64,000 nucleotides of DNA, taken from IMG/VR virus record IMGVR_UViG_3300036846_000488, positions 1 through 64,000 of that record, one strand, 5' to 3'. This stretch comes from a virus. Below are positions 1-64,000 of this stretch, in pieces (position 1 is the stretch's first letter; each line of letters opens with the position of its first letter). The position numbers and the translations under genes were made by a program. Below the pieces are notes generated by a model. It did not search any database. It was not told where the DNA came from and was given only the letters and a program-made list of their open reading frames with translations.

Positions 1-397
1 CGGTGGGCGCGGTCAGGATGGTCACCTGGTCGTAGCGCTTGATCTCGACCGCGGTGTCCCAGGGGATCGAGAGGTTGGTGTTCATCTGGTAGATATCGGC
101 GTCCCCGACCACCACGGACTGAGCCGACGTGACCTCCCAGATCCGGCAGCGGCCCTCGTAGAGGACGGTGGCCACTCCCTCCGCGGTGTAGACCAGAGAG
201 TCCTCGTCGTAGCCCTCGGGGACTCCGGAGCGCTCGATCCGACAGGTGTACTGCATCACCGCGGTGGCCCGGTTCCGGACCCAGTTCCGCGCGTAGGAGC
301 TGATCGGGCTGTCAGTCGGCTGGGAGGGCGGCGTGGGATCCGGTCCAGGTAGAACCGGAGTGGAGAAGTCGGTGGCGAACCCAGTGTCGAAGCTCAT
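1..397 (-). CDS. head-to-tail stopper-like protein (DUF6093-like), truncated at window edge
   Basis: Not in ORF track; ATG at 397 overlaps upstream stop (TGATG); translates MSFDTGFATD...MQYTCRIER...LYEGRCRIW...LSIPWD, a pattern typical of actinophage head-closure proteins; follows adaptor. Confidence 0.6.
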   Translation of the reverse strand, partial: MSFDTGFATDFSTPVLPGPDPTPPSQPTDSPISSYARNWVRNRATAVMQYTCRIERSGVPEGYDEDSLVYTAEGVATVLYEGRCRIWEVTSAQSVVVGDADIYQMNTNLSIPWDTAVEIKRYDQVTILTAPT

Positions 398-882
398 CAG
401 GACACCGGCACGTAGTCGATCACCATCGCGTCACCCGAGCCTGGCTCTGAGCCCTGGAACGGCACGTTGCTGACAGTGCTCGGAATGGACTCGATGTGGA
501 TCGGCAGGGTGCGCCCGTTGGTGATCAGGGTGGCCGGGCCGGTGATCAGGAACTCCACCGCCACCCCGGGATCGGTCACTCCGCGCAGCCGCCCTCGCAT
601 CCCGGTCGGGTCGCCCTCGGTCCACAGGTCCAGTGGTGGCACCGCCCCGGAGGTCACCGAGTCGGAGACCTGCAGCACGTTGGCGGTATCGACCCAGGCG
701 GGCTGGAGCCCTACCTGACCAGGGGTGAGCCCGAGGGTCTTGGTGTACTTGTAGGCCGCCGAGCGCACCGATGCATCGACGAGGACTTCCCACAGTCCGC
801 TCACGATCTCACGCAGGTCGGACGCGCTGATCTCCCCGGCGGAGTTGTCCGGGAGCAGAGCCAGCATCTCGTCCAGGGTCAT
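397..882 (-). CDS. hypothetical virion protein
   Basis: 161 aa, coupled to neighbours; N-terminal LLPDNSAGEISASDLR. Confidence 0.55.
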   Translation of the reverse strand: MTLDEMLALLPDNSAGEISASDLREIVSGLWEVLVDASVRSAAYKYTKTLGLTPGQVGLQPAWVDTANVLQVSDSVTSGAVPPLDLWTEGDPTGMRGRLRGVTDPGVAVEFLITGPATLITNGRTLPIHIESIPSTVSNVPFQGSEPGSGDAMVIDYVPVS

Positions 883-1382
883 GGCTCCACGATCTTCTCG
901 TAGTCCGGGACGTTCTGGTTCCCGGTGATCGGGATGTCAGGCGGGTAGACCCCGCCGTAGTCCTGAGCGCCGGCCTCCGTGTTGTCGTGCATGCCCTTGC
1001 CGAAGCTGAACGGCTTGGTGTCCGGCTCCAGGGGCTCGTTGGGAGTGATCCCTCCGACATCGGGGATCGTCCCAACGAGCTTGGCCGCGTACTGCTGACG
1101 CAGGTTCGCAGCCAACTGGCGGTACTGGTCACCCACCGGCCCGAGAGAGACGCTCACTCCGTCAGCGGAGTAGGACGCCTCGCGTGCGTAACGCGCTGCG
1201 ATGGTATCAGCCACTGCAGCGGCTACATACTCGTTGGAGTGGTACAGCGGGAACCAGGTGTCGTAGGCCCACTGGATGTCCTCATCCGAGACCTGCCACT
1301 CGCCCGGGATGATGTCCTGGAGCAGGAACCGGATGGTGTCCTTGTCGGTGGTACCAGCACCGTCATAGGTGTAGGTGGCCAT
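879..1382 (-). CDS. head-to-tail adaptor
   Basis: YTY...DKDTIRFLLQD...SDEDI helical pattern; position downstream of capsid gene. Confidence 0.65.
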   Translation of the reverse strand: MATYTYDGAGTTDKDTIRFLLQDIIPGEWQVSDEDIQWAYDTWFPLYHSNEYVAAAVADTIAARYAREASYSADGVSVSLGPVGDQYRQLAANLRQQYAAKLVGTIPDVGGITPNEPLEPDTKPFSFGKGMHDNTEAGAQDYGGVYPPDIPITGNQNVPDYEKIVEP

Positions 1383-1392
1383 CAGTGCCCCT

Positions 1393-1761
1393 TCACTGCC
1401 GCCTACGGTTCATCGCGATGCCTCCAGCGCCAGCAGTCAGACCGCCGGCTGCGATGCCACCGGTCAGCCCGGGACGACCCTGCAAGGCCTGGCCTGCCTT
1501 CTGGAGCTTCCCACCGGCCTTCACGTAGCCAGCACCGATCGTCCGAGCACCCTGGTTGAACCCTGCGCTGGGATGCGGGTTCGCCCGCACCGCACCGAAC
1601 ACCTTGTTGCCCTGGCTCCGTACTCCAGAGCCCAGGTGCTCCACGCCACGACCGATGGCACCCCCAGGCTTGGCCAGCATCCGCCCAGCCGCACCCGCGC
1701 CGGGCAGCTTGAAGGCCTTCTCGATGTCACCGTGGTCGATGCCGAATGCGCTCTCCATCAC
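1393..1761 (-). CDS. Gly/Ala-rich cationic putative internal head protein with SAFGIDHGD leader
   Basis: MMESAFGIDHGDIEK|A leader shared with 2303-2617 and 14235-15212; C-terminal GGIAAGGLTAGAGGIAMNRRRQ. Confidence 0.6.
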   Translation of the reverse strand: MMESAFGIDHGDIEKAFKLPGAGAAGRMLAKPGGAIGRGVEHLGSGVRSQGNKVFGAVRANPHPSAGFNQGARTIGAGYVKAGGKLQKAGQALQGRPGLTGGIAAGGLTAGAGGIAMNRRRQ

Positions 1762-2303
1762 TCCTCCAAGAGTCCCTTGCGTCCACGACCAGCAGCCTCC
1801 ATGGCCAGCACCCGATCGGTCTCCTCGGGGTACTTGGTCAGGTAGCCCTTCACCTCATCCACCGTGTGATCGGCGGGGTCGTACTGCGGCATGTCGCTAC
1901 CCTCCTCGATCGGCTCCTGCTCGGGCTCGACGACCTCGCCATCGTCAGGAGTGGGTGCCAGAGCGTCCTCACCGGGGCCCTCAGGCTCCGGAGTGAGCTC
2001 GGGGTTGGTCAGCACGTCCAGGTCGATCGCGGAGTCAGGCTCGGTGGGCCAGACCAGCTGCACCCGGTCCCGGTTCAGGTACTCCTCGGCCTCCTCGCGA
2101 GTCCGGATGTGAGTGTGCCAGTGCCTGGGCTTCAGGTGACCCTCTTCCAGCACCGGGATCACGAACCGGGCCCGGACCAGGGTCTCGATGTTCCGGGCCT
2201 CCTCCTGCGGGAACTCCTGACCCAGCACGTACTCCTCACCGGCGTAGATGAAGTTCTTGGCCGCCAGGAAACTGATCCCGTCGTTCTTCAGCAGCTGAAC
2301 CAT
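1758..2303 (-). CDS. hypothetical head-associated protein
   Basis: Acidic linker plus C-terminal TVDEVKGYL...VLAMEAAGRGRKGLL mini-domain commonly encoded after actinophage capsid genes. Confidence 0.55.
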   Translation of the reverse strand: MVQLLKNDGISFLAAKNFIYAGEEYVLGQEFPQEEARNIETLVRARFVIPVLEEGHLKPRHWHTHIRTREEAEEYLNRDRVQLVWPTEPDSAIDLDVLTNPELTPEPEGPGEDALAPTPDDGEVVEPEQEPIEEGSDMPQYDPADHTVDEVKGYLTKYPEETDRVLAMEAAGRGRKGLLEE

Positions 2304-2617
2304 CAGCTCTCCTCCGGCTTCTTCTTCTTCAGCTTGATCGCCTTGCTGCCCTTGTAGTAGCCCTTGTTCTGGGCCGCATTCGCGCCCACCGCTCCGCCCA
2401 CGATCGGGACTCCGACCGCGCTACCCGCGAGCGCCGGAGCGAACTCATGGCCGGCGGCCTGCCACTTGTGGCCCTTCTTGCCGGCGATCAGACCGTGCGT
2501 GCCCGGGAACAGACCTGCGGTGATGCCTCGTCCGACGCTCATGTTGGAGCCGGTGGTCCAGTGCTCCGACTTCTTGTAGATGTCCCCGTGCTCGACTCCG
2601 AAGGCTGACTCCATCAT
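2303..2617 (-). CDS. Gly/Ala-rich cationic putative internal head protein with SAFGVEHGD leader
   Basis: MMESAFGVEHGDIYK|K leader, SD AGGAG, basic tail KLKKKK. Confidence 0.6.
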   Translation of the reverse strand: MMESAFGVEHGDIYKKSEHWTTGSNMSVGRGITAGLFPGTHGLIAGKKGHKWQAAGHEFAPALAGSAVGVPIVGGAVGANAAQNKGYYKGSKAIKLKKKKPEES

Positions 2618-2629
2618 GTGCTCCTAACA

Positions 2630-2680
2630 GAGACGGGCCGCGGGGTGGAACTCCTTCGGAGCATCCCCACAGCCCGTCTC
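2630..2680 (-). terminator. long stem-loop downstream of major capsid gene
   Basis: GAGACGGGC...GCCCGTCTC outer stem with further inner pairing; weak U tail. Confidence 0.6.
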
Positions 2681-2693
2681 AGAGTAGAACCTG

Positions 2694-3692
2694 CTACGCC
2701 ACCGCGTTGGCCAGGAAGATGCCCATGTCCTTGGCGACCACGCGCATGTCGTACGTCATCTCGCCCTCGATGCGGTCCGCAGCGATCGGCTCCATCCGGA
2801 AGTTCTTCATCCGGATCCCGAAGCTGTTCCCAGCCAGGTACCCGTTCCAGGTGAAGGTGTAGCCACCAGCCGGAGTCATCAGGGACGGCGAGCTGGGGGT
2901 GTAGACCAGCAGCGCCGACTTGGAGTTGGACATGAACTGGTACGTCGCGGCGGCGTCCTGCGCCTTGGCGTCGTTCAGCTCGGCCACGTTGGTCACCGTC
3001 GCGTAGCTGACCAGGATCCGCTCCACGTCGAACAGCGACGCGAGCAGGTCGGTGGTCACCACACCACGCTGGGTGTACTTGATCCGGTCGATGATGTCCG
3101 GGTGGTTCTTCAGCTGGGTGATCGTCCGAGCACCGAGGACCAGCGTGTTGGCCTTGCGGCCTGACTGCTCCACGAAGTTCGTCTGCAGGTCAGCGAACTG
3201 CACGATCGGGTCCGAGGCCGGGTCGCTCCACTGCAGGAACTGCCCTGCACCGACTGTCCCGGTCACGCCGGTGAGGTCGGTGCCCCACTGGCCGGTGGTG
3301 AAGAACTTGCTGTTCCAGTCCAGGTCCCGCCGGAGCAGGAGCTGGTTGGTCACGAACGTGGTCGCGTCCGAGTCCAGCCGCCAGTTCGAGTCGGCGTTGG
3401 AGCGCACCTGGTCGTCGATGTCCTTGTGGACACCCCAGACCTCGCAGAAGTACTGCCCCGTGTCGATCTTCCAACCGACTCCAGCCGTCTCGGTGCCGGG
3501 CGCGCGTTTCTGCGCGTCGGTCCTGCGCCAGTCGGACTTGGAGTACTTCCAGTACAGATCGCTCTGCTTCTGCACCGGCACCCGCGGGAACACCTTGTCC
3601 GCGATGAACTGCGCCTTGTCCTGCATGTAGGCGACAGAGACGTTGGTGAGCGGAACATTGACGTGGAGATCGCTCTGAGTGGGGTTCGGCAT
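2694..3692 (-). CDS. major capsid protein
   Basis: 332 aa; PLTNVSVAY...FIADKVFPRVPVQKQSD N-terminus of lambda gpE-like HK97-fold capsid proteins; follows scaffold and decoration genes. Confidence 0.88.
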   Translation of the reverse strand: MPNPTQSDLHVNVPLTNVSVAYMQDKAQFIADKVFPRVPVQKQSDLYWKYSKSDWRRTDAQKRAPGTETAGVGWKIDTGQYFCEVWGVHKDIDDQVRSNADSNWRLDSDATTFVTNQLLLRRDLDWNSKFFTTGQWGTDLTGVTGTVGAGQFLQWSDPASDPIVQFADLQTNFVEQSGRKANTLVLGARTITQLKNHPDIIDRIKYTQRGVVTTDLLASLFDVERILVSYATVTNVAELNDAKAQDAAATYQFMSNSKSALLVYTPSSPSLMTPAGGYTFTWNGYLAGNSFGIRMKNFRMEPIAADRIEGEMTYDMRVVAKDMGIFLANAVA

Positions 3693-3705
3693 GGCTTCTC
3701 TCCTC

Positions 3706-4107
3706 TCAGATCGTCAGGAGAACGTTGACGAGTTCTCCGGCGTTGGCGGCGGTGGACAGTGCGATGCCGACGATGGCGGTGGCACCTGCGGACGTGGCCT
3801 GGCCATCTGCACTGACCTGGACCTTGGCACCCGCGACGATCGGCGCATCGGCGACCACCTTGGACACCCCGTGGATGGCGACCGTGGCGGCCTGGCCGGC
3901 ACCCTGGGGCTTGTTCTGCATCACCCCGATGCAGGGACCGGTGCCATCACCCAGTCCCACCTGATGCACCCCGGTCACCTTCACGAAGTGGTACTGCTTC
4001 CCACCATTCGGATCCAGGGAGCCGGGCTGACCCGGGACTCCCGTGTAGATGCCCAGGGACGAGTCCGCGTTCAGCGTGATCGACCGTAGGCTCTCTTCGT
4101 AGGCCAT
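3706..4107 (-). CDS. capsid decoration/cement protein (DUF2190-like)
   Basis: 133 aa; GVMQNKP..GQAATVAIHGVSKV...VGIALSTA pattern; directly upstream of MCP. Confidence 0.75.
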   Translation of the reverse strand: MAYEESLRSITLNADSSLGIYTGVPGQPGSLDPNGGKQYHFVKVTGVHQVGLGDGTGPCIGVMQNKPQGAGQAATVAIHGVSKVVADAPIVAGAKVQVSADGQATSAGATAIVGIALSTAANAGELVNVLLTI

Positions 4108-4121
4108 GAGCTACTTCCCTC

Positions 4122-4946
4122 CTACCGGTTCTGCTGCGAACGCAGGTACTCGTCGTAGGCGTCCGGATTCTGGTCGAACACCGTATTGATGGCTGAGACA
4201 GCGTTGTAGTCCTCGGACTTCCCGAAGGCCTCGTGAGCGTGCGCCTCGACCTGGCTGTAGATGTCGGCGTTGTCGCCGCCACCCTGGTAGCCGGTCTCCT
4301 CGAAGATGATCTCGCCCGCCGTCTCCAGCGCCTTGGCGATCACCTTGCAGTCGTCGAAGCTCATCGTCTCGGCCATCCGGTAGAGCACCGGACCGAGCTC
4401 GTCGGCAGGGATCGGGAGGTTGTACTCCGCGGCCTTGGAGATGTACTCGCGGGTCAGCCGGAGGTCTCGCTCGGACTTCGCGATCCGGCTGTTCTCCTGC
4501 AGCGCGGTCTCCAGCTCCTCGACTCGACCGAGCGCCTTGGCGATCACCGAGTCGCGGTCCTTGTCGCTGAACGCCTTGCTGAGCTCCTCCATCACCGCAG
4601 CTGAGAAGCTGCCGGTCTGCGGAGCAGACTTCTCGAAGAAGGCCGACTTACCGACCCCAGCGAGCTCGGGCACGGGCTGGTCCTCCTCCACCATCACATC
4701 GCCGTCGTCCGCGCCATCGTCCTCGACGTACTCGTAGGCCTGGCCTGCGTCGTCGTACACGATGTCGCCGAACTCCAGCTGGTCCTCATCGAGGGGCTTA
4801 CCCTCCTGGTTGTAGAGCTTGGGCATCTCTTCCTCCTCGGGAGCCCGCTTCGCGATGACGAACCGTGAGTACTGGTTCGCGGCCTTGTCGACTGTGGAGA
4901 TCTCGTCGATCTCCATGTCCGTCAAGTTCTTGATCGGTCGTGGCAT
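4122..4946 (-). CDS. capsid scaffolding protein with N-terminal XkdF/prohead-protease strand
   Basis: Acidic, helical, upstream of decoration/MCP; begins MPRPIKNLTDMEIDEISTVDKAAN; 10 of 15 Lys lie in hydrophobic-x-K-[ASR]. Confidence 0.72.
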   Translation of the reverse strand: MPRPIKNLTDMEIDEISTVDKAANQYSRFVIAKRAPEEEEMPKLYNQEGKPLDEDQLEFGDIVYDDAGQAYEYVEDDGADDGDVMVEEDQPVPELAGVGKSAFFEKSAPQTGSFSAAVMEELSKAFSDKDRDSVIAKALGRVEELETALQENSRIAKSERDLRLTREYISKAAEYNLPIPADELGPVLYRMAETMSFDDCKVIAKALETAGEIIFEETGYQGGGDNADIYSQVEAHAHEAFGKSEDYNAVSAINTVFDQNPDAYDEYLRSQQNR

Positions 4947-4957
4947 CTCATCTACCT

Positions 4958-6337
4958 CTAGTTCTCAGTCTCACGGTGCTGTCCATTCGGGTTGTCGCTG
5001 TGATCGACTCCGAAGGCTGATGTGGTGTCGCGCTTCTCGTAGGACTGCCAGGAGTTCCTCCGGCCATGATGAGCCAGAGCAGCCCCGGCACCAGTCACCG
5101 CAGCCACCCCACCCAGACCAGCAGCGAGCTTCCCGCTCCGGGTTGCCTTGGCATGACGCACCGCCTGAGCCGCCTTCACGTTCGGCAGGTGCCGGGCCTG
5201 GATCTGACCCGCAGTCCGGTTCTTGCTCTCGTTCTTCAGCGCGTGGACTCCAGCCGCTACCGCACCTGTTCCAGTGCCCGCAGCCACGGACGCTCCACCG
5301 ACCTCGTACTTCTTCGCGCGCGCGTGCCGTTTCGCCTCGGGGTCGTAGTTCCGAGCCACCGGCTCCCAGGCCTTGGCGATCTCCTCCTCGATCTGCTCGT
5401 GGGTGATCGCGTGGCCCTCCTCACCGAAGTAGCCCATCTCCATGCCGAGGTCCGATGCTCCTTCAGACTTCTTCACCGGTACTGCCTGCTTCCGCCGGCG
5501 CGACTCCGCCGAGTAGATGCTCGCCTGGTTGAAGCCGCCCACGCCGCCGATGCCACCAGAGACGATCCCGGTGTTGATCGCGGCGTTCTTCATCCCCTCC
5601 GGAGTCGCGTTCCCCAGCTTCGGGACCTTCCGGATCGCCTTCAGGGTGCCGGTGCCCACCCTGCCCTTGCGCGCAGCCACCGCGGCCACGCCGGTGATCC
5701 CGAGCCCGGACAGACCCAGAGTGGAGGTGGTCCGGGCGATCTTGCCCTGGATCTTCTGGCGATGACGGAGCTCGGTGTCGCTCATCGAACGAGCCTTGCT
5801 GACCGGCTTCCGCGCCCTCAGCTTCGTCTGCTGGACGGCCAGCGTCTTCTTCTGCTCCTTCCGCGTCGCCAGTCCGGCGGTGGCAGTCAGTCCGGCTCCG
5901 CCTGCGATCCCAGCCATCCCCCAGCGACCCGGGTGGTGCGCCTTCTCCGCGGCCTTGGTACCGACATCGGTGATCAGATGCACCGACTCTCCCCGGGGGA
6001 TGAACCGCTTCTCCAGCTTCTCCTTGTTCTCAGCGATCTTTCGGTCTCGACGAGTCGTGCCGAGGTAGGCAGGAGAACCTGCTGCGGTGCCGATCACAGA
6101 TCCGGTGAGCACCGCGTTCAAGTTGGTGCCTCGACGGATGGAGCGGTCGTCCTTCATGTCCTGGTTCAGCTGGCCGAACCTGCGACCCTTCGGCTTCCCA
6201 TTCGACTTCAGACGGGTAGCTGGATCGCTGGTGAGGTTCCCGACCCGGGCCTGGGCCCGGGCCTGAGCCCTGCCCCGGACCGCGTGGAAGGCCCCACGCA
6301 CCTTGTCGGTCCTCTTCGGGAGCCTCAGCGTGGTCAT
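4958..6337 (-). CDS. cationic Gly/Ala-rich multi-module putative internal head polyprotein
   Basis: 459 aa, SD GGGAGG; repeated basic + small-residue hydrophobic segments separated by LEK|R, VSK|A, VKK|S, IAK|A, YEK|R; C-terminal SAFGVDHSD. Confidence 0.6.
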   Translation of the reverse strand: MTTLRLPKRTDKVRGAFHAVRGRAQARAQARVGNLTSDPATRLKSNGKPKGRRFGQLNQDMKDDRSIRRGTNLNAVLTGSVIGTAAGSPAYLGTTRRDRKIAENKEKLEKRFIPRGESVHLITDVGTKAAEKAHHPGRWGMAGIAGGAGLTATAGLATRKEQKKTLAVQQTKLRARKPVSKARSMSDTELRHRQKIQGKIARTTSTLGLSGLGITGVAAVAARKGRVGTGTLKAIRKVPKLGNATPEGMKNAAINTGIVSGGIGGVGGFNQASIYSAESRRRKQAVPVKKSEGASDLGMEMGYFGEEGHAITHEQIEEEIAKAWEPVARNYDPEAKRHARAKKYEVGGASVAAGTGTGAVAAGVHALKNESKNRTAGQIQARHLPNVKAAQAVRHAKATRSGKLAAGLGGVAAVTGAGAALAHHGRRNSWQSYEKRDTTSAFGVDHSDNPNGQHRETEN

Positions 6338-6390
6338 AAACGCCTCCCGTGGCCGTTGCAGAAAGACTTTCCGGCCCCTACGCTGAAAGA

Positions 6391-6714
6391 ATGGGATCCA
6401 GCAAGGAGTACATGCGCGAGTGGCGAGCGAAGAACCAGGACAAGATACGCGAGTACAACCGCAAGAGTCGGTACAACAGGTACGGCCCCTCCCGCCAGGC
6501 CGCCATCGACTACCTCGGTGGGCGGTGTCACGGCTGCGGCTTCGATGATGTCCGATGCCTCGATGTCGACCACGTTTTCGGCGGTGGGAGCAAGGAGCGC
6601 GCTCGGCGCGACCGGATTGCCTTCTACAAAGATGTCGTCGCCGGGGACCGCCCAGATGTCCAGCTTCTCTGTCTCAACTGCCATCGGATCAAGACCTCTC
6701 TGGAGCGTCAGTAA
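6391..6714 (+). CDS. HNH endonuclease, free-standing, antisense to the structural operon
   Basis: CHGCG...LDVDHV.GGG...QLLCLNCHRIKT HNH/Zn motif. Confidence 0.85.
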   Translation: MGSSKEYMREWRAKNQDKIREYNRKSRYNRYGPSRQAAIDYLGGRCHGCGFDDVRCLDVDHVFGGGSKERARRDRIAFYKDVVAGDRPDVQLLCLNCHRIKTSLERQ

Positions 6715-7834
6715 CAGGACTCCGACGGCCCGAGCCATGGATGCTGAACCCGGTCCGCTCGCCGGACTTCACCTTCGCCCAGACATCGGGATCCTGGACC
6801 TTGAATCCGACCCACCAACCGGTGGGCACCGAGTCTGGCAGACCCATCGCGTCTCGCTTCTCCGGAGTCACGATGAAGCTCTCGATCATCTCGCTCTTCT
6901 GGACCGGGCTCCAGTCGTCACGCAGGTGCATGTCCCCGCCCTTGCGGGACTTCATCACGTACTCGTAGCCGGCCTTCTCCATCTCGTCGACGGAGATGTA
7001 GTCGCCCTGCAGATCTACCACCGGCTCCCCGTTCACCTCCACCACCGAGGCCCAGCCGAAGATCTGCTGCTTGTCGGCGTCGGCCTTGGAGATCTCGGCG
7101 TTCCAGATCACGTCTACTTCGGTGTCGTCGGCCTTGCTGATCTGAGGTACCGGTTGGACGAACTTCCCCCGTACCTTCCCGTTCGGCTTGGCGGTGCCGG
7201 CTCGCACCCGCTCGTTGTACGCCGCCCGCATCTTCTCCTTGTCGAACCGGAGCGCCTTCTCGACCTGGTTGGTGGTGATCACCTTGTCCGGGAGCTTCTT
7301 CAGCGCCCCAGCGCCCTTCTTGGTGTACTCCAGCCCCTTCTTCCGGACCTTCGGGTTGGAGATCACAGCCATGGTCAGCTGTCCCTTGGTCCGGGGGATG
7401 CCGGCGTTGTTCCGCATGTCGGTGGAGTCCGCCTTGACCACCGGAGTCTTCTTCTTGGTGTCCCCGTGCAGGATCTTGGTGGCCATCAGCTCACCACCCA
7501 GCCCCGCCACCTCCAGTGGCACCAGTCCGGCGGCCAGCTTCTTGGACTTCACCGCGGTCTTCAGCGCCCTGAACTTGGCCCTGGGTGCATGGAACTCGTG
7601 GGCTGCCTGCTGCGCCTCCCGAGCCTTGCGGTACCCGCCATGCGTCTCAGAGGCAGCCAGCCCCAGACCAGCAGCACCAGCGGTGGCTCCGACCGCGCTC
7701 AGCCCGGCGGTGAACGCTCGCTTGCGCTTGTCGTGGGTGGCCAGGTCGGACTGGGCGGGGTTCATCTTCTCGATCAGCTCGTCGCCGCCACCAGCGAGGA
7801 TCAGCTCGGCTACCTCCCGCATCACATCGCTCAT
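6689..7834 (-). CDS. XkdF-like (S78-type) prohead serine protease with long N-terminal cationic extension
   Basis: C-terminal core 6689-7084: IFGWASV...DLQGD...GDMH...ESF...GWWVGFKV...WAKVKSGERTGFSIHG. Confidence 0.82.
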   Translation of the reverse strand: MSDVMREVAELILAGGGDELIEKMNPAQSDLATHDKRKRAFTAGLSAVGATAGAAGLGLAASETHGGYRKAREAQQAAHEFHAPRAKFRALKTAVKSKKLAAGLVPLEVAGLGGELMATKILHGDTKKKTPVVKADSTDMRNNAGIPRTKGQLTMAVISNPKVRKKGLEYTKKGAGALKKLPDKVITTNQVEKALRFDKEKMRAAYNERVRAGTAKPNGKVRGKFVQPVPQISKADDTEVDVIWNAEISKADADKQQIFGWASVVEVNGEPVVDLQGDYISVDEMEKAGYEYVMKSRKGGDMHLRDDWSPVQKSEMIESFIVTPEKRDAMGLPDSVPTGWWVGFKVQDPDVWAKVKSGERTGFSIHGSGRRSPVTDAPERS

Positions 7835-7856
7835 GTGTCCATCGTCCTAGCCTCCG

Positions 7857-10532
7857 CTACTCGTACGGGCGCATCGGGACGACCGGGATCTCCCGGCCCT
7901 CGTCCTCGATGTAGTCGGTGGTCGGTCCCGTCTCCACGTACTGGCCGGACAGTTTGAACATGTGCGGCCCTGCCGTCCGAACCATGTTCTCGTCCCGATG
8001 CCCGTGCTGGACCTCCAGCACCCGGTAGTTGAACTCGTCGGGATGCACCCCGGCCTGCTCCAGCACGTCCTGGTCGTTGACGTAGGAGAAGTCCTCGGAG
8101 ACTCGATGCCCCATGCTGTCGGTCCAGATCACGTCCTCGTAGTTGTCCAGATCGATGTCGTTCCAGGTCTCACTCTGCTGCGTGCTGGTGGCGAACCGGT
8201 GCAGCGCGGCCTCGAAGGACTGTGAGCTAACCACGGCGTACATCGGCTCACCATCCTCATCGACGCTCTGGACCCGAACTGAGCCGTTGTGATGAGATCC
8301 CAACACCGCGTCCAGGATCTCGTCCTCCTTCGCCCGGCGGGCCTCGGTGACCGCCATCCCGACCTGATCCCGGGAGTCGACGAACAGCTTCTGATCCAGG
8401 TACATGTCGGTGTCGTAATCACTCAGGTGCACCACCGCGTAGTAGGAGCGACCATCCGGATGCAGCTGGACCGGCCCGTACGGAGCCAGGTCCGGCTTGC
8501 CCTCGGGCTGCACCGCGGGCTCCACGTTGATCGCCGTGGAAGGTCCCGTCAGGTTGATCTCCGAGGGCGCTCCGGTCAGATTGATCTGCTGCTCTGGTAC
8601 CAGGCTGATCGTGGGCTGAGCGATCGAGATCTCCGCCGGCGCGATGTTGATCTCCTCCTGAGCGATACTGATCTGACGCTTGGGCCGAGGTCGCGGAGCG
8701 ATGTTGATCAGACCGCCGGTGATGTTGATCTCCTTCGGCTCTGGGGTCTCGGACTCAACCATCGGCTCCTCGGGCTCCTCCATCGCCGCTAGCTGCCGCC
8801 AGATATCGGCCCGCGGGCGCTCCTTGGTGGTCACTCGGGAGAAGCGGCCTGGGTTCTCCGGATCGCCCCCGCGCGGGTGCTCCTTGGCATCCCAGTCGGC
8901 CTTGGAGATCCGGTGCGAGGTCTGCTTCAGATGCACGACGGTGAGCCCGTTGTCCTCCCCCACCTGCGTGATCTGGAACTCTCCCCGGGTGATCCACTCC
9001 GCCTGCCGCTCGGAGACCAGCGGAGAAATGTTCAGCGCGTTGGCCTTCGGCTCCAGCATCATCACCAGTGGATGCGCGGAGGTGTCGGTCCGGCCCTCAC
9101 GCTTCGCGTGCGCGCGAGCGATCATCGGGCCCCACTTCCGGGCGAAGTGCTCGGAGAACGACCGATCCTCGGTGAACGAGGAGATCGGCAGGGTGAAGGT
9201 GCTGCCCTGCTTCAGCTCGTCCAGATGCTCGGTGGTCACCGTCATCCCCCGGTACAGCGCTGGAGCGTTCGCCGGCGCGGAATCCACAGCCTTGATCAGT
9301 GCCTTCAGCGACTTCTCGGTCTGGCTCAGCTTCATCTTGCCGGCGTAGTACTCGTTGTCCGGGTCCTCCATCTTCCGCGCCCGCTGGACGTGTGCGGACT
9401 TCCGGGACCAGGCCGCAGCGCCGTGCGCCAGCCGAGCCATCTCCTTGTCCCGGTGCTTCAGTGGGGTGATCAGGTAGCGCGGCTCCTTGACGTAGCCGAC
9501 AGCCTGAGCACTTCGGTGAACGATGGTTCCCTGGATCACCTTGGCTGAGGGGCTCTCCAGGGCGTTCACCTTGTGCCCAAGCTGCCGAGTTCGGGACTGG
9601 CCCCCGGCCCAGCGACCGTCGCCCCCACGCGGCTGATGCGGATCGAACCGCTTCTCCAGCTTGAACCGGTTCTCGATCAGTCGAACCACACACCGACAGT
9701 TCGGGTGCACGCCCGGTGACCAGAAGTCACCTTCCTTGGTCTTGAACTGCTCGTTGACCAGCACCTTCTGCCCGTGCAGCGGGCCGCACACCGGACAGAC
9801 CCGCTCGTCGTGAGCGGTGATCCAGATCTTCTGAGCGCGCTCGGTGAGCCGGCCCTTGTCCTGCATCCACATCCAAGCGAACTGCTTGGCCTGCTCCTCG
9901 ATGTTGTGCTCTTCCTGCTCGCTCAGCTTCTTGACCCGACCGGTGAAGGACTTGTCGATGTAGTCCCTGGACCTGGCCTTCACGTCGAACGACGCCGGAG
10001 ACTCCACCGAGGTGGTCAGCTGCTGGTTGTGTGCGTACCCGCGCATCTGTCGAGGGGTCAGCCCGTAGGCGTCCAGCACCTTGTCCGCTGCCGCCTTGGC
10101 CGGGATCCTCCGGTTCACCATCGTGTTGAAGCCCTCGGCCAGCGCATCCCGAGAGGAGGCGTGGAAGTAGTCCCCGACCTTCTCCGCGTGCTTCTCGGCC
10201 AGGTCGTAGATCACGCTCATCGGCACGTCACCGGCTCCGGCCCGCGTCCACGCGCGCACGTAGGCGTCCGCGATCACCGGAGCTGAGACCTTCCGGTACT
10301 GCGGCAGGAGGATCTGCCAGGTCATGTCTGCCAGCCGCAGCAGCTGACCGTAGGTGGGCTCTACCAACCCCCGCGCCTCGGCCTTCATCTGCGACACCAT
10401 CCGGGCCCGGACCATCGCCAGCGCGGCCTCCAGGGCCTCGGCTGGTGAGGTCAGGAAAGCCCCCGGGGCGGGTAGATCCCGGGGTCGGAGATCGGTGGGG
10501 TTGAAGTGCAGCTCAACCGAGGGAGAGGTCAC
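7857..10532 (-). CDS. MuF-like minor head protein fused to an ADP-ribosyltransferase domain and an unknown C-terminal domain
   Basis: KIWIT..DERVCPVC..LHG...HPNCRC MuF signature; LYRGM...ISSFT...QAEW R-S-E ART motifs at about 8901-9650. Confidence 0.8.
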   Translation of the reverse strand: MTSPSVELHFNPTDLRPRDLPAPGAFLTSPAEALEAALAMVRARMVSQMKAEARGLVEPTYGQLLRLADMTWQILLPQYRKVSAPVIADAYVRAWTRAGAGDVPMSVIYDLAEKHAEKVGDYFHASSRDALAEGFNTMVNRRIPAKAAADKVLDAYGLTPRQMRGYAHNQQLTTSVESPASFDVKARSRDYIDKSFTGRVKKLSEQEEHNIEEQAKQFAWMWMQDKGRLTERAQKIWITAHDERVCPVCGPLHGQKVLVNEQFKTKEGDFWSPGVHPNCRCVVRLIENRFKLEKRFDPHQPRGGDGRWAGGQSRTRQLGHKVNALESPSAKVIQGTIVHRSAQAVGYVKEPRYLITPLKHRDKEMARLAHGAAAWSRKSAHVQRARKMEDPDNEYYAGKMKLSQTEKSLKALIKAVDSAPANAPALYRGMTVTTEHLDELKQGSTFTLPISSFTEDRSFSEHFARKWGPMIARAHAKREGRTDTSAHPLVMMLEPKANALNISPLVSERQAEWITRGEFQITQVGEDNGLTVVHLKQTSHRISKADWDAKEHPRGGDPENPGRFSRVTTKERPRADIWRQLAAMEEPEEPMVESETPEPKEINITGGLINIAPRPRPKRQISIAQEEINIAPAEISIAQPTISLVPEQQINLTGAPSEINLTGPSTAINVEPAVQPEGKPDLAPYGPVQLHPDGRSYYAVVHLSDYDTDMYLDQKLFVDSRDQVGMAVTEARRAKEDEILDAVLGSHHNGSVRVQSVDEDGEPMYAVVSSQSFEAALHRFATSTQQSETWNDIDLDNYEDVIWTDSMGHRVSEDFSYVNDQDVLEQAGVHPDEFNYRVLEVQHGHRDENMVRTAGPHMFKLSGQYVETGPTTDYIEDEGREIPVVPMRPYE

Positions 10533-13500
10533 GCGGTGTTCTTCCGACGCAAGTAGCCCTCGTCATCCTGCTCGAACAACTCCGATCGGGTCTCAGCCAG
10601 ACCACGCTCACCAAGGTCTAGCTTGTTGTGCCGGTCCGGAAGCGTCTCGTACGCATGCTGGGTTTTCGCCAGCATCTCGCCAATCTCCACCTCACTCGGA
10701 GTCTCCCCGCTCTCGATCAGAGTCTGCAGCTCCTCGGCAGCAACCAGCGCCTTGTCACCGGGAGTGACATCGAGGAGCCCGTGACCATACCGCCAACGAC
10801 GCAGCGCCTCGACTCGCTGTCGCACCACTGCCTGCTTCTCGACATCGCTCATCGCCTGGCCCACCGAGTTAGGAGCGCTCGGACGCACCGCGACGCTCCG
10901 ATCCCATGAGCCCTGGTAATGTGCCTTGAGCGCGCGCATCCGGTGCACGTCGGTGATCCGTTCGAGCAGGTCTTCCTTCTTCGCACCCACGATCATGTCG
11001 ATGGCCCGGTTGTCGTAGTGGTCCTTGAAGATCCGCTGAGCCACCTGCCGGCGCATGTCGATGTTGTTCGGGTCCTGGACTGCCGGGTTCCGGTCGACCT
11101 CCTGGTAGACCTGGCGCAACGCACTGAGCTCGTTCTTCATCGCCTCATCGCCCCGCCTCGCCACCTCGGACAGAGGTAGTCCGGTGGTCACCGAACGGGT
11201 CCGGTTGTCGATCGCCTGGATCTGGGTGTCACGCTGAGCGTCGGAGTCGGTGGTCTGGTAGCCCTCGCCCTGGAACGTCATCGGGTCCGTGGTCCAGTAC
11301 AGCGCCATCCGAGGATCGAAGGCCACCGCGTTCAGGTCTCCGCGTGAGGCCGCATAGGCCTGAAGCGCGGACCTCTGACTGGGTGAGGACAGGTGACTCC
11401 GCAGCCTCTCGACCAGCTCGTTGAACCGAGCGTTGTGCTCCGGGTCCTGGATGGCCGTGGCGAAGGCCCCTGGATCTACCTTCGAGTCTGCCAACCCGAT
11501 CACGTCCTCGAACGCGAGCCGAGATGCCGGGTCGAGAGGCAGCTGCTGGATCTCGGTGAACAGATTCACCGCGCTGTCCTGGTACTGAGCCTGACGAGCG
11601 GCCTGGTCGACAGGTGTTGGCGCTCCTGCCGCTGTGGTCTCTGGAGTCGCAGCGGCCTCCTCCGTCGCCTCCGTCTGCGGGTTCGCAGCCCGCTGGTGGG
11701 GCACCCGATCGCCCTGACCAGGACCGATCCGACCACGCTGGTAGTCGGCCTGGGAGGCGGAGAACTTCTCGCTCCCGACCGAGCCACCGGCAACGGCGTT
11801 CGCCTCGGTGCCGAACAGACCCGCGCGCACCGCCGTGGGCCGGTTCCGACCGGGCTCGACGTAGCCCTTGTCCTTCTCTCCGGAGAAGGTCTCGTCCTCC
11901 TTGGTGATCACCGGGTGGGACTTGATGTAGTACGGGAACTGCTCGGCCAGCGCGTCCTGCGCGGCCTCGTAGCCCTTGGCATTCAGCTTGTAGTTCCCGG
12001 CCTTGCCGGCCATCACCATGTTCCGGGCAGCCCGGGACCACTCCACCTCATCCCGAGAGGGGTGATCCTTCATCCCCTGCTCGGCCACCAGACGCATGAT
12101 CTTCTCGTCCTCGGGAGTGAAGTCCGGGTCCTCCTGGTACTCCATGATCCGGGACTGGACCTTGGCCTTGATCGCCGGCCCGCGCTCGCCCGGGTACTCC
12201 TGCGCGACCTCGCGCTGGATCGCCTGCCGGACCGGAGCCGGCACGTCACCGGTGCTGACCTTGTTCGACTGCACCGCATCCAGGAGCTGCTCGTAGCGTC
12301 GGGTCATCCGCAGCGCCTTGTCGTTGTACCGACGCCCGCCCCGGAAGTCCTGCTCGAACTCGATCGAGAAGGTGCCCGAGCGCGAGGTCACCGTGACCCG
12401 ACGCGCACCGGAGATCAGCCCGGTGTAGATGTCCTCGGAGGTCAGCCCGCCCACCGAGCGGGTCCGGACGTACTCCCCACCCTTCAGCGCCTTCAGGTTC
12501 TTCAGGTTGAACGGCAGGTAGTGGTCGTCGCCGTAGCCGACCGCCTGAGTGACGATCTGCCCGTCCTTGTTCAGGATGATTCCCTCCGAGGGCGGCAGGT
12601 TCCCGGACTCGGACTGCAGGTTGTAGAGCTCCCCCTTGGGGAAGTTGGGGGAGCGCCTCAGCTGCTGGACGATCACCTTCCGGCCCTGAGCCAGTTCCGA
12701 ACGAGTCGGCGGGCGATCCATCGCCTTGGCCCGAGCAGCACCCATCTGGGAGATCGAAGGAGCGACCGGTCCGCCACCCTTGGGGTGCACCCGAGTACCC
12801 GACCGACGCATCCCGAGCTCGTCAGCCCGGGGCTTCTCACCGGCCCGAGGGACGTAGAGCTCGGTCTGGTCCGGCACCCCACCGGTGCTCTTGGCGCTCG
12901 CGATCGCGCGCCCGTAGAGCGCCACGATGTGCGCGTCCGGCTTCTTCTCGGTGCCCCGGTACCGATAGGCCGTCTTCCGGGCGGTAGGGCCGATCACGGC
13001 CTCGGCCTCGGCACCATGGCTGCCCACGACCTCCGCGAGCTTCGCCGCAGCCGCCACCTTCGTTCCCGGTGCGATCGCACCGACGTAGGAGCCGGTAGTA
13101 CCCACCCGGTTGTACAGACGCTCGTTGGAGGCCTTCATGTCCGGGGGAGCAGCGCGCCACTGAGCACCGAACGTGGGCATCTGGTCCAGAGCGGTGTTGG
13201 CCATCTCCATCCGCTGGCCGGTCCGGTCACCGGGCTGAGCACCCAGCGCGTGCGCCAGGCTGAACGCAGCCCCGCCGGCGGTCAGTGTGGTGGGCGTGGC
13301 GTCGGCCTCCAGCAGCGTGTAGTGCGGGTTCAGCAGCAGATGGTTGGCGTCGCCGGCCCCGCCCATGTGCCGGACCCGGAACTCGTTCCCCTGCTGGTCC
13401 GCGAACCGCAGGTGCACCTGACGGTCTCCGTCCGCGCCAGTGGACTGGCTGGCCACGTTCAAGAAGCCGGCCAGCTGTCGGTACTCGTCCTGGTACTGGG

Positions 13501-14233
13501 CCTTCTGCTCCTTGGTCAGCCGGGCGTACTGCATCCGCTGGGCGGGGTCGTGGGGCACCAGGCCCATCCCGTTCGCGACCTTGTTCGAGAACGGGGCCTT
13601 CTGGTTGTGCTTGATCTTGGACCGGAACTGACCGGAGTGCGGGTCGCGACGGAAGTCGGACTCCTTGAACTCGTAGAGCCCGGCGATGTAGGGGTTGACC
13701 ACCGCCTTCTCGATCTCCTCCAGGGCAGCCGCAGCCTCCTTCGCGCCCTCGTGGTGGCCCTTCGCGATGGTGGCCATCATCGCCTTCTTGACCAGCTCCA
13801 CCCGCTGGTACAGCACCTCGTCCAGGTGCCGCTGCAGAGTGCGCAGGTTCTTCTCCACGTCGGTCTCGAAGATCTCGCCGGCCACCATGGTGGTGAACAT
13901 CTCGGCGGAGTCGTCGTCCATCTTCATCACCAGGTCGAAGGTCTTCCTGGCGGCCTCGTGGTTGAACTCGGGGTCATCGGAGTGCACATGTTCCTCGTAG
14001 AGGTACTTCTTCACCCGGCCCTTCTTCTTCCGCCGGTGCTCGCGCTCGATGTCCTGGACCCGTGGGAACTGGTTGGCCAGGCCACCGGCCACGGTGCCGG
14101 CGATGACCGGCTTCAGCCAGCCCTCACCCCTGGACTTGGCGATCTTCCCGCCGGTCTCCTTGTCCCACTTCGCCGCGATCTGGGGGTGCTTGGCGTGCAT
14201 GAACTTCCGCTGAGCAACGCTCTTGTAGGGCAT
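10529..14233 (-). CDS. large (1234 aa) putative internal/ejected head protein with degenerate JAB-like domain
   Basis: Start reassigned to MPYKSVAQRKF (14233); lies between portal and MuF; internal EGIILNKDG...GGEYVRTRS..GLTSEDI. Confidence 0.6.
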   Translation of the reverse strand: MPYKSVAQRKFMHAKHPQIAAKWDKETGGKIAKSRGEGWLKPVIAGTVAGGLANQFPRVQDIEREHRRKKKGRVKKYLYEEHVHSDDPEFNHEAARKTFDLVMKMDDDSAEMFTTMVAGEIFETDVEKNLRTLQRHLDEVLYQRVELVKKAMMATIAKGHHEGAKEAAAALEEIEKAVVNPYIAGLYEFKESDFRRDPHSGQFRSKIKHNQKAPFSNKVANGMGLVPHDPAQRMQYARLTKEQKAQYQDEYRQLAGFLNVASQSTGADGDRQVHLRFADQQGNEFRVRHMGGAGDANHLLLNPHYTLLEADATPTTLTAGGAAFSLAHALGAQPGDRTGQRMEMANTALDQMPTFGAQWRAAPPDMKASNERLYNRVGTTGSYVGAIAPGTKVAAAAKLAEVVGSHGAEAEAVIGPTARKTAYRYRGTEKKPDAHIVALYGRAIASAKSTGGVPDQTELYVPRAGEKPRADELGMRRSGTRVHPKGGGPVAPSISQMGAARAKAMDRPPTRSELAQGRKVIVQQLRRSPNFPKGELYNLQSESGNLPPSEGIILNKDGQIVTQAVGYGDDHYLPFNLKNLKALKGGEYVRTRSVGGLTSEDIYTGLISGARRVTVTSRSGTFSIEFEQDFRGGRRYNDKALRMTRRYEQLLDAVQSNKVSTGDVPAPVRQAIQREVAQEYPGERGPAIKAKVQSRIMEYQEDPDFTPEDEKIMRLVAEQGMKDHPSRDEVEWSRAARNMVMAGKAGNYKLNAKGYEAAQDALAEQFPYYIKSHPVITKEDETFSGEKDKGYVEPGRNRPTAVRAGLFGTEANAVAGGSVGSEKFSASQADYQRGRIGPGQGDRVPHQRAANPQTEATEEAAATPETTAAGAPTPVDQAARQAQYQDSAVNLFTEIQQLPLDPASRLAFEDVIGLADSKVDPGAFATAIQDPEHNARFNELVERLRSHLSSPSQRSALQAYAASRGDLNAVAFDPRMALYWTTDPMTFQGEGYQTTDSDAQRDTQIQAIDNRTRSVTTGLPLSEVARRGDEAMKNELSALRQVYQEVDRNPAVQDPNNIDMRRQVAQRIFKDHYDNRAIDMIVGAKKEDLLERITDVHRMRALKAHYQGSWDRSVAVRPSAPNSVGQAMSDVEKQAVVRQRVEALRRWRYGHGLLDVTPGDKALVAAEELQTLIESGETPSEVEIGEMLAKTQHAYETLPDRHNKLDLGERGLAETRSELFEQDDEGYLRRKNTA

Positions 14234-14234
14234 C

Positions 14235-15212
14235 TCAGGATCCCTTCTTCTTGCGACCGGCGAGCAGGCCACCAGCGGCTACCGTACCGACTACCGCCGA
14301 TGGGCCGCGGAACCTGCGCACCACCTTCGCGGTGTCCCCGTACACCTCGGCGAAGTGAGTCGCCTGCGCGGCATCGCCACGGAGCCTGCCGGCCTTCGCC
14401 GCGGTCTCGTGCGAGACACCGTGCAGGTACTTCTTCGGGTCTCGTGCCATCGCCTCATCGGAGTGCACCGGATACCTGGACTTGGGGAACGGCTGGCCCG
14501 GGTGCCTCTTGACCTGCCGCGCGTACTGCTTGTCGGTGACCGTGGGGTCCTTGCGTCCTGCCATGCTCGGGATCAGTCGCCCAGCCTCATCGATGGCGTG
14601 GCTGGCCCGGTTGTTCCACTTCTTCTCCTGACGCCCCAGCACCGCGCCAGCACCGGTGCTGACCGCCGCGCCGGTGGCACCAGCACCCGCGAGGGTGGCG
14701 TTGTACGCCTGGCCTCGACGACGGTCCTTGCGCACCTCGCTCTTGGCCCGGTGCACGCCGTACGCCGTGGCCGCAGAGCCACCGATCAGCGCTGCGCCGG
14801 CGACCTTCTTGGCCCCCGCCATGTGCCGCAGCACCTGCAGCTCCGGCTTGATCTTGCCCTGGTTCCGAGCGCGGGTGAACGTCTGCGAGGGAGTCGGGTT
14901 CTTGATCTTGGACTTCTTATCCTCCACCCGCTGGAACCACTTCACGCCGCCCTCATGGACAGCACTGCGGTAGCCGAGGACACCGCCACCGCCCAGCTTC
15001 GCTCCGGCCCTGGCCTTCCCAGCCAGCCCTGGCTCCTTCAGCCGAGCCACGTCGTGGTAGCTGCCCTTGACCCCGGGGATGCCACCGGCCACCAGTCCGG
15101 TCCCTGCCGTGACCGCGCCAGCACCGGCGATCGCCGAGCCCTGAGCATGGCGCTTGTCGCTGTTCTTCTTGGAGACCACATCGCCATGGTCGATCCCGAA
15201 CCCGCTGATCAT
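14235..15212 (-). CDS. Gly/Ala-rich cationic putative internal head protein with SGFGIDHGD leader
   Basis: MISGFGIDHGDVVSK|K leader; several AGA/GxxxG segments each followed by basic residues. Confidence 0.6.
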   Translation of the reverse strand: MISGFGIDHGDVVSKKNSDKRHAQGSAIAGAGAVTAGTGLVAGGIPGVKGSYHDVARLKEPGLAGKARAGAKLGGGGVLGYRSAVHEGGVKWFQRVEDKKSKIKNPTPSQTFTRARNQGKIKPELQVLRHMAGAKKVAGAALIGGSAATAYGVHRAKSEVRKDRRRGQAYNATLAGAGATGAAVSTGAGAVLGRQEKKWNNRASHAIDEAGRLIPSMAGRKDPTVTDKQYARQVKRHPGQPFPKSRYPVHSDEAMARDPKKYLHGVSHETAAKAGRLRGDAAQATHFAEVYGDTAKVVRRFRGPSAVVGTVAAGGLLAGRKKKGS

Positions 15213-17077
15213 CGCTTCCCCTTCGGTGGGGGCTTCTTCGCGGTCTTCTTCGATGCTCCTACGGACCTGGCCGGCGGCTTCGCGAACCGCTGCTTGTCCT
15301 TCAGCTGCTGGGCGGTCAGCTTGGCGTTCGTGGCAGCGGAGCGGTCCTTCAGCCGCATCTGCTCCTTGGTCCGCTTGTGATCTCGGTTGGCCATCGTGTC
15401 CTGCAGGCGCATCTTCTCCTTCTCGCGCCCGTGCTGGGACTGAGCCACCTTCTCCTGCTGCTGCATCATCTGCAGCTGGCGACCATGCTCCTTGTCGGCG
15501 TTCGGGTCCTCAGGCGGCGGCTGGTTGGCCAGCTGCTGCTGCTGAGCCTGCATCTGCAGGTCCTGCTCCTGGGTGGCCGGGTGCGGAGTCTGGGCGTGCA
15601 TCTCGGCCTGCTCCGGGGTCATCCCCTGCGCCGTCATGTCGGCCTTCTGCTTCAGCCCGAGCAGCTCCATCTGGCCCTGCCCGTACTCCATGGCCTGCTG
15701 CTGCTCCAGCATCACCTTCTTGTAGTCCACGTCCTCGTCGGTCATCTCCGGGAGGCGAGCGATCTCGCGGATGTACTTCTCCAGCTCCGGGTCCGGGAAC
15801 CACTGCATGCCGGCACCAGCGGTCGCCGAGATGAAGGCAGCCAGCTGGTCCAGGGCCGGCGGATCCACATTGGTGGGCTCGAACCTGGGCAGCTCGTCCA
15901 GCTTCCAGCCGTTCACCGCGAACAGCCGGGGCACCGCGTATCGGTTCAGGGTGTCCGCGATGGACTTGGTGATCGCGTTCAGAGCAGCCCGGAAGATGCC
16001 GGTCTTGTCGGTGTGCAGGGAGTAGGAGCCGGTGTCCTGGTGTCCGACCAGGATGAAGTCGGCCAGCACGCTCATCAGGATCCGCTGCTCGTAGCGCTGG
16101 ATGATGCTGTTGGTGTCGAACTGCCGGGTGCCACCGGAACTCATCAACTCGAAGTCGAACAGCGGCTGCTTGGTGTCCGGGTCGTACTGGGTGGGCAGCA
16201 CCAGGCCCTCGTTCTCATCCCGCCTGACCCCGCGGACCATCTTCCGGAAGGCGTCCACGGTCTTCGCCTGCGGGGTGCCCTTGGCCGCAGTCAGGTAATC
16301 GGCAGGTACCCGACCCACCGGCATACCCGCCAGGTCACGCTCGACACCGATCGCCTCGAACTCCTCCAGCCGCTTCTTGAAGTACCAGGACCGGTAGGAG
16401 CTGCGGAGCAGGCTCAGACCCTCGGGGTTGCCCTTGGCGATGGAGGTTCGGAACAGGATGCTCTTCTCGATCGGGATCACCGTGGTGGCGTACCGGGGAG
16501 GTGCCATCTGCACCATCGCCCGGATCCCGCCGGTCTCGTCGAAGGACCAGCGCAGCATCGTCTCCTGCGCGCGGATCGGCATCTTCCGCCAGCCGATCTT
16601 GCCGTCCGTGTACTTCGAGCGCTTCTTGGGATTCTTCTCCCAGGGACCGACCCGCTTCTTGTAGACGATCTCGTGCCAGGACCAGCCGAAGGTGATCATC
16701 GAGAGGATCTCGCCGATCAGGTCGTCCCAGCTGTGGGACATGTCCTCCATGCAGGATTCGAGGAACTCCTGGGCCTCATCACCGTCCGTGCCTGAGTCTG
16801 CCGGCAGCACCTTCCACTCCACCTCGCGGAGCAGCTTGTCGATGCTGAACAGCAGCGCCCCGACCATCGAGTCGTTGGACGCCATCTCCCGGTAGACCCG
16901 GACCGCCTTGCGGCCACGCAGCGCCGGCAGGAACTCCTCGTCGATGTAGCCGGAGACCCGCTTGAGTCCGGTGACACCGAGCTCCTCCATCGGACCCGAC
17001 CGCTGCGGGACCTCATCGCCGGCGTTGTCCTCGTCCCAGGTGGAGATGTCACCCTGAGGGAGCCGCACGTCTGCCAT
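15209..17077 (-). CDS. portal protein (Mu gp29/DUF935-like) with Gln-rich and basic C-terminal extension
   Basis: Follows TerL; FGWSWHEIVY, NPEGLSLLR..Y..W..K, IGVERDLAGMP motifs. Confidence 0.85.
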   Translation of the reverse strand: MADVRLPQGDISTWDEDNAGDEVPQRSGPMEELGVTGLKRVSGYIDEEFLPALRGRKAVRVYREMASNDSMVGALLFSIDKLLREVEWKVLPADSGTDGDEAQEFLESCMEDMSHSWDDLIGEILSMITFGWSWHEIVYKKRVGPWEKNPKKRSKYTDGKIGWRKMPIRAQETMLRWSFDETGGIRAMVQMAPPRYATTVIPIEKSILFRTSIAKGNPEGLSLLRSSYRSWYFKKRLEEFEAIGVERDLAGMPVGRVPADYLTAAKGTPQAKTVDAFRKMVRGVRRDENEGLVLPTQYDPDTKQPLFDFELMSSGGTRQFDTNSIIQRYEQRILMSVLADFILVGHQDTGSYSLHTDKTGIFRAALNAITKSIADTLNRYAVPRLFAVNGWKLDELPRFEPTNVDPPALDQLAAFISATAGAGMQWFPDPELEKYIREIARLPEMTDEDVDYKKVMLEQQQAMEYGQGQMELLGLKQKADMTAQGMTPEQAEMHAQTPHPATQEQDLQMQAQQQQLANQPPPEDPNADKEHGRQLQMMQQQEKVAQSQHGREKEKMRLQDTMANRDHKRTKEQMRLKDRSAATNAKLTAQQLKDKQRFAKPPARSVGASKKTAKKPPPKGKR

Positions 17078-17103
17078 GTCTCCAGTCTCCCGTCATAGGC
17101 CAC

Positions 17104-18606
17104 TCACACCATAAGGTCTAGGTCCTCCGAGACCTGGAGAGACTTGTTCTCGACGCTGCCCACCGTCCAGTTCCCCGGCTTCCGCTTCGCGTCGTTGTTC
17201 TGGCGCATCTCCTCCTCGATCCAGGTCGGACCGTGGTCACCGACCACCACCAGCGGCTGGGCTGGAATCGCCCGCTTGGAGACCAGCCGGTAGCACAGCG
17301 CCATCGAGCAGATCTCGTCCGGGAGGTGGAACTCCTTCCCGCGCGCATAGAGCATGTCCACCGAGGCGTACAGGTGGTTCTTGTAGAAGACCGGCACCCG
17401 CGGGGCCTTCCAGCGGTCGTTCTCGATCGAGCTCACGTACTCACTCAGCATGTTGTCCCGCTGGGCCCCGGTCATCAGGAAGCCCCGAGCCCGCCGGTCG
17501 ATGTAGTCCGCGACCACCGCGCCCAGCCCGGTGGCGTCGTGGATGCCCTCGGCGTTGTACTCCTTCATCAGCTTGTTGAACTCCCCGATCATCACCGGGT
17601 AGGGCAGCCGGCGCATCCGAGACCAGTGCACCACCCGGCACGGGAACCGGGTCACGTCAGCGACCGTGATCACCGTCCAGTCCTGCTCCTTGGCCCAGTC
17701 CGCACCGATCACGTACTCCCGGTCCTGCAGCGAGTTCTCGAACCGGTAGACCTGACGTTCCTTGCTCACGCTCTCTCGGATGCTCTCCTCGGGCAGATCG
17801 AACATCCGCTCCACCGCTGCCGAGTCGATGGCACGAGAGCCGATGCTGGGCTCACCCAGGTCGTACTCCACCCGCCACATCTCGGCGGGGATCTCCCGGC
17901 GCTTCTGGTCGATGGTCTCCTGGTCCAACCAGCCGTCGATCTCGTTACTGGTGTCCTTGTAGCACCAGGTGTAGATCGGCAGGTTCTCCTCCTGGAACCG
18001 CAGGTACTCGTGCGCGAAGGTCTTGTCCGGGTACTGCCAGGTCGAGCTCATCGCAGTCATCGGGCGCACGATGTCGCCCTTCCAGTTCTTCTGGGGCATC
18101 GGCTGGCCCTTGGCCGCGTCGAAGATGGCCTGGTCCATCTCGTCGATCTCATCCAGCAGCAGGGTCGGCGGGTGCGGGCCACGGACCGTCTTCTGGGAGG
18201 CCGTGAGCGGCATGATCGTGGCCCGGTTGGTGAGCTTGATCCGGGTCGCCGACTCCTCCTTGACCAGATAGGAGGGAGCGTTGCTGTGCTCCCAGGCGTC
18301 CCGGATGGTGTTGTGAATGTTGATCGACTGGTTCAGCGAGCCACCGACGATGTTCACATCCGAGCCGGTGATCGCGGCCTTGGTCAGGCCCAGGATGGAG
18401 AGCAGCCGGGACTTCCCGGACAGACCACGAGAGCCGTGGATCAGGATCTGTGGCTCGCGGTTGAAGTAGGCGGTGGCGAAGGCGTCGAACGGAGCGTCGT
18501 GGTCTGAGCAGACCTTGTACCGGGGGATCGTCAAGCCCCAGAGGGCCTTGACTACCTCGTACAGCTCGTCATCCGAACGCGGCGCGCGACCCAGGATGAT
18601 GCTCAC
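17104..18606 (-). CDS. terL: terminase large subunit
   Basis: Walker A GSRGLSGKS, Walker B LLLDEID, RNase H-like IGADWA..DWT and C-terminal PDEICS. Confidence 0.9.
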   Translation of the reverse strand: MSIILGRAPRSDDELYEVVKALWGLTIPRYKVCSDHDAPFDAFATAYFNREPQILIHGSRGLSGKSRLLSILGLTKAAITGSDVNIVGGSLNQSINIHNTIRDAWEHSNAPSYLVKEESATRIKLTNRATIMPLTASQKTVRGPHPPTLLLDEIDEMDQAIFDAAKGQPMPQKNWKGDIVRPMTAMSSTWQYPDKTFAHEYLRFQEENLPIYTWCYKDTSNEIDGWLDQETIDQKRREIPAEMWRVEYDLGEPSIGSRAIDSAAVERMFDLPEESIRESVSKERQVYRFENSLQDREYVIGADWAKEQDWTVITVADVTRFPCRVVHWSRMRRLPYPVMIGEFNKLMKEYNAEGIHDATGLGAVVADYIDRRARGFLMTGAQRDNMLSEYVSSIENDRWKAPRVPVFYKNHLYASVDMLYARGKEFHLPDEICSMALCYRLVSKRAIPAQPLVVVGDHGPTWIEEEMRQNNDAKRKPGNWTVGSVENKSLQVSEDLDLMV

Positions 18607-18895
18607 CGATCAGTCCCTTCAGGGTGTAGCCCGCTGCGTTCTGCGGTACCGAGACCTCCCACCAGCCGGCAGGAGTCTCGATCATGTACCGCCACCACAC
18701 CGGATCGGTGTCGGTGGGTGTGACCTGAACACTGAAGCTACCGTCCGGAGCCAGCTGCGTCTCCGGGGCCAAACAGGCCCAGGTGATGCCATCCCGCACC
18801 ACCCAGAGCCTGTGTGGAGTGAACCGGACCAGGCCCTGGACCGGTCGCTCGTTGCGGTGGAGGAGTCTCCCGGTCACAGTGCAGGTCGGTATCAT
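18569..18895 (-). CDS. hypothetical virion-type beta protein
   Basis: G.V.FTP...DGSFSVQV.PTD pattern resembling N-termini of actinophage minor tail proteins. Confidence 0.5.
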   Translation of the reverse strand: MIPTCTVTGRLLHRNERPVQGLVRFTPHRLWVVRDGITWACLAPETQLAPDGSFSVQVTPTDTDPVWWRYMIETPAGWWEVSVPQNAAGYTLKGLIGEHHPGSRAAFG

Positions 18896-18911
18896 GACTA
18901 CATACTATCCG

Positions 18912-19142
18912 CTACACCTGAGGCTCAGCAGGAGGAGCAACCACGGGTGGCGTCTCGTCCGCGTTGCTCTTGGCCGTCACCACTCCGCCGGTCACGATCA
19001 TCGCGACGATCGCAGTCACCCACTCGCTGGCGGTGATCGTGGCGCCACCGTCCGAGTCACTCAGCACCGCCGAGCCGATGATCACCGCACCTGGCACCAG
19101 GAACCCCAGGATGCCCTTCCAGTAGTGCTGCCAGTTCGCCAT
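18912..19142 (-). CDS. holin
   Basis: 76 aa, two hydrophobic helices, immediately after endolysin. Confidence 0.72.
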   Translation of the reverse strand: MANWQHYWKGILGFLVPGAVIIGSAVLSDSDGGATITASEWVTAIVAMIVTGGVVTAKSNADETPPVVAPPAEPQV

Positions 19143-19149
19143 GACTACC

Positions 19150-19695
19150 TCACTTCTGCTGGGCGAGCTTCTCTAGCTCGGCCTTCTTCGCCTGCAGCTG
19201 CTTGACGAAGGCCTTGTCACCGGCGTTGGACTTGATCGCCTTGTCGATGTCCTTGATCGCGTTCAGGATGTTGGTCCGCGGCTTGGCCTTCTTGGCCGTC
19301 TTCTTGGCCGGCGGCTTCGGGTGCGGGATGGTCTGCTCGTTGACATCCCAGGCCCAGCCCCCGTACTTCAGGTGCCAGTTCCGCTCGATCCAGCCCAGGT
19401 CCACCGTCGCCACTCGACCTCGACCACCGGCGTCGGTGGACCGGATCTTCCCGTTCCCCAGGCTCATCGCGATGTGCCCGTAGCCGTGCGTGCCACCGGT
19501 CCAGTAGACCGGAGCACCACGAGGTGGGTTCCGGTTCCCTGGGTGCCGGTCGTTGGTGTTCCGCCAGGCGGTAGCAGCATCCCCGTACCGGGCGTTGGCC
19601 CCACACCAGAGCCGGACCTGCTGCAGGCAGTACCCGGGGTCGTTGGTCCGGTCGTTCTCTGCGTTCCGCGCGCAGGTCTCAGCGGTGTAGACCAT
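19150..19695 (-). CDS. endolysin (CHAP/NlpC-P60-like peptidase)
   Basis: GYCLQQVR (Cys) ... GYGHIAMSLGNG..RSTD (His) ... YGGW; basic C-terminal tail. Confidence 0.78.
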   Translation of the reverse strand: MVYTAETCARNAENDRTNDPGYCLQQVRLWCGANARYGDAATAWRNTNDRHPGNRNPPRGAPVYWTGGTHGYGHIAMSLGNGKIRSTDAGGRGRVATVDLGWIERNWHLKYGGWAWDVNEQTIPHPKPPAKKTAKKAKPRTNILNAIKDIDKAIKSNAGDKAFVKQLQAKKAELEKLAQQK

Positions 19696-19880
19696 CAGTC
19701 GTCCTCCGGGTGCTTGTCTACCTCGGGTCGCTCGGTGCCTTCGCGGTCCTGAGTCTCCCCCGCCACGTACTCGGCGGAGTCATCCGGATCGTTGTCCGGC
19801 TCGTCCACCAGCTCAGGGACTTCCTCATTGGCCTGGACGGCCTCCGTCGAGTCCCCGAGCGGTGACTCACTCACCATCAT
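19695..19880 (-). CDS. small acidic hypothetical protein
   Basis: MMVSESPLG...HPEDD; stop overlaps lysin start; start uncertain. Confidence 0.45.
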   Translation of the reverse strand: MMVSESPLGDSTEAVQANEEVPELVDEPDNDPDDSAEYVAGETQDREGTERPEVDKHPEDD

Positions 19881-20127
19881 CCTCGTCCTCGTCCTGGACC
19901 TCGGTAGAGCGGTCAGCCGGGTTCTGCCAGCCCACTCGGTCGCCCTCCTCGTCGTCGGGGTAGAGCGAGTCCTCCTTGCCGGCTGCCCAAGCAGCTGCAC
20001 GCTCGGCGTCGACCTCACGGTCCGGGTAGATGATCTGACCCGTGATCCCGTTGACCTCATCCACCTCGTCGGCGAGAGGCTCGGTCTCTTCACTGGTGGT
20101 GTTCGGGTTCGTGCTCTTCGTTGCCAT
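19867..20127 (-). CDS. small acidic hypothetical protein
   Basis: MATKSTNP..., SD GAGGA. Confidence 0.5.
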   Translation of the reverse strand: MATKSTNPNTTSEETEPLADEVDEVNGITGQIIYPDREVDAERAAAWAAGKEDSLYPDDEEGDRVGWQNPADRSTEVQDEDEDDGE

Positions 20128-20153
20128 GTCTTCATCCTCACTCGTTGGGCCAG

Positions 20154-21269
20154 TCACTGCATGGTCTCTTCCCAGACCACGTGAATCTCTCCACACCTCA
20201 GGTTCGTACCCACTGCGACCACCTCGGAAAAGTCGTTGGGCGCAGCATCAGCCTTGATCGGGTCCTTCCAGGCCAGGCCCATGCCCTTGATGTCGCTGCT
20301 CATGTTGTCGTAGAAGCTCTCGGGCAGGTCGAACCACGCACCCTGGTTCTTGGCCAGTTGGCCGATCTTGACGACCTCGTTCCGGTCCAGGTCATTCGTG
20401 ACCGGGTTGGGCAGCGTGCTGGCGTTCCCGTACGCAGTCCAGAACAGGTACATGTTGCAGGTGGCCGATCCGGTGTCGTTCGTGCGCTTGATGTAGATCT
20501 GTGCGCTCTTGATGGCGGCTGGCCCCTTCTCCCCGATCGCGTCGGTGATCTGGTTGCCGTAGAAGAAGAGCCCCTGAGAGCGAGGTGACTTCTGCTGAAT
20601 CAGGTCACCGCTCTGGAAGCCAGCAGTTCGCCAGGAGCCACCCGAGTTGGCCTGGAAACGGGCCTCCTTGGTGATCACGTTGGGCATGTCCACGGAGTTC
20701 TTCGGGATGTGGATGCTGGCCGGCGTGGCCGCGCTCCAGTTCCCCGAGTTGTCCAGTGACCAGCCGGTGAAGTAGTAGGTCTCGTCGCCCTTGATGATGG
20801 TGCCGGGAACAGCGTTCCGTGGCCACTGCTTGCTGATCACCAGCGAGGTGTCGTCGTGCCCGCCGTAGTCGTTGTAGCGCCACTCGCTCCAGGGCTCATT
20901 CGGGTAGCTGTCATCCGAGGCCGAGGTGTAGGTACCCCCGAACTGGGTGGTCGGAGGCTTCCCGTTGTACGTGGAGAGCACTCGGGTGAGTCGCGCGTCG
21001 GGATCGTTGGCAGTGCCTGGGATCCGCACTCCGACCTTGATGAAGCGAGTCTTCAGCGTCTTCTGACCCTTGATCGTGTCGAAGTCCTCGGAGACCTGCA
21101 GCGTGATCTCGGGCGGGTTGGGTGGAGTGACATCGGCGTCGTAGGCGTTGACCCAGGTCCCGGACCGCTTGACCCAGGCCTCCTCAGCCACCTGCCAGAC
21201 ACCGCCGCGCTTGACGTACGGCTTCTGACAGAGCGTCCAGACCCCATTGATGTTCTGGTACAGCGCCAC
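20154..21269 (-). CDS. minor tail protein
   Basis: N-terminal YVKRGGVWQ/WVKRSGTW repeats typical of fibre-associated proteins. Confidence 0.6.
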   Translation of the reverse strand: MALYQNINGVWTLCQKPYVKRGGVWQVAEEAWVKRSGTWVNAYDADVTPPNPPEITLQVSEDFDTIKGQKTLKTRFIKVGVRIPGTANDPDARLTRVLSTYNGKPPTTQFGGTYTSASDDSYPNEPWSEWRYNDYGGHDDTSLVISKQWPRNAVPGTIIKGDETYYFTGWSLDNSGNWSAATPASIHIPKNSVDMPNVITKEARFQANSGGSWRTAGFQSGDLIQQKSPRSQGLFFYGNQITDAIGEKGPAAIKSAQIYIKRTNDTGSATCNMYLFWTAYGNASTLPNPVTNDLDRNEVVKIGQLAKNQGAWFDLPESFYDNMSSDIKGMGLAWKDPIKADAAPNDFSEVVAVGTNLRCGEIHVVWEETMQ

Positions 21270-21272
21270 GGC

Positions 21273-21602
21273 TTAGACCTTAAAGTAGATGTCGCCGTTG
21301 GACCCGCCAGTGGGAGCTGCTGAACCAGAGGTGATCGCCGGCACCGGAGGTGGGAACGACACCCAGGCGGACGCGCTGCGGTACCAGAACGAATCAGTGT
21401 CGGTGGTGAAGGCGAACATCCCCTCCTGGACTCCCGCTGCAGAGGTCTTGGCATCACGGTCAGCCGTCGAGGCGTAGACGCCCACCAGCCGCTTCTCGAT
21501 GGCCTTGGCGATGGCCAGCAGGTCGAAAGCGAGGTTAGGATCCTCGTTCGCGTCCGGCACTACACCGTTGATCTGGCCGCCCGGGGTATTCACGTAACCC
21601 AT
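21273..21602 (-). CDS. minor tail/fibre protein
   Basis: YASTADRDA...EGMFAF and SGSAAPTGGSNGDIYF fibre motifs. Confidence 0.6.
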   Translation of the reverse strand: MGYVNTPGGQINGVVPDANEDPNLAFDLLAIAKAIEKRLVGVYASTADRDAKTSAAGVQEGMFAFTTDTDSFWYRSASAWVSFPPPVPAITSGSAAPTGGSNGDIYFKV

Positions 21603-21653
21603 GTCATTCCTCCTCTACTCAGATGGTCTCATCAACGTCACGGCTAGGTCTGC

Positions 21654-22067
21654 TCACTGGAACGCCTGCCACGAGACGGGGATCGCCTGGGCGGTCGCCG
21701 GGTTCGAGCCGTCGCGTCGGACCGCGAAGATCACGACCGACGTGTTGGTGGGTGCCTGGGTGGAGGCGTACACGGCGGTCGGGGCCGCGTTGGCGGTGGC
21801 GACCACGGAGGGAGCGGTGGCGAACAGCCCGGTGGTGAAGGTGACGGTGACGCTCGCAGAGAACGCCGAGGTGGGGATCGTGATGGTCACCGTCCCGGTC
21901 TGCATCACCGGGCCCCCGGCTCCGGTCCCGACCACGGACTCGACGCCGCTGGAGTCCTTGACGTAGACCTTGTTGTCGCTCTTGACGTACAGCAGCGCGT
22001 ACCCGGCAGCGGGGTTGGCCGGGGTGGCCTGCTGCGGCAGCTGCAGCGCAGCTCCGAGGAGGGGCAT
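21654..22067 (-). CDS. fibre-associated protein with H-type-lectin/gp53-like C-terminus
   Basis: Real start MPLLGAAL at 22067 (coupled); QTGTVTI...VTF...FATAPSVVAT...VSWQAF. Confidence 0.6.
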   Translation of the reverse strand: MPLLGAALQLPQQATPANPAAGYALLYVKSDNKVYVKDSSGVESVVGTGAGGPVMQTGTVTITIPTSAFSASVTVTFTTGLFATAPSVVATANAAPTAVYASTQAPTNTSVVIFAVRRDGSNPATAQAIPVSWQAFQ

Positions 22068-23539
22068 CAGTTCCAGTCCTGCCCGGAGACGCTGTAGGAG
22101 AGCGCGCTCGCCGCGTAGTTGATGCCGGACCGCACCTGCACGTCGGTGTAGGCCGCACCCCCGGTTCCCGGGGTCACGCACCGCACATCCAGGTAGATCT
22201 GTTCGAGGGTGGCGGTGACCCAGAGCGTGATGTCGGTGGGATAGGGACTGCCCTTGTAGGTCTGGATCGTCGTCCAGGCTCCCGCGGTCAGCGCCGGGAC
22301 GACCCCTTGGAAGTTCGAGGGCACGGCCAGGTTGTTCCGGGCGGTCTTGGCGTCGGTGCCGTTGGTGCCGCCCTTGGCGATCGGGATCGAGGTCGCGTTC
22401 CAGGAGCCGGTGGCTATCGCGCCCAGGGTGGTGATCGAGGTCTGCCCGGCGTAGGCGGCGTCGATGTCGATGTTGTCCGCGGAGACGCTGATCCGGCTCG
22501 TGGTGCCCTGGGCGTTGATGGTGGTCCCGGTCTGCGTCAGACCGGTGCCGGCGGTGATCGAGCCGGCCCCGGAGAACTGGGTCCAGTTGATCGCGTCGGT
22601 ACCCGGGGCGGGCGGGGTGTCGTTGGTCATCACCCAGCCGGTGTCGGCCTGGACGGTGCCCTGCTCGACGAACACGAACGAGCCCGGGGACAGGTCGTTG
22701 GTGTTGTCGGCGTCGGTGGCCCGGTTCCAGGCACCAGCGGTGTTGGCGATCCAGATGCCGTTGTTCACCGCGTTGGACTGGTTCTTGACCAGCACCCGGT
22801 CGTTGGTGACCACCGCGATCCCGTCCACGGTCTGAGCTCCGGTGGGCACGCCGCCACTGCTCAGACTGGTCGTGGTCGCCAGCTTCACCGAGCCGTGCAG
22901 GTCCAGGCCCTGGGCCACCGTGTCCACGTAGATCTTGTTCGCCGCATCCGTCGCGGACTGCGGATCGGCCATGGTGGTGATCCGCGACCCGTTCATGCTG
23001 AGCGGGCTGGTGGGCGGGTTCATCGCCGTGATCTTGGTATCGCCCGCGAGGGCCTGCTGAGCGCCGAAGCCCAGGGTCCGCATCGAGTAGGTGCCGACTG
23101 CACCGTCCTTGTTCGCGGTCGCGATCTTGGCATCGGTGATCGCCAGCGCCGCCACCACCGGGTTCGGGTAGGTGGACCCGTTCAGGTCTCCGCCGGCAGC
23201 GCCGTTGGGCGCGCGCGAGTCCGAGAGCCGGGAGTCGCTGGTGATCACCGCGGCCACCCCGTTGATGGTGAACCCGGACTGGGCCTTGACCACGGTCGGG
23301 TTCGGGTAGCTGGAGCCCAGGTCCCCGCCCGCAGCACCGGACGGTGGACCGCCCGCGCCGGCGTTGCCCAAGGTGGTCCAGGCACCCGCCAGGTAGACCT
23401 TGATCACATGGGCGGTGGTGTCGTTCCAGAACAGCCCCTCCACCGGTGACGCGGGTGGAGACGCGGTGGCCGCCTGCTCCGGGATCAGCCCCAGGATCGG
23501 GATCCGGCTGGTGTTGATCTGTGCGCCGAAGTTGGGCAT
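22067..23539 (-). CDS. tail fibre protein
   Basis: DAANKIYVD, DRVLVKNQS..NGIW..WNRATDAD, VFVEQGT motifs; GAAGGDL..YPNP repeats. Confidence 0.75.
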   Translation of the reverse strand: MPNFGAQINTSRIPILGLIPEQAATASPPASPVEGLFWNDTTAHVIKVYLAGAWTTLGNAGAGGPPSGAAGGDLGSSYPNPTVVKAQSGFTINGVAAVITSDSRLSDSRAPNGAAGGDLNGSTYPNPVVAALAITDAKIATANKDGAVGTYSMRTLGFGAQQALAGDTKITAMNPPTSPLSMNGSRITTMADPQSATDAANKIYVDTVAQGLDLHGSVKLATTTSLSSGGVPTGAQTVDGIAVVTNDRVLVKNQSNAVNNGIWIANTAGAWNRATDADNTNDLSPGSFVFVEQGTVQADTGWVMTNDTPPAPGTDAINWTQFSGAGSITAGTGLTQTGTTINAQGTTSRISVSADNIDIDAAYAGQTSITTLGAIATGSWNATSIPIAKGGTNGTDAKTARNNLAVPSNFQGVVPALTAGAWTTIQTYKGSPYPTDITLWVTATLEQIYLDVRCVTPGTGGAAYTDVQVRSGINYAASALSYSVSGQDWN

Positions 23540-23548
23540 GAGCGTCTC

Positions 23549-25612
23549 CTACTTGCTGATCCGGACCAGGCCGGTCATCGGGTTGTACCAGCGGATCTCC
23601 ACCAGGTTGGCGTTGACCCTGGTCACATCGCCGAACTGCTCGACGTTGCTGTTGTCCTGGGTGTAGACCAGGACCTCCTGCTTGCCCAGGTTGTGCGGGC
23701 ACGACCACAGCGTGCTGGCCGTGGCGAAGCTGAAGGTGGCGCTCGCGATCAAGGGGTTCGGGTAGGAGCCGATCAGATCTCCGCCCGCAGCGCCAGTGGG
23801 TGCACCGCCCGTCCCTCCACCCCCACCGCCGGTGGAGACCGTGACCAGCGGGGCGATCTGCAGGTCGTGGCCGGGGTTGCCCAGCAGATTGCTCGCAGCA
23901 CCGTTTTGGAAGGCCCACAGTCCGATCGTGTCGTTCAGGGCCGCCTCGACCAGCGTCGAGACCGTCACCGTGGCGGGGTTGGAGGCGATGGTGGCGCTAC
24001 CGACATCCTGGCGGCGTACCTCGGTTCCGTTGACGACGATCGCCGCGAGCCGGCGTCCGGCGGTGTTGGCGGCGAAGGTGACCGAGCCGGTGACCAGATA
24101 GGTGCCCGCCTTGTCGATCACGACGTTGCTCCCGCTCAGGTGCCCCCAGGTCGGAGCCGCACCCACCAGCGCCAGCCCGGTGACCTGACTGATGCCTCCG
24201 CCGTTCGCGATCGGCTGGGACGAGGACGAGTACCAGTCCGCGGCATCCGCGGTCGGACCTGGCAGGCCCTGGGAGTCGGCCTCGATCTGGCCGGTGATGA
24301 TGTCCATGAACAGCGGGTACTTGGTGATCGTCGTGGTCACCGTGACCTGGGTGAAGAAGGTGGCCGAGGCCGAGAAAGCGCTCATCGTGCCGCTGGCACC
24401 CGCGGTCTGGACCTGCCACTCGACCCGCTTGTCCTTGGCGTAGGTGTTAGCCGGGAGGCTGTACGTCTTCCCCGCTGAGTTGACCTGGGTCACAGTCACC
24501 CAGGTCGCAGCTCCCACCTCCCGGTGTCGCACGATGTAGGCGGTCTGAGCACTGGCGTCGGTGGGGTTGTAGGTCCAGCTGAGCACGATCGGCGCGGCCT
24601 CGTTGACCGTGACATCGCTGGCCGGGCTCAGGTTGGTCGGTGGGTTCGGAGTCGAGACCGCAGCCGCGGGATCGGACTCCGTGCTGACCGCGGAGTAGTC
24701 GGAGAACAGGTTCTGGCCGGAGGTGGTCTTGGCCCGGACCCGGTACTTGTGCCGCCGGGTCGGGTCCGGAGCGACATGGGTGTAGGCAGACCCGTTCACG
24801 GCGTCCAGCGGGCCGTTGTCCCAGACCCCATCGACGGCGTGCCAGACCTGGGTCTCGAACTCGGAGTAGTCGCAGTTGTTGGTCCAGGTGATCCTCTGGT
24901 TGGCTCCGGAGGCAGTCCGGGTGCAGCCGCTGGGCGCGGCAGGCGTGGTCCAGACGATCCCGGCCCGGTCGTAGGCCGACTCGCCCACCGAGTTGTGCGC
25001 CTGGACCCGGTAGGTGTACTTCCGGTTCCCGCCCGCACCAGCATCGGTGTAGCCGACGATTGAGCCGCTGATGTTCCCGATCCGGGTCCAGTCCGAGTGC
25101 CCGTAGACGAAGCGCTCGATGTAGATGTTGCCGTACGGCTCGCCCACCGTGTCGTGGTTGATCCAGCCCACCCGCACCGTGTTGTCGCTGTTGCGGTCCG
25201 CCGAGGTCTGGGTCGGCGGAGCAGGCAGGCCGACCGGCCTGGCCGGAATGGCCTGGGTGTGGCTGTTCGAGGGCGTGATCCCGTTGAAGGCCCCGACCAG
25301 GGTGGCGGAGAACGTCTTGGTCCCGGGCGAGGAGCCGTACTCGTCCCAGGCGTAGTTGTAGGTGTAGGTCCGGGTGCCGCGCTTGACCACGGCCCCGTCG
25401 CCGCCGTTGTTGGGGAAGCTGATCGAGCCGCCGATCGCACCGCCCAGGTTCAGCTGCTGGGAGTCGCTCCAGGAGTGCTGGTTCTGGGTGTAGTAGTCCA
25501 CCGTGAAGGTGGCCCCGGTCTCGTTGTGGCTGATCGCCTCCACCGACACGTCGATCCCGACCCGGATCCCCAGTCCGCCGGACGACTCGTATGGCCCCCA
25601 GTCGATCGCCAT
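23549..25612 (-). CDS. tail protein with fibronectin-III-like repeats and C1q-like domain
   Basis: Start MAIDWG (25612); YTYRVQAHNSVGES, YRVRAK, EWQVQT FN3-like strands. Confidence 0.68.
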   Translation of the reverse strand: MAIDWGPYESSGGLGIRVGIDVSVEAISHNETGATFTVDYYTQNQHSWSDSQQLNLGGAIGGSISFPNNGGDGAVVKRGTRTYTYNYAWDEYGSSPGTKTFSATLVGAFNGITPSNSHTQAIPARPVGLPAPPTQTSADRNSDNTVRVGWINHDTVGEPYGNIYIERFVYGHSDWTRIGNISGSIVGYTDAGAGGNRKYTYRVQAHNSVGESAYDRAGIVWTTPAAPSGCTRTASGANQRITWTNNCDYSEFETQVWHAVDGVWDNGPLDAVNGSAYTHVAPDPTRRHKYRVRAKTTSGQNLFSDYSAVSTESDPAAAVSTPNPPTNLSPASDVTVNEAAPIVLSWTYNPTDASAQTAYIVRHREVGAATWVTVTQVNSAGKTYSLPANTYAKDKRVEWQVQTAGASGTMSAFSASATFFTQVTVTTTITKYPLFMDIITGQIEADSQGLPGPTADAADWYSSSSQPIANGGGISQVTGLALVGAAPTWGHLSGSNVVIDKAGTYLVTGSVTFAANTAGRRLAAIVVNGTEVRRQDVGSATIASNPATVTVSTLVEAALNDTIGLWAFQNGAASNLLGNPGHDLQIAPLVTVSTGGGGGGTGGAPTGAAGGDLIGSYPNPLIASATFSFATASTLWSCPHNLGKQEVLVYTQDNSNVEQFGDVTRVNANLVEIRWYNPMTGLVRISK

Positions 25613-27522
25613 CAGGTGATCCTGACCGAGACCGTGGGATGGAACTGCAGGCTGGTGCTGGTCACGCCCACCCCGACCCGCTGCACCAGGTAGCCGATCG
25701 TGGTCGGTGGCCGACTGACCACCTGCCCGGCGTTGCCCAGCCACTGGGTACCGGGGGACAGGTTGCTCATCAGGGCGTTGTCACCGACGTGGTACACGCT
25801 CACCAGAGCCCCGCTGGACACCGTGTCCAGGACGAACCCACTGGCTCCCTGGCGCAGGCTGGCCGAGGCCTGGCGGACGGCGTAGACCCCGTTGTTGTTC
25901 CAGACGTTCACGATGTTGCCGGCGGTCAGGTTCTCGGTGGCGGTCAGGACGGTGGTCTGCCACTTGTCGGTGGCGATCGTGTTGTCCTGGATCGACACCT
26001 CGGCGTCCAGCTGTCCGATCAGCTTGGCCACGTCGATGAAGTACAGGGTGTCCTCGGTGAAGTACTTCCGGATCCAGGTCCCGTTGCGCAGCTCCCAGAT
26101 CTCCTGGATCTTGTCGCCGACCAGCTGTGAGGTGGAGTTCTCCGGGTCCCCGTCCCAGGAGCCGTCGAAGGAGTCGCCGTCGAAGTACCGGCCCAGGTCC
26201 GGCTCCCGCTCGACCAGCAGCGCTCCGGTGTGCCAGACATCTCCGGCGTTGGGGTTGGTCTCGCGCACGTAGAAGGAGACCGCTCCGGGCGGGGCGGTCC
26301 CGGTCACCAACAGCCGGGGCTCCGCGATGGTGCCCAGGACGCTGGGATCGAAGGCGTTGAGCACCATCTGGTAGGGATCGCTGGTGCTAGTTCCGATCTG
26401 GGTGCCGGTGCCGTCGAACCAGTAGATCTCCAGGATCAGCCCGGCTCCGCTGCCACTGATCAGCTCGGCGTAGACCGAGGCGGTCCAGACATCGCCCTCC
26501 GCGCAGGCGGCCTGCACGTTCTGTCCCCAGGCCGCCCAGTACGGCGCAGTGCCCGAGGCGGTCACCTTCAGGGTCCAGTCCCCGGACGGCACGTACAGGG
26601 CGGAGTCCCGGACCGCCACCACCCCGGGTGCGTAGGTCCAGTCGGCATCGTTGACCTCGAACGAGGGGTTGGTGCAGACGTTGTTGCGAGGTCGGGTCCG
26701 GGTGAACCAGATCGAGCCGTTCACCCGTGGGATCAGGGTCTCGGTGGTCTCCCCGGTGATCGGGTCGATCCGGTCCGCCAGGTAGGTCAGGTCGTCGTCG
26801 CCGGGCTCGTAGTCGCTCATCGAGACCCGACCATCGGCGGTGTCCGCGGAGTTGTTGGCGCTCTGGGCCAGGTAGGACAGCTGGCTCACCGTGACATTCA
26901 TGGCGTCGAGCGCGAGCGCGTTGTTGCCGATCGCATCGGCGTTGTTGTCCGCGGTGTTCTGCGCCCTGACCACGCCCAGGTCCTGGACCAGCACCCAGCC
27001 GGTGTCCCCGATATCCGAGGAGCCCGCCACCGCGGACCGGTACATCGTGTTGGCCGGGTTGGAGGTGTCGGAGTCGGCGTCGTAGATCAACTCGGTGTTG
27101 TACCAGATGTCCCCGATCGAGCTCGAAACCGGAGGGGTGTCCTGGTGGAAGGTCTTGATCCCGCCCGCCGAGGGCTGCCAGCTCGTACCGTCCCAGACGT
27201 AGGGCTTGAAGTCGTCGTCGTCGTCGAACCAGATGTCGCCCTCGGAGAAGACCACAGCGGGTGGGTTCTCGACCGGCTCGTCCGGACCGACGTAGGTGAG
27301 CTTGCCGGCCACTCCGCCAGCCACGTCCTGCCAGGCGTCGGCCACGCCGTTGAAGATCTGCAGGATGCCGATGTCCATCCGGAAGATCAGCTGTCCAGGC
27401 CAGGCCGCCTCCACCAGATCTGCGGTGGGTGTGCTCGGGTCTACATCGAAGATCTGGACATAGGTGGACTCGACCGGCACCCGCTGACCCATACGTGGCG
27501 ACTGGGCCTGGTCGAACACCAT
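25612..27522 (-). CDS. tail/fibre protein with carbohydrate-binding-like domain
   Basis: GDIWFD/GDIWYN repeats, NVCTNPSFE...YFDGD. Confidence 0.65.
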   Translation of the reverse strand: MVFDQAQSPRMGQRVPVESTYVQIFDVDPSTPTADLVEAAWPGQLIFRMDIGILQIFNGVADAWQDVAGGVAGKLTYVGPDEPVENPPAVVFSEGDIWFDDDDDFKPYVWDGTSWQPSAGGIKTFHQDTPPVSSSIGDIWYNTELIYDADSDTSNPANTMYRSAVAGSSDIGDTGWVLVQDLGVVRAQNTADNNADAIGNNALALDAMNVTVSQLSYLAQSANNSADTADGRVSMSDYEPGDDDLTYLADRIDPITGETTETLIPRVNGSIWFTRTRPRNNVCTNPSFEVNDADWTYAPGVVAVRDSALYVPSGDWTLKVTASGTAPYWAAWGQNVQAACAEGDVWTASVYAELISGSGAGLILEIYWFDGTGTQIGTSTSDPYQMVLNAFDPSVLGTIAEPRLLVTGTAPPGAVSFYVRETNPNAGDVWHTGALLVEREPDLGRYFDGDSFDGSWDGDPENSTSQLVGDKIQEIWELRNGTWIRKYFTEDTLYFIDVAKLIGQLDAEVSIQDNTIATDKWQTTVLTATENLTAGNIVNVWNNNGVYAVRQASASLRQGASGFVLDTVSSGALVSVYHVGDNALMSNLSPGTQWLGNAGQVVSRPPTTIGYLVQRVGVGVTSTSLQFHPTVSVRIT

Positions 27523-27531
27523 GTGCTGAGA

Positions 27532-28212
27532 CTAGTGGGGTAGCAGGTCGCCGTACTTGGTGAAGCCGCTGTTCGCGGTCCCCGAAGGTCCGGGAGGCCC
27601 AGCCGCACCGGTAGCACCGATCGACCCCTGCGGACCGGTCAGACCGACTGGTCCGGGCGGACCGGAGCCGACCCGGGTCACGTTCAGCGCACCCAGACTG
27701 ATCGCCGTGGCCGCGCCCGCGCGCACGAACACGTTGACCACCTCGCCACCGACAGCACGGTAGGGATAGGCCAGGTCGATGTAGAAGGGCGCACCAGGCA
27801 CCGACTGCCGAGTGGAGCGCACGATGGTCACTCCACCGGTGGCGAACCAGAGCTCCCGAGAGCCGGCAGCAGCATCGTCGAACCGTAGCCAGCACGACAG
27901 CAGGTAGTCACCAGCCGCGGTCAGAGTGATGTTCGATGTCGATGTGAAGCAGCTCAGATCGTCATAGGAGACAGAGCCGAAGGCCATCGTGGTGTCCGTG
28001 GTGGCCGCGATCGGGTTGTTCGTGCCCACCGTGGTCTTGCCCATCAGCTGCAGGATCTGCCCCATCTCGCCCTGCTCACCGACCGGACCCTGAGGACCGT
28101 CGATGCCCTGGGGGCCAGCGACACCGGTCGGGCCCTGAGGTCCGATCCCCTGCAGCACTCCGGTGCGAACCTGGATCGCACCACCGTTGACCAGCCGAAC
28201 CACGTTGCTCAT
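27532..28212 (-). CDS. collagen-repeat fibre protein
   Basis: Two Gly-X-Y tracts flanking a beta domain; ATGA-coupled start. Confidence 0.7.
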   Translation of the reverse strand: MSNVVRLVNGGAIQVRTGVLQGIGPQGPTGVAGPQGIDGPQGPVGEQGEMGQILQLMGKTTVGTNNPIAATTDTTMAFGSVSYDDLSCFTSTSNITLTAAGDYLLSCWLRFDDAAAGSRELWFATGGVTIVRSTRQSVPGAPFYIDLAYPYRAVGGEVVNVFVRAGAATAISLGALNVTRVGSGPPGPVGLTGPQGSIGATGAAGPPGPSGTANSGFTKYGDLLPH

Positions 28213-28595
28213 AGCACTGTCACTCTCTGGTTGACCGTGCACTCGCCACGGATCAGCCGTTGGACCTGGTTGCCGGCGTACTCGTTGCCGTCGTTGACGG
28301 TGATGAACAGGTCGTACTTGTAGACCCCGGGCACCAGCGCACCGGTCACGTCGTCCTCGATGTGCAGTTGGATCAGCCCCTCCTCCGAGGACAGAGAGAT
28401 CTCCGGGATCGTGCCATCGGGTACCTCGGTGTCCGGTGTCTGCAGGGAGAGCTGGGTACCACCGGTGGCGCTCTTGATGTCTAGTCGACAGGGCGCGATC
28501 ACGTTGTAGGGCTGGTCCAGGTCATCGGTGTAGATGATCGTGGTGGTCCAGTCCTCGCCCTGGTCGATGTCCAGCGGAACGTACGCAGCTCCCAT
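28209..28595 (-). CDS. BppU/LtfC-like fibre attachment protein
   Basis: LDIDQGEDW...YKYDLFI...LIRG. Confidence 0.6.
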   Translation of the reverse strand: MGAAYVPLDIDQGEDWTTTIIYTDDLDQPYNVIAPCRLDIKSATGGTQLSLQTPDTEVPDGTIPEISLSSEEGLIQLHIEDDVTGALVPGVYKYDLFITVNDGNEYAGNQVQRLIRGECTVNQRVTVL

Positions 28596-28607
28596 GCCCT
28601 CAGTCTC

Positions 28608-29093
28608 CTAGTCCTGTCCCGTCGCCGTTGCGCCAGTGGCCTTCAGGGCCGCGATGTAGTCCTCTTCCCGCTCCCCCATCACCAGCACCAGGTTCTTCTG
28701 CACGATCGGGTCGACCTGCTCCAGGCCGGCGATCTTGGCCCGGGCCGAGATGATCTTGACCGCTGAGTCCACGCTCTTCGGGTCGCCCATCATCGCCGAG
28801 GGCCAGACCGCGCTCTGCAGGGCATCGAGCCGAGTGATCTCCAGGAACAGCATCGACTGCCGGTCCAGGCTGCTCAGGTAGCTGGCGTCGTAGGCGTAGC
28901 GCTCCATGATCATCCGGATCACTTCGTCGGAGCCGCCGATCCCCAGCTCCTTGCCGATCTCAGTTGGCGACATCCCGCCGATCCGCAGCTGGTAGGCCTT
29001 GTTCGCTAGCTCCCACGTCTCGGCCTTGGATGGGGATCGCTTCCCGCGCCTGACCACCGCCTTGCGGGAGTCGATAGGTGTCACCTCGTCCAT
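28608..29093 (-). CDS. probable terminase small subunit (HTH)
   Basis: AYQLRIGGMSPTEIGKELG HTH + LEITRLDAL...W...GD...RAKIAGL. Confidence 0.6.
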   Translation of the reverse strand: MDEVTPIDSRKAVVRRGKRSPSKAETWELANKAYQLRIGGMSPTEIGKELGIGGSDEVIRMIMERYAYDASYLSSLDRQSMLFLEITRLDALQSAVWPSAMMGDPKSVDSAVKIISARAKIAGLEQVDPIVQKNLVLVMGEREEDYIAALKATGATATGQD

Positions 29094-29547
29094 GACGGAA
29101 GTCCTCCACTACCTCTGAGACCGTGGTCTCGCCATTGTCCACCATCTTGAAGATCCGCCGTCGCACCCGCCCGCTGGTGCTGGCCCAGACCCCGTACTCC
29201 TCGCGCGTGGACAGCGCCCAGGTCAGGCACTCGATGTAGACCGGACAGACATCGCAGAGCTTCGAGGCGGCGCGCACCTGTCGGATCGACATGGTGGGCT
29301 GCTCGTCCTCATCCCCGAAGTAGTAGTTGACCCCTACCCCGGCGCAGTGTGCTTGACGCTGCCACTCGGGATAGAGGTCGTCGATACCGTACGAAACCCA
29401 GCGCTCTGAGTCTTCATCCTTCAGGACCTGGCCGGTCGCACTCAGCCAGGCGTCCAGGCTGAAGGCCCGTTCCTCACGGCTCCAGCTGGAGGTTCCTGGC
29501 TCGCTCGGAGATCTGGCGTCCGTAGAGGGAGATGCAGCAGGCGTCAT
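28960..29547 (-). CDS. whiB: WhiB-family transcription factor
   Basis: WQRQAHC...LCDVCPV..ECL.WAL...EYGVWAS four-Cys motif; start uncertain. Confidence 0.85.
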   Translation of the reverse strand: MTPAASPSTDARSPSEPGTSSWSREERAFSLDAWLSATGQVLKDEDSERWVSYGIDDLYPEWQRQAHCAGVGVNYYFGDEDEQPTMSIRQVRAASKLCDVCPVYIECLTWALSTREEYGVWASTSGRVRRRIFKMVDNGETTVSEVVEDFRHGRGDTYRLPQGGGQAREAIPIQGRDVGASEQGLPAADRRDVAN

Positions 29548-29965
29548 AGAGGTCCTGGTCATCCCCACACAGCGGAGCATACGCACCGTGAGTCACATGG
29601 ATGTAGTCCCTGACCGAATCTTTGGTCGCGTTCCCGTTCCCGACGACCTCGCGCTTCCAGGTCTTGTTGTTCACCAGACGCACGTCGCTGTACAGGGCCA
29701 GCGCGGCCATCACCGCGCCACGCACCTCGGTCAGCTGCAGGGAGTACTTCTGGTTGTTGCCCACCACGGTGTCCTCGATCCACACCTGGTCGACCTTGTG
29801 CATGAGCGCCACATCGTGCACGTAGGAGCTGATCTCCAGCAGCTGCAGTGCCCTCCCTGCGACCGACTTCTCCAGATTGAGCACATGGGTAAGGCCGCGA
29901 TCCTCGCCATCCAGCACGAAGACCGCGGCCTTGCGGATGCCGAGATCGACACCCATCACGCTCAT
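29474..29965 (-). CDS. ruvC: RuvC-like Holliday junction resolvase
   Basis: VMGVDLG, VWIED, WK..V.GNGNATKD, DLYDA. Confidence 0.85.
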   Translation of the reverse strand: MSVMGVDLGIRKAAVFVLDGEDRGLTHVLNLEKSVAGRALQLLEISSYVHDVALMHKVDQVWIEDTVVGNNQKYSLQLTEVRGAVMAALALYSDVRLVNNKTWKREVVGNGNATKDSVRDYIHVTHGAYAPLCGDDQDLYDACCISLYGRQISERARNLQLEP

Positions 29966-29974
29966 GCCATGAGC

Positions 29975-30427
29975 CTACGACAGCGGGTTCACCTGAGGCT
30001 CGTCGCTGGGCAGGTCGCCGGGCAGCGTGTTGTCCACATGCGGGTCGTTCGGGTCAGCCGGCACCTCGACCACGGGCGGGTCGACCGGCGGAGCGTCGGG
30101 GTCGACCGGTGTGCTCGGGTCAGTGCCGAGAGCGTTGAGGCGGTCCACCTCAGCCCGGATGTTGGCGACCGCGGTGTTGGCATCGGCAGCAGCTGCAGCC
30201 GCGTCCGCGTCGTCAGCCTGGGCAGCTGCGAGGGCATCCTCCAGAGCTGCGATCTCCGGGAGCAGACGCTGGGCCACCCCGTCGACTGCGCCCCGCAGCT
30301 CGTCTACTGATGCACTGAGATCCGACATCTTCTTCTCCATCGTGGTGAGTTTGGGTAGGACGACGTACAACAGCAGCTGGCGTTCGGTGAGCTCATCCAG
30401 TGGGATCGAGACCTTCTTGACTGCCAT
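29975..30427 (-). CDS. hypothetical coiled-coil protein with Pro/Asp-rich tail
   Basis: ORF track; typical codon bias. Confidence 0.55.
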   Translation of the reverse strand: MAVKKVSIPLDELTERQLLLYVVLPKLTTMEKKMSDLSASVDELRGAVDGVAQRLLPEIAALEDALAAAQADDADAAAAAADANTAVANIRAEVDRLNALGTDPSTPVDPDAPPVDPPVVEVPADPNDPHVDNTLPGDLPSDEPQVNPLS

Positions 30428-30460
30428 GACTCCATCATGCGGGTGGCGGCTAGTCGGTCC

Positions 30461-30574
30461 TCACTTCTTCCTGTTCGCTTCCTTCAGCTCGTCGGCGATC
30501 TCCTCCAGCGCCTGGATCAGATGATCGAACCGCTCCAGGAACAGGTTCACCGCCTCGCTGATGTAGTCGCTCAT
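30461..30574 (-). CDS. 37-aa amphipathic microprotein
   Basis: MSDYISEAVNLFLERFDHLIQALEEIADELKEANRKK; ATGA-coupled. Confidence 0.5.
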   Translation of the reverse strand: MSDYISEAVNLFLERFDHLIQALEEIADELKEANRKK

Positions 30575-30651
30575 CTACGGGTCCGACTTGTCAGCACCCA
30601 GACCAGCAGGGCCACCACCAGCAGGATCACGATGATCCACAACGGGCTCAT
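30571..30651 (-). CDS. 26-aa single-TM microprotein
   Basis: MSPLWIIVILLVVALLVWVLTSRTRR; ATGA-coupled both ends. Confidence 0.55.
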   Translation of the reverse strand: MSPLWIIVILLVVALLVWVLTSRTRR

Positions 30652-30740
30652 CTGACGCGCCCCCGCAGGGGCAGCGCCAGCAGCAGGATGATGATCAGCA
30701 GCTCGATCACGACGATCCACTGGAACACGTCTCTACTCAT
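30648..30740 (-). CDS. 30-aa single-TM microprotein
   Basis: MSRDVFQWIVVIELLIIILLLALPLRGRVR. Confidence 0.55.
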   Translation of the reverse strand: MSRDVFQWIVVIELLIIILLLALPLRGRVR

Positions 30741-30758
30741 GAGCGCACCGTACCCCGA

Positions 30759-30857
30759 TCAGGACATGGCCAGCACGATGCACACGCTCACGATGGCAGC
30801 AGTCACTGTCCCCACAACGACTGCTGCGAACAGGATCAGCCAGTCCGTCCGGTCCAC
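30759..30857 (-). CDS. 32-aa single-TM microprotein
   Basis: GTG directly after upstream stop; MDRTDWLILFAAVVVGTVTAAIVSVCIVLAMS. Confidence 0.45.
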   Translation of the reverse strand: MDRTDWLILFAAVVVGTVTAAIVSVCIVLAMS

Positions 30858-31823
30858 TCAGAGCACTTCCCCGCCGGCAGTGCCCGTGACCCTGGTCAGG
30901 TCGTAGAGCTCGTCGTCCATGTAGTCCCCGAACCCCCACCACTCGGGGCCACTGAAGCTGTCTCCACTGGCCTTGCCGTCGTTGTCCGTGTCGGGCTTCT
31001 CCGCAACGTCACTGAACCGGAAGGTCTCGTTGTAGGGCCGGTGATCGCTGCTCACCACTCGGCTCATCAGGTTGGGACCATCGGTGAGCTTCACACCGCG
31101 GTACAGCGTCCCGTCGATGATCCGATCGTGGTAGCCCTTCCCCGGACTCCCAGCAGGCGCTGTGGGCCCGCCATGGAGGCTTCCTCCAGCGGTGGGCATC
31201 TTCCGCCAGGCGATGATGTACTGCTTGCCCCAGCGCTGCTTCAGCAGGTCTCGGAACCACTGGTCCTTCAGGTTCACGTTCCAGTCCGCCACGATCAGCG
31301 TGGCATCCACATGCTGCTTGCGCTCCATGTCCGCCACATGGGTGTGCCAGTTGGTCAGTGCAGTCAGGTAGGCGTTCTTCCGGGCCGCCCAGCCCTCACC
31401 TGTGGTGCGGAACCCGCCCACGCCCTCGATGTGGGCAGGAGGGTGACTCACACTCACCAGCAGCTTGTGGCCCGAGCTCTTGTGCACCAGCACCACCGTG
31501 GCTGCCCAGATGTAGAGGTTCTGCCGTCCGTTCAGCCGGTCGAAGGTGTTCGAGCTCAGCCTCAGCACCAGACCGTTCTTGCGCTTCCAGGTATCGGTAC
31601 GCCAGCAGATCCCGGTGTTGTCTGCATCCCGACTCTTCTTGGCGTTGTAGTAGGCCCAGCCCTTCTCGGCCATCGTGGCAGCCCGGTTGTCGTTGGTGAT
31701 CTCGGTCAGGGTGATCAGCGAGCTCTGATCCATCCAGTCATCGAGGTCGGCCTCCAGGGACGCTGCTGAGCGGTCGAACCGCGACGAGCAGTGGATGTGG
31801 TGGAACGTGGGCAGGTTGGCCAT
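30858..31823 (-). CDS. endonuclease/exonuclease/phosphatase (EEP) family protein
   Basis: ITLTE, VSH, ADWN, IIDG, SSDH motifs. Confidence 0.7.
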   Translation of the reverse strand: MANLPTFHHIHCSSRFDRSAASLEADLDDWMDQSSLITLTEITNDNRAATMAEKGWAYYNAKKSRDADNTGICWRTDTWKRKNGLVLRLSSNTFDRLNGRQNLYIWAATVVLVHKSSGHKLLVSVSHPPAHIEGVGGFRTTGEGWAARKNAYLTALTNWHTHVADMERKQHVDATLIVADWNVNLKDQWFRDLLKQRWGKQYIIAWRKMPTAGGSLHGGPTAPAGSPGKGYHDRIIDGTLYRGVKLTDGPNLMSRVVSSDHRPYNETFRFSDVAEKPDTDNDGKASGDSFSGPEWWGFGDYMDDELYDLTRVTGTAGGEVL

Positions 31824-31845
31824 GAGCTCATCGTTCCACCATGCG

Positions 31846-32670
31846 CTACGCGGGCATCACAATCGGCGATGGATCCGGCGGGATGATCGCACCAGTAGCA
31901 GGACCGGTGTCGGGTAGCCCGTACTTCGTCATCAGGTAGCCGTTGACCTGGGCCAGCTCGGGATCGGTCAGCTCACGGTCGTAGATCACCAGCTCGGCCA
32001 CCTCGCCGTCCACGGTCTCGGAGGAGTTCACCGGGTCGTAGCCACTCAGCGCATAGGTGCCACCTACCCCGCCGCCATTGGCGAAGGTGCCCTTCACCAC
32101 CCCGTCCACCAGCGCGGTGGTGAGAAAACCGGGAGTCGAGTGACCGGTCATCCCATAGACCTTCCACGGCGACGGCATGGTCCAGGTCACCGAGTCCTGG
32201 AACACCCAGCCGTTGTCGTAGAACAGATCGGCGTCGGCAGACTCGTGAATGCCGACCAGGAAGTTCGGTGGTGGGTAGATCGAGGTGAACAGCCGACCAG
32301 TGTTGGTGGTGCCGGACAGATGCCCGACGTAGAGGATCGTGTAGTCGAAGGTGAGCCCGGTGCCAGTAGCCCGAGTTCTTCCCTGGCTGACCACGTAGCG
32401 AACCACTGGATGCCCGTTCAAGACGTTCGGCACCATCACTGGGGAGGGTGCTCCAGCCGTCCAACCCACCGTCAGCCCATGGTTCCCGGCTCCCGACAGA
32501 TCGTTCCACTGGACAGTCAGATCCCCTGCGTGAGCAGGATCCAGCCAGACCACCAGCCCAGGGATCTTGTCCGGGCCGAAGGGTGAGTAGATCTTGTCTC
32601 CATCCAGGTAGACAGCATCCACCGCCTGGTCGCCCAGATAGACCGCATCGGCGGTGTTCAGCAGTGGCAT
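31846..32670 (-). CDS. virion protein with LamG/concanavalin-like domain
   Basis: GLVVWLD...WNDLSGAGNH...GEVAELVIYDREL...YLMTKYG. Confidence 0.65.
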   Translation of the reverse strand: MPLLNTADAVYLGDQAVDAVYLDGDKIYSPFGPDKIPGLVVWLDPAHAGDLTVQWNDLSGAGNHGLTVGWTAGAPSPVMVPNVLNGHPVVRYVVSQGRTRATGTGLTFDYTILYVGHLSGTTNTGRLFTSIYPPPNFLVGIHESADADLFYDNGWVFQDSVTWTMPSPWKVYGMTGHSTPGFLTTALVDGVVKGTFANGGGVGGTYALSGYDPVNSSETVDGEVAELVIYDRELTDPELAQVNGYLMTKYGLPDTGPATGAIIPPDPSPIVMPA

Positions 32671-32951
32671 CAGCCGACGACCACGTAGAGCACCGTTGGA
32701 TCGGGTGGAGCGAGCGCGTCGTACTCGGCCTGAGTGAGCTGAGTCCACTGCCCCTCAGGACCAACAGGCCCTGGCGGTCCAACCGGCCCCGGTCGCCCAG
32801 GCACACCCACTGAGACCGCCGGCGGATCAGCATTCACCGTCAGCAGTGGAGCAGCGGTGTTCACCTCGATCGTGATCCCAGCATCACTGATCGAGACCGG
32901 TGGAGCCTGAGTACCCAGATCCACGGTCACCGTCTGGGCGTAGCTAGGCAT
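32670..32951 (-). CDS. short collagen/fibre protein
   Basis: GPVGPPGPVGPEG + LTQAEYDAL..PDPTVLYVV. Confidence 0.6.
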   Translation of the reverse strand: MPSYAQTVTVDLGTQAPPVSISDAGITIEVNTAAPLLTVNADPPAVSVGVPGRPGPVGPPGPVGPEGQWTQLTQAEYDALAPPDPTVLYVVVG

Positions 32952-33312
32952 GGGTGATGTCCTGCTCGGCCATGAAGGTGCCCTCGATGATGGTCCAGGG
33001 ATCTGCTCCCGACCCATCATCGATCTCCAGGTCCCAGACGCCCTTCTGATCCACGTTCCCAGCCAACCAGGTCTCCACGTCAGCTCCTGGCCAACGCACA
33101 TCGACCTTCCCCGCGGTGGCATCGGTGATCGTGCACACCGCATCCAGAGCGGTCGTGTCCTCGGCAGTGACCCTGGCCTCGGCAGCGATCGTGTAGCCGG
33201 TCAGGTCCATCGGCTGGCCCGAGGCCCTCAGCACCAGGGAGAACAGGTTCCGATCCCCTGATCGCACTCCGGAGAGGTTGACAACGGCTGGGCCCAGATC
33301 GATATCTGCCAT
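32944..33312 (-). CDS. second BppU/LtfC-like fibre attachment protein
   Basis: SGD...DLTGYT...VWDLEI...IEG. Confidence 0.6.
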   Translation of the reverse strand: MADIDLGPAVVNLSGVRSGDRNLFSLVLRASGQPMDLTGYTIAAEARVTAEDTTALDAVCTITDATAGKVDVRWPGADVETWLAGNVDQKGVWDLEIDDGSGADPWTIIEGTFMAEQDITHA

Positions 33313-33339
33313 GAACTGATCATCTCAGGTCTGGCCAGA

Positions 33340-33516
33340 CTAGGGCTGGCCACCTTTCTTCTTGATCGTGTAGGTGTTCTTCGGATCCACCACCCAGCGC
33401 GTCATGTTGGTGAACCACTCGTTGCGACTGATCCCGAGGCTGTCAGCCCGAGCGTCTACCTGCTTCAAGAGGTCCTCGGGGAGCCTGAGGTTGAACGCGG
33501 TCTTGGTATCACTCAT
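33340..33516 (-). CDS. ribbon-helix-helix (Arc/CopG-like) DNA-binding protein, 58 aa
   Basis: Not in ORF track; MSDTKTAFNLRLPEDLLKQVDARADSLGISRNEW. Confidence 0.75.
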   Translation of the reverse strand: MSDTKTAFNLRLPEDLLKQVDARADSLGISRNEWFTNMTRWVVDPKNTYTIKKKGGQP

Positions 33517-33543
33517 GTGGTATCAGTACCACAAGTGGTATCA
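33517..33543. promoter_or_regulatory. putative RHH operator (GTGGTATCA x2 plus inverted GTACCAC)
   Basis: Repeats abut the RHH start codon. Confidence 0.55.
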
Positions 33544-34335
33544 CTTCGGAGCAGCCTTCTTGGCAGGAGCTCGCTCGGTGATCTCGTAGACCGCATCCAG
33601 CAGGTAGTGGTCGGAGTTCAGGAAGAACTCCTTGTCGTCCAGCACGTTGTAGCTCTTCGCCTTGACCCGCCCGTCGTGGTCATAGGAAGCGATCACGTCG
33701 ATGTACGTGGTGGTCCCCACCGTGGCCGGCCACTTCTTCAGCTCGTCCGCGATCGTGGTCAGGGGCTTGGTGTTGAACACGTCCGAGCGCCTGTCGTTGG
33801 TGTTGGTGTCAGCGCCCAGGAACACGATGGAGTTCCCCTTGCCCTTGGCCTGCGCCCAGTTCGCGATCCCGTTGATCAAGGGCTGGTTCGAGCCTGAGAC
33901 CGCCATCGAGCGCTTGGTCAGGTAGTGCGCCGAGCCGATCGTGATCCTGCCCAGGCGGTGCTCCTTGGCCGTCCCTGAGGCCCAGGCCACGCCTCGTGGA
34001 GCGTGTGCCCCACCCGCGACTCCCACTCCCGTCGTGCCCTTGATGAACGGTCCTGCATAGCCCTTCGCGAAGCTCCCGAGGAACTTCTTGTTGAGCGCTA
34101 CCCACTCCCCCAGCGTGCTGGCGTTGATGTAGAACCCATGCTCTCCCGCCTCCTTGATCAGAGCATCACGCAGGTCATGGTTCTTCTTCCCGCCGCCCGC
34201 CTCGGTCCCCGACATCAGCCAGACATCCTTGTCCTGGGCCCGATCGAAGATCTTCTTCGCGTCCCGCTGGTGCTGCAGCACACTGTCGCTGAACTGCATC
34301 GAGGTGTGCTGGATCCGGACGTTGATCCTGGCCAT
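33541..34335 (-). CDS. second EEP-family protein
   Basis: GTEA, SAHY, GADTN, YIDV, NSDH motifs. Confidence 0.68.
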   Translation of the reverse strand: MARINVRIQHTSMQFSDSVLQHQRDAKKIFDRAQDKDVWLMSGTEAGGGKKNHDLRDALIKEAGEHGFYINASTLGEWVALNKKFLGSFAKGYAGPFIKGTTGVGVAGGAHAPRGVAWASGTAKEHRLGRITIGSAHYLTKRSMAVSGSNQPLINGIANWAQAKGKGNSIVFLGADTNTNDRRSDVFNTKPLTTIADELKKWPATVGTTTYIDVIASYDHDGRVKAKSYNVLDDKEFFLNSDHYLLDAVYEITERAPAKKAAPK

Positions 34336-34617
34336 CTAGCTCGCCTCGGGAATGGTATGGATCAGTTGGTGCACGCCATCAACCATCGAGAGGTCGTGCA
34401 CCAGCCAGGGGTGACGCTTCCAGTACAGGCGTACCGCAGCCTCACTCACCCCTAGCGCTCGGGCGATCTGGGAGTTGTTCCAGCCCTCTGCCCGCGCCTT
34501 CATCAGCGCTGCCTCGTACCGGGCCTTGGCCACTGCCCGAGCCTGGTTGGCCGAGTGCAGGTCGTCTCTGACCTCTGCCCGAGACTCCTCAGCCCGCTCC
34601 AGTATCTGTGCGGTCAT
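34336..34617 (-). CDS. HTH DNA-binding protein
   Basis: GWNNSQIARALGVSEAAVR. Confidence 0.7.
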   Translation of the reverse strand: MTAQILERAEESRAEVRDDLHSANQARAVAKARYEAALMKARAEGWNNSQIARALGVSEAAVRLYWKRHPWLVHDLSMVDGVHQLIHTIPEAS

Positions 34618-34621
34618 CTCC

Positions 34622-35086
34622 TCACCTTCCCATCAGCTCGTGGTAGTCGAACCTGTTCTTCAGGGCATCCACGATCGAGACCGGCTCCCCGTGCAGGCGC
34701 AGGGTCCGGTTGTTGTACACCCGTGCGTACTTCGGTACCCGAATCTGGTTCAGCACGAACCTCGCCCCGAGTGGGGTGATCCTCCAGTTCCCCTTGTCTC
34801 CACCGTCATCACGCTTCTCTCCGCTCTTCTCGATCAGTCCCCAGTGCCGCAGTCGAGCGTGGTCGTGTGAGCGCCACCGATGCTCGATGTCGACCATATG
34901 GAACCAGCCCTGGCTGGCGTGCTTGTACATCTCGATCAGAGCATGCGCCTGACTGGCGTTGATCGTGTACTTGTAGACCTTCACGAACTGTTGGCAGCAA
35001 GGGCACGTTGTCCCCTTCTCCGCCTCATCCCGAGTCTTCTGCCTGGCCACGCCGAGTAGCTCGCTGTCCGGAAGTTCCTCCATCAC
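34622..35086 (-). CDS. hypothetical protein (CPCC, winged-helix-like)
   Basis: CPCCQQ; LRHWGLIE...WRITPLG. Confidence 0.55.
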   Translation of the reverse strand: MMEELPDSELLGVARQKTRDEAEKGTTCPCCQQFVKVYKYTINASQAHALIEMYKHASQGWFHMVDIEHRWRSHDHARLRHWGLIEKSGEKRDDGGDKGNWRITPLGARFVLNQIRVPKYARVYNNRTLRLHGEPVSIVDALKNRFDYHELMGR

Positions 35087-35523
35087 CCATCACCATTCCC
35101 GGCGTCGTAGCGCTGGTCGTTCAGCAGTCGTTCCTGGGTCAGTCTCCTGCTCCCGAGATCCGCCATCATCTTGGCCATCTCCATGAAGCTCCTCAGCTGT
35201 CCGGTCCGGAACTTGTAGTACACGCTGCCTCTGATCACTCGTCGGTTCTGCTCCTCCCAGTGGATCAGCATGTCGATCTCCTTGGCCCGCGCGTAGTAGA
35301 CCGCGGCAACCTCCATCAGATCGAGATAGAAACCATCAAGCTGCAGTGGAGGGTCAGCCCTGCCCAGTATCACATTCGCGTAGCCCAGGAGCTCGTCGTG
35401 CAGCTCGTCCACGCTCGGCAGTCCCTCCAGCGTCACCACATCGGTCAGCCGGTGCCCGAAACGCACCGCGTCACCGGTCTGCATCGGGGCTCTGACCTCT
35501 CGCGCCGTTGGAATCACTCTCAC
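35083..35523 (-). CDS. hypothetical helical protein
   Basis: Coupled ORF. Confidence 0.55.
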   Translation of the reverse strand: MRVIPTAREVRAPMQTGDAVRFGHRLTDVVTLEGLPSVDELHDELLGYANVILGRADPPLQLDGFYLDLMEVAAVYYARAKEIDMLIHWEEQNRRVIRGSVYYKFRTGQLRSFMEMAKMMADLGSRRLTQERLLNDQRYDAGNGDG

Positions 35524-35912
35524 CGGCTCTCTCCCGCCTTCACCCGGGTATCGGCGTAGTCACCCACGAACCAGGTCCGGTACGGGTCCTCACCGTTGCC
35601 GTGGTGCGGGGCGAACACTCGCAGCCCCTCCACCTTGAAGAACTCGCCGGCCTCGTGGGACTCCACATCCCGGATCCGGTCGAACAGCCAGGCCAGCCAG
35701 GTGACCTCGTTGTAGGTGGCCATCGGCACCAGGAACGAGTGGTTCACCCGCACCACCCGACTCGGGTCGTAGGCGTCCTGGGTCTCGCTCACGATGTGCA
35801 GGGTGAGCCAGCGATCCTCCTCGTTGTCGGTGCCCAGGTAGATCATCCAGCGCGGCTTGTAGCTCAGCCGCTTGACCAGCTCCCGCAGCCCCGGTGGCTC
35901 CCAGTCGCTCAT
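35520..35912 (-). CDS. hypothetical protein (HE..E motif)
   Basis: LSYKPRW...VESHEAGEFF...FAPHH. Confidence 0.55.
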   Translation of the reverse strand: MSDWEPPGLRELVKRLSYKPRWMIYLGTDNEEDRWLTLHIVSETQDAYDPSRVVRVNHSFLVPMATYNEVTWLAWLFDRIRDVESHEAGEFFKVEGLRVFAPHHGNGEDPYRTWFVGDYADTRVKAGESR

Positions 35913-36061
35913 CTCTCCGTCTCCTCCCACCTGGCACTGAACACCTGAGCACTGGGGGAGTACTCATCGAAGGCTGTTAGCAGCATGTGAGCCACCGTCT
36001 CCGGAGGATCCTTCAAGAGGTAGTCATCCACGACCAGCTCCAAGATCAGCCGCTTACTCAT
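35909..36061 (-). CDS. small hypothetical protein
   Basis: MSKRLILEL...; ATGA-coupled. Confidence 0.45.
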   Translation of the reverse strand: MSKRLILELVVDDYLLKDPPETVAHMLLTAFDEYSPSAQVFSARWEETER

Positions 36062-36813
36062 CTCCCCGCCTCCGCCCAGTCGTAGACGAACAGGCAGCGG
36101 TCCCGGAACGGGCAGGAGGCGTACTTCCAGCCCTTCTTGTCCATGCAGTCGTTGAGGGGTTCTGACAGCACCTGGCGCTGCGTGCTCTCCCACATCTTCT
36201 CCGCCTTGATCAGTGCCTCGGTCATCGGCAGATCCTCGGGATCCACCACGATCTCGGTGTATTCCTGGGTGTCCTTGTTCTCGTAGAGGAACACCCCCTT
36301 CTCTCTGCCCGAGCACAACATATAGGTGGCCATCTGATACAGGTGCGGAATCAGTGGGCCGAAGGTGCTGACCCGACTGAATCCGTTGGCGTTGATGCTC
36401 TTCAGCTCCAGGATGGAGCCGTCGTAGTTGATCCCATCCATCGTACCTATCAGATGGTATGCATCGCTGTGTACCGCTACCTCGGCGAGTCGCAGCCAGC
36501 CCTCGGTCAGGCCCTCCATCTGCCAGCGCAGGTGCATGAACATCCCGTTCTGCATCTTGGCCGCGTTCTTCGCGTCCGGTGCCAGCTTCGGCATTCCGAT
36601 GTACACGAACTGCTGGTACCGCTCGCACTCACCCAGACTGGATGCGCTCAGCGTGCCCTGGCGTTTCCTGTCCACCTTGCCCAGCTGTGACTGAGCCAGG
36701 TCAATCGCACGCTGTGAGTAGACCGGGTGGTCGTTCTCCACCATCCACGCCTCATGCCGGCGGCTGATCACCAGGTCGTCGGCTACATGCTTGATCGTCT
36801 CGGAGAAGCGCAT
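36058..36813 (-). CDS. Cas4-like PD-(D/E)XK exonuclease
   Basis: SASSLGEC.R, GTMDG..ILELKS, Q..TYM, C-terminal C..CPF..RC (Fe-S pattern). Confidence 0.8.
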   Translation of the reverse strand: MRFSETIKHVADDLVISRRHEAWMVENDHPVYSQRAIDLAQSQLGKVDRKRQGTLSASSLGECERYQQFVYIGMPKLAPDAKNAAKMQNGMFMHLRWQMEGLTEGWLRLAEVAVHSDAYHLIGTMDGINYDGSILELKSINANGFSRVSTFGPLIPHLYQMATYMLCSGREKGVFLYENKDTQEYTEIVVDPEDLPMTEALIKAEKMWESTQRQVLSEPLNDCMDKKGWKYASCPFRDRCLFVYDWAEAGR

Positions 36814-36823
36814 GGTCACTCCC

Positions 36824-37024
36824 TCATCCCGGGTACACCCGCACGTTCGCGTCGTACGCCTCGTCAAGGATCTCTATCTCCATGTACCGGCCCTGCTTGG
36901 CGAACCTCAGTGCCACCACACCATGCTTGGCCTTCTGCACCTTCCTGATCGCGCGCTGGATCTCGGCGTCCTTGATCTTCATCCCGCGCGCCATCCGCAG
37001 CGCCTGGTCGTAGTCCAGACTCAT
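36824..37024 (-). CDS. small hypothetical protein
   Basis: Coupled ORF. Confidence 0.5.
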   Translation of the reverse strand: MSLDYDQALRMARGMKIKDAEIQRAIRKVQKAKHGVVALRFAKQGRYMEIEILDEAYDANVRVYPG

Positions 37025-37194
37025 TCCGGCATCACCCCGGCCAGTTGGGCGTGCACGCCGGCGGCAGCCACCATGATGGACGCGAGCCCGAGCCCCTGCT
37101 TGGTGATGCCGTTCTCTTCGATCAACACGACCAGCTGCTCGACCGCTGCGAGCAGCTCCTCAGACCGCTTGATGTGCTCGTACGAACTGCTCAT
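37021..37194 (-). CDS. small hypothetical protein
   Basis: MSSSYEHIKR..., coupled. Confidence 0.5.
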   Translation of the reverse strand: MSSSYEHIKRSEELLAAVEQLVVLIEENGITKQGLGLASIMVAAAGVHAQLAGVMPE

Positions 37195-37526
37195 CACGCC
37201 TCCGCCCGCTCGCGCCCGTAGCGCTCCAGCAAGTACTCGTCGGGGCCGGTGTACAGCGGCCTCGCGTCCGGTCCGGTGATCACCGAGCCGGCGATCAGCA
37301 GCCCACGCGCGAAGGCGTTGCCCTCGTCGTGCGCCATGTTGTGGTGCTCGCGGCACAGATAGATCTGGTGGTAGGTCTCGCCGGCGATGTCTAGCAGGAC
37401 CCCACCACGCGCCCTGGTCAGCTTGTGGTGCAGCTCGGCGTTCTCTGCACCACACGGCACGAACATCACCTGGTAGTACTTCCTGCCCATCTTCTGCTGA
37501 GACACCATCGCCTCACACCTATGCAC
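37194..37526 (-). CDS. HNH-like endonuclease
   Basis: RCE...C...LHHKLTRARGG...LCREHH..H. Confidence 0.65.
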   Translation of the reverse strand: MHRCEAMVSQQKMGRKYYQVMFVPCGAENAELHHKLTRARGGVLLDIAGETYHQIYLCREHHNMAHDEGNAFARGLLIAGSVITGPDARPLYTGPDEYLLERYGRERAEA

Positions 37527-40272
37527 GGATCCTCCTGATGTTGGTCAGACTGCTCAGGGCTCCGGAGATCCAGAGCTTCCCCAGGACACCAGTGAGTGAC
37601 TCGCCGGTGCCGTCGTACTCCTTGTGTCCAGAAACGCTCGCGGTGGCGGCACGCTGCACAAGATCGTCCAAGGACTCGAAGGGTTGGAGGGTTTCGAGCT
37701 TGGCCGCACTGATGGATCCCACTCCATCGATGGACTGGAGTCCCTTGCGAATGGCTCCTCGACGCTTGTCGATGGTGTAGGTAGCCCCTGAGACGTTGAT
37801 GTCTGGAGCCAGTACCCGAACCGCTCGGCGTCGAGTGACCTGGAGGTATCGGTTCTCCTTCTTGGAGTCCCCCTGGCTGGCGACGCCCAGGAGCGCCGTG
37901 TGGTACTCCAGTGAGTGACGAGCTGCCAGATAGCTCGCGCGGTACGCCGTGATGCCGTAGACAGTCGCGTGAGCGCGGTTGAAGCCATACTCAGCGAAGC
38001 CATGAATCGCCTCAGTGAGGTAGTCGATGTCACCCTGGCTCATCCCTCTCTCGGCGCACTCTTCGATGATCCAGGTGGTGTAGGAGTCGATCACGTCGCC
38101 GGCGCTGCCGATGTCCTTGTTCGAGGCCTTCACCGCCTTCAGGAACGCGGTCAGGTTGTCGGCATCCATCCCCAGCCCGCGCAGCAGGTCGATCACCTGC
38201 TCCTGGTAGAGCATGATCCCGTTGGTGTCCTTGGTGACCCGCATGATCAGCTCATGCCGCATCGGCAACGCCTGCTCGTTGTGCTTGCGAGCGATGAACG
38301 CGCGGGTGGCACCGGTGTTCATGGTCGCCGGACGGAACAGCGCCATCGCCGCGATCACGTCCTTGATCGAGGTCGGCTTCAGGTCCCGCAGTCCCCACTG
38401 GGTGCTCCGGCCCTCCAGCTGGAACAGTCCATCGGTGTTCCCACTCCTGATCAGCTGGTAGGTGGGTGCGTCCGTGTACTCGATGTCACCGAGCCGGGAG
38501 ATCGGCAGTCCCAGCAGCCGCATGGTGCGATCCAGCACCGTGAGCGTCTTGCTCCCCAGCGCGTCCAGCTTCACCAATCCCAGTGCCTCGATCTGGTCCT
38601 TGGAGTACTGGGTGACGTACCCGCCCTTGTTGTTGCTGCGCTTCATCCAGGCCATCGGCACCAGTCGCTGGAACTCTTCCAAGGTCGAGGTGAGCACCAC
38701 GCCCGCGGCGTTCGTACCCATGCCCTTGTACAGGTGGCGATCGCTCAGAGACTGCAGCATCGCTCGGTCGGCTTCTGGCACCTCGGCCCAGGAGGTGGCA
38801 CCGTCGTCCTTCTTCCCGGACACGGCGTAGTACTTCACCCGCAGGGACCCACGCTGGTTCTCCTCCTCCATGTCCAAGCTCTCGTTGAGGGAGTAGGTGG
38901 CCCACGACCCGATCTGGTGCGCGGTGAACCGCGTGTTCAGCATCGCGATCAGGTCATCGCGCCGATCGTGGGCCACGTCCAGGTCGATGTCCGGGGGCTT
39001 GGTCCGGTCCTTGCTCAGGAACCGCTCGAAGCGCAGGTTCCACTTGATCGGGTCCACGTTCGAGATCCCCAGCGTCCAGCACACCAGAGAGCCAGCCGCG
39101 CTGCCCCTGGTCTGGAACATCACGTCGTTCAACCTGAGCCAGTCGGTCACCTGAGAGACCAACATCATGTACCCGGCCATCCCGGAGGCCTCGATCACGC
39201 TGAACTCTTCGAGGAGCTGCTGGGCGTACCTGGGGGGCACGCTCTTCGGAGCGAACATCCCCTCCAGGCTGGCCACGCATCTGGCCTGCATGGCCTTCTG
39301 CGGGCTCTCGACTACTTCGGGGACCGAGTACGAGTAAGAGTCAAGGACAGGGATCGTGAGTGTGTGACGACCGAGGAGATCTCCCAGTCCTTCCACTCCT
39401 CGCGCAAGACGACGTTCGCTGTGACGATCTGCAATCCAGGTCGTGTCCGCAAGGTGGAAGCCATCGCCGGGGAAAACAGCGTCATCGGGGTCGTCTCCCC
39501 AGGAGACGAGTCGCTTGAGCCCTTCATGATCTGCTCGATCTTCGGGTTCGAGGTAGTGGCTGTCCTGAGTGATGACCACGGGGAGGCCAACTCGGTCAGC
39601 CAGTACCACCAACCCGTCCGCCAGTTCGTCGTCATTCGTTCCCTCGTCGTGTTCGATGTTGTGGTTCTGAATCTCGACGTACACCGAGTCTGGGAACCAG
39701 GAGGCCAGGGTATGCAGGAACTGAGTGGCCCGGTCCTCGCCCTCGTGCAGCAGGGTCTGGGCCAGATACCCGTAGTAGCAGCCGGTGTTGATCGCCAGAC
39801 CAGCTGTCTTCCCATCCTCGGCCAACTGGGCCAGCATCTGGTAGTCCACCAGCGGCTTGTGGAAGAAGTTGTGGTAGGACAGCGTGCTCAGGTTCACCAG
39901 GTGCTCGTAGCCCTCGGTCGTGTAGGCCGACACACCCAGGTGGAAGTTCTGCGCCTTCTCGCGCCCCTCACGCTTGCTGTTGCGCAACGCGCGGTAGGCA
40001 GCGGTCTCAGGCACGAAGTACAGCTCGGAGCCCGGGAACGGTGCGATCCCGGCCTTCATGCAGGCCTGGTACAACTCCACGCTGCCCGCCATGTTGCCGT
40101 GGTCCTGCAGACCCACTGCCCTCTGGCCCATCGCGGCTACCTTCGCCACGATCGCCTGCACCGTAGGCATCGCGTCGTTCACCGAGTACCGGGAGTGGGT
40201 GTGCAGGGACCACCACGCAGGTGGCGGACTGGGAACGATCCGCCACCTACGAGGCGTAGGGATGACCCTCAT
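37519..40272 (-). CDS. dnaE: DNA polymerase III alpha subunit (DnaE-like), lacking C-terminal OB region
   Basis: PHP LHTHSRYS/DHGN/DSHY, RGSAAGSLV, PDIDLD, GLVKLDAL, YQEQ, YGFNRAHA. Confidence 0.93.
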   Translation of the reverse strand: MRVIPTPRRWRIVPSPPPAWWSLHTHSRYSVNDAMPTVQAIVAKVAAMGQRAVGLQDHGNMAGSVELYQACMKAGIAPFPGSELYFVPETAAYRALRNSKREGREKAQNFHLGVSAYTTEGYEHLVNLSTLSYHNFFHKPLVDYQMLAQLAEDGKTAGLAINTGCYYGYLAQTLLHEGEDRATQFLHTLASWFPDSVYVEIQNHNIEHDEGTNDDELADGLVVLADRVGLPVVITQDSHYLEPEDRADHEGLKRLVSWGDDPDDAVFPGDGFHLADTTWIADRHSERRLARGVEGLGDLLGRHTLTIPVLDSYSYSVPEVVESPQKAMQARCVASLEGMFAPKSVPPRYAQQLLEEFSVIEASGMAGYMMLVSQVTDWLRLNDVMFQTRGSAAGSLVCWTLGISNVDPIKWNLRFERFLSKDRTKPPDIDLDVAHDRRDDLIAMLNTRFTAHQIGSWATYSLNESLDMEEENQRGSLRVKYYAVSGKKDDGATSWAEVPEADRAMLQSLSDRHLYKGMGTNAAGVVLTSTLEEFQRLVPMAWMKRSNNKGGYVTQYSKDQIEALGLVKLDALGSKTLTVLDRTMRLLGLPISRLGDIEYTDAPTYQLIRSGNTDGLFQLEGRSTQWGLRDLKPTSIKDVIAAMALFRPATMNTGATRAFIARKHNEQALPMRHELIMRVTKDTNGIMLYQEQVIDLLRGLGMDADNLTAFLKAVKASNKDIGSAGDVIDSYTTWIIEECAERGMSQGDIDYLTEAIHGFAEYGFNRAHATVYGITAYRASYLAARHSLEYHTALLGVASQGDSKKENRYLQVTRRRAVRVLAPDINVSGATYTIDKRRGAIRKGLQSIDGVGSISAAKLETLQPFESLDDLVQRAATASVSGHKEYDGTGESLTGVLGKLWISGALSSLTNIRRIRA

Positions 40273-41073
40273 CTAGGACTGCAGCTCCATCAACCAGTCG
40301 ACGATCGCGTCAGAGGTCCGCAGAGTGCTCGGCGCGACCATCTTCATGTCGGTCTGGATCAGGTTGACCAGGGTGTCGCGGTCCATCGCTCTCAGGTCAG
40401 ACTCCTGGTAGGTCTGCTCAAAAGGGGGCTCCTCCTGCTTCGGGGCCGGCGCGATGGTCGGGCGCTTCGGAGAGGAGTTCACCTCCTGGGTGGTTGCGAC
40501 CGGCTGGTTGGACGCCCGCAGGTTGGCCTGGGCCTGGCTCGGGTCGCCCCAGGCGTCGTCGTAGGACTGCGCGAGCAGCGCCTCGATGTCCTTCCACTCC
40601 TCCTTGCGCAGGTCCACCGGCGTGGGCGTGTCGCCCTCAACGTCGAAGTCCCAACGGTCCTGGCTGGTCTTGTACTTGGTGATCGTGTAGTTCCGATCGG
40701 TGAGCGTGCCGAGGCGCTTGAACCTGTTCTCCAGCTTCTCCCCGACCATCGGCCCGATCTTGAACCCGTTCACGTACTCGGTGCCGTTGAACGAGGTGAG
40801 CACGTTGAACGCGATCTTGCGCGAGACCTTGCTCATCTTCTCGTTGTCGCTGGAGCACCCGGGGCAATCGTCCTTCGGGTCGTCCACGCCCCGTGGGCAC
40901 GGGAACGAGAACCCACCCGGAGAGAAGTGCTCCCAGTAGTAGAGCCACTCCTCGGGCTCCTGCAGGATGCGCAGCGTGGTGCTGCCCTCCTTCAGGTAGC
41001 GGATGAAGTCGCCACTCCCACCGCTGCGTGACGGCTCCTGCGCCGCCTCCTGTGCACTGCGTCCGAACTTCAT
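40273..41073 (-). CDS. single-stranded DNA-binding protein (gp32-like, Zn)
   Basis: YWEH...FPC...CPGC; adjacent to polymerase. Confidence 0.65.
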   Translation of the reverse strand: MKFGRSAQEAAQEPSRSGGSGDFIRYLKEGSTTLRILQEPEEWLYYWEHFSPGGFSFPCPRGVDDPKDDCPGCSSDNEKMSKVSRKIAFNVLTSFNGTEYVNGFKIGPMVGEKLENRFKRLGTLTDRNYTITKYKTSQDRWDFDVEGDTPTPVDLRKEEWKDIEALLAQSYDDAWGDPSQAQANLRASNQPVATTQEVNSSPKRPTIAPAPKQEEPPFEQTYQESDLRAMDRDTLVNLIQTDMKMVAPSTLRTSDAIVDWLMELQS

Positions 41074-41318
41074 GCGGTGAACCTCCGTACAGTCTCGACT
41101 GTCTGTGCTACTGCTCTCATGGAGCTCTCATTGACGTGGCCGATGGCCCTGGTCCTGGCTCCTGCTGCTGTCTCACCGGGGCGGACCTTGGTGACCGCCT
41201 CGTACTTCACCCACGACTTGTCGTAGCCGACCTTGATCTCGTGGGTCATCCCCACCGTGATCTGGTCGCCCTCATACAGCTCGTAGGACTCCGTTCCCTG
41301 CTTGACCGGTTCGTTCAT
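41070..41318 (-). CDS. hypothetical protein
   Basis: Coupled ORF. Confidence 0.55.
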   Translation of the reverse strand: MNEPVKQGTESYELYEGDQITVGMTHEIKVGYDKSWVKYEAVTKVRPGETAAGARTRAIGHVNESSMRAVAQTVETVRRFTA

Positions 41319-41620
41319 ACCTTCCCTCTCCCCTTCGGGATCTTCTTCCCGAAGTACGCCGCGAGCTCCTCCACGTCCTCTGGGGTGTACACCCAGATGA
41401 TCAGCTCACCCTGCTTCGCCGCCTTGGACGGAGCCTTGAACTTCGGCTCGCCATCGGCATTCTTCGCACGCGCCAGCCGGCGGATGGTCTCGATGTTCAC
41501 GTCGAACTTCGCCGCGAGAGTGCGCGCGGTGTACATCCCCTCCGGGATCTTCTCGATCATCCGGGTGGCCGGGGCCTTCTTCGGGTACTGCTTGATCTCA
41601 GCAGCGTCCACGATCTCCAT
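41315..41620 (-). CDS. MerR-like HTH protein
   Basis: YTARTLAAKFDVNIETIRRL...YTPEDV. Confidence 0.6.
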   Translation of the reverse strand: MEIVDAAEIKQYPKKAPATRMIEKIPEGMYTARTLAAKFDVNIETIRRLARAKNADGEPKFKAPSKAAKQGELIIWVYTPEDVEELAAYFGKKIPKGRGKV

Positions 41621-41874
41621 CAGTCCTTCTCCTCGTTCTCGGTGATGACACACGGCCAGTGCCAGGTCCCGGGGCGCTGCGCCTCGTCGTGCCGAACCTG
41701 TCGGTCGAAGAAGATCCCGGTCGGGTTGATCGCAGCCAGACCTATCTCCTCGGGGTCCTCGCGCTGGTCGCTGACCTCGGTCACGATCGCAGCCCGGCAG
41801 GTCTTCGGGTACTTCCCGCCGGCGGAGCCGTACGAGGTGTAGTGCACCACTCGCCCAACAGTCGGCGCGGTCAC
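41620..41874 (-). CDS. conserved-type phage protein (PTVGRVVHY...GTWHWP)
   Basis: Recognisable motif. Confidence 0.6.
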   Translation of the reverse strand: MTAPTVGRVVHYTSYGSAGGKYPKTCRAAIVTEVSDQREDPEEIGLAAINPTGIFFDRQVRHDEAQRPGTWHWPCVITENEEKD

Positions 41875-42053
41875 AGCGTCATCACCTTGTCCCACTTGAT
41901 CGCGGTCTCGGGCACCTCGATCACCACCTGCTGGACGTTGCTCGCGATCTTGGCCTCATCCGGGAAGTCCAGGAAGTCGGCCAGTGCCACCAGTCGACGC
42001 AGACTCTCCAGATCCATGGACCCGCCGACCATCCCGACGGTCAGTGCTGCCAT
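41871..42053 (-). CDS. small hypothetical protein
   Basis: Coupled ORF with SD. Confidence 0.5.
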   Translation of the reverse strand: MAALTVGMVGGSMDLESLRRLVALADFLDFPDEAKIASNVQQVVIEVPETAIKWDKVMTL

Positions 42054-42460
42054 TACTCCTGGACCTCCTTCTCGGCCACGGCCAGGTGCGGCTTGTTGGG
42101 CTTCAGGGTGACGAAGCGGGAGACCGTCACCGGGTCGATGAGACCAGCGTCCATCGCGGCCTCCATCGCCTTCCGGTCCAGCACCTTCTTCGTGTACCTG
42201 TCGAAGGTCGGAGCCCGCAGTGCGCGACGCAGGCCCTTCTCGTCGATCACGGTGGTGTGGGCCTGCACGTAGGTGACCGCGAACGCGCGACCGTCGTGCT
42301 GCCAGCGGTAGCTCTTCCTCTGGTCTGCCTCCATCTGCTTCATCAACCGGTCGGCGAACTCGTCGAGCAGTGCCTGAGCGCGGTCGCGCTCGTGTCTAGC
42401 CTGCAGGTAGCAGGACACCAGTTCATCGGGTGCATTATCCATGGCGCTCATCCTATTCAC
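42053..42460 (-). CDS. hypothetical protein
   Basis: Coupled ORF. Confidence 0.55.
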   Translation of the reverse strand: MNRMSAMDNAPDELVSCYLQARHERDRAQALLDEFADRLMKQMEADQRKSYRWQHDGRAFAVTYVQAHTTVIDEKGLRRALRAPTFDRYTKKVLDRKAMEAAMDAGLIDPVTVSRFVTLKPNKPHLAVAEKEVQE

Positions 42461-43272
42461 ACGGCGTGTGTGGATACAAGCCCATCGACTACTTTTCTGC
42501 GACGAATCTCATCGATCTCGTCGATGTCCTTGCCCCAGGCCTTGGGCCAGGTCAGTCGTGTCACCAGCCGGTGCTTGAACAGCCGCTCGGTCGTCCGATA
42601 GGCCTCCCAGCCGGCGTCGTCCGTGTCGTAGCAGGTGTAGACGTACTCGGGATCGATCTTGTCGATCAGTCTGACCTGATCCACCGACAGTCGAGAGCCG
42701 TAGATCGCGAACGCATCGACTCCCACGTTCCACAATGCGATCGCATCCAACGCGCCCTCGACCAGAGCGACAGCCTCTCGATGATCTGTGGTGTAGTTGA
42801 AGAGCAGCCGACCCACGTCTACCCCATGTGGGTACTTGTACTTGGGCCCCTCCCCCAGGGTCCTACGCACCACTCCAAGTACCCGACTAGCTGGGTCGCG
42901 CAGCGGGTAGGTGCAGGCAGCGGTCTCCGGATCGAACCCGAGTCTGAACCGGCGGGCCGCGGCCTCGCCTACTCGGTCCGACCAGTACGGATGGACCGGG
43001 CCGGCGTCGTACCGGTTGAGCCAGGTCTCCGGGTAGACCGTACCTTCGGCCAGCTTGTTGTCCAGCCAGAGCCGCATCTGCTGGTAGTCCGGCTCGACCA
43101 GCAACGCCTCTCCGCTCAGGTCGCCGTGCGCGTGGCAGGTGTAGCAGTACCACTTCCGCTTGATGATGTTCACAGAGGCGCTGGGACGGCTGTCACCGTG
43201 CTCGGGGCAGAGGAACGACCTTTCCACCCCCCGACCCCAACGCAGGGCCTCAGCGAGGGTCAGCGGGCGCAT
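42457..43272 (-). CDS. DNA primase (CHC2 zinc finger + TOPRIM)
   Basis: CPEHGD..PS...WYCYTC; PKY; LVEGALDA; YDTDDAG. Confidence 0.88.
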   Translation of the reverse strand: MRPLTLAEALRWGRGVERSFLCPEHGDSRPSASVNIIKRKWYCYTCHAHGDLSGEALLVEPDYQQMRLWLDNKLAEGTVYPETWLNRYDAGPVHPYWSDRVGEAAARRFRLGFDPETAACTYPLRDPASRVLGVVRRTLGEGPKYKYPHGVDVGRLLFNYTTDHREAVALVEGALDAIALWNVGVDAFAIYGSRLSVDQVRLIDKIDPEYVYTCYDTDDAGWEAYRTTERLFKHRLVTRLTWPKAWGKDIDEIDEIRRRKVVDGLVSTHAV

Positions 43273-43390
43273 GAGACATAGACATGGTGCGAGCCATCGC
43301 AGTACGGGTGGACGCAGACCCAGGTGCTCCTCCCCCAGCTGATCTTGTGCGTGATCGGGCGCGTCTCTGACTTGATCGCAACAGCAGTAC

Positions 43391-44686
43391 TCATAGCTCG
43401 TCCTTGGTCTTGATGACCCGCAGCTTCGGCGGGGTCGGGTTGTCGGCCAGAGCCTCGGCGTTGATCACCAGGTCCTCCGCGTGGTCGGCGGAGATCTCGG
43501 TGAACACCCCGGCGTTCGGGTCGAAGGTGGTGTAGAAGCGGACCCCGGAGGATCCATGACGGTTCTTCTCCAGCGAGAAGTCCGTGGCCACGTCGTGCGG
43601 CTTGCTGCGCATCGTGAGCACCACATCCCCGTCCTGCCCGAGCGCGTCGGACTGGGCCAGGTTCTTCACCTTCGGTGGTGCACTGCCGGTCTCACCGTCC
43701 CGGTTGATCTGGGCAGCGCAGACCAGGGCTGTCTTCTGGGCCAGAGCGATCGTCTTCAACGAGTTGCTGATCGAGGCCATCACCCGCCAGTCGTCGATCG
43801 CGTGCCCACCTCCGTCCTGGGACATCAGCCCCACGTAGTCGATGTTGGTCATCTGGTACTCACCGCATCGCGCGGCCACGACTGAGGGAGACACCGGTCC
43901 GTCTGCCGGGGTGTGCACATCCAGCGCTCCACCAGCGTCGGCGAGCCGGTCCCTGAGCTCACCGACGAACCTCTTGTACGTCTCCCGGTCCACGTTCCGG
44001 TCCCGCAGGTTGGTCAGGGTGATCGCGGGGTAGCCCATCGAGGTGGCCAGACATGCGTGGAACCGGGCCACTACCTCCTCCTCGCTCATCTCCAGCGAGT
44101 AGAAGAGGACCCGGTTCCCGGCCAGCATCGCGTGCGCGCTCATCTTGACCTGGTGTGCGGACTTCCCCTGGCCTGGGCGTCCGGCTACGTACCAGAGGTT
44201 CCCCGACCTGATCCCGCCGGTGAACCGCTGCAGGGTGGGGTAGGGCACCTCCACGTAGTACGGCTTCTCGCCCCAGGCGCTGATCCGAGCGGTGTCGGTG
44301 ATCAGGGCCCGCGGCGGCAGCAGCGCGTGCTTGGGCTTGGCATCGGTGAGGATCTCGTACGCCGCACCGGCATCACCCAGGTGCAGCTGGTCCGAGGCCT
44401 CGGTCATCGCGGTCATGATCCGCCGGCGGTTCGCGGACTGGTGCACCATCTCCGCCGCCGAGCGCACCTCACGGTGCTCGGAGATGACGAAGTTCGGGAA
44501 CTTGTGGCGGAAGATGTCCCGGGTCGGCTGGCAGTCGTAGGTCTCGACGTAGTTGTGGAGCCAGTTGAACTCGTCGCGGTAGCCATCGAAGTCCGCACCC
44601 GTGATCCCGAACGGCACCTCGCTCCCGACGCTCTCGGTGTTCAGCAGCGCTGAGATCAGCAACGCCTCGGCGGATGGTGTGGGCAT
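43391..44686 (-). CDS. dnaB: DnaB-like replicative helicase
   Basis: AGRPGQGKS, YSLEMS, IDYVGL, AQINR, SDALGQD, EKNRHG. Confidence 0.9.
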   Translation of the reverse strand: MPTPSAEALLISALLNTESVGSEVPFGITGADFDGYRDEFNWLHNYVETYDCQPTRDIFRHKFPNFVISEHREVRSAAEMVHQSANRRRIMTAMTEASDQLHLGDAGAAYEILTDAKPKHALLPPRALITDTARISAWGEKPYYVEVPYPTLQRFTGGIRSGNLWYVAGRPGQGKSAHQVKMSAHAMLAGNRVLFYSLEMSEEEVVARFHACLATSMGYPAITLTNLRDRNVDRETYKRFVGELRDRLADAGGALDVHTPADGPVSPSVVAARCGEYQMTNIDYVGLMSQDGGGHAIDDWRVMASISNSLKTIALAQKTALVCAAQINRDGETGSAPPKVKNLAQSDALGQDGDVVLTMRSKPHDVATDFSLEKNRHGSSGVRFYTTFDPNAGVFTEISADHAEDLVINAEALADNPTPPKLRVIKTKDEL

Positions 44687-44714
44687 GCGGTAGCTCCTGT
44701 CGTGTATGCGCTAC

Positions 44715-44743
44715 ACCATATGTAGTGCATGGGTGTAGTGCAA
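44715..44743 (-). promoter_or_regulatory. sigma70-type promoter for replication operon
   Basis: TTGCAC-N17-TATGGT upstream of helicase; overlapped by TGCACTACA repeats. Confidence 0.65.
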
Positions 44744-44750
44744 GAGAGGA

Positions 44751-45092
44751 TCAGCTGTATTCGCGGTAGTACGGCATCTGGTTGCAGTCCGGCCAGACCC
44801 AGCGCCGCTGCCAGAAGGAAGTGGTGACCAGCACCGCGCCGTTGTGCTCACAGGGGTGGCGTGAGTCGCACACAGGGCAGTAGGTGTGGAGCACCTCGGT
44901 CCGAGGGGCGTCCGGGTAGCAGATCTGACAGGGCCGGACATAGACCTCACTCAGGTCCACCGCGAAGAGCTCGTGGCCAGGTCCCCGAGCGGGTCCCTTG
45001 GTCAGCTGGTAGCAGGTCGGAGTCCGGTGGAAGCGGGTCCTGTACCTCGGGTCCCCCCGCAACCAGACAGTCGGCATCTGAGCAACGTACAC
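44751..45092 (-). CDS. Cys/His-rich hypothetical protein
   Basis: FH..PTC, CQIC, CPVC, CEH; start uncertain. Confidence 0.5.
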   Translation of the reverse strand: MYVAQMPTVWLRGDPRYRTRFHRTPTCYQLTKGPARGPGHELFAVDLSEVYVRPCQICYPDAPRTEVLHTYCPVCDSRHPCEHNGAVLVTTSFWQRRWVWPDCNQMPYYREYS

Positions 45093-45102
45093 CTGTTCGG
45101 GG

Positions 45103-45204
45103 TCAGGTCAACAGGCGTGCGACCAGCTCGGTGAACCCGTACACCGCACCCAGGATCACGGCCAGTGAGAGCAGCCCCAGCAGGATGTCCCGAGCCAGCC
45201 TCAT
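45103..45204 (-). CDS. 33-aa membrane microprotein
   Basis: SD GGAGGG; MRLARDILLGLLSLAVILGAVYGFTELVARLLT. Confidence 0.5.
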   Translation of the reverse strand: MRLARDILLGLLSLAVILGAVYGFTELVARLLT

Positions 45205-45260
45205 CGTCCCTCCTGGACATGGAGAAGCCCCCGGCATGCACCTCCGGGGGCCTCTCATGC

Positions 45261-45290
45261 TTGACCGGGGTCGTGGGCCAGGTCTAGCGT
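45261..45290 (+). promoter_or_regulatory. putative rightward promoter
   Basis: TTGACC-N18-TAGCGT. Confidence 0.45.
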
Positions 45291-45296
45291 GCCATC

Positions 45297-45593
45297 TGAC
45301 TAGAACAGCGAGGTCATCGTAGCCCGATCCCTCGCGAGAATGCGAGGTTGATCATGGACGACACCGGCTAGCTCTTCGAGTGGGCGGCGTAGGCCCCGCG
45401 CCCGTAGATACAAGTTGGAGCCACCGGTTGACCAGAATGACGGAGGTAGCACTGGCCCCGGAGAGCGAGTTTCACGCGCGCGAGGTGGTCTGTGCTGGTT
45501 GGGTGGGATGTGGCCAACAGGACAGCGCGTAGCTCGGAGGCTCCGGAGGAGCCATTCACCTTGGGTCCTCTAGATCATTCCGCGTGGTGAACC
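45297..45593 (+). ncRNA. candidate ~300-nt structured non-coding RNA
   Basis: Intergenic, no credible ORF, multiple nested stems, upstream promoter-like motif. Confidence 0.35.
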
Positions 45594-46217
45594 CTACTGA
45601 CCCACCCCTACACAGACCGAGACCACCAGGTTCCGATCGACTGGCACACGCTCATGGAGACTGACCGTGGTCAGTACGAACCCCGCTGGACACAGTGGTC
45701 CAGGAGGGCCCGTAGGGCCTACCTCCCCAGGAACACCAGGGATACCCGGTGGACCTTGCTCACCACGTTGTCCTTGGACTCCGGGTACACCGGGTTCACC
45801 CTTGGCTCCTTGCTCACCTCTCAGGCCAGTAGCACCTGGTAGTCCTCTGGGGCCTACTGCACCTGGTGAACCCGGTGTACCCGAGGTCCCTCTTAGACCG
45901 GGTGTGCCTACTCCGTCCGTACCATCGGCACCATTCAGTCCAGGAAGACCTTGGGGACCGACAGGTCCTACTGGACCTCTGGCTCCTGTGGGTCCCACAG
46001 GTCCTTGGGGTCCAAGAGGCCCTGGGACGGTAGTAGCAGGGCCTGATGTAGTAGGAGCGTGGGTGGGACTCGGTAGAGGACTCGGTGGAGGACTCTTCGA
46101 GTCGGCATGGACGAAGTGCGTCAGCTCAGTGGGTGTGGCCAGAGCTATGCCCACTCCCACCACGCTCAAGGCCAGAGCAGTTCCGTAGCCCGCTGCTTCG
46201 ATCAGGATCGTCTTCAC
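45594..46217 (-). CDS. membrane-anchored collagen-like protein
   Basis: N-terminal hydrophobic helix, Pro/Thr linker, 36 Gly-X-Y triplets with one interruption, C-terminal Cys pair. Confidence 0.75.
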   Translation of the reverse strand: MKTILIEAAGYGTALALSVVGVGIALATPTELTHFVHADSKSPPPSPLPSPTHAPTTSGPATTVPGPLGPQGPVGPTGARGPVGPVGPQGLPGLNGADGTDGVGTPGLRGTSGTPGSPGAVGPRGLPGATGLRGEQGAKGEPGVPGVQGQRGEQGPPGIPGVPGEVGPTGPPGPLCPAGFVLTTVSLHERVPVDRNLVVSVCVGVGQ

Positions 46218-46471
46218 TCCTCTTGGTCTTCTCTCTCCCCCGTCTTCTTGGTCTTCGCGATGGTTACATCGGTTCTGCCGGCTAGAAACCCAGCCAGCAG
46301 ACCGATCATGGTGTTGATCACATCGGCGATATTCCTGGCTGCTGCACTGACATCTCGGTCGGTGAAGAAGGCCAGCAACACCACCAAGATCCCAGTGCCG
46401 AGCACGTAGGTACAGACGGTGAAGGTGATGGCCATCACCAGGATCTCGCCGGTACTGCGTCCCTTGAACAT
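46214..46471 (-). CDS. two-TM membrane protein
   Basis: Two hydrophobic helices, charged tail. Confidence 0.6.
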   Translation of the reverse strand: MFKGRSTGEILVMAITFTVCTYVLGTGILVVLLAFFTDRDVSAAARNIADVINTMIGLLAGFLAGRTDVTIAKTKKTGEREDQEE

Positions 46472-46526
46472 CCCCCGGCCTCCTTACTCACACGGTAAGT
46501 CCACTGTCTCCTGGCACAGCTATGTC

Positions 46527-46555
46527 TTGTGCGCATGTGGTGTATGGGCTATACT
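46527..46555 (+). promoter_or_regulatory. early promoter P1
   Basis: TTGTGC-N17-TATACT. Confidence 0.7.
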
Positions 46556-46653
46556 GGAGTCATCCAGTTAACTGGATCGGAGTCACCTGGTTAAGTCTCC
46601 TGCTGAGGAGCACCAGCACTCCCGAACAGGCCGGACCCTCTGGGGTCTGGCCC

Positions 46654-46682
46654 TTGTGCGTTTGTAGTGTTTTTGATATACT
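46654..46682 (+). promoter_or_regulatory. early promoter P2
   Basis: TTGTGC-N17-TATACT, same hexamers as P1. Confidence 0.7.
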
Positions 46683-46755
46683 GGACACAGTGCTTCAGAG
46701 CCCCACGCCCTGAGCACGACCCGATCCTTCGGCCCCATGCGGGGGGATCGGGGGT

Positions 46756-46805
46756 AGGCCCGGTGTCGGTGAGTATTCGTACTCTTCGACACTGGGCCTT
46801 TTTTC
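46756..46805 (+). terminator. intrinsic terminator in leader
   Basis: AGGCCCGGTGTCG...CGACACTGGGCCT + T run. Confidence 0.7.
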
Positions 46806-46834
46806 ATGTCCGGATACCCATGAAAGGACAACAG

Positions 46835-47059
46835 ATGACCCAACAGATCACCTGCGTGAAGTGTGGCTCAGACAGATTCCGTGCAGGAGAGATCGAGCTC
46901 AGTGAAGACGGCGGGTTCATCGTCGTCATGCCATGTACCGAGTGCGGTACCCCCAACAAGCTCATCCAGAGCGACGACACGGAGTTCGCCCAGCTGCTGC
47001 TGGAGTTCTTCCAGATCGCAGGCCCGGGGAAGTTCGAGCACAAGCTGGGGCCGTCGTGA
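46835..47059 (+). CDS. zinc-ribbon protein
   Basis: CVKC...CTEC; SD GAAAGGA. Confidence 0.6.
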   Translation: MTQQITCVKCGSDRFRAGEIELSEDGGFIVVMPCTECGTPNKLIQSDDTEFAQLLLEFFQIAGPGKFEHKLGPS

Positions 47060-47400
47060 GGACCTGGGTGTTGTGGACCCACTACGACTGTGAGGTCAGC
47101 GTCTGGCTCTTCGCCACTCAGGACGAGTGCTACCAGCAGCTGAAGAACAACTGGCTCGACGACTGCGACGAGGAATGCGGTCACAACCCGGATGAGGAGA
47201 TGTCGAACTCGGAGATCTCCGAGGCGGTGGGGTGGCACTACGACGAGCTGAGCTGGGACATCTGTCCGACCGAGGTGCCGGAGGAGGAGTTCACGGTGCC
47301 AGCTCCGGTCGCAGAGGCTCCGCCAGCTCCGGTCAGCATCACCGCCGCCCAGGCCGGAGATCTGCTCAGTCGTCTGCAGAGCTTCCAGGAGCGGTCATGA
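47056..47400 (+). CDS. hypothetical protein
   Basis: GTGA-coupled. Confidence 0.55.
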   Translation: MRTWVLWTHYDCEVSVWLFATQDECYQQLKNNWLDDCDEECGHNPDEEMSNSEISEAVGWHYDELSWDICPTEVPEEEFTVPAPVAEAPPAPVSITAAQAGDLLSRLQSFQERS

Positions 47401-47717
47401 AGGAACCACCTTGGCTCACGGCCAAGGTCGATCAACGTCTGGCCGAGATCAGAGCCGGCGGGGCGTTAGAGCTCGCTCGTGATCAGCACCCGTTGATCAT
47501 GACCTTCCTGGACGAGGGTGATCCCGAGATGTCCGAGGAAGAACGAGAGAAGTGGGAGCGGACCTGCGATAGCTGTGGTCGGTACTGCTCACCCGATGGA
47601 GACCTGGCCTTTTACACCGGTCATGCCCAACGAATTATCGATGGCCATCAGGTCATCTTGGCCTATGGAGTCTGCAATGACTGCAGGCTCGCTGATTCGG
47701 AAAGAGGAACCGAGTAA
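47397..47717 (+). CDS. hypothetical Zn-binding protein
   Basis: CDSC...CNDC. Confidence 0.55.
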   Translation: MKEPPWLTAKVDQRLAEIRAGGALELARDQHPLIMTFLDEGDPEMSEEEREKWERTCDSCGRYCSPDGDLAFYTGHAQRIIDGHQVILAYGVCNDCRLADSERGTE

Positions 47718-48178
47718 TGAGAGGGAACACGATGAAGTACGACATCCACGAGATGACCCCCGATGAGATCGCAGCATCCTGCGAGGACGCTGCCGACCTG
47801 CTCGAAGGTCACTGGACCTCGGGCAGCTGGTTCAGGTACGACGAGGACGACGAGGGCAGGGAGACTGGCATCTCCTACTGCATCGAGGGCGGTCTGGCCG
47901 CTGCGCTCGGTCTGGACAAGATCGAAGACGGTGATGACATCGCCCGCTTGACGCTGCTCAGCTGCCCGGTCTACGACGCGGTGCTGGAGACCCTGAACCA
48001 CCAGGTCTTCGCTCAGCAGGTCGATGCCGGTCTCCGTCAACCGGATGCGGAGTACACCCCGTCCTTCGGCGAGGGTGACCTGCCGAACTGGAACGACTCC
48101 GGTGGGCGCACTGAGCAGGAGGTGGTCGATCTGCTCCGGAAGACCGCGAAGCGGGTCCTCACGGAGGAGACGGCATGA
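47717..48178 (+). CDS. DUF6197-like protein
   Basis: W..G...C..GGL...WND..GRT..EVV. Confidence 0.6.
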   Translation: MRGNTMKYDIHEMTPDEIAASCEDAADLLEGHWTSGSWFRYDEDDEGRETGISYCIEGGLAAALGLDKIEDGDDIARLTLLSCPVYDAVLETLNHQVFAQQVDAGLRQPDAEYTPSFGEGDLPNWNDSGGRTEQEVVDLLRKTAKRVLTEETA

Positions 48179-48525
48179 GTGAGGAGACAGCAGATGTCCT
48201 GGCCGCCGGTCGGGAGTACATCGAGCAGAACGGCTGGTGGCGTGGGCACCTGATCGGTCCCAACGGACAGCAGGCCTGCGCAGTCGGTGGGCTGATGAGA
48301 GGTCTGCATCTGGCGGCTACGAGCGTGGAGAAGGACCCCAGGGTGCTGAACGCTTGCTTCGCGTTGGCCAACGTGCTCGGTGCAGAGCGGGCCTACCCGC
48401 TCCAGACCAACATCGGCTACGTGGAGTACTGGAACGACCACTACGCCAAGGACAAGCAGGCGGTCCTGGACGCCTTCGCGAAGGCCGAGAAGATCGAGCG
48501 TGCTGGGTTCGATCCCGATGCCTGA
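48175..48525 (+). CDS. DUF6197-like protein
   Basis: GWWRG...CAVGGL...YWND...VLDAF. Confidence 0.6.
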   Translation: MSEETADVLAAGREYIEQNGWWRGHLIGPNGQQACAVGGLMRGLHLAATSVEKDPRVLNACFALANVLGAERAYPLQTNIGYVEYWNDHYAKDKQAVLDAFAKAEKIERAGFDPDA

Positions 48526-48730
48526 GCCGGAGCGGTTCATCACCGCGGACGAGGCCTTGTTCGAGACCGAGCGAGCTGTCGCTGGTCTCGGTGGTGAGGG
48601 CGGGATGCTCGGAAAAATGGAGCAGCCCGAGGCCCTGAAGCTAGCCGAGGCGCTGTTCGGCGAGGACATGCCCGATGACATCCGGCAGTTCTTCACTCAA
48701 CCACCATCATCAGAGAGGGATGTCGACTGA
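48518..48730 (+). CDS. hypothetical protein
   Basis: Coupled ORF. Confidence 0.45.
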   Translation: MPEPERFITADEALFETERAVAGLGGEGGMLGKMEQPEALKLAEALFGEDMPDDIRQFFTQPPSSERDVD

Positions 48731-49044
48731 TGGAGTCCTACTTCGGAGAGCCCTGGCCCTCTGGCGTCTGCGACAACGGCATCCAGGTCCCGACTCCGGT
48801 GGGGGTGAACTGCATCCTCTGCCAGACCCCGGTCCAGGAGGGAGACCAGGGAAGCTTCATGCACGGCTCCGACGAGGAAGGTGTAATCCCTGCCCACAAG
48901 GAGTGCTCACTGCGCTCGGTGCTGGGTGGGATGGGGCACCACGAGGACCACCAGCTCTGGTGCATGGAGCGCGGTGACCCAGACGGTGGTCGCACCTACC
49001 GACAGTCGGCTCTGGAGGTCTGGAAGGTGGTGATCCAGAAGTGA
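48730..49044 (+). CDS. hypothetical Zn-binding protein
   Basis: CILC...HKEC. Confidence 0.55.
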   Translation: MESYFGEPWPSGVCDNGIQVPTPVGVNCILCQTPVQEGDQGSFMHGSDEEGVIPAHKECSLRSVLGGMGHHEDHQLWCMERGDPDGGRTYRQSALEVWKVVIQK

Positions 49045-49226
49045 CCTGGACCCAGCCGGTCTGCCTGAACAAGTGGAGGGAGCTGTACGGCAACCAGATG
49101 CCGCACATGCTGAAGCTCCCGAAGTCCGAGTGGGACCCCTGCTGCTACTGCCGGGAGCCCACCAACATCTACGTGCGGCTCGATCCCGCGACCGTGCCGT
49201 ACCCGAGGAAGGAGCAGGAGGAGTGA
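49041..49226 (+). CDS. small Cys-rich protein
   Basis: Coupled; CCYC. Confidence 0.5.
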   Translation: MTWTQPVCLNKWRELYGNQMPHMLKLPKSEWDPCCYCREPTNIYVRLDPATVPYPRKEQEE

Positions 49227-49462
49227 GGGCGATCAAGCACATCGACCAGATGTACGCCTTCGTCCAGACCGACCCCAAGGATCAGACCGAGGGAGTGATC
49301 GGCTTCCACACCGGCCAGGGCTGGATGCCGATGGTCGGTGCCGACATGGACCGGGTGGAGTACCTGAGGCCGATGGCTCAGAAAATCGCTGACGCCACCG
49401 ATACCGAGATCCGACTGATCAGGTTCACCCTCCGTGAGGAGATCGAGGTGATCAAGCCATGA
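49223..49462 (+). CDS. hypothetical protein
   Basis: SD GGAG; MPMVGAD. Confidence 0.55.
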   Translation: MRAIKHIDQMYAFVQTDPKDQTEGVIGFHTGQGWMPMVGADMDRVEYLRPMAQKIADATDTEIRLIRFTLREEIEVIKP

Positions 49463-49683
49463 ATGATGTGTCCAAGACCCACATCATCGAGCTCGATCAG
49501 ATGTCTCTGATGATGCTCCGGCATCTGCGGGAGCACGGCGCTGAGGAGCCAGCGGTACCCGAGGACGGACGCTACGAGCACGAGGAGATGTCCGCTCTGC
49601 ACTACGAGTGGTCGCGTACTCACCAGGCGATCCGACTGCTCCTCGGAGTACAGCTGGTCAATCAGGCTCTCGAACAGCTATGA
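49459..49683 (+). CDS. hypothetical protein
   Basis: Coupled ORF. Confidence 0.5.
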   Translation: MNDVSKTHIIELDQMSLMMLRHLREHGAEEPAVPEDGRYEHEEMSALHYEWSRTHQAIRLLLGVQLVNQALEQL

Positions 49684-49825
49684 GATGCCGCCACACCATG
49701 GAATCCCTGGCGATTCCAACGCATACCCACACCTGCTCTGGCAACCACGACGCCGGCTACCACTGGTGTCCTGGGTGTCAGCAGTGGTGGTGGAAGAAGG
49801 AAGAAACCAACCCGAAAGGAACCAA

Positions 49826-50242
49826 GTGAGCACACTCACCGCACTCAAGCCGTTGAAGAGCTTGGGCGAGAAGATCCGCATCCTGCCAAGCCCGGACGTG
49901 CCGCCGATCGACACGCCGACCCATTCCGACACCGCCAGCGTGAAGGTGCTGGTCAAGGCCCGCCAGATCGTAGCCAGGGGCTGGATCCAGGGCGCGGCCC
50001 AGAACGACCGCGGCACCAAGTTCTGCGCTCAGCAGGCCATCAACGAGGCCACTCACGAGCTGAGGTACGCGGAGAAATTCGGGTACCGCTGCCAGTCGAT
50101 GATGATGCGTACGATCAGCGTCGAGACCGGCACGTCCTGGGGCACCATCCCGAACTGGAACGACGCACCGGGTCGGACCCAGCAGCAGGTTCTGACCATG
50201 TTCGACAAGACCATCGAGACCGCTCGGAAGGTAGGCGCATGA
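49826..50242 (+). CDS. DUF6197-like protein
   Basis: GWIQG...FCAQQAI...WNDAPGRT..QVL; SD GAAAGGA. Confidence 0.6.
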   Translation: MSTLTALKPLKSLGEKIRILPSPDVPPIDTPTHSDTASVKVLVKARQIVARGWIQGAAQNDRGTKFCAQQAINEATHELRYAEKFGYRCQSMMMRTISVETGTSWGTIPNWNDAPGRTQQQVLTMFDKTIETARKVGA

Positions 50243-50673
50243 GCACTCCCAACATCCCGCTGTTGCGGAAGGCCGTGGAGTGGGTCGAGTGGCAGGACAC
50301 GATGCCCGAGATCGACCGGGAGTGGGACCAGGCCGAGTTCCGGAACGCGACCAACGAGCACGCCTACCGACTGGCCTACTTCGCGCTGCTGGCCGCTGGG
50401 GTTCGTAGCACGAACCGTCGAGCGCAGACCATTGGGCTCAGCCAGTACCTGGAGCCGTACTGCGGCACCTCGTTCTGCGTGGCCGGCTACATCGGACAGC
50501 TGCTCAACCGCGAGTACGCCACCCAGGACAAGGTGAACGGGGTGTTCGTCGCGGAGTACGCGACCAAGCAGCTCGGGCTGACTCTGGACCAGGCCGAGGA
50601 ACTGTTCGACGGCTGCAACACCGCCGCCGACATCCGCCGGATCTGCGAGCGGATCGCGGGAGAGAAGCTGTAG
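50239..50673 (+). CDS. hypothetical protein (WDQ...CGT..C.AG)
   Basis: Motif familiar from actinophage early genes. Confidence 0.55.
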   Translation: MSTPNIPLLRKAVEWVEWQDTMPEIDREWDQAEFRNATNEHAYRLAYFALLAAGVRSTNRRAQTIGLSQYLEPYCGTSFCVAGYIGQLLNREYATQDKVNGVFVAEYATKQLGLTLDQAEELFDGCNTAADIRRICERIAGEKL

Positions 50674-50676
50674 CTC

Positions 50677-51105
50677 GTGATCGAGTACTACGACCGCGAT
50701 GGCCGACCTCTCGATCGGGAGTCAGCGTGGGCTCTGCTGGTGGACTATGACTACAAACGGGTCGATCTCACCGAGGTCGGCCCGTACGTAGTCTCCACGG
50801 TCTGGTTGGGGTTGGACCATCGCTACATGGGCGAGGGTCCACCCCTGATCTTCGAGACCATGGTCTTCACCAACTCGGCCTGGAATGCCGATCGGGCGGA
50901 CGAGAACCGGGAACTGCTCCTGGAACTGGACTGCCAGCGGTACAGCACCCTCCAGCAGGCCCAGGAGGGCCATCGGGCGATGGTTCTGCTGGTAGAGGCC
51001 ACATTGGACGAGGAGGTGCCGACCGAGGCCTCAGAGGGCGTTTTAGGCCCTCAGGAGCTGAAAAGTAGTGTTTTGAGTTGTATGTGGTGCCTAAATACCC
51101 TATAA
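50677..51105 (+). CDS. hypothetical protein (VSTVWLGLDH...FETMVF)
   Basis: Recognisable phage motif. Confidence 0.55.
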   Translation: MIEYYDRDGRPLDRESAWALLVDYDYKRVDLTEVGPYVVSTVWLGLDHRYMGEGPPLIFETMVFTNSAWNADRADENRELLLELDCQRYSTLQQAQEGHRAMVLLVEATLDEEVPTEASEGVLGPQELKSSVLSCMWCLNTL

Positions 51106-51106
51106 T
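51078..51106 (+). promoter_or_regulatory. early promoter P3
   Basis: TTGTAT-N17-TATAAT in AT-rich patch. Confidence 0.75.
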
Positions 51107-51161
51107 TAAGGGGTCAGGGCGACTGCATACCCTGATATCGGTCCTCCCAGACCGACACGGA

Positions 51162-51195
51162 GAACCCCCGTCAGATACCTCTGGCGGGGGTTTTC
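51162..51195 (+). terminator. intrinsic terminator in leader
   Basis: AACCCCCGTCAGA...TCTGGCGGGGGTTTT. Confidence 0.65.
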
Positions 51196-51236
51196 GTGTG
51201 TTTGAACCTCAACCAGAACGCCCGAAAGGGGTAGCT

Positions 51237-51737
51237 ATGAAGACCAACATCACGGAGATCTACCGGATCGAGACCATGAACTCGACCTACGAGATCAAAG
51301 TCGTGGAGAAGGACGGAAAGATCGCCTCGCTCTGCAAGAAGATGGGCCTGGACCAGGAGAAGCACCAGGTCAAGGCGAACGGCACCGAGTACCTAGACCG
51401 GCTCTTCATCGGAGCCTCGTTCAAGGTGCCCGGCGTGGTCACCACCTCTGTGGTGACCGACTACAGCCACTTCGTCCTCTCCACGAAGCCGAAGGCCAGG
51501 GTCACCGGTCCCGATGAGCACCTGCTCACCCCGGTGGTCGAGGCCATCAAGGAGCAGCTCAACCCGACCGCTGTGATGCTCGACGACCGAGCGGCGGTCG
51601 AGATCTGCGGGATCGACGGCTGTCAGGTCGAGCGTGTCCCCGGTCTCCCTCGGCACGAGGGGTTTCCGGGGTGCAAGTCCGGCAGCATCGCCTCCGGTGG
51701 GGCTCGTTCCCACTGCTCCTGCGACTACTGCTACTGA
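51237..51737 (+). CDS. hypothetical protein with C-terminal HCSCDYCY
   Basis: SD GAAAGGGG. Confidence 0.55.
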   Translation: MKTNITEIYRIETMNSTYEIKVVEKDGKIASLCKKMGLDQEKHQVKANGTEYLDRLFIGASFKVPGVVTTSVVTDYSHFVLSTKPKARVTGPDEHLLTPVVEAIKEQLNPTAVMLDDRAAVEICGIDGCQVERVPGLPRHEGFPGCKSGSIASGGARSHCSCDYCY

Positions 51738-51844
51738 GGCATCAGCGTGATCACCACCACGGGGGTGGTGATCTGCGCCGGTTCCTCAGAACCGGCCTCC
51801 AGTCCAGATGGCTGGAGGCAGCATCCAGAAGGGAAGTGAAAGAG

Positions 51845-51994
51845 ATGGTTCTCGCCATCGTTTCTTGGATCACCGGTCTCACCGAGGTCGCCATCGCGGC
51901 GCTCCTCGGTCTCAAGGAGATCGCCATCGCCGCACTAGGTCTTGCCGTCGTCATGCAGCAGCTGGCGGCGCTGTGGGACGGTGAACTGGCGTAA
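51845..51994 (+). CDS. small hydrophobic protein with tandem E[VI]AIAA repeat
   Basis: GLTEVAIAALL / GLKEIAIAALG. Confidence 0.45.
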   Translation: MVLAIVSWITGLTEVAIAALLGLKEIAIAALGLAVVMQQLAALWDGELA

Positions 51995-52017
51995 CGAACG
52001 CTTGACCAGCACCACCC

Positions 52018-52048
52018 GGCCCCACAGCAACCGTGCTGTGGGGCTTTC
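52018..52048 (+). terminator. terminator-like hairpin
   Basis: GCCCCACAGCA-ACCG-TGCTGTGGGGC TTTC. Confidence 0.65.
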
Positions 52049-52075
52049 GTGTTTCACCACAGAAAAGGAACCATC

Positions 52076-52573
52076 ATGTCCCACCTCAACACCCTCGACC
52101 AGCTCGACTTCACCCCGGAGCCGGTCGTCGTCAAGCCCACACACCGCAAGGCGCTGATCGCAGTGGTCATCGCCTCGGTGCTGGTGCTGCTCGGCTGCGC
52201 CGGCTACGCCGTCCACGAGCACCAGAGCCTGGGTACCTCCCGGGCGCACGCTGCCTCGCTCAGCCACCAGCTGAAGGGCACCCAGGCCGACCTCAAGGAC
52301 TCCAAGTCCGCGGTCAGCAGCCTCCGCACCGAGAACGGCACGCTCAAGGCCACCGCCGAGAAGTGCTCGGTGTACGTGCCGATCGGCAACCACATGGTGA
52401 ACGCCCTGCGCTACGAGCTGAAGGCCGTCCAGGGCGGCACCTTCGGGGCCATCATCTGGCTGCCCAAGGCCAGCACCGAAATGCACGCGGTCAGCCGTCT
52501 GCTCGACTCTCACCAGTCCTACGACGGTGAGCTGAACGACGTGTGTGGCCCGTCCAGCACCACCAACTCCTGA
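52076..52573 (+). CDS. membrane-anchored coiled-coil protein
   Basis: TM helix then heptads. Confidence 0.6.
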   Translation: MSHLNTLDQLDFTPEPVVVKPTHRKALIAVVIASVLVLLGCAGYAVHEHQSLGTSRAHAASLSHQLKGTQADLKDSKSAVSSLRTENGTLKATAEKCSVYVPIGNHMVNALRYELKAVQGGTFGAIIWLPKASTEMHAVSRLLDSHQSYDGELNDVCGPSSTTNS

Positions 52574-52599
52574 ACCATCCAGACCCTGAAGGGGGAGCA

Positions 52600-52719
52600 A
52601 TGAGCAAGAAGCACAAGAAGATCAAGCGCAAGGCCAAGAAGGCGGCGCGCTGGACCTGGAAGAACGGTGGCAAGGAGGCGACCATCATCGCCATCCGGAA
52701 GACACTGGTGCGCGCATGA
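52600..52719 (+). CDS. 39-aa highly basic protein
   Basis: SD GGGGGAG; MSKKHKKIKRKAKKAARW. Confidence 0.5.
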   Translation: MSKKHKKIKRKAKKAARWTWKNGGKEATIIAIRKTLVRA

Positions 52720-53141
52720 ACAACGTCACCACCCTGTTCCCGGATCTCGTCTTCGAGATCCTCCGCTACGACGCGGACCAGCGGGTCCCGCACGACACCT
52801 ACCGGTTCTTCTACCTGGAGCCGCACGCGGTGGACACCACCCGGTCCAACTACAAGCCCTTCGCGAAGGGGAAGCACCCGTTCGTCGAGGGCTACGAGCC
52901 CGGTCCGAACTACTGCGAGTCCGAGCGGCACCAGGTCTCTGAGGCGTACGCGCGGCTGATGCGCTACGGCCTGGAGAAGGACGGCTACGTGCCGATGTCG
53001 TACGAGTCGGTGCCGACAGAGCTGGCCCACTTCGCGGCACACAGCCAGGCCCCGATCGAGTTCCACAAGGGTCTGGACTCCTACAACCCCAAGGTCACTC
53101 GACGGGTCGTGGTCTGGGTCCGTGGGGAGCTGCCGGCATGA
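52716..53141 (+). CDS. hypothetical protein
   Basis: Coupled ORF. Confidence 0.55.
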   Translation: MNNVTTLFPDLVFEILRYDADQRVPHDTYRFFYLEPHAVDTTRSNYKPFAKGKHPFVEGYEPGPNYCESERHQVSEAYARLMRYGLEKDGYVPMSYESVPTELAHFAAHSQAPIEFHKGLDSYNPKVTRRVVVWVRGELPA

Positions 53142-53365
53142 AGAAGTGGCTGCTTCTGGGCATCGGGTTCTACGCAGTGATGATCCCGCTGGCCGGCTTG
53201 CTCTGGCCCCGGACACTGGTCCAGCTGGTTCGGGGTGAGGAGTTCGACCAGGATGCTCTCGACTTCTGGGAGTCCATCGAGCCTCGTCCGGACCTGGACG
53301 AGCCCACCAGGCGGGCTCGCTTCCTGAAGCGCGTCCGGTCACTGAGGAAAGAGGAGTCGGCATGA
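53138..53365 (+). CDS. membrane protein
   Basis: N-terminal TM. Confidence 0.55.
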   Translation: MKKWLLLGIGFYAVMIPLAGLLWPRTLVQLVRGEEFDQDALDFWESIEPRPDLDEPTRRARFLKRVRSLRKEESA

Positions 53366-53625
53366 CCACCTCGTTGGACGAGCCGAGGCACCTGGAACGT
53401 CCGAGACCCGGCTGGACCCAGCTCGGGATCATGCTCGGCGTAGTGCTGATCGGGATCATCGCAGTGGTGACTCTGGTGAGCATGATGGTCGAGGTCCACA
53501 ACGACCAGTACGACCCGAGCACGGCCCCGAAGTCTGGTACCTGTGACTGGACGATCCACTCGTACCGAACCGGGGACGCGGAGATCAAGCAGAGACTGGA
53601 GCAGCAGTACCAGGACTGCCGGTAG
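53362..53625 (+). CDS. membrane protein
   Basis: TM plus Cys pair. Confidence 0.55.
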   Translation: MTTSLDEPRHLERPRPGWTQLGIMLGVVLIGIIAVVTLVSMMVEVHNDQYDPSTAPKSGTCDWTIHSYRTGDAEIKQRLEQQYQDCR

Positions 53626-53792
53626 ACCAGTGAGCGGTGGGCGGCCCCACTCCCCCTAGGGCCGCATGGGCCCACCGTTCACGTTCGTTATGACAGGGGG
53701 TCATAGCCCGTCGTTCACGACACCTCCGGGGGGTGGAGTCGTGGGCGGTGGAGGGTGACCCCACTTCACCCCCAACCAGGGAAAGAGGAACC

Positions 53793-54053
53793 ATGATCGA
53801 CAGCTACAAGGTCTTCACCGTGTTCTGCGACGGCCAGTCCCAGGATCACGATCACGACGAGGTAGGCGCGGCGGCCAAGGAGTACGCCCTCAAGGTGGCC
53901 GAAGCCGTCGCTCCGGAGACGGGAGAGTCCGGGCACCCCGACGTACGCCACGTCAGGCGCGTGGAGTTCCTGGCGTTCGACGAGAAGGGCGAGCGGGTGC
54001 AGTACACCAGCCAGGGACCGTTCCCGTGCGCGGACACCACGGGGAACGCATGA
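53793..54053 (+). CDS. hypothetical protein
   Basis: SD GAAAGAGGA. Confidence 0.55.
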   Translation: MIDSYKVFTVFCDGQSQDHDHDEVGAAAKEYALKVAEAVAPETGESGHPDVRHVRRVEFLAFDEKGERVQYTSQGPFPCADTTGNA

Positions 54054-54301
54054 CCAAGGTCTACATACAGCCGCTCCCGGAACTGCCCGAGCCACCGATG
54101 TCCGTCTCGCATCTGGAGCTTCTGGCAGAGCTGCCTCAGGCGACCCTGCTCCGGATCACCCGCGGCGGGTCCGGGCTCCTCCTGGAGATATCCGGGCAGC
54201 AACTCATCTGCCTAGCCGACGACGAGTCGGCGCTGTGGATCATCAAGACCCTGAACTATCTCGGGATACCGGTCGCAGCCTCGCTGAACACTGCGTCCTA
54301 G
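54050..54301 (+). CDS. hypothetical protein
   Basis: Coupled ORF. Confidence 0.5.
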   Translation: MTKVYIQPLPELPEPPMSVSHLELLAELPQATLLRITRGGSGLLLEISGQQLICLADDESALWIIKTLNYLGIPVAASLNTAS

Positions 54302-54562
54302 CGTCAGACACAGAACAGGACCCCTGGGGGAACGGAAGAAAGCCCAAGGGTCCTGCTCAACCAATCGAAAGGAACACCTCAGTATGGCAGATTCACTGCT
54401 CCGGCTGCTGGCCGGAGTCATCAGGCTCCTGGAACTGGTTCACAACGTGATCACCACCAGGCGACAGGAGGACCTGCTGTTCGCTGCCTGAACGCAGTGG
54501 CAGCCCCTCCTGACCACTGCGCTGGAGGGGCTGCCTCAGGCAGCCCGGTCCAACCACAAACA

Positions 54563-54603
54563 GGGGGAGCACCTTCATCGGGGATGGGGTGCTCCTCCTT
54601 TCT
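54563..54603 (+). terminator. terminator-like hairpin
   Basis: GGGGGAGCACC...GGTGCTCCTCC TTT. Confidence 0.6.
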
Positions 54604-54621
54604 GGCCCAGAAAGGAAGTAG

Positions 54622-54894
54622 ATGGGCTTCGAGAACGAGATCATCGACGGGAACGAGTTCCTGCTGAAGACGACCCAACCGCCCAAACGAGCGGAGCCGA
54701 TATCGCATCAGTGCGTCTGTCTGCTGGTGCGTCCGACCGAGGTCGAAGGAGTGATGATCAGGGACAAGTGCTCCCAGGAGGTCAGCAGTCCAGACCAGGC
54801 GTTCTGCGACGACTGCGAGAGCAACGAGCACCACCTCCTGCCCACCCAGCAGGGCGAGGCTCGACACATCCACCGCAACAACAAGGAGTTCTGA
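54622..54894 (+). CDS. hypothetical Cys-containing protein
   Basis: SD GAAAGGA. Confidence 0.55.
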   Translation: MGFENEIIDGNEFLLKTTQPPKRAEPISHQCVCLLVRPTEVEGVMIRDKCSQEVSSPDQAFCDDCESNEHHLLPTQQGEARHIHRNNKEF

Positions 54895-55169
54895 TGAGCG
54901 AACCGATCATCACCAAGTTCTGGATCGAGGAGACCGAGTTCTCCGATGTAGACAACGGCTGGGCCAAGTACAGCGATGGCACCGAGCAGTTCGAAATCGA
55001 CGTGATGAAGGACCCCGAAGTGATCAACGAGGTCCAGCGGCTGTTCCTGAACGCCAAGCTCTCCGAGCTGACGATCGGTCTGACCAGCGAGCAGCTGCGC
55101 TTCCTCTACATCGGTCTGTTCGACGAGATCATCGGCACCAACTGGGTAGAGCTGGAGACGGGAGCATGA
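54894..55169 (+). CDS. hypothetical protein
   Basis: SD AAGGAG, coupled. Confidence 0.55.
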   Translation: MSEPIITKFWIEETEFSDVDNGWAKYSDGTEQFEIDVMKDPEVINEVQRLFLNAKLSELTIGLTSEQLRFLYIGLFDEIIGTNWVELETGA

Positions 55170-55357
55170 GCACCCTCAGCTGGATGGAGATCCTGCTCTT
55201 CGTCTCCGTCATTGTCGGTACCGGCTTCTACTATCTTGGCCATGCCATGGGTAGAGAGCAGCAGAAGCACGATCACGAGGCCCGTCTGGCCTCGATGCGC
55301 AACCACCCGTCCTACGCCCTGCGCATCCAGCAGTGGCAACAGGACAAGAGCGACTGA
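55166..55357 (+). CDS. small membrane protein
   Basis: TM helix. Confidence 0.55.
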   Translation: MSTLSWMEILLFVSVIVGTGFYYLGHAMGREQQKHDHEARLASMRNHPSYALRIQQWQQDKSD

Positions 55358-55394
55358 GCAGACGCTCAGTTGCACCGCCAAGAAAGGTTCGACT

Positions 55395-55643
55395 ATGCCA
55401 ACCACCCGCGACAAGCGAGTACAGGACACCGCCAGCCTCCACGAGAGCGCCGTTCAGGCGATCGCGAAGGGCGAGGTGGGACCTATCCCCAAGAAGGTCC
55501 GGAAGAAGGCTGAGAGACGCAACCAGGCCGTCCACACACACGTTGTGGTCGACCCGCAGGTGATGCAGGCGGCCAAGGAGCTGCTGCTCGGCTCCTACAC
55601 CCGGATCGAGATCATCGACGCTGACACAGTGATCGTGCGATGA
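55395..55643 (+). CDS. hypothetical protein
   Basis: SD GAAAGG. Confidence 0.55.
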   Translation: MPTTRDKRVQDTASLHESAVQAIAKGEVGPIPKKVRKKAERRNQAVHTHVVVDPQVMQAAKELLLGSYTRIEIIDADTVIVR

Positions 55644-56887
55644 GTCAGACACCAGACGACGAGGAGGAGAAGGACATAGGTGCCGTGACTCGCAAGGCTT
55701 GGTTCGCCGGCCATCTCGATGCCGCTGACTCCGAAGGCGGCTTTGGTTCTGGGTTCCGCGGCGTACCTGGTGTACGTCATGGCGGATCCAAGACCGTCAC
55801 TCGCGACCAGATCAGCGGGTCCATGGATCTGTGCTGGTGTGGTCAGCCGTTCGATCACGACTGGGCCGGCAAGTCCGACGGTCGTTCACATCCCCGTGTC
55901 GAAGACCCATACAAGGGAGCTGAAGTGTCCCCAACAACGCAACCCGCACCGACCGAAGAGCAGCCCCGCATCGAGAGACGCGCCTTGCGCGCCTACAACG
56001 CGGATCTGGCCGACATGGTTCTGACAGCGGTCAACGAGTACCACGTCAAGTACCGGATCACCGCACACAGCGTGATCCTGTTCCCGCCTGACGGAACCCA
56101 GCCGTACGCCGTCAACGCCCGCAACGGTGACCGTCAGGTCAAGGCAGCGCGGGCTTGGTTCGTCCGGCACTGCATCCCCGAGGACCTGTCTATCAAGCAG
56201 GCCGCGAAGCCAGCCCCCTCTACCAAGCCCGTCGACACCGACGCGATCAGGGAGCTGGCCGAGACGATCGACTCCGAGGAGCACCTGCCCAAGCTGGAGG
56301 AGCCAGCGAAGGCGGAGAAGCCAGAGAAACCGGTGAAGCCAGCAATGGCAGCGGAGAAGGCAGCACCGGCTCCCGCGCAACCGGAGCCGGCGACCCCTCA
56401 GCCGGATTCAAAGGGATGGGTGCCGTACCTGCTGGACCAGGGCAAGCCGCACCAGAAGACGCACCCGTTCTACCTGTTCAACACCAAGACCGGTCAGGTC
56501 AAGTGCACCATCGACGGTGAGATCCTGGCCGGGACGCGGAGCACCGGTGGGCACACCCGGACCCATCACACCGACACCACCACGCTGTGGGGCGCGAAGG
56601 CCAAGGAGAAGGGCATCCAGACCTACTTCACCAACAAGGCCCGTGGCCAGGTGGAGGAGGCGATCGGTCTGCTCCACACTGCGATGGGTATCCAGCCCAA
56701 AGGTGATGACGCCGAGCTGATCGCGGAGCGCGACAAGCTCGCCTCGGAGAAGACCGTTCTCCAGACCGAGAGCAAGCAACTGAAGGATGCGAACAAGCAG
56801 CTCACCGACGAGCTCGCTGCGCTGAAGACCAAGTTCGCAGACATGGAGGCCAAGGTCGCTCTAGCCAGAGAGGCGTTCGGTCTCTAG
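55640..56887 (+). CDS. hypothetical protein with degenerate C2H2-like motif and C-terminal coiled coil; probable internal start 55925
   Basis: CTID...GGHTRTHH; heptad tail; SD AAGGGAG before GTG 55925. Confidence 0.6.
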   Translation: MSQTPDDEEEKDIGAVTRKAWFAGHLDAADSEGGFGSGFRGVPGVRHGGSKTVTRDQISGSMDLCWCGQPFDHDWAGKSDGRSHPRVEDPYKGAEVSPTTQPAPTEEQPRIERRALRAYNADLADMVLTAVNEYHVKYRITAHSVILFPPDGTQPYAVNARNGDRQVKAARAWFVRHCIPEDLSIKQAAKPAPSTKPVDTDAIRELAETIDSEEHLPKLEEPAKAEKPEKPVKPAMAAEKAAPAPAQPEPATPQPDSKGWVPYLLDQGKPHQKTHPFYLFNTKTGQVKCTIDGEILAGTRSTGGHTRTHHTDTTTLWGAKAKEKGIQTYFTNKARGQVEEAIGLLHTAMGIQPKGDDAELIAERDKLASEKTVLQTESKQLKDANKQLTDELAALKTKFADMEAKVALAREAFGL

Positions 56888-56898
56888 ACCATCAAGGG

Positions 56899-56929
56899 AG
56901 GCCCCACATCATCAGGTGTGGGGCCTTTC
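56899..56929 (+). terminator. terminator-like hairpin
   Basis: AGGCCCCACA...TGTGGGGCCT TTC. Confidence 0.65.
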
Positions 56930-56954
56930 GCATATCCACATGAAGGGAAGACGC

Positions 56955-57221
56955 ATGAACGAGTTCGAGGAGAATGAAGGAAACGAGGAGGAGTACGGGC
57001 TCATCACCGAGTTCAACGACTCCGACTTCCCGGAAGGAACACCGGACCACTACCACGGTTGCGACTTCTGCGCCGGAGCCACCTGGGGTGAGTTCGTCCT
57101 GCACACCGACGACTGCCCGGGAGTCCAGACCCACATTGAGATCGACGCCATGGTGAAGGGCATCGACCCCTCCGAGGTCATGACTGACAAGGACCCAGAT
57201 TGGAAGGACACCGATGTCTGA
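56955..57221 (+). CDS. acidic hypothetical protein
   Basis: CDFC..H..DC. Confidence 0.5.
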   Translation: MNEFEENEGNEEEYGLITEFNDSDFPEGTPDHYHGCDFCAGATWGEFVLHTDDCPGVQTHIEIDAMVKGIDPSEVMTDKDPDWKDTDV

Positions 57222-57498
57222 GAACCCGCACACCCAGCCCTGGAAGATCGACTGTCCGTTCTGCTACGCCAAGGCCGGCTACAAGTGCCGGTCCGGCGTC
57301 GGTAAGACCGGGTGGGGCATCGCGAACCGCGATGTGAGCTACTACCACAGGGGTCGAATCACTGCTCAGTGGTCTGCGCAGCTGGCCTGGGACGCCGGCT
57401 ATGCCGCCGGCTACCTGGAGGGCACCAACGACCTCGGTGCGCTGGTCGTGAAGACCGTCACCGAGGTCACCACACCTCCGCTGCAGGAAGTGAGCTGA
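57214..57498 (+). CDS. zinc-finger protein
   Basis: CPFC.A..G..C...H..R. Confidence 0.55.
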   Translation: MSENPHTQPWKIDCPFCYAKAGYKCRSGVGKTGWGIANRDVSYYHRGRITAQWSAQLAWDAGYAAGYLEGTNDLGALVVKTVTEVTTPPLQEVS

Positions 57499-57794
57499 TG
57501 GGGATCACGATCATCGAGCAGCAGACCATGCACGCCATCCAGCAGATTCCGCAGCAGCTGAAGCGAATCGCAGACGCGCTGGAGAAGCAGAAGCCACAGG
57601 TCGATCCCAACTCGCTGGGCGCGTACGCGATCTGGAAGGACGAGGTAGCCCGGAGTGGCTGTCTGGTCGGGTTCGCCGACTGGCAGGCCTGGCACGACCA
57701 GCCCACCCCAGAGCAGGTGGGGGAGGCGATCCAGGCGGTCAAGCGTGGCTTCGACGAGATCGAAGAGCAGGTGAGAGGGGATGCTGCAGAGTAA
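57498..57794 (+). CDS. hypothetical protein
   Basis: Coupled ORF. Confidence 0.5.
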   Translation: MGITIIEQQTMHAIQQIPQQLKRIADALEKQKPQVDPNSLGAYAIWKDEVARSGCLVGFADWQAWHDQPTPEQVGEAIQAVKRGFDEIEEQVRGDAAE

Positions 57795-58032
57795 CGGTGC
57801 TCCCCACCTGACCTTCATCGACGAGTCGTCCCAGCTCAGCTTCGTCTGGGATGGCAAGTCCCCGGTGATCGAGGTCACCGGCGGTGCAGAGCCCGACACC
57901 ATCCCGATCCACGGTCGGGTCGGCATCAACAACGCGACGATCCAGCGCTGGATGGACTGGTTCGAGCTGGTCTGTCGCAACTACATCCGGATCAAGATCG
58001 GAGAGAACGGAGATAAGAATGACCTGGAGTGA
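57781..58032 (+). CDS. hypothetical protein
   Basis: SD GAGGGG. Confidence 0.5.
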   Translation: MLQSNGAPHLTFIDESSQLSFVWDGKSPVIEVTGGAEPDTIPIHGRVGINNATIQRWMDWFELVCRNYIRIKIGENGDKNDLE

Positions 58033-58378
58033 CTTCCTGAAGTACAGCAAGTACGTCGCCGTGTTCTACGCGGCGGCGTTTCTCGTCGGGATCGTCGGGA
58101 TCTGGGCGCAGCCCCACTCACAGTGGATCTGGACCGCAGTGATGTTCTTCGGTGCGGCCATGGCCGGGAACGTGGCGCTGGCTTGCTACCACTACAACCA
58201 CAAGGGCTCGATGCTGCTGGCCAAGAACGACTATCTGGCCGCGCAGGACGAAGCCCAGGTGATCACCGGGACGACCAGCAAGAGCATGGAGCTCCGGCAG
58301 GCCGGTCTGCGCGCGGACATGGAGGAGTTCATGACCGACAAGATCAAGGAAGAGATGCGGAATCGGGGCTACCGGTGA
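58019..58378 (+). CDS. two-TM membrane protein
   Basis: Hydrophobic helices. Confidence 0.55.
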   Translation: MTWSDFLKYSKYVAVFYAAAFLVGIVGIWAQPHSQWIWTAVMFFGAAMAGNVALACYHYNHKGSMLLAKNDYLAAQDEAQVITGTTSKSMELRQAGLRADMEEFMTDKIKEEMRNRGYR

Positions 58379-58698
58379 AGCGGCTCCTGTACCTGTCCAT
58401 CGGGTTGACCGTGATCTCCTGGATCGCGTTCATGGTCAGCTTCTGGCTGCCCCATCCCGTAGGCGCAGCCCTGCAGGCCACCGCGCTCAGCCTGGGGATC
58501 CCGGGCGTGGCCGCGGTGTGTTTCCTCGGTGTCTGCTGGGACGAGATCGAGACCTACCTGCACCGGTCCAAGACCCGCACCCTGCGCTGCACCGACTGTG
58601 GGTCGAAGATCCTCAACCCCGCCGGCACCACCATCGGTGACCAACTGGAGGGCGAACTGATGTTGGAGAACCCGCGCGACAAGGGGAGATGGCCATGA
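58375..58698 (+). CDS. two-TM protein with CxxC
   Basis: GTGA-coupled. Confidence 0.55.
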   Translation: MKRLLYLSIGLTVISWIAFMVSFWLPHPVGAALQATALSLGIPGVAAVCFLGVCWDEIETYLHRSKTRTLRCTDCGSKILNPAGTTIGDQLEGELMLENPRDKGRWP

Positions 58699-59426
58699 TC
58701 GGTGATCCCGATGTCGTCCCGCTCACCCTGCGTCGGAAGGAGTACATCCTGAAGATGCTGGCCTGGGAACGGAATAACGGTGAGAACTGGATCCGGATCT
58801 CAGAGCAGGAGCTCACCGACTTCGGCGGTCGGGCCTTCTTCAGTGGCTGCGAGGTGCTCTACATCAACGAGAACATCTTCACCACCTCGCACAGGCGGGG
58901 CTGGGACCGAGAGGGCGAGAAGGTCCGGCTCCAGTACCGGATCCTGGTTCCCGGCGGCGAGCCCTGGACCCCAGCCGGCTCTCAGTACTACCTGTCCACC
59001 AACACCACCACCGCAACCAACACCACCATCACGCTCAACACCACCTATGAAGGGAAGACACCCGTGGAGCACCACATCGACCGCGAGAAGCTGATCGAGG
59101 TCGTCACCGATAACAAGGAGGCCTACGAGCTCATCCGAGACGAGGCCCACATCCTCTACCGCACCCAGATGGAGCGCCTGACCGAGCGTCACCTGGCCGG
59201 CGAGATCTCCACCGCCTCCCTGGTCGTCAAGGACAAGGACGGCAACCGGATCGACCTGGCCGCCGACCAGAGCGAGCTGCACGACCGCAAGCTCCGGGCC
59301 CTGGAGCTGGACTCCCGAGAGGTGGTCATCCTCGACCACGGCGAGTACCTGGTCTGGGTCGAGGACGCCGACACCAACCTCCAGGCCAGCGCCACCATCC
59401 TGAAGCGGCTGGAGGAGCTGTCATGA
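58689..59426 (+). CDS. two-domain hypothetical protein; probable internal start 59064
   Basis: Thr/Asn linker then SD GAAGGGAAG before GTG. Confidence 0.55.
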   Translation: MAMIGDPDVVPLTLRRKEYILKMLAWERNNGENWIRISEQELTDFGGRAFFSGCEVLYINENIFTTSHRRGWDREGEKVRLQYRILVPGGEPWTPAGSQYYLSTNTTTATNTTITLNTTYEGKTPVEHHIDREKLIEVVTDNKEAYELIRDEAHILYRTQMERLTERHLAGEISTASLVVKDKDGNRIDLAADQSELHDRKLRALELDSREVVILDHGEYLVWVEDADTNLQASATILKRLEELS

Positions 59427-59953
59427 CCAAGCTCGCGCACATCACCAGCCGACCGCAGTACGAGCTCGGTGACCGAGTTCTCGGGCTCTGCGGCAAGGAG
59501 TTCAAGGTCAAGGTCCTCTGGAAGGACCTGCCCATCGACAAGCCGATCTGCCGGTTCTGCGTGGACGCTGCCATGAAGGCGCTCACCGAGGCCGACGTGG
59601 TGATCGGGGAGATGCGTCGGTCGGCGCGTCGGCTCTCGGTCCTCTCCATGGTCCTCTCGGAGATCGCGGATAAGGAGATCGACCTCGACACGATCGCGAA
59701 GCAGGACGCCTACTTCAAGAAGGAGCAGGAGGAGCTGCTGGTCCTGAAGGCTGCTGAGGATCGTCTGAAGACCATGTGCACCTGCACCTGGACCTCTCCG
59801 GAGATGTTCACCGAGGACCCGGACTGCCCGATCCACGGCGGGGAGGACCAGCCGATCCGGGAAATCGAGGATGTTCCGCTGCCCACGGCGTCTGACTTCT
59901 CCGGAGTCCAGGGCGTGCAGGAATCCGACATCCAGGAGCCCACCGATGGATGA
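59423..59953 (+). CDS. DUF3039-like Zn-binding protein
   Basis: H...GLCGK...PICRFC; C-terminal CTC...CPIHG. Confidence 0.55.
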   Translation: MTKLAHITSRPQYELGDRVLGLCGKEFKVKVLWKDLPIDKPICRFCVDAAMKALTEADVVIGEMRRSARRLSVLSMVLSEIADKEIDLDTIAKQDAYFKKEQEELLVLKAAEDRLKTMCTCTWTSPEMFTEDPDCPIHGGEDQPIREIEDVPLPTASDFSGVQGVQESDIQEPTDG

Positions 59954-60302
59954 CATCGAGGTCGACAAGGAGAAGCTGATCAAGACCCTGAAGAAGAACC
60001 GGAAGGCGCATCGGGCGATCTTCCTGAAGGGTCAGGAGGTCTACCGCCAGCAGATGATCAAGGAGATCGAGCAAGCGCTGGCAGATGCTCGCAACGGCGG
60101 CAAGATCACCCGGGGCTTCTCACTCCCGGTGCCCGAGGACCACACCGAGGACTTCGACACCGTGATCGGGATGCTCCAGTGGCACCAGGGCGAGAAGATC
60201 ATGCTCAGCTACCGCGAGTACCAGACCTACATCGAGAACAAGTGGGGCTGGCAGCAGTCCTTCGGGGCCACCACCATGGCCTACGCCGGGATGGCCCCGT
60301 GA
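59946..60302 (+). CDS. hypothetical protein, paralogue of 59064-59426 domain
   Basis: VDKEKLI...N...H...Y...P.DH. Confidence 0.6.
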   Translation: MDDIEVDKEKLIKTLKKNRKAHRAIFLKGQEVYRQQMIKEIEQALADARNGGKITRGFSLPVPEDHTEDFDTVIGMLQWHQGEKIMLSYREYQTYIENKWGWQQSFGATTMAYAGMAP

Positions 60303-60505
60303 GCATCCCGATCCCCAAGATCGACACGGTGATGCACTTCACCGACGAGATCGGGGTGGTCGAGATCTCCACCTGCCGAGACGAGCTCACCCTCGTCATC
60401 GGCGCGCCGTACACCAACGTTCTGACCACCCACCACGAGGGTCAGACGATCATCAGGATCGGAAAGGATCCGACACACATGAACAGACTGAGGGACCGAC
60501 GATGA
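60299..60505 (+). CDS. hypothetical protein
   Basis: Coupled ORF. Confidence 0.45.
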   Translation: MSIPIPKIDTVMHFTDEIGVVEISTCRDELTLVIGAPYTNVLTTHHEGQTIIRIGKDPTHMNRLRDRR

Positions 60506-60729
60506 CTGAGGGAATGCAGGCCGTCGAGCCCGACGCCTGTCCGGAGTGCGCCTATGTGGCGTACCTCGGCTACGAGGTACAGGGCGTCTACGACGGCGTT
60601 CTGTACTGGGTGTGCCCAGCCTGTGGGCACGCCTGGCCGCGCTGGGTCGGTGACTCCAGCCAGCGGATGGCTCAGCTCTCCCAGCAGTACGCCGACGAAC
60701 ACAACGAGAAGCAGAAGGAGAGGACATGA
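60502..60729 (+). CDS. zinc-ribbon protein
   Basis: CPEC...YDGVLYWVCPAC. Confidence 0.55.
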   Translation: MTEGMQAVEPDACPECAYVAYLGYEVQGVYDGVLYWVCPACGHAWPRWVGDSSQRMAQLSQQYADEHNEKQKERT

Positions 60730-60983
60730 GCGATCAAGGCGATGTGATCTTCAGAGCTCCCATGGACAACAACACCTGGTTGGTCCTGGTGACCGGGATC
60801 ACCGAGTCCCAGGGAGAGCTGACCATCACCAAGATCGGCGATGGCGAGGTGATTCTCACCGAGCGGGTCGGGCTGATGTACGGCGCGATCTTCGGGCCTG
60901 ACATCGACGATGTTCGGACGTGGGAGCGCATGGCAGTCGAAGCCGTTGACAGCTACAACGCGAAGAAGGAGGAGGTCACATGA
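60726..60983 (+). CDS. hypothetical protein
   Basis: YGAIFGPD.DDV..W. Confidence 0.55.
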   Translation: MSDQGDVIFRAPMDNNTWLVLVTGITESQGELTITKIGDGEVILTERVGLMYGAIFGPDIDDVRTWERMAVEAVDSYNAKKEEVT

Positions 60984-61348
60984 CCAGCGCATTCGACGAC
61001 CAGTCCAGCCCGATGATGACCAGCGCGAACAACGTGGGCGACGGCTGGCACCCCATCCTCCGCGAGCTGGAGGAGAAGCTCAACGCGATCGACCCGGACT
61101 TCGAGCTCCAGCAGGTCAAGGAGAAGTTCGGCGCGCTGCGGTACTACGCGCGGACCACGAAGGACGCAGACCAGTATCGGAAGTTCCACCTTGCGATCTC
61201 GGTGGCCGAAACGCAGTCCTCGAAGACCTGTGAGGTATGCGGGGAGCCGGGCCGCACCTGTAGACCCGGGCTGCACTGGATCAAGACCCTCTGTGATGAG
61301 CACTTCGCGGAGGCCAAGAAGGAACACGAGAAGGAGTTCAACAGATGA
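60980..61348 (+). CDS. conserved-type phage protein (QVKEKFG.LR.Y...CE.CG)
   Basis: Recognisable motif. Confidence 0.6.
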   Translation: MTSAFDDQSSPMMTSANNVGDGWHPILRELEEKLNAIDPDFELQQVKEKFGALRYYARTTKDADQYRKFHLAISVAETQSSKTCEVCGEPGRTCRPGLHWIKTLCDEHFAEAKKEHEKEFNR

Positions 61349-61469
61349 TGCACTGGATCACCAGCATCCTGGCCGGCGGAGGTGCCGGCGTGATCACCGC
61401 CGCGTTCATGGAGGCGTACTACCAGCGCCGCGCGCAGGAAGAAGTCGGCCAGTACGACCAGGAGACGCC

Positions 61470-62162
61470 ATGAGTGAAGCCAACCCGTTCATGGTGATGA
61501 TCCTGGAGCACAACAACTTCGTCTCCGAGGCCCAGGAGGTGGAAGCGCAGATCACACCGCTCGACGATCAACTCAATTTCGGTGTCGGGGATGTGGCCAT
61601 CCTGGCTTCGTCCAACGCTCCGCTGGAGGCGGACTTCACCGTGGTCAAGGGTCTCGACCCGGCCAACTACGCGGAGACCTTCCCCGACTGGGAGGAGCGG
61701 ATGACGTTCAACGCGCACGTCCTCTGCGAGATCTTCTCCCGTGCCGACACCGAGCTGAGCATCGGCTGGGTACACCGACTGAAGCTGCTGCCGATCAAGC
61801 AGTACCGGTACAAGGAGCTGAAGACCTGGCGGAAGAAGGGGTTCCCCGAAGACCCGCCGGAGTGGGTGATGAAGATCTTCCGGAACTACACCGACCAGCT
61901 CGCCGAGCGCGCGCCGGACAAGGTGCCGGTGGCTGTCACCTGCTCGGCCTGCGGCAAGCGCAATGTCGAACTGGTCGTCGTCCGGAGGCTGGAGTACCGG
62001 GGTCGGGCCGGCCTGATGAGACAAGGCGAGGACGAGCGTCATGTCACGCTCCATGATCCGGAGACGACCTCAACGCACCAGGCCAAACTGGTCTGCTCGG
62101 ACTGCCTGGTGGAGACCCGACTCGGCGACGACTCGTGGGTGCTGCCGAACGTCAGTAACTGA
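61470..62162 (+). CDS. hypothetical protein with C-terminal Zn ribbon
   Basis: CSAC...CSDC; SD AGGAG. Confidence 0.55.
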   Translation: MSEANPFMVMILEHNNFVSEAQEVEAQITPLDDQLNFGVGDVAILASSNAPLEADFTVVKGLDPANYAETFPDWEERMTFNAHVLCEIFSRADTELSIGWVHRLKLLPIKQYRYKELKTWRKKGFPEDPPEWVMKIFRNYTDQLAERAPDKVPVAVTCSACGKRNVELVVVRRLEYRGRAGLMRQGEDERHVTLHDPETTSTHQAKLVCSDCLVETRLGDDSWVLPNVSN

Positions 62163-62171
62163 TTCCAAGTC

Positions 62172-62200
62172 TTCCTGTTGTGTCGTGTTTGTGATACAAT
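62172..62200 (+). promoter_or_regulatory. promoter P4 (extended -10)
   Basis: TGnTACAAT in AT-rich patch; TTCCTG 17 nt upstream. Confidence 0.6.
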
Positions 62201-62241
62201 AGGAGCGTGCCTTAGTAAGACCTGGGCACATGCAGGATCCA

Positions 62242-62364
62242 CACCTCGACGAGGTGGGAGCGACGCTCTGCGAGATCCTGTTGAAGTACGGCCCTCACCG
62301 CTCAGATAGCGGTGGGGGCTTTTCTCATGTCCGCACCTCGACGAGGTGGGAGCGACGCTCTGCG
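62242..62364 (+). repeat. 31-bp direct repeat x2 flanking a terminator
   Basis: CACCTCGACGAGGTGGGAGCGACGCTCTGCG at 62242-62272 and 62334-62364. Confidence 0.9.
62290..62326 (+). terminator. intrinsic terminator in leader
   Basis: GCCCTCACCGCT...AGCGGTGGGGGC TTTT. Confidence 0.65.
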
Positions 62365-62406
62365 CGACGTGTGAGATCTACAACAACCCTGAAGGGAAGT
62401 ACGACA

Positions 62407-63414
62407 GTGAGTACTGTCACCGCTACACCCGCCGGCCCGTCCATCCGGACCCGCGTCGGCGAAGTCCTCAAGAACTGGGGCAAGAAGGTGCCGCCCATCG
62501 TCAAGAAGGCCGGTAACTGGTTCACGACCGCGCTCAAGAAGAGCGGCGGTTTCCTCAAGAAGGCCGGCAAGTGGGCCCTCGAAGCCAAGGCCACGCAGTG
62601 GGTCATGGACAAGGCCAAGCCCGCCTGGAACAAGGCATGGCCCATCATCAAGGGTCCGATCCTCTGGGTCGCGACGCCAGTGCTGGTCGTGCTGGCCCTG
62701 CCGAAGGTCGTGCTCATCTGCCTCGGCGCACTCCTGGTCGGGCTGATCTTCGCCATGTGGCGTATCTCTAGGTCTCGGAAGAAGAACGCCAAGACCTACA
62801 CCGATGCCGAGTGGGACGCGATCACCGATGTCATCGGTCACTCCAAGACCGCCTACACGTCCACGGTCAACGGCCAGTCCAAGACCGAGTTCGGCGAGAT
62901 GAAGATCACCGGGAACGCCAAGGGTCGGATCAAGGTCTACTGGCGCGCTGTCCCGGATGTGGTCACCACCACTCCGACATCTCGGTTCCGGACCACACAC
63001 CACACCGAGAGCGAGGACCAGCTGCAGGAGCGGCTGAACACCGCACTCGGCGAGGCCGGAAACGTCAATGGGCTGACCCTCACCGGTGAGCCCACGGCGG
63101 GCGAGACCATCGCCTTGCGGTACAGGTTCCTCGACCAGCAGGCCAAGCTGGCCGGCCAGAACATGGACACTGACCTGCTGTCCGAGGTCATGGGCCGGAT
63201 GAACTTGATCGAGGTCCGAACCGGGATGACCCAAGGGAAGATCAAAGCGGATGCCAAGGCTCAGCTGATCCATGGCGATCTCCGTCAGTGGCTCACCGAG
63301 ACCTTCCCGAAGACGGACTGGAAGTGGGATCTGATGTACAAGGCGGCGGTCAACGAGAGCACTCGGCTCAAGAAGCTCGCCGAGATGCAGGAGGAGTTGG
63401 CTCCCGCCAGCTGA
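62407..63414 (+). CDS. membrane protein with amphipathic Lys/Trp repeats
   Basis: KKAGNW/KKSGGF/KKAGKW 11-mer periodicity then long TM hairpin; SD GAAGGG. Confidence 0.6.
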   Translation: MSTVTATPAGPSIRTRVGEVLKNWGKKVPPIVKKAGNWFTTALKKSGGFLKKAGKWALEAKATQWVMDKAKPAWNKAWPIIKGPILWVATPVLVVLALPKVVLICLGALLVGLIFAMWRISRSRKKNAKTYTDAEWDAITDVIGHSKTAYTSTVNGQSKTEFGEMKITGNAKGRIKVYWRAVPDVVTTTPTSRFRTTHHTESEDQLQERLNTALGEAGNVNGLTLTGEPTAGETIALRYRFLDQQAKLAGQNMDTDLLSEVMGRMNLIEVRTGMTQGKIKADAKAQLIHGDLRQWLTETFPKTDWKWDLMYKAAVNESTRLKKLAEMQEELAPAS

Positions 63415-63422
63415 TCCTCACG

Positions 63423-63452
63423 AGGGGAGGGGCTCGGGCCCCTCCCCTTTTC
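63423..63452 (+). terminator. terminator-like hairpin
   Basis: AGGGGAGGGGC-TCGG-GCCCCTCCCCT TTT. Confidence 0.7.
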
Positions 63453-63478
63453 CATGTCACAACCAGAAAGGAGTCGTA

Positions 63479-63742
63479 ATGGCTCAGAGACAAGCAGCAC
63501 GAGAGATGAGGTTCGTCTGGGAAGCCGAGAACGGGGGAAGTTTCAACCACCTCGACTTCCAGATGATGGACGACATCGCGAAAGCACTCGGCAGAGTGCG
63601 GGGCGTCCACATCGCCTTCGCGTTCTTCGATGTGTCCACCGGACGACGGATCCGTTCCTACGGTCCGTTCGGCCCAGCAAGCCCGGAGCTCCAGAAGCTC
63701 ATCGACGTAGAACTCGCAGAGAACGAGGACGTACCCGCATGA
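63479..63742 (+). CDS. hypothetical protein
   Basis: SD GAAAGGAG. Confidence 0.55.
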   Translation: MAQRQAAREMRFVWEAENGGSFNHLDFQMMDDIAKALGRVRGVHIAFAFFDVSTGRRIRSYGPFGPASPELQKLIDVELAENEDVPA

Positions 63743-64000
63743 GGTATACCCCTGACGATCCGGCTTTCAACACAGTGGTCAACCACGAGATCGAAGGCTC
63801 CTATCCCGACGAACGCATGATCTTCCTGGACACCGACAACCGCGTCCGCGAGGTCGTCTACGCCAGTGAGTTCGGCAGTGGCGCGATTCAGCAAGTTCGG
63901 TCTCGGCTGGAGAAGTCAGGGGTGCTCAAGGGGATCGTGCACGTCGCGGCCTCGGTTCCTCTCGGCACGCGCGATGGTCACGGGCCTCGGTACTCCTCCG
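63739..64000 (+). CDS. hypothetical protein, truncated at window edge
   Basis: ATGA-coupled, open to end. Confidence 0.45.
   Translation, partial: MRYTPDDPAFNTVVNHEIEGSYPDERMIFLDTDNRVREVVYASEFGSGAIQQVRSRLEKSGVLKGIVHVAASVPLGTRDGHGPRYSS

Follow-up and report, generated by a model that had tools for sequence, protein, structure and literature searches.

Within the window analyzed here (a stretch of 64,000 nucleotides, positions 1 to 64,000 of the IMG/VR virus record IMGVR_UViG_3300036846_000488), an open reading frame at positions 4958–6337 encodes a very basic protein of 459 residues that had been described from the sequence as a polyprotein of cationic Gly/Ala-zipper peptides resembling membrane-active peptides. 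The locus raises the question of whether this chain is a precursor of separate pieces and, if so, where such pieces would act. The explanation that we favor, at roughly an even chance of being right, is a modular, strongly basic, all-helical precursor in the head-assembly program of a lineage of uncultured, long-tailed phages with genomes of ~80 kb, which yields internal head peptides.

The gene, its neighborhood and its modules

The predicted ORF was confirmed on the minus strand, where it is preceded by a ribosome-binding site (Table 1), and it is a genuine late gene; the phage is uncultured and long-tailed and has a genome of 81 kb. The protein has a pI of 10.95 and a net charge of +44, with 81 lysine and arginine residues versus 37 aspartate and glutamate residues, and is rich in Ala (14.6%), Gly (12.6%), Arg (9.4%) and Lys (8.3%). 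A neighboring 134-residue ORF (6334–6738) was considered as an operon gene and rejected, since it runs antisense to a gene for an HNH endonuclease.

In every related locus, the gene lies with a prohead protease of the XkdF type on one side and the scaffold on the other. The neighboring genes are 73–97% identical to those of the window, whereas homologues of the 459-residue protein are only 34–57% identical and variable in length. A scaffolding protein is expected to be acidic and helical and to be encoded immediately upstream of the decoration and capsid genes. That place is occupied by the 274-residue protein and not by the 459-residue protein; the former is a possible electrostatic partner of the latter. 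The N-terminal 240 residues of the protease contain one Gly/Ala run and two ISKAD sites right before the catalytic domain. Among cultured phages, the closest portal and capsid proteins are those of Arthrobacter phages (~45% identity), and Pfam scans of the other genes did not identify a host.

Cutting in silico after K110, K181, K290, K322 and K435 gives four basic pieces of 110, 71, 109 and 113 residues (net +10 to +17) and two acidic pieces, a 32-residue spacer and a 24-residue tail, which reproduces the four modules and one short acidic spacer that had been proposed between Lys sites. The loose hydrophobic-x-Lys motif is not enriched in the protein (8 sites versus 7.0 ± 2.2 in shuffled sequences). 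K290, K322 and K435 are retained in about 90–98% of ~60 homologues, and conservation across the family is among the highest in the spacer and the region following it (G302, G305, E306, G308, K322, W324 and P326). Module A contains a conserved MSDAE..RRR.K.Q helix and a near-invariant SGGIGGVGGFN.A motif. The modules are not internal repeats, with an hhalign probability below 4% for every pair. The proposed "diversified peptide cocktail" therefore amounts to a common style of composition and not to a repeat family, since the modules have no mutual homology detectable by hhalign.

Table 1. Positions of the gene, its modules and selected neighbors in the window.
Feature	Positions	Strand	Remarks
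Whole ORF (P0001), 459 aa, modular basic Gly/Ala-rich protein	4958..6337	minus	64 close homologues, 468 representative clusters
Ribosome-binding site GGGAGG	6343..6348	minus	5 nt upstream of ATG at 6337
Module N1, residues 1–110, net +17, run 70–95	6008..6337	minus	part of variable N-extension
Module N2, residues 111–181, net +10, run 139–158	5795..6007	minus	PVSK181 end, directly before conserved core
Module A, residues 182–290, net +16, runs 203–222 and 251–277	5468..5794	minus	PVKK290 end
Acidic spacer, residues 291–322, net −8, pI 4.1	5372..5467	minus	IAK322 end, AW next
Module B, residues 323–435, net +12, runs 346–367 and 404–425	5033..5371	minus	YEK435 end
Acidic C-terminal tail, residues 436–459	4961..5032	minus	SAFGVDH tag at nt 5000–5020; conserved ending GQHRETEN
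122-aa protein	1393..1761	minus	N-terminal tag then IEK; one Gly/Ala run
104-aa protein	2303..2617	minus	N-terminal tag then IYK
Scaffold-like protein, 274 aa, net −34	4122..4946	minus	directly downstream
Prohead protease	6689..7834	minus	XkdF/S78_2 domain, residues 247–370
Tagged basic Gly/Ala-rich protein, 325 aa, net +35, 4 runs	14235..15212	minus	homologue fused to core in other phages

Natural variants and the terminal tag

The family of the protein is uncharacterised, is known from metagenomes only and comprises 468 clusters at 50% identity. No cultured relatives were found among 50,697 phage records, either by blastn and tblastn with the protein or by tblastn with the tag leader, and no prophage copies were found in 185,579 species genomes. 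An earlier word-index search for shorter homologues gave few matches; split forms were recovered by an exhaustive profile search. Most members of the family contain module A, the spacer and module B within one gene. At K181, relatives may carry the N-extension, lack it or have another in its place. Several types of extension are attached to the same core at (V)SK; a profile comparison of two of them found no relationship. Module A stands alone as a separate gene in P0147 and P0171, which end in PVKK and the tag, and in P0196, which ends in IKK and the tag (SAFGV[D/E]H in these stand-alone genes). The spacer and module B likewise form a separate gene starting with MDMGYFGEEG; the spacer opens the stand-alone genes P0110, P0068, P0134, P0154 and P0166, and P0107 and P0073 begin two residues further in. 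In six clusters (P0095, P0131, P0139, P0136, P0086 and P0108) the spacer is absent with a clean junction, such that VKK, VTK or VAK is joined straight to AW.

A comparison of module number and order among relatives, which had been suggested as a check, shows natural forms breaking at K181, K290, K322 and K435. No fused, split, deleted or swapped form breaks at K110, and the N1 region has mostly pLDDT values below 50 in the AF2 model; the N1 boundary at LEK110 is a tentative assignment. The polyprotein or modular reading is well supported by this comparative anatomy at four of the five sites, but not at K110.

The N-extension was also considered as a paralogue of the 325-residue protein. A first profile comparison gave a probability of 95%, which proved to be an artefact of mixed alignment rows; with clean groups the probability was 0.5%, equal to that of the reversed control, and pairwise BLAST matches the tag alone. 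The fused N-extensions of P0038, P0048 and P0057, on the other hand, are true homologues of the 325-residue protein.

The SAFGV[D/E]H tag was surveyed in 45 loci. Among the 123 distinct copies in the lineage, 87 are N-terminal, 32 C-terminal and 4 internal. A hydrophobic-x-Lys site is found no more than seven residues after every N-terminal and internal copy (VSK in 32, ISK in 25 and IEK in 13, with Ala as the next residue in 35 and Gly in 16), and most C-terminal copies come after VKK, YAKR or VSK. This grammar indicates that a Lys site usually separates the tag from the rest of the protein, at whichever end the tag lies. All 85 distinct N-tagged ORFs are basic and Gly/Ala-rich, and the tag occurs exactly four times in the six frames of the window, always in basic Gly/Ala-rich proteins. 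This short terminal peptide is shared by small basic head-module proteins that are not otherwise related to one another. Downstream of the capsid gene, several tagged ORFs are interspersed with genes of the head-tail connector, and the largest are found between the portal, protease and scaffold genes. No cargo domains were detected by Pfam or PHROG in those tagged ORFs that are less rich in Gly.

Gly/Ala runs and predicted structure

Six runs free of Asp, Glu, Lys and Arg are present in the 459-residue protein (Table 1), each 20–27 residues long, with Arg/Lys clusters directly at its borders, and composed of 56–75% Gly, Ala, Ser and Thr and 23–30% Val, Leu, Ile, Met, Phe and Trp. Only 2 of 2000 shuffles of the sequence contain six or more runs that reach 14 residues, so the small-residue stretches with Arg/Lys flanks that the original prediction described hold up. 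Pairs of small residues spaced as small-xxx-small are enriched (61 observed versus 47.6 ± 4.8 expected, reached by 8 of 2000 shuffles); strict GxxxG is not (10 observed versus 7.1 expected). The recurrence of such runs in other ORFs of the window is real, but their total by one strict rule is about 13, including the six here, rather than "well over a dozen". Four are found in the 325-residue ORF, one in the 122-residue ORF, one in the N-terminus of the protease, and one of only 14 residues at the start of a 1234-residue protein. The 104-residue ORF scores none because its stretches are interrupted by proline and lysine.

The AF2 models display long helices without a compact fold (pTM 0.35 and 0.30), in agreement with the original prediction, which a single globular domain would contradict. 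Module A is modelled as a hairpin of two long helices with pLDDT of 80–92 in the full-length model and about 57–77 when modelled alone; the hairpin packing is thus predicted with confidence in the full-length model only. No sequence match to solved structures was found, and Foldseek returned nothing at E ≤ 0.001. VIA-align retrieved generic helical hairpins alone, with Z of 8–9.7, which is below the noise level for helical models, and the ESM Atlas gave unnamed viral clusters only, at 0.81 or below.

The amphipathicity and transmembrane predictions that had been proposed as a check do not show amphipathic or autonomously inserting helices. The runs are not amphipathic (hydrophobic moment 0.01–0.12), and the charges lie in the flanks rather than on one face, unlike those of amphipathic cationic antimicrobial peptides. 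Insertion energies, calculated as a simple Hessa sum over 19-residue windows and not with a full predictor, are all positive (+2.8 to +8.1 kcal/mol versus −3.4 to +0.9 kcal/mol for the true membrane segments that this genome encodes), such that no run reaches the value near or below 0 kcal/mol of an autonomous transmembrane helix. The best run window (KD 1.66, Hessa sum +2.8) ranks just below the true membrane segments. Of the seven stretches between or beside the runs, five are basic (net +5 to +14) and two near neutral (−1); therefore, no stable topology fits the positive-inside rule. An hmmscan against Pfam at E ≤ 10 returned no glycine-zipper family, its sole match being a chance one to LCE; models of glycine zippers, bacteriocins and ejection proteins do not match the protein, and the sequence has neither the double-glycine leader nor the Bacteriocin_IIc-type Pfam match of class II bacteriocins and microcins. 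The proposed resemblance to membrane-active peptides is thus one of composition, and does not extend to amphipathicity, insertion energy or model matches.

Proposed role, alternatives and related systems

From these features we infer targeting to the prohead, cleavage, presence of the products in the virion, their ejection and an action on DNA or membrane. The precursor would be pulled into the prohead via the SAFGV[D/E]H tag, perhaps aided by charge attraction to the acidic scaffold. The XkdF-type prohead protease would cleave after the lysine of hydrophobic-x-Lys at K181, K290, K322, K435 and perhaps K110, releasing four basic peptides of 7.5–12 kDa (pI 10.8–11.9) and two small acidic ones, the spacer and the tag tail. 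The basic peptides would remain with the packaged DNA and exit with it at infection, as T4 internal proteins do. Their uncharged Gly/Ala helices would pack closely as thin helical hairpins and may self-associate; any entry of such hairpins into the host membrane would require oligomers or the help of the membrane potential. The ejection conduit that had also been suggested is not obviously needed, because the phage has a tape measure protein of 1981 residues, the usual channel-former of long-tailed phages.

The conserved lysines and clean module borders could instead mark folding or binding units. The intact basic chain might then be an uncleaved minor head protein that lines the inner face of the shell or is bound to the portal and DNA, with the Lys sites and tag as binding motifs. 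A Lys motif no more frequent than chance, a strongly conserved spacer region that would suit a binding surface, and the union of module A, spacer and module B in one gene in most members are consistent with this reading. We nevertheless consider it unlikely, since the spacer is cleanly absent in six clusters, the core is divided into two genes at the same points elsewhere, and the Lys site that usually separates the tag at either end is a layout typical of removable pieces. Distinctly unlikely is a core protein of assembly only, which would build or size the prohead with the acidic scaffold and then be degraded by the protease and expelled, leaving virions without it. Its fast divergence and variable architecture, next to scaffold and capsid proteins that are highly conserved, would be uncommon in a structural factor of assembly and fit cargo exposed to the host better, although the gene adjoins those of the scaffold and protease, its product is opposite in charge to the scaffold (+44 versus −34), and T4 IPIII mutants have assembly defects (PMC9026906).

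The length of the six uncharged runs would span a bilayer, and with the best window just under the true membrane segments they might be transmembrane helices of a protein of the infected-cell membrane, such as a holin-like protein, a superinfection exclusion factor or an assembly anchor. This is very unlikely given the positive insertion energies of all six runs and inter-run charges that allow no stable positive-inside topology; moreover, a similar run is found on the prohead protease, and small ORFs with classical membrane segments form a separate cluster at 52–54 kb. Least probable, and in our judgment highly unlikely, is a role as cargo within the lumen of the tail or neck, with the tagged proteins loaded into the connector or tail tube rather than the head and leaving before the DNA. 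Thin helical hairpins would fit a tube, and several tagged ORFs lie among the connector genes, but the largest tagged proteins are encoded between the portal, protease and scaffold, and sites of the protease type imply that an enzyme acting within the prohead can reach them.

As a precursor of internal head peptides, the 459-residue protein would find its closest analogy in the T4 internal proteins with their capsid-targeting sequence. These are basic proteins of about 8, 10 and 20 kDa with a 10-residue targeting peptide that is removed by gp21, and they vary between relatives that retain the tag (PMC9026906). The likeness lies in small basic products (~8–20 kDa in T4, 7.5–12 kDa predicted here), a location among head genes, a common short terminal peptide ending at a prohead-protease site (putative here), and hypervariable cargo among relatives that retain the tag. 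No homology to the T4 proteins was detected by Pfam or PHROG, and the putative site here follows Lys, in contrast to the gp21-type L/I-x-E of T4. The systems also differ in that the tag here is N-terminal, C-terminal or internal, the cargo consists of Gly/Ala-zipper helices strung in multi-module precursors with an acidic spacer, and the phage has an XkdF-type protease, a long tail, a 1981-residue tape measure protein and an 81-kb genome.

If this explanation is correct, a soil phage lineage of 468 clusters (50% identity) uses targeting and processing analogous to, and unrelated in sequence to, those of T4. It would be a second, independent case in which a tag directs cargo into the head, this time in long-tailed phages that have a tape measure protein, and would add a new class of cargo, basic and marginally hydrophobic Gly/Ala helical hairpins from acidic-spacer precursors. 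The 7-residue tag, usable at either end, would provide a handle for packing foreign proteins into capsids. The system bears on the role of small internal head proteins in charge neutralisation, DNA organisation, entry or host takeover, and its natural split, fused and deleted forms offer a ready map of testable pieces. A joint reading goes further and is doubtful: a position-independent capsid-loading code (the tag and hydrophobic-x-Lys sites for an XkdF-type protease) would load combinatorial, fast-evolving basic Gly/Ala-zipper hairpins, which in the polyprotein would be masked by acidic pro-spacers until maturation. After ejection, the cationic hairpins would be drawn into the energised host membrane and oligomerise by their glycine faces, to aid DNA entry or disable the cell envelope.

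Other systems resemble the protein in part. Adenovirus pVII and pX/mu are very basic DNA-associated precursors trimmed in the capsid by the viral maturation protease; virus and protease are unrelated to those here, and the precursors have neither uncharged Gly/Ala helices nor a common tag. The eukaryotic, secreted precursors of apidaecin and magainin similarly carry basic pieces in one chain with acidic spacers, but their cationic repeats, separated by anionic pieces and basic cleavage sites, are homologous, in contrast to the modules here. Glycine-zipper domains and Gly-rich class II bacteriocins have Gly, Ala or Ser about every four residues in predicted helices with basic flanks, as in SGGIGGVGGF; Gly-zipper_Omp, Gly-zipper_YMGG, Gly-zipper_OmpA and Rick_17kDa_Anti give no match at E ≤ 10, and the context here is a head-assembly operon. 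The ejection proteins of podoviruses (gp14, gp15 and gp16 of T7; gp7, gp16 and gp20 of P22) are helical and capsid-soluble, and some have putative membrane-spanning regions that insert after ejection (PMC8954989). They differ in being large and, as a core stack, ordered; here a tape measure protein is present, PHROG and Pfam give no match, and the runs are far less hydrophobic than predicted membrane helices. Finally, T4 co-packages the ADP-ribosyltransferase Alt (PMC9026906), and a weak ART-like match is found on the MuF protein of the present phage.

Genomic context and composition of the 459-residue protein

The window covers the first 64 kb of a viral record of 81,256 bp, rated complete by CheckV and with a G+C content of ~64%. 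The 459-residue ORF is a real gene, with a GGGAGG site 5 nt upstream of its ATG and with 64 homologues in a word-index search and 468 representative clusters in an exhaustive profile search. Its relatives are all metagenomic, many on contigs of 78–83 kb, and no characterised, named or solved homologue was found. The gene follows the prohead protease in a minus-strand head module, whose order is that of the first ten rows of the table. The 1247-residue protein of this module is kept in all related loci with 36–48% identity and has no family match in Pfam or PHROG; its relatives align from residue 14 onwards (MPYKSVAQRKF...), which points to a start codon further downstream. A KLEKRF.P motif occurs both after the MuF domain of the 891-residue protein and at residues 107–113 of the 459-residue protein. 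In related loci, Gly/Ala-rich ORFs stand in place of the HNH endonuclease gene.

Features of the genome discussed in the text
Feature	Position	Strand	Remarks
Large terminase	17104-18606	-
Mu-type portal	15209-17077	-
325-aa ORF	14235-15212	-
1247-aa ORF	10529-14272	-
MuF-like 891-aa protein	7857-10532	-
XkdF/S78_2 prohead protease	6689-7834	-	catalytic domain, residues 247-370
459-aa ORF	4958-6337	-
Scaffold-like protein, 274 aa		-	very acidic
Cement/decoration protein		-
Major capsid protein		-	PHROG 1005
HNH endonuclease	6349-6714	+	PHROG 2255, E 5e-12; between protease and 459-aa genes
134-aa ORF	6334-6738	-	antisense of HNH gene, probably not a gene
Acidic spacer	5372-5467	-	residues 291-322 of 459-aa protein
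GQHRETEN C-terminus	4961-4984	-	residues 452-459 of 459-aa protein
122-aa ORF	1393-1761	-
104-aa ORF	2303-2617	-
Tape measure protein, 1981 aa	72604-78549 (genome)	-	remaining 17 kb, L049 8604-14549
ORFs with classical membrane segments	46214-46471	-	mostly small
	52049-53625	+
	57884-58378	+
	62230-63414	+
tRNA-Ser (GCT), predicted	31013-31107	+	region otherwise under ORF 30858-31823 (-)

The protein has a pI of 10.95, with 81 Lys and Arg against 37 Asp and Glu residues. It contains six D/E/K/R-free runs of 20–27 residues (70–95, 139–158, 203–222, 251–277, 346–367 and 404–425), which are 56–75% G/A/S/T and have Arg/Lys clusters directly at the borders of each. Six such runs were reached in only 2 of 2000 shuffles, in agreement with the original prediction of basic-flanked Gly/Ala runs. 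The recurrence that it had also proposed holds for the 325-residue ORF (four runs), the 122-residue ORF (one), the protease N-terminus (one) and, marginally, the start of the 1234-residue protein (one), for a total of ~13 with the six here, and fails for the 104-residue ORF, which has no run by the strict rule. Run-like composition is found elsewhere in the genome, in the tape measure protein and several other ORFs, among them Gly-rich tail-fibre-like proteins and the cement protein; in none of these is a run bordered by Arg/Lys clusters on both sides.

Hydrophobicity and predicted structure

The likeness to membrane-active peptides, as first proposed, goes no further than composition for the runs of the 459-residue protein, which are not amphipathic (hydrophobic moment 0.01–0.12). 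Their best 19-residue windows give Hessa scale sums of +2.8 to +8.1 kcal/mol (KD means 0.9–1.66), compared with −3.4 to +0.4 for the true membrane segments that small plus-strand ORFs of the same genome carry and +0.9 for the tape measure protein; the 459-residue, 325-residue, protease and 122-residue proteins, at +2.8 to +4.4, rank slightly below true membrane segments. Of the seven stretches that separate or adjoin the runs, five carry a net basic charge of +5 to +14 and the other two are close to neutral (−1), a pattern that contradicts a stable multi-pass topology. Podovirus ejection proteins are soluble helical capsid proteins able to refold into membranes (PMC8954989). The present protein differs in that its runs are too weakly hydrophobic for unaided membrane insertion, and the phage, which is long-tailed since it encodes a 1981-residue tape measure protein, differs in having that protein. 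The tape measure protein has six uncharged Gly/Ala-rich runs of its own and implies a very long tail. Among the ORFs with classical membrane segments (Hessa −3.4 to +0.4), those at 52–54 kb could be a lysis or holin region.

The AF2 model (64 sequences) is all helical with a mean pLDDT of 62.5 and a pTM of 0.35. Residues 160–290 are modelled best (pLDDT 80–92), long helices span residues 187–222, 246–285 and 385–429, and the N-terminal extension is mostly below pLDDT 50. Residues 184–290 align with generic antiparallel helical hairpins, including SMC coiled coils, hantavirus N, ESCRT-III, IpaB, colicin Ia and AhlB, at Z 8–9.7. For helical models such scores fall under the noise level, and these matches therefore show shape only. 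Foldseek returned no significant match for the model. Module A (residues 182–290) modelled alone from cluster P0147 again gave two long helices at lower confidence (mean pLDDT 64.7, pTM 0.30). Given the helix limits, the two Gly/Ala runs would face each other in the modelled hairpin, beside the basic loop, with charged ends paired at the open end.

Conserved core and separable modules

Across the 45 viral loci compared, the head module keeps its gene order and shows good conservation. The capsid protein is 60–97% identical to that of the window (87–97% in closer loci) and the scaffold 73–85% in closer loci; relatives of the 459-residue protein reach only 34–57% over the core (residues 185–459) and vary in length from 250 to 830 residues. 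Many begin at MSDAE (M185), a few residues past a start codon. Near-invariant positions include M185, S186, E189, R193, K195, Q197, G208 and L209 at the core start; the SGGIGGVGGFN.A motif (S260 to A272), E278 and K290; G305, E306, G308, K322, W324, P326, D332, E334, R337 and R340 in the spacer and beyond; and W430, Y433, K435 and tag residues S440, A441, F442 and G443 near the C-terminus. Both Gly/Ala runs of the core are charge-free in nearly all homologues.

The predicted division at hydrophobic-x-Lys sites stands for K181, K290, K322 and K435, whose edges are matched by split, fused, spacer-less and swapped forms; the K110 boundary has little support. At least five types of N-terminal extension are found ahead of one and the same core, with (V)SK and a few further residues at every junction. 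The type in the window is common to cluster P0002 and locus L004; it is unrelated to the 325-residue family, against which it scored a probability of 0.5%, the same as a reversed control. In P0038, P0048 and P0057 the extension is a full homologue of the 325-residue protein (E 1e-80). In L015 such a homologue is fused to the core in one 645-residue gene, whereas in L004, L010 and L017 it has a gene of its own, placed between protease and core; in L021 it lies upstream of the portal. The 325-residue gene of the window lies between the portal and 1247-residue genes.

At K290, P0147 (121 residues) and P0171 (155 residues) consist of module A alone, with PVKK, a handful of residues, the tag and then the stop at the end, as does P0196 (115 residues) with IKK. 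The first residue of five clusters (P0110, P0068, P0134, P0154, P0166) falls at or just ahead of the spacer start M-D/E-M-G-Y/H-F/Y-G-E-E-G, and that of P0107 and P0073 two residues further in (MGYYGEEG, MGFFGEEG). The start Met of these spacer-first clusters is conserved inside fused forms, and seven starts within a few residues would speak against chance truncation where contigs end. The spacer (K290 to K322) is missing in P0095, P0131, P0139, P0136, P0086 and P0108, where VKK, VTK, VAK or VRK runs straight into AW or NW; elsewhere in the family the spacer comprises 15–32 residues, always acidic, with a hydrophobic-x-Lys site on either side. Dispensable in some clusters, it ranks with the best-conserved stretches where present (GMEMGYYGEEG...IEKAW) and may have its own role, such as masking basic modules or docking. 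At K435, the C-terminal tag has YAK(R) ahead of it in 98% of homologues, and further modules follow this site or tag in P0021, P0024, P0046 and P0063.

The shared tag and proposed internal head proteins

A regular expression for the tag, SAFGV[D/E]H, matches exactly four times when all six frames of the window are read, each time in a basic Gly/Ala-rich head-region protein, and has no match in the remaining 17 kb. Of 123 distinct copies across loci, 87 are N-terminal, beginning 3–5 residues past the start codon and all with hydrophobic-x-Lys within the next seven residues. Another 32 lie within 20 residues of the stop codon, most of them directly after VKK, YAKR, VSK or another Lys site of this sort; the four internal copies are all followed by VSK and preceded by VSK (two) or YAKR (two). 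The 85 N-tagged ORFs are without exception basic (K+R 11–23%) and Gly/Ala-rich (18–48%), and no Pfam or PHROG family was matched by any of them. Third-codon positions vary in the tag DNA, so selection acts on the peptide rather than on the DNA. In a rough gene call on 12 sequences, 10 phages encode ~800–1400 residues of basic Gly/Ala-rich proteins with a total net charge of +80 to +140 and 7–12 runs in 2–6 genes; the two lower totals are from loci where the call missed genes.

T4 internal proteins are basic, of ~8, 10 and 20 kDa, and present in roughly 300 copies each; they carry a 10-residue propeptide that gp21 removes, are poorly conserved among relatives retaining CTS-like leaders, and are packed along with Alt, an ADP-ribosyltransferase (PMC9026906). 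The proteins described here are likewise variable, small and basic, are encoded among head genes adjoining the prohead protease and, as with the T4 capsid-targeting sequence, share a short peptide set off by a putative protease-type site. Where T4 co-packs Alt, the MuF-like protein here weakly matches the RNA polymerase ADP-ribosylase family (PHROG 832, residues 348–467, E 0.002). Since the layout of tag, Lys sites and head genes matches the T4 logic, the 459-residue protein is read as an internal head peptide precursor; that it would be both in the head and processed is, by this analogy, an evenly balanced proposition. The charge and number of the predicted peptides would suit DNA charge neutralisation, and thin helical hairpins would suit passage through portal and tail. 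Tag-directed, protease-trimmed internal head proteins are an already known kind; what is new is the tag, the Lys grammar, position independence, the putative precursors that combine several modules with acidic spacers, and the proposed cargo of Gly/Ala-zipper type.

The C-terminal GQHRETEN is almost unchanged in many homologues with only ~50% identity elsewhere, and may form a second short motif for docking, beyond the tag.
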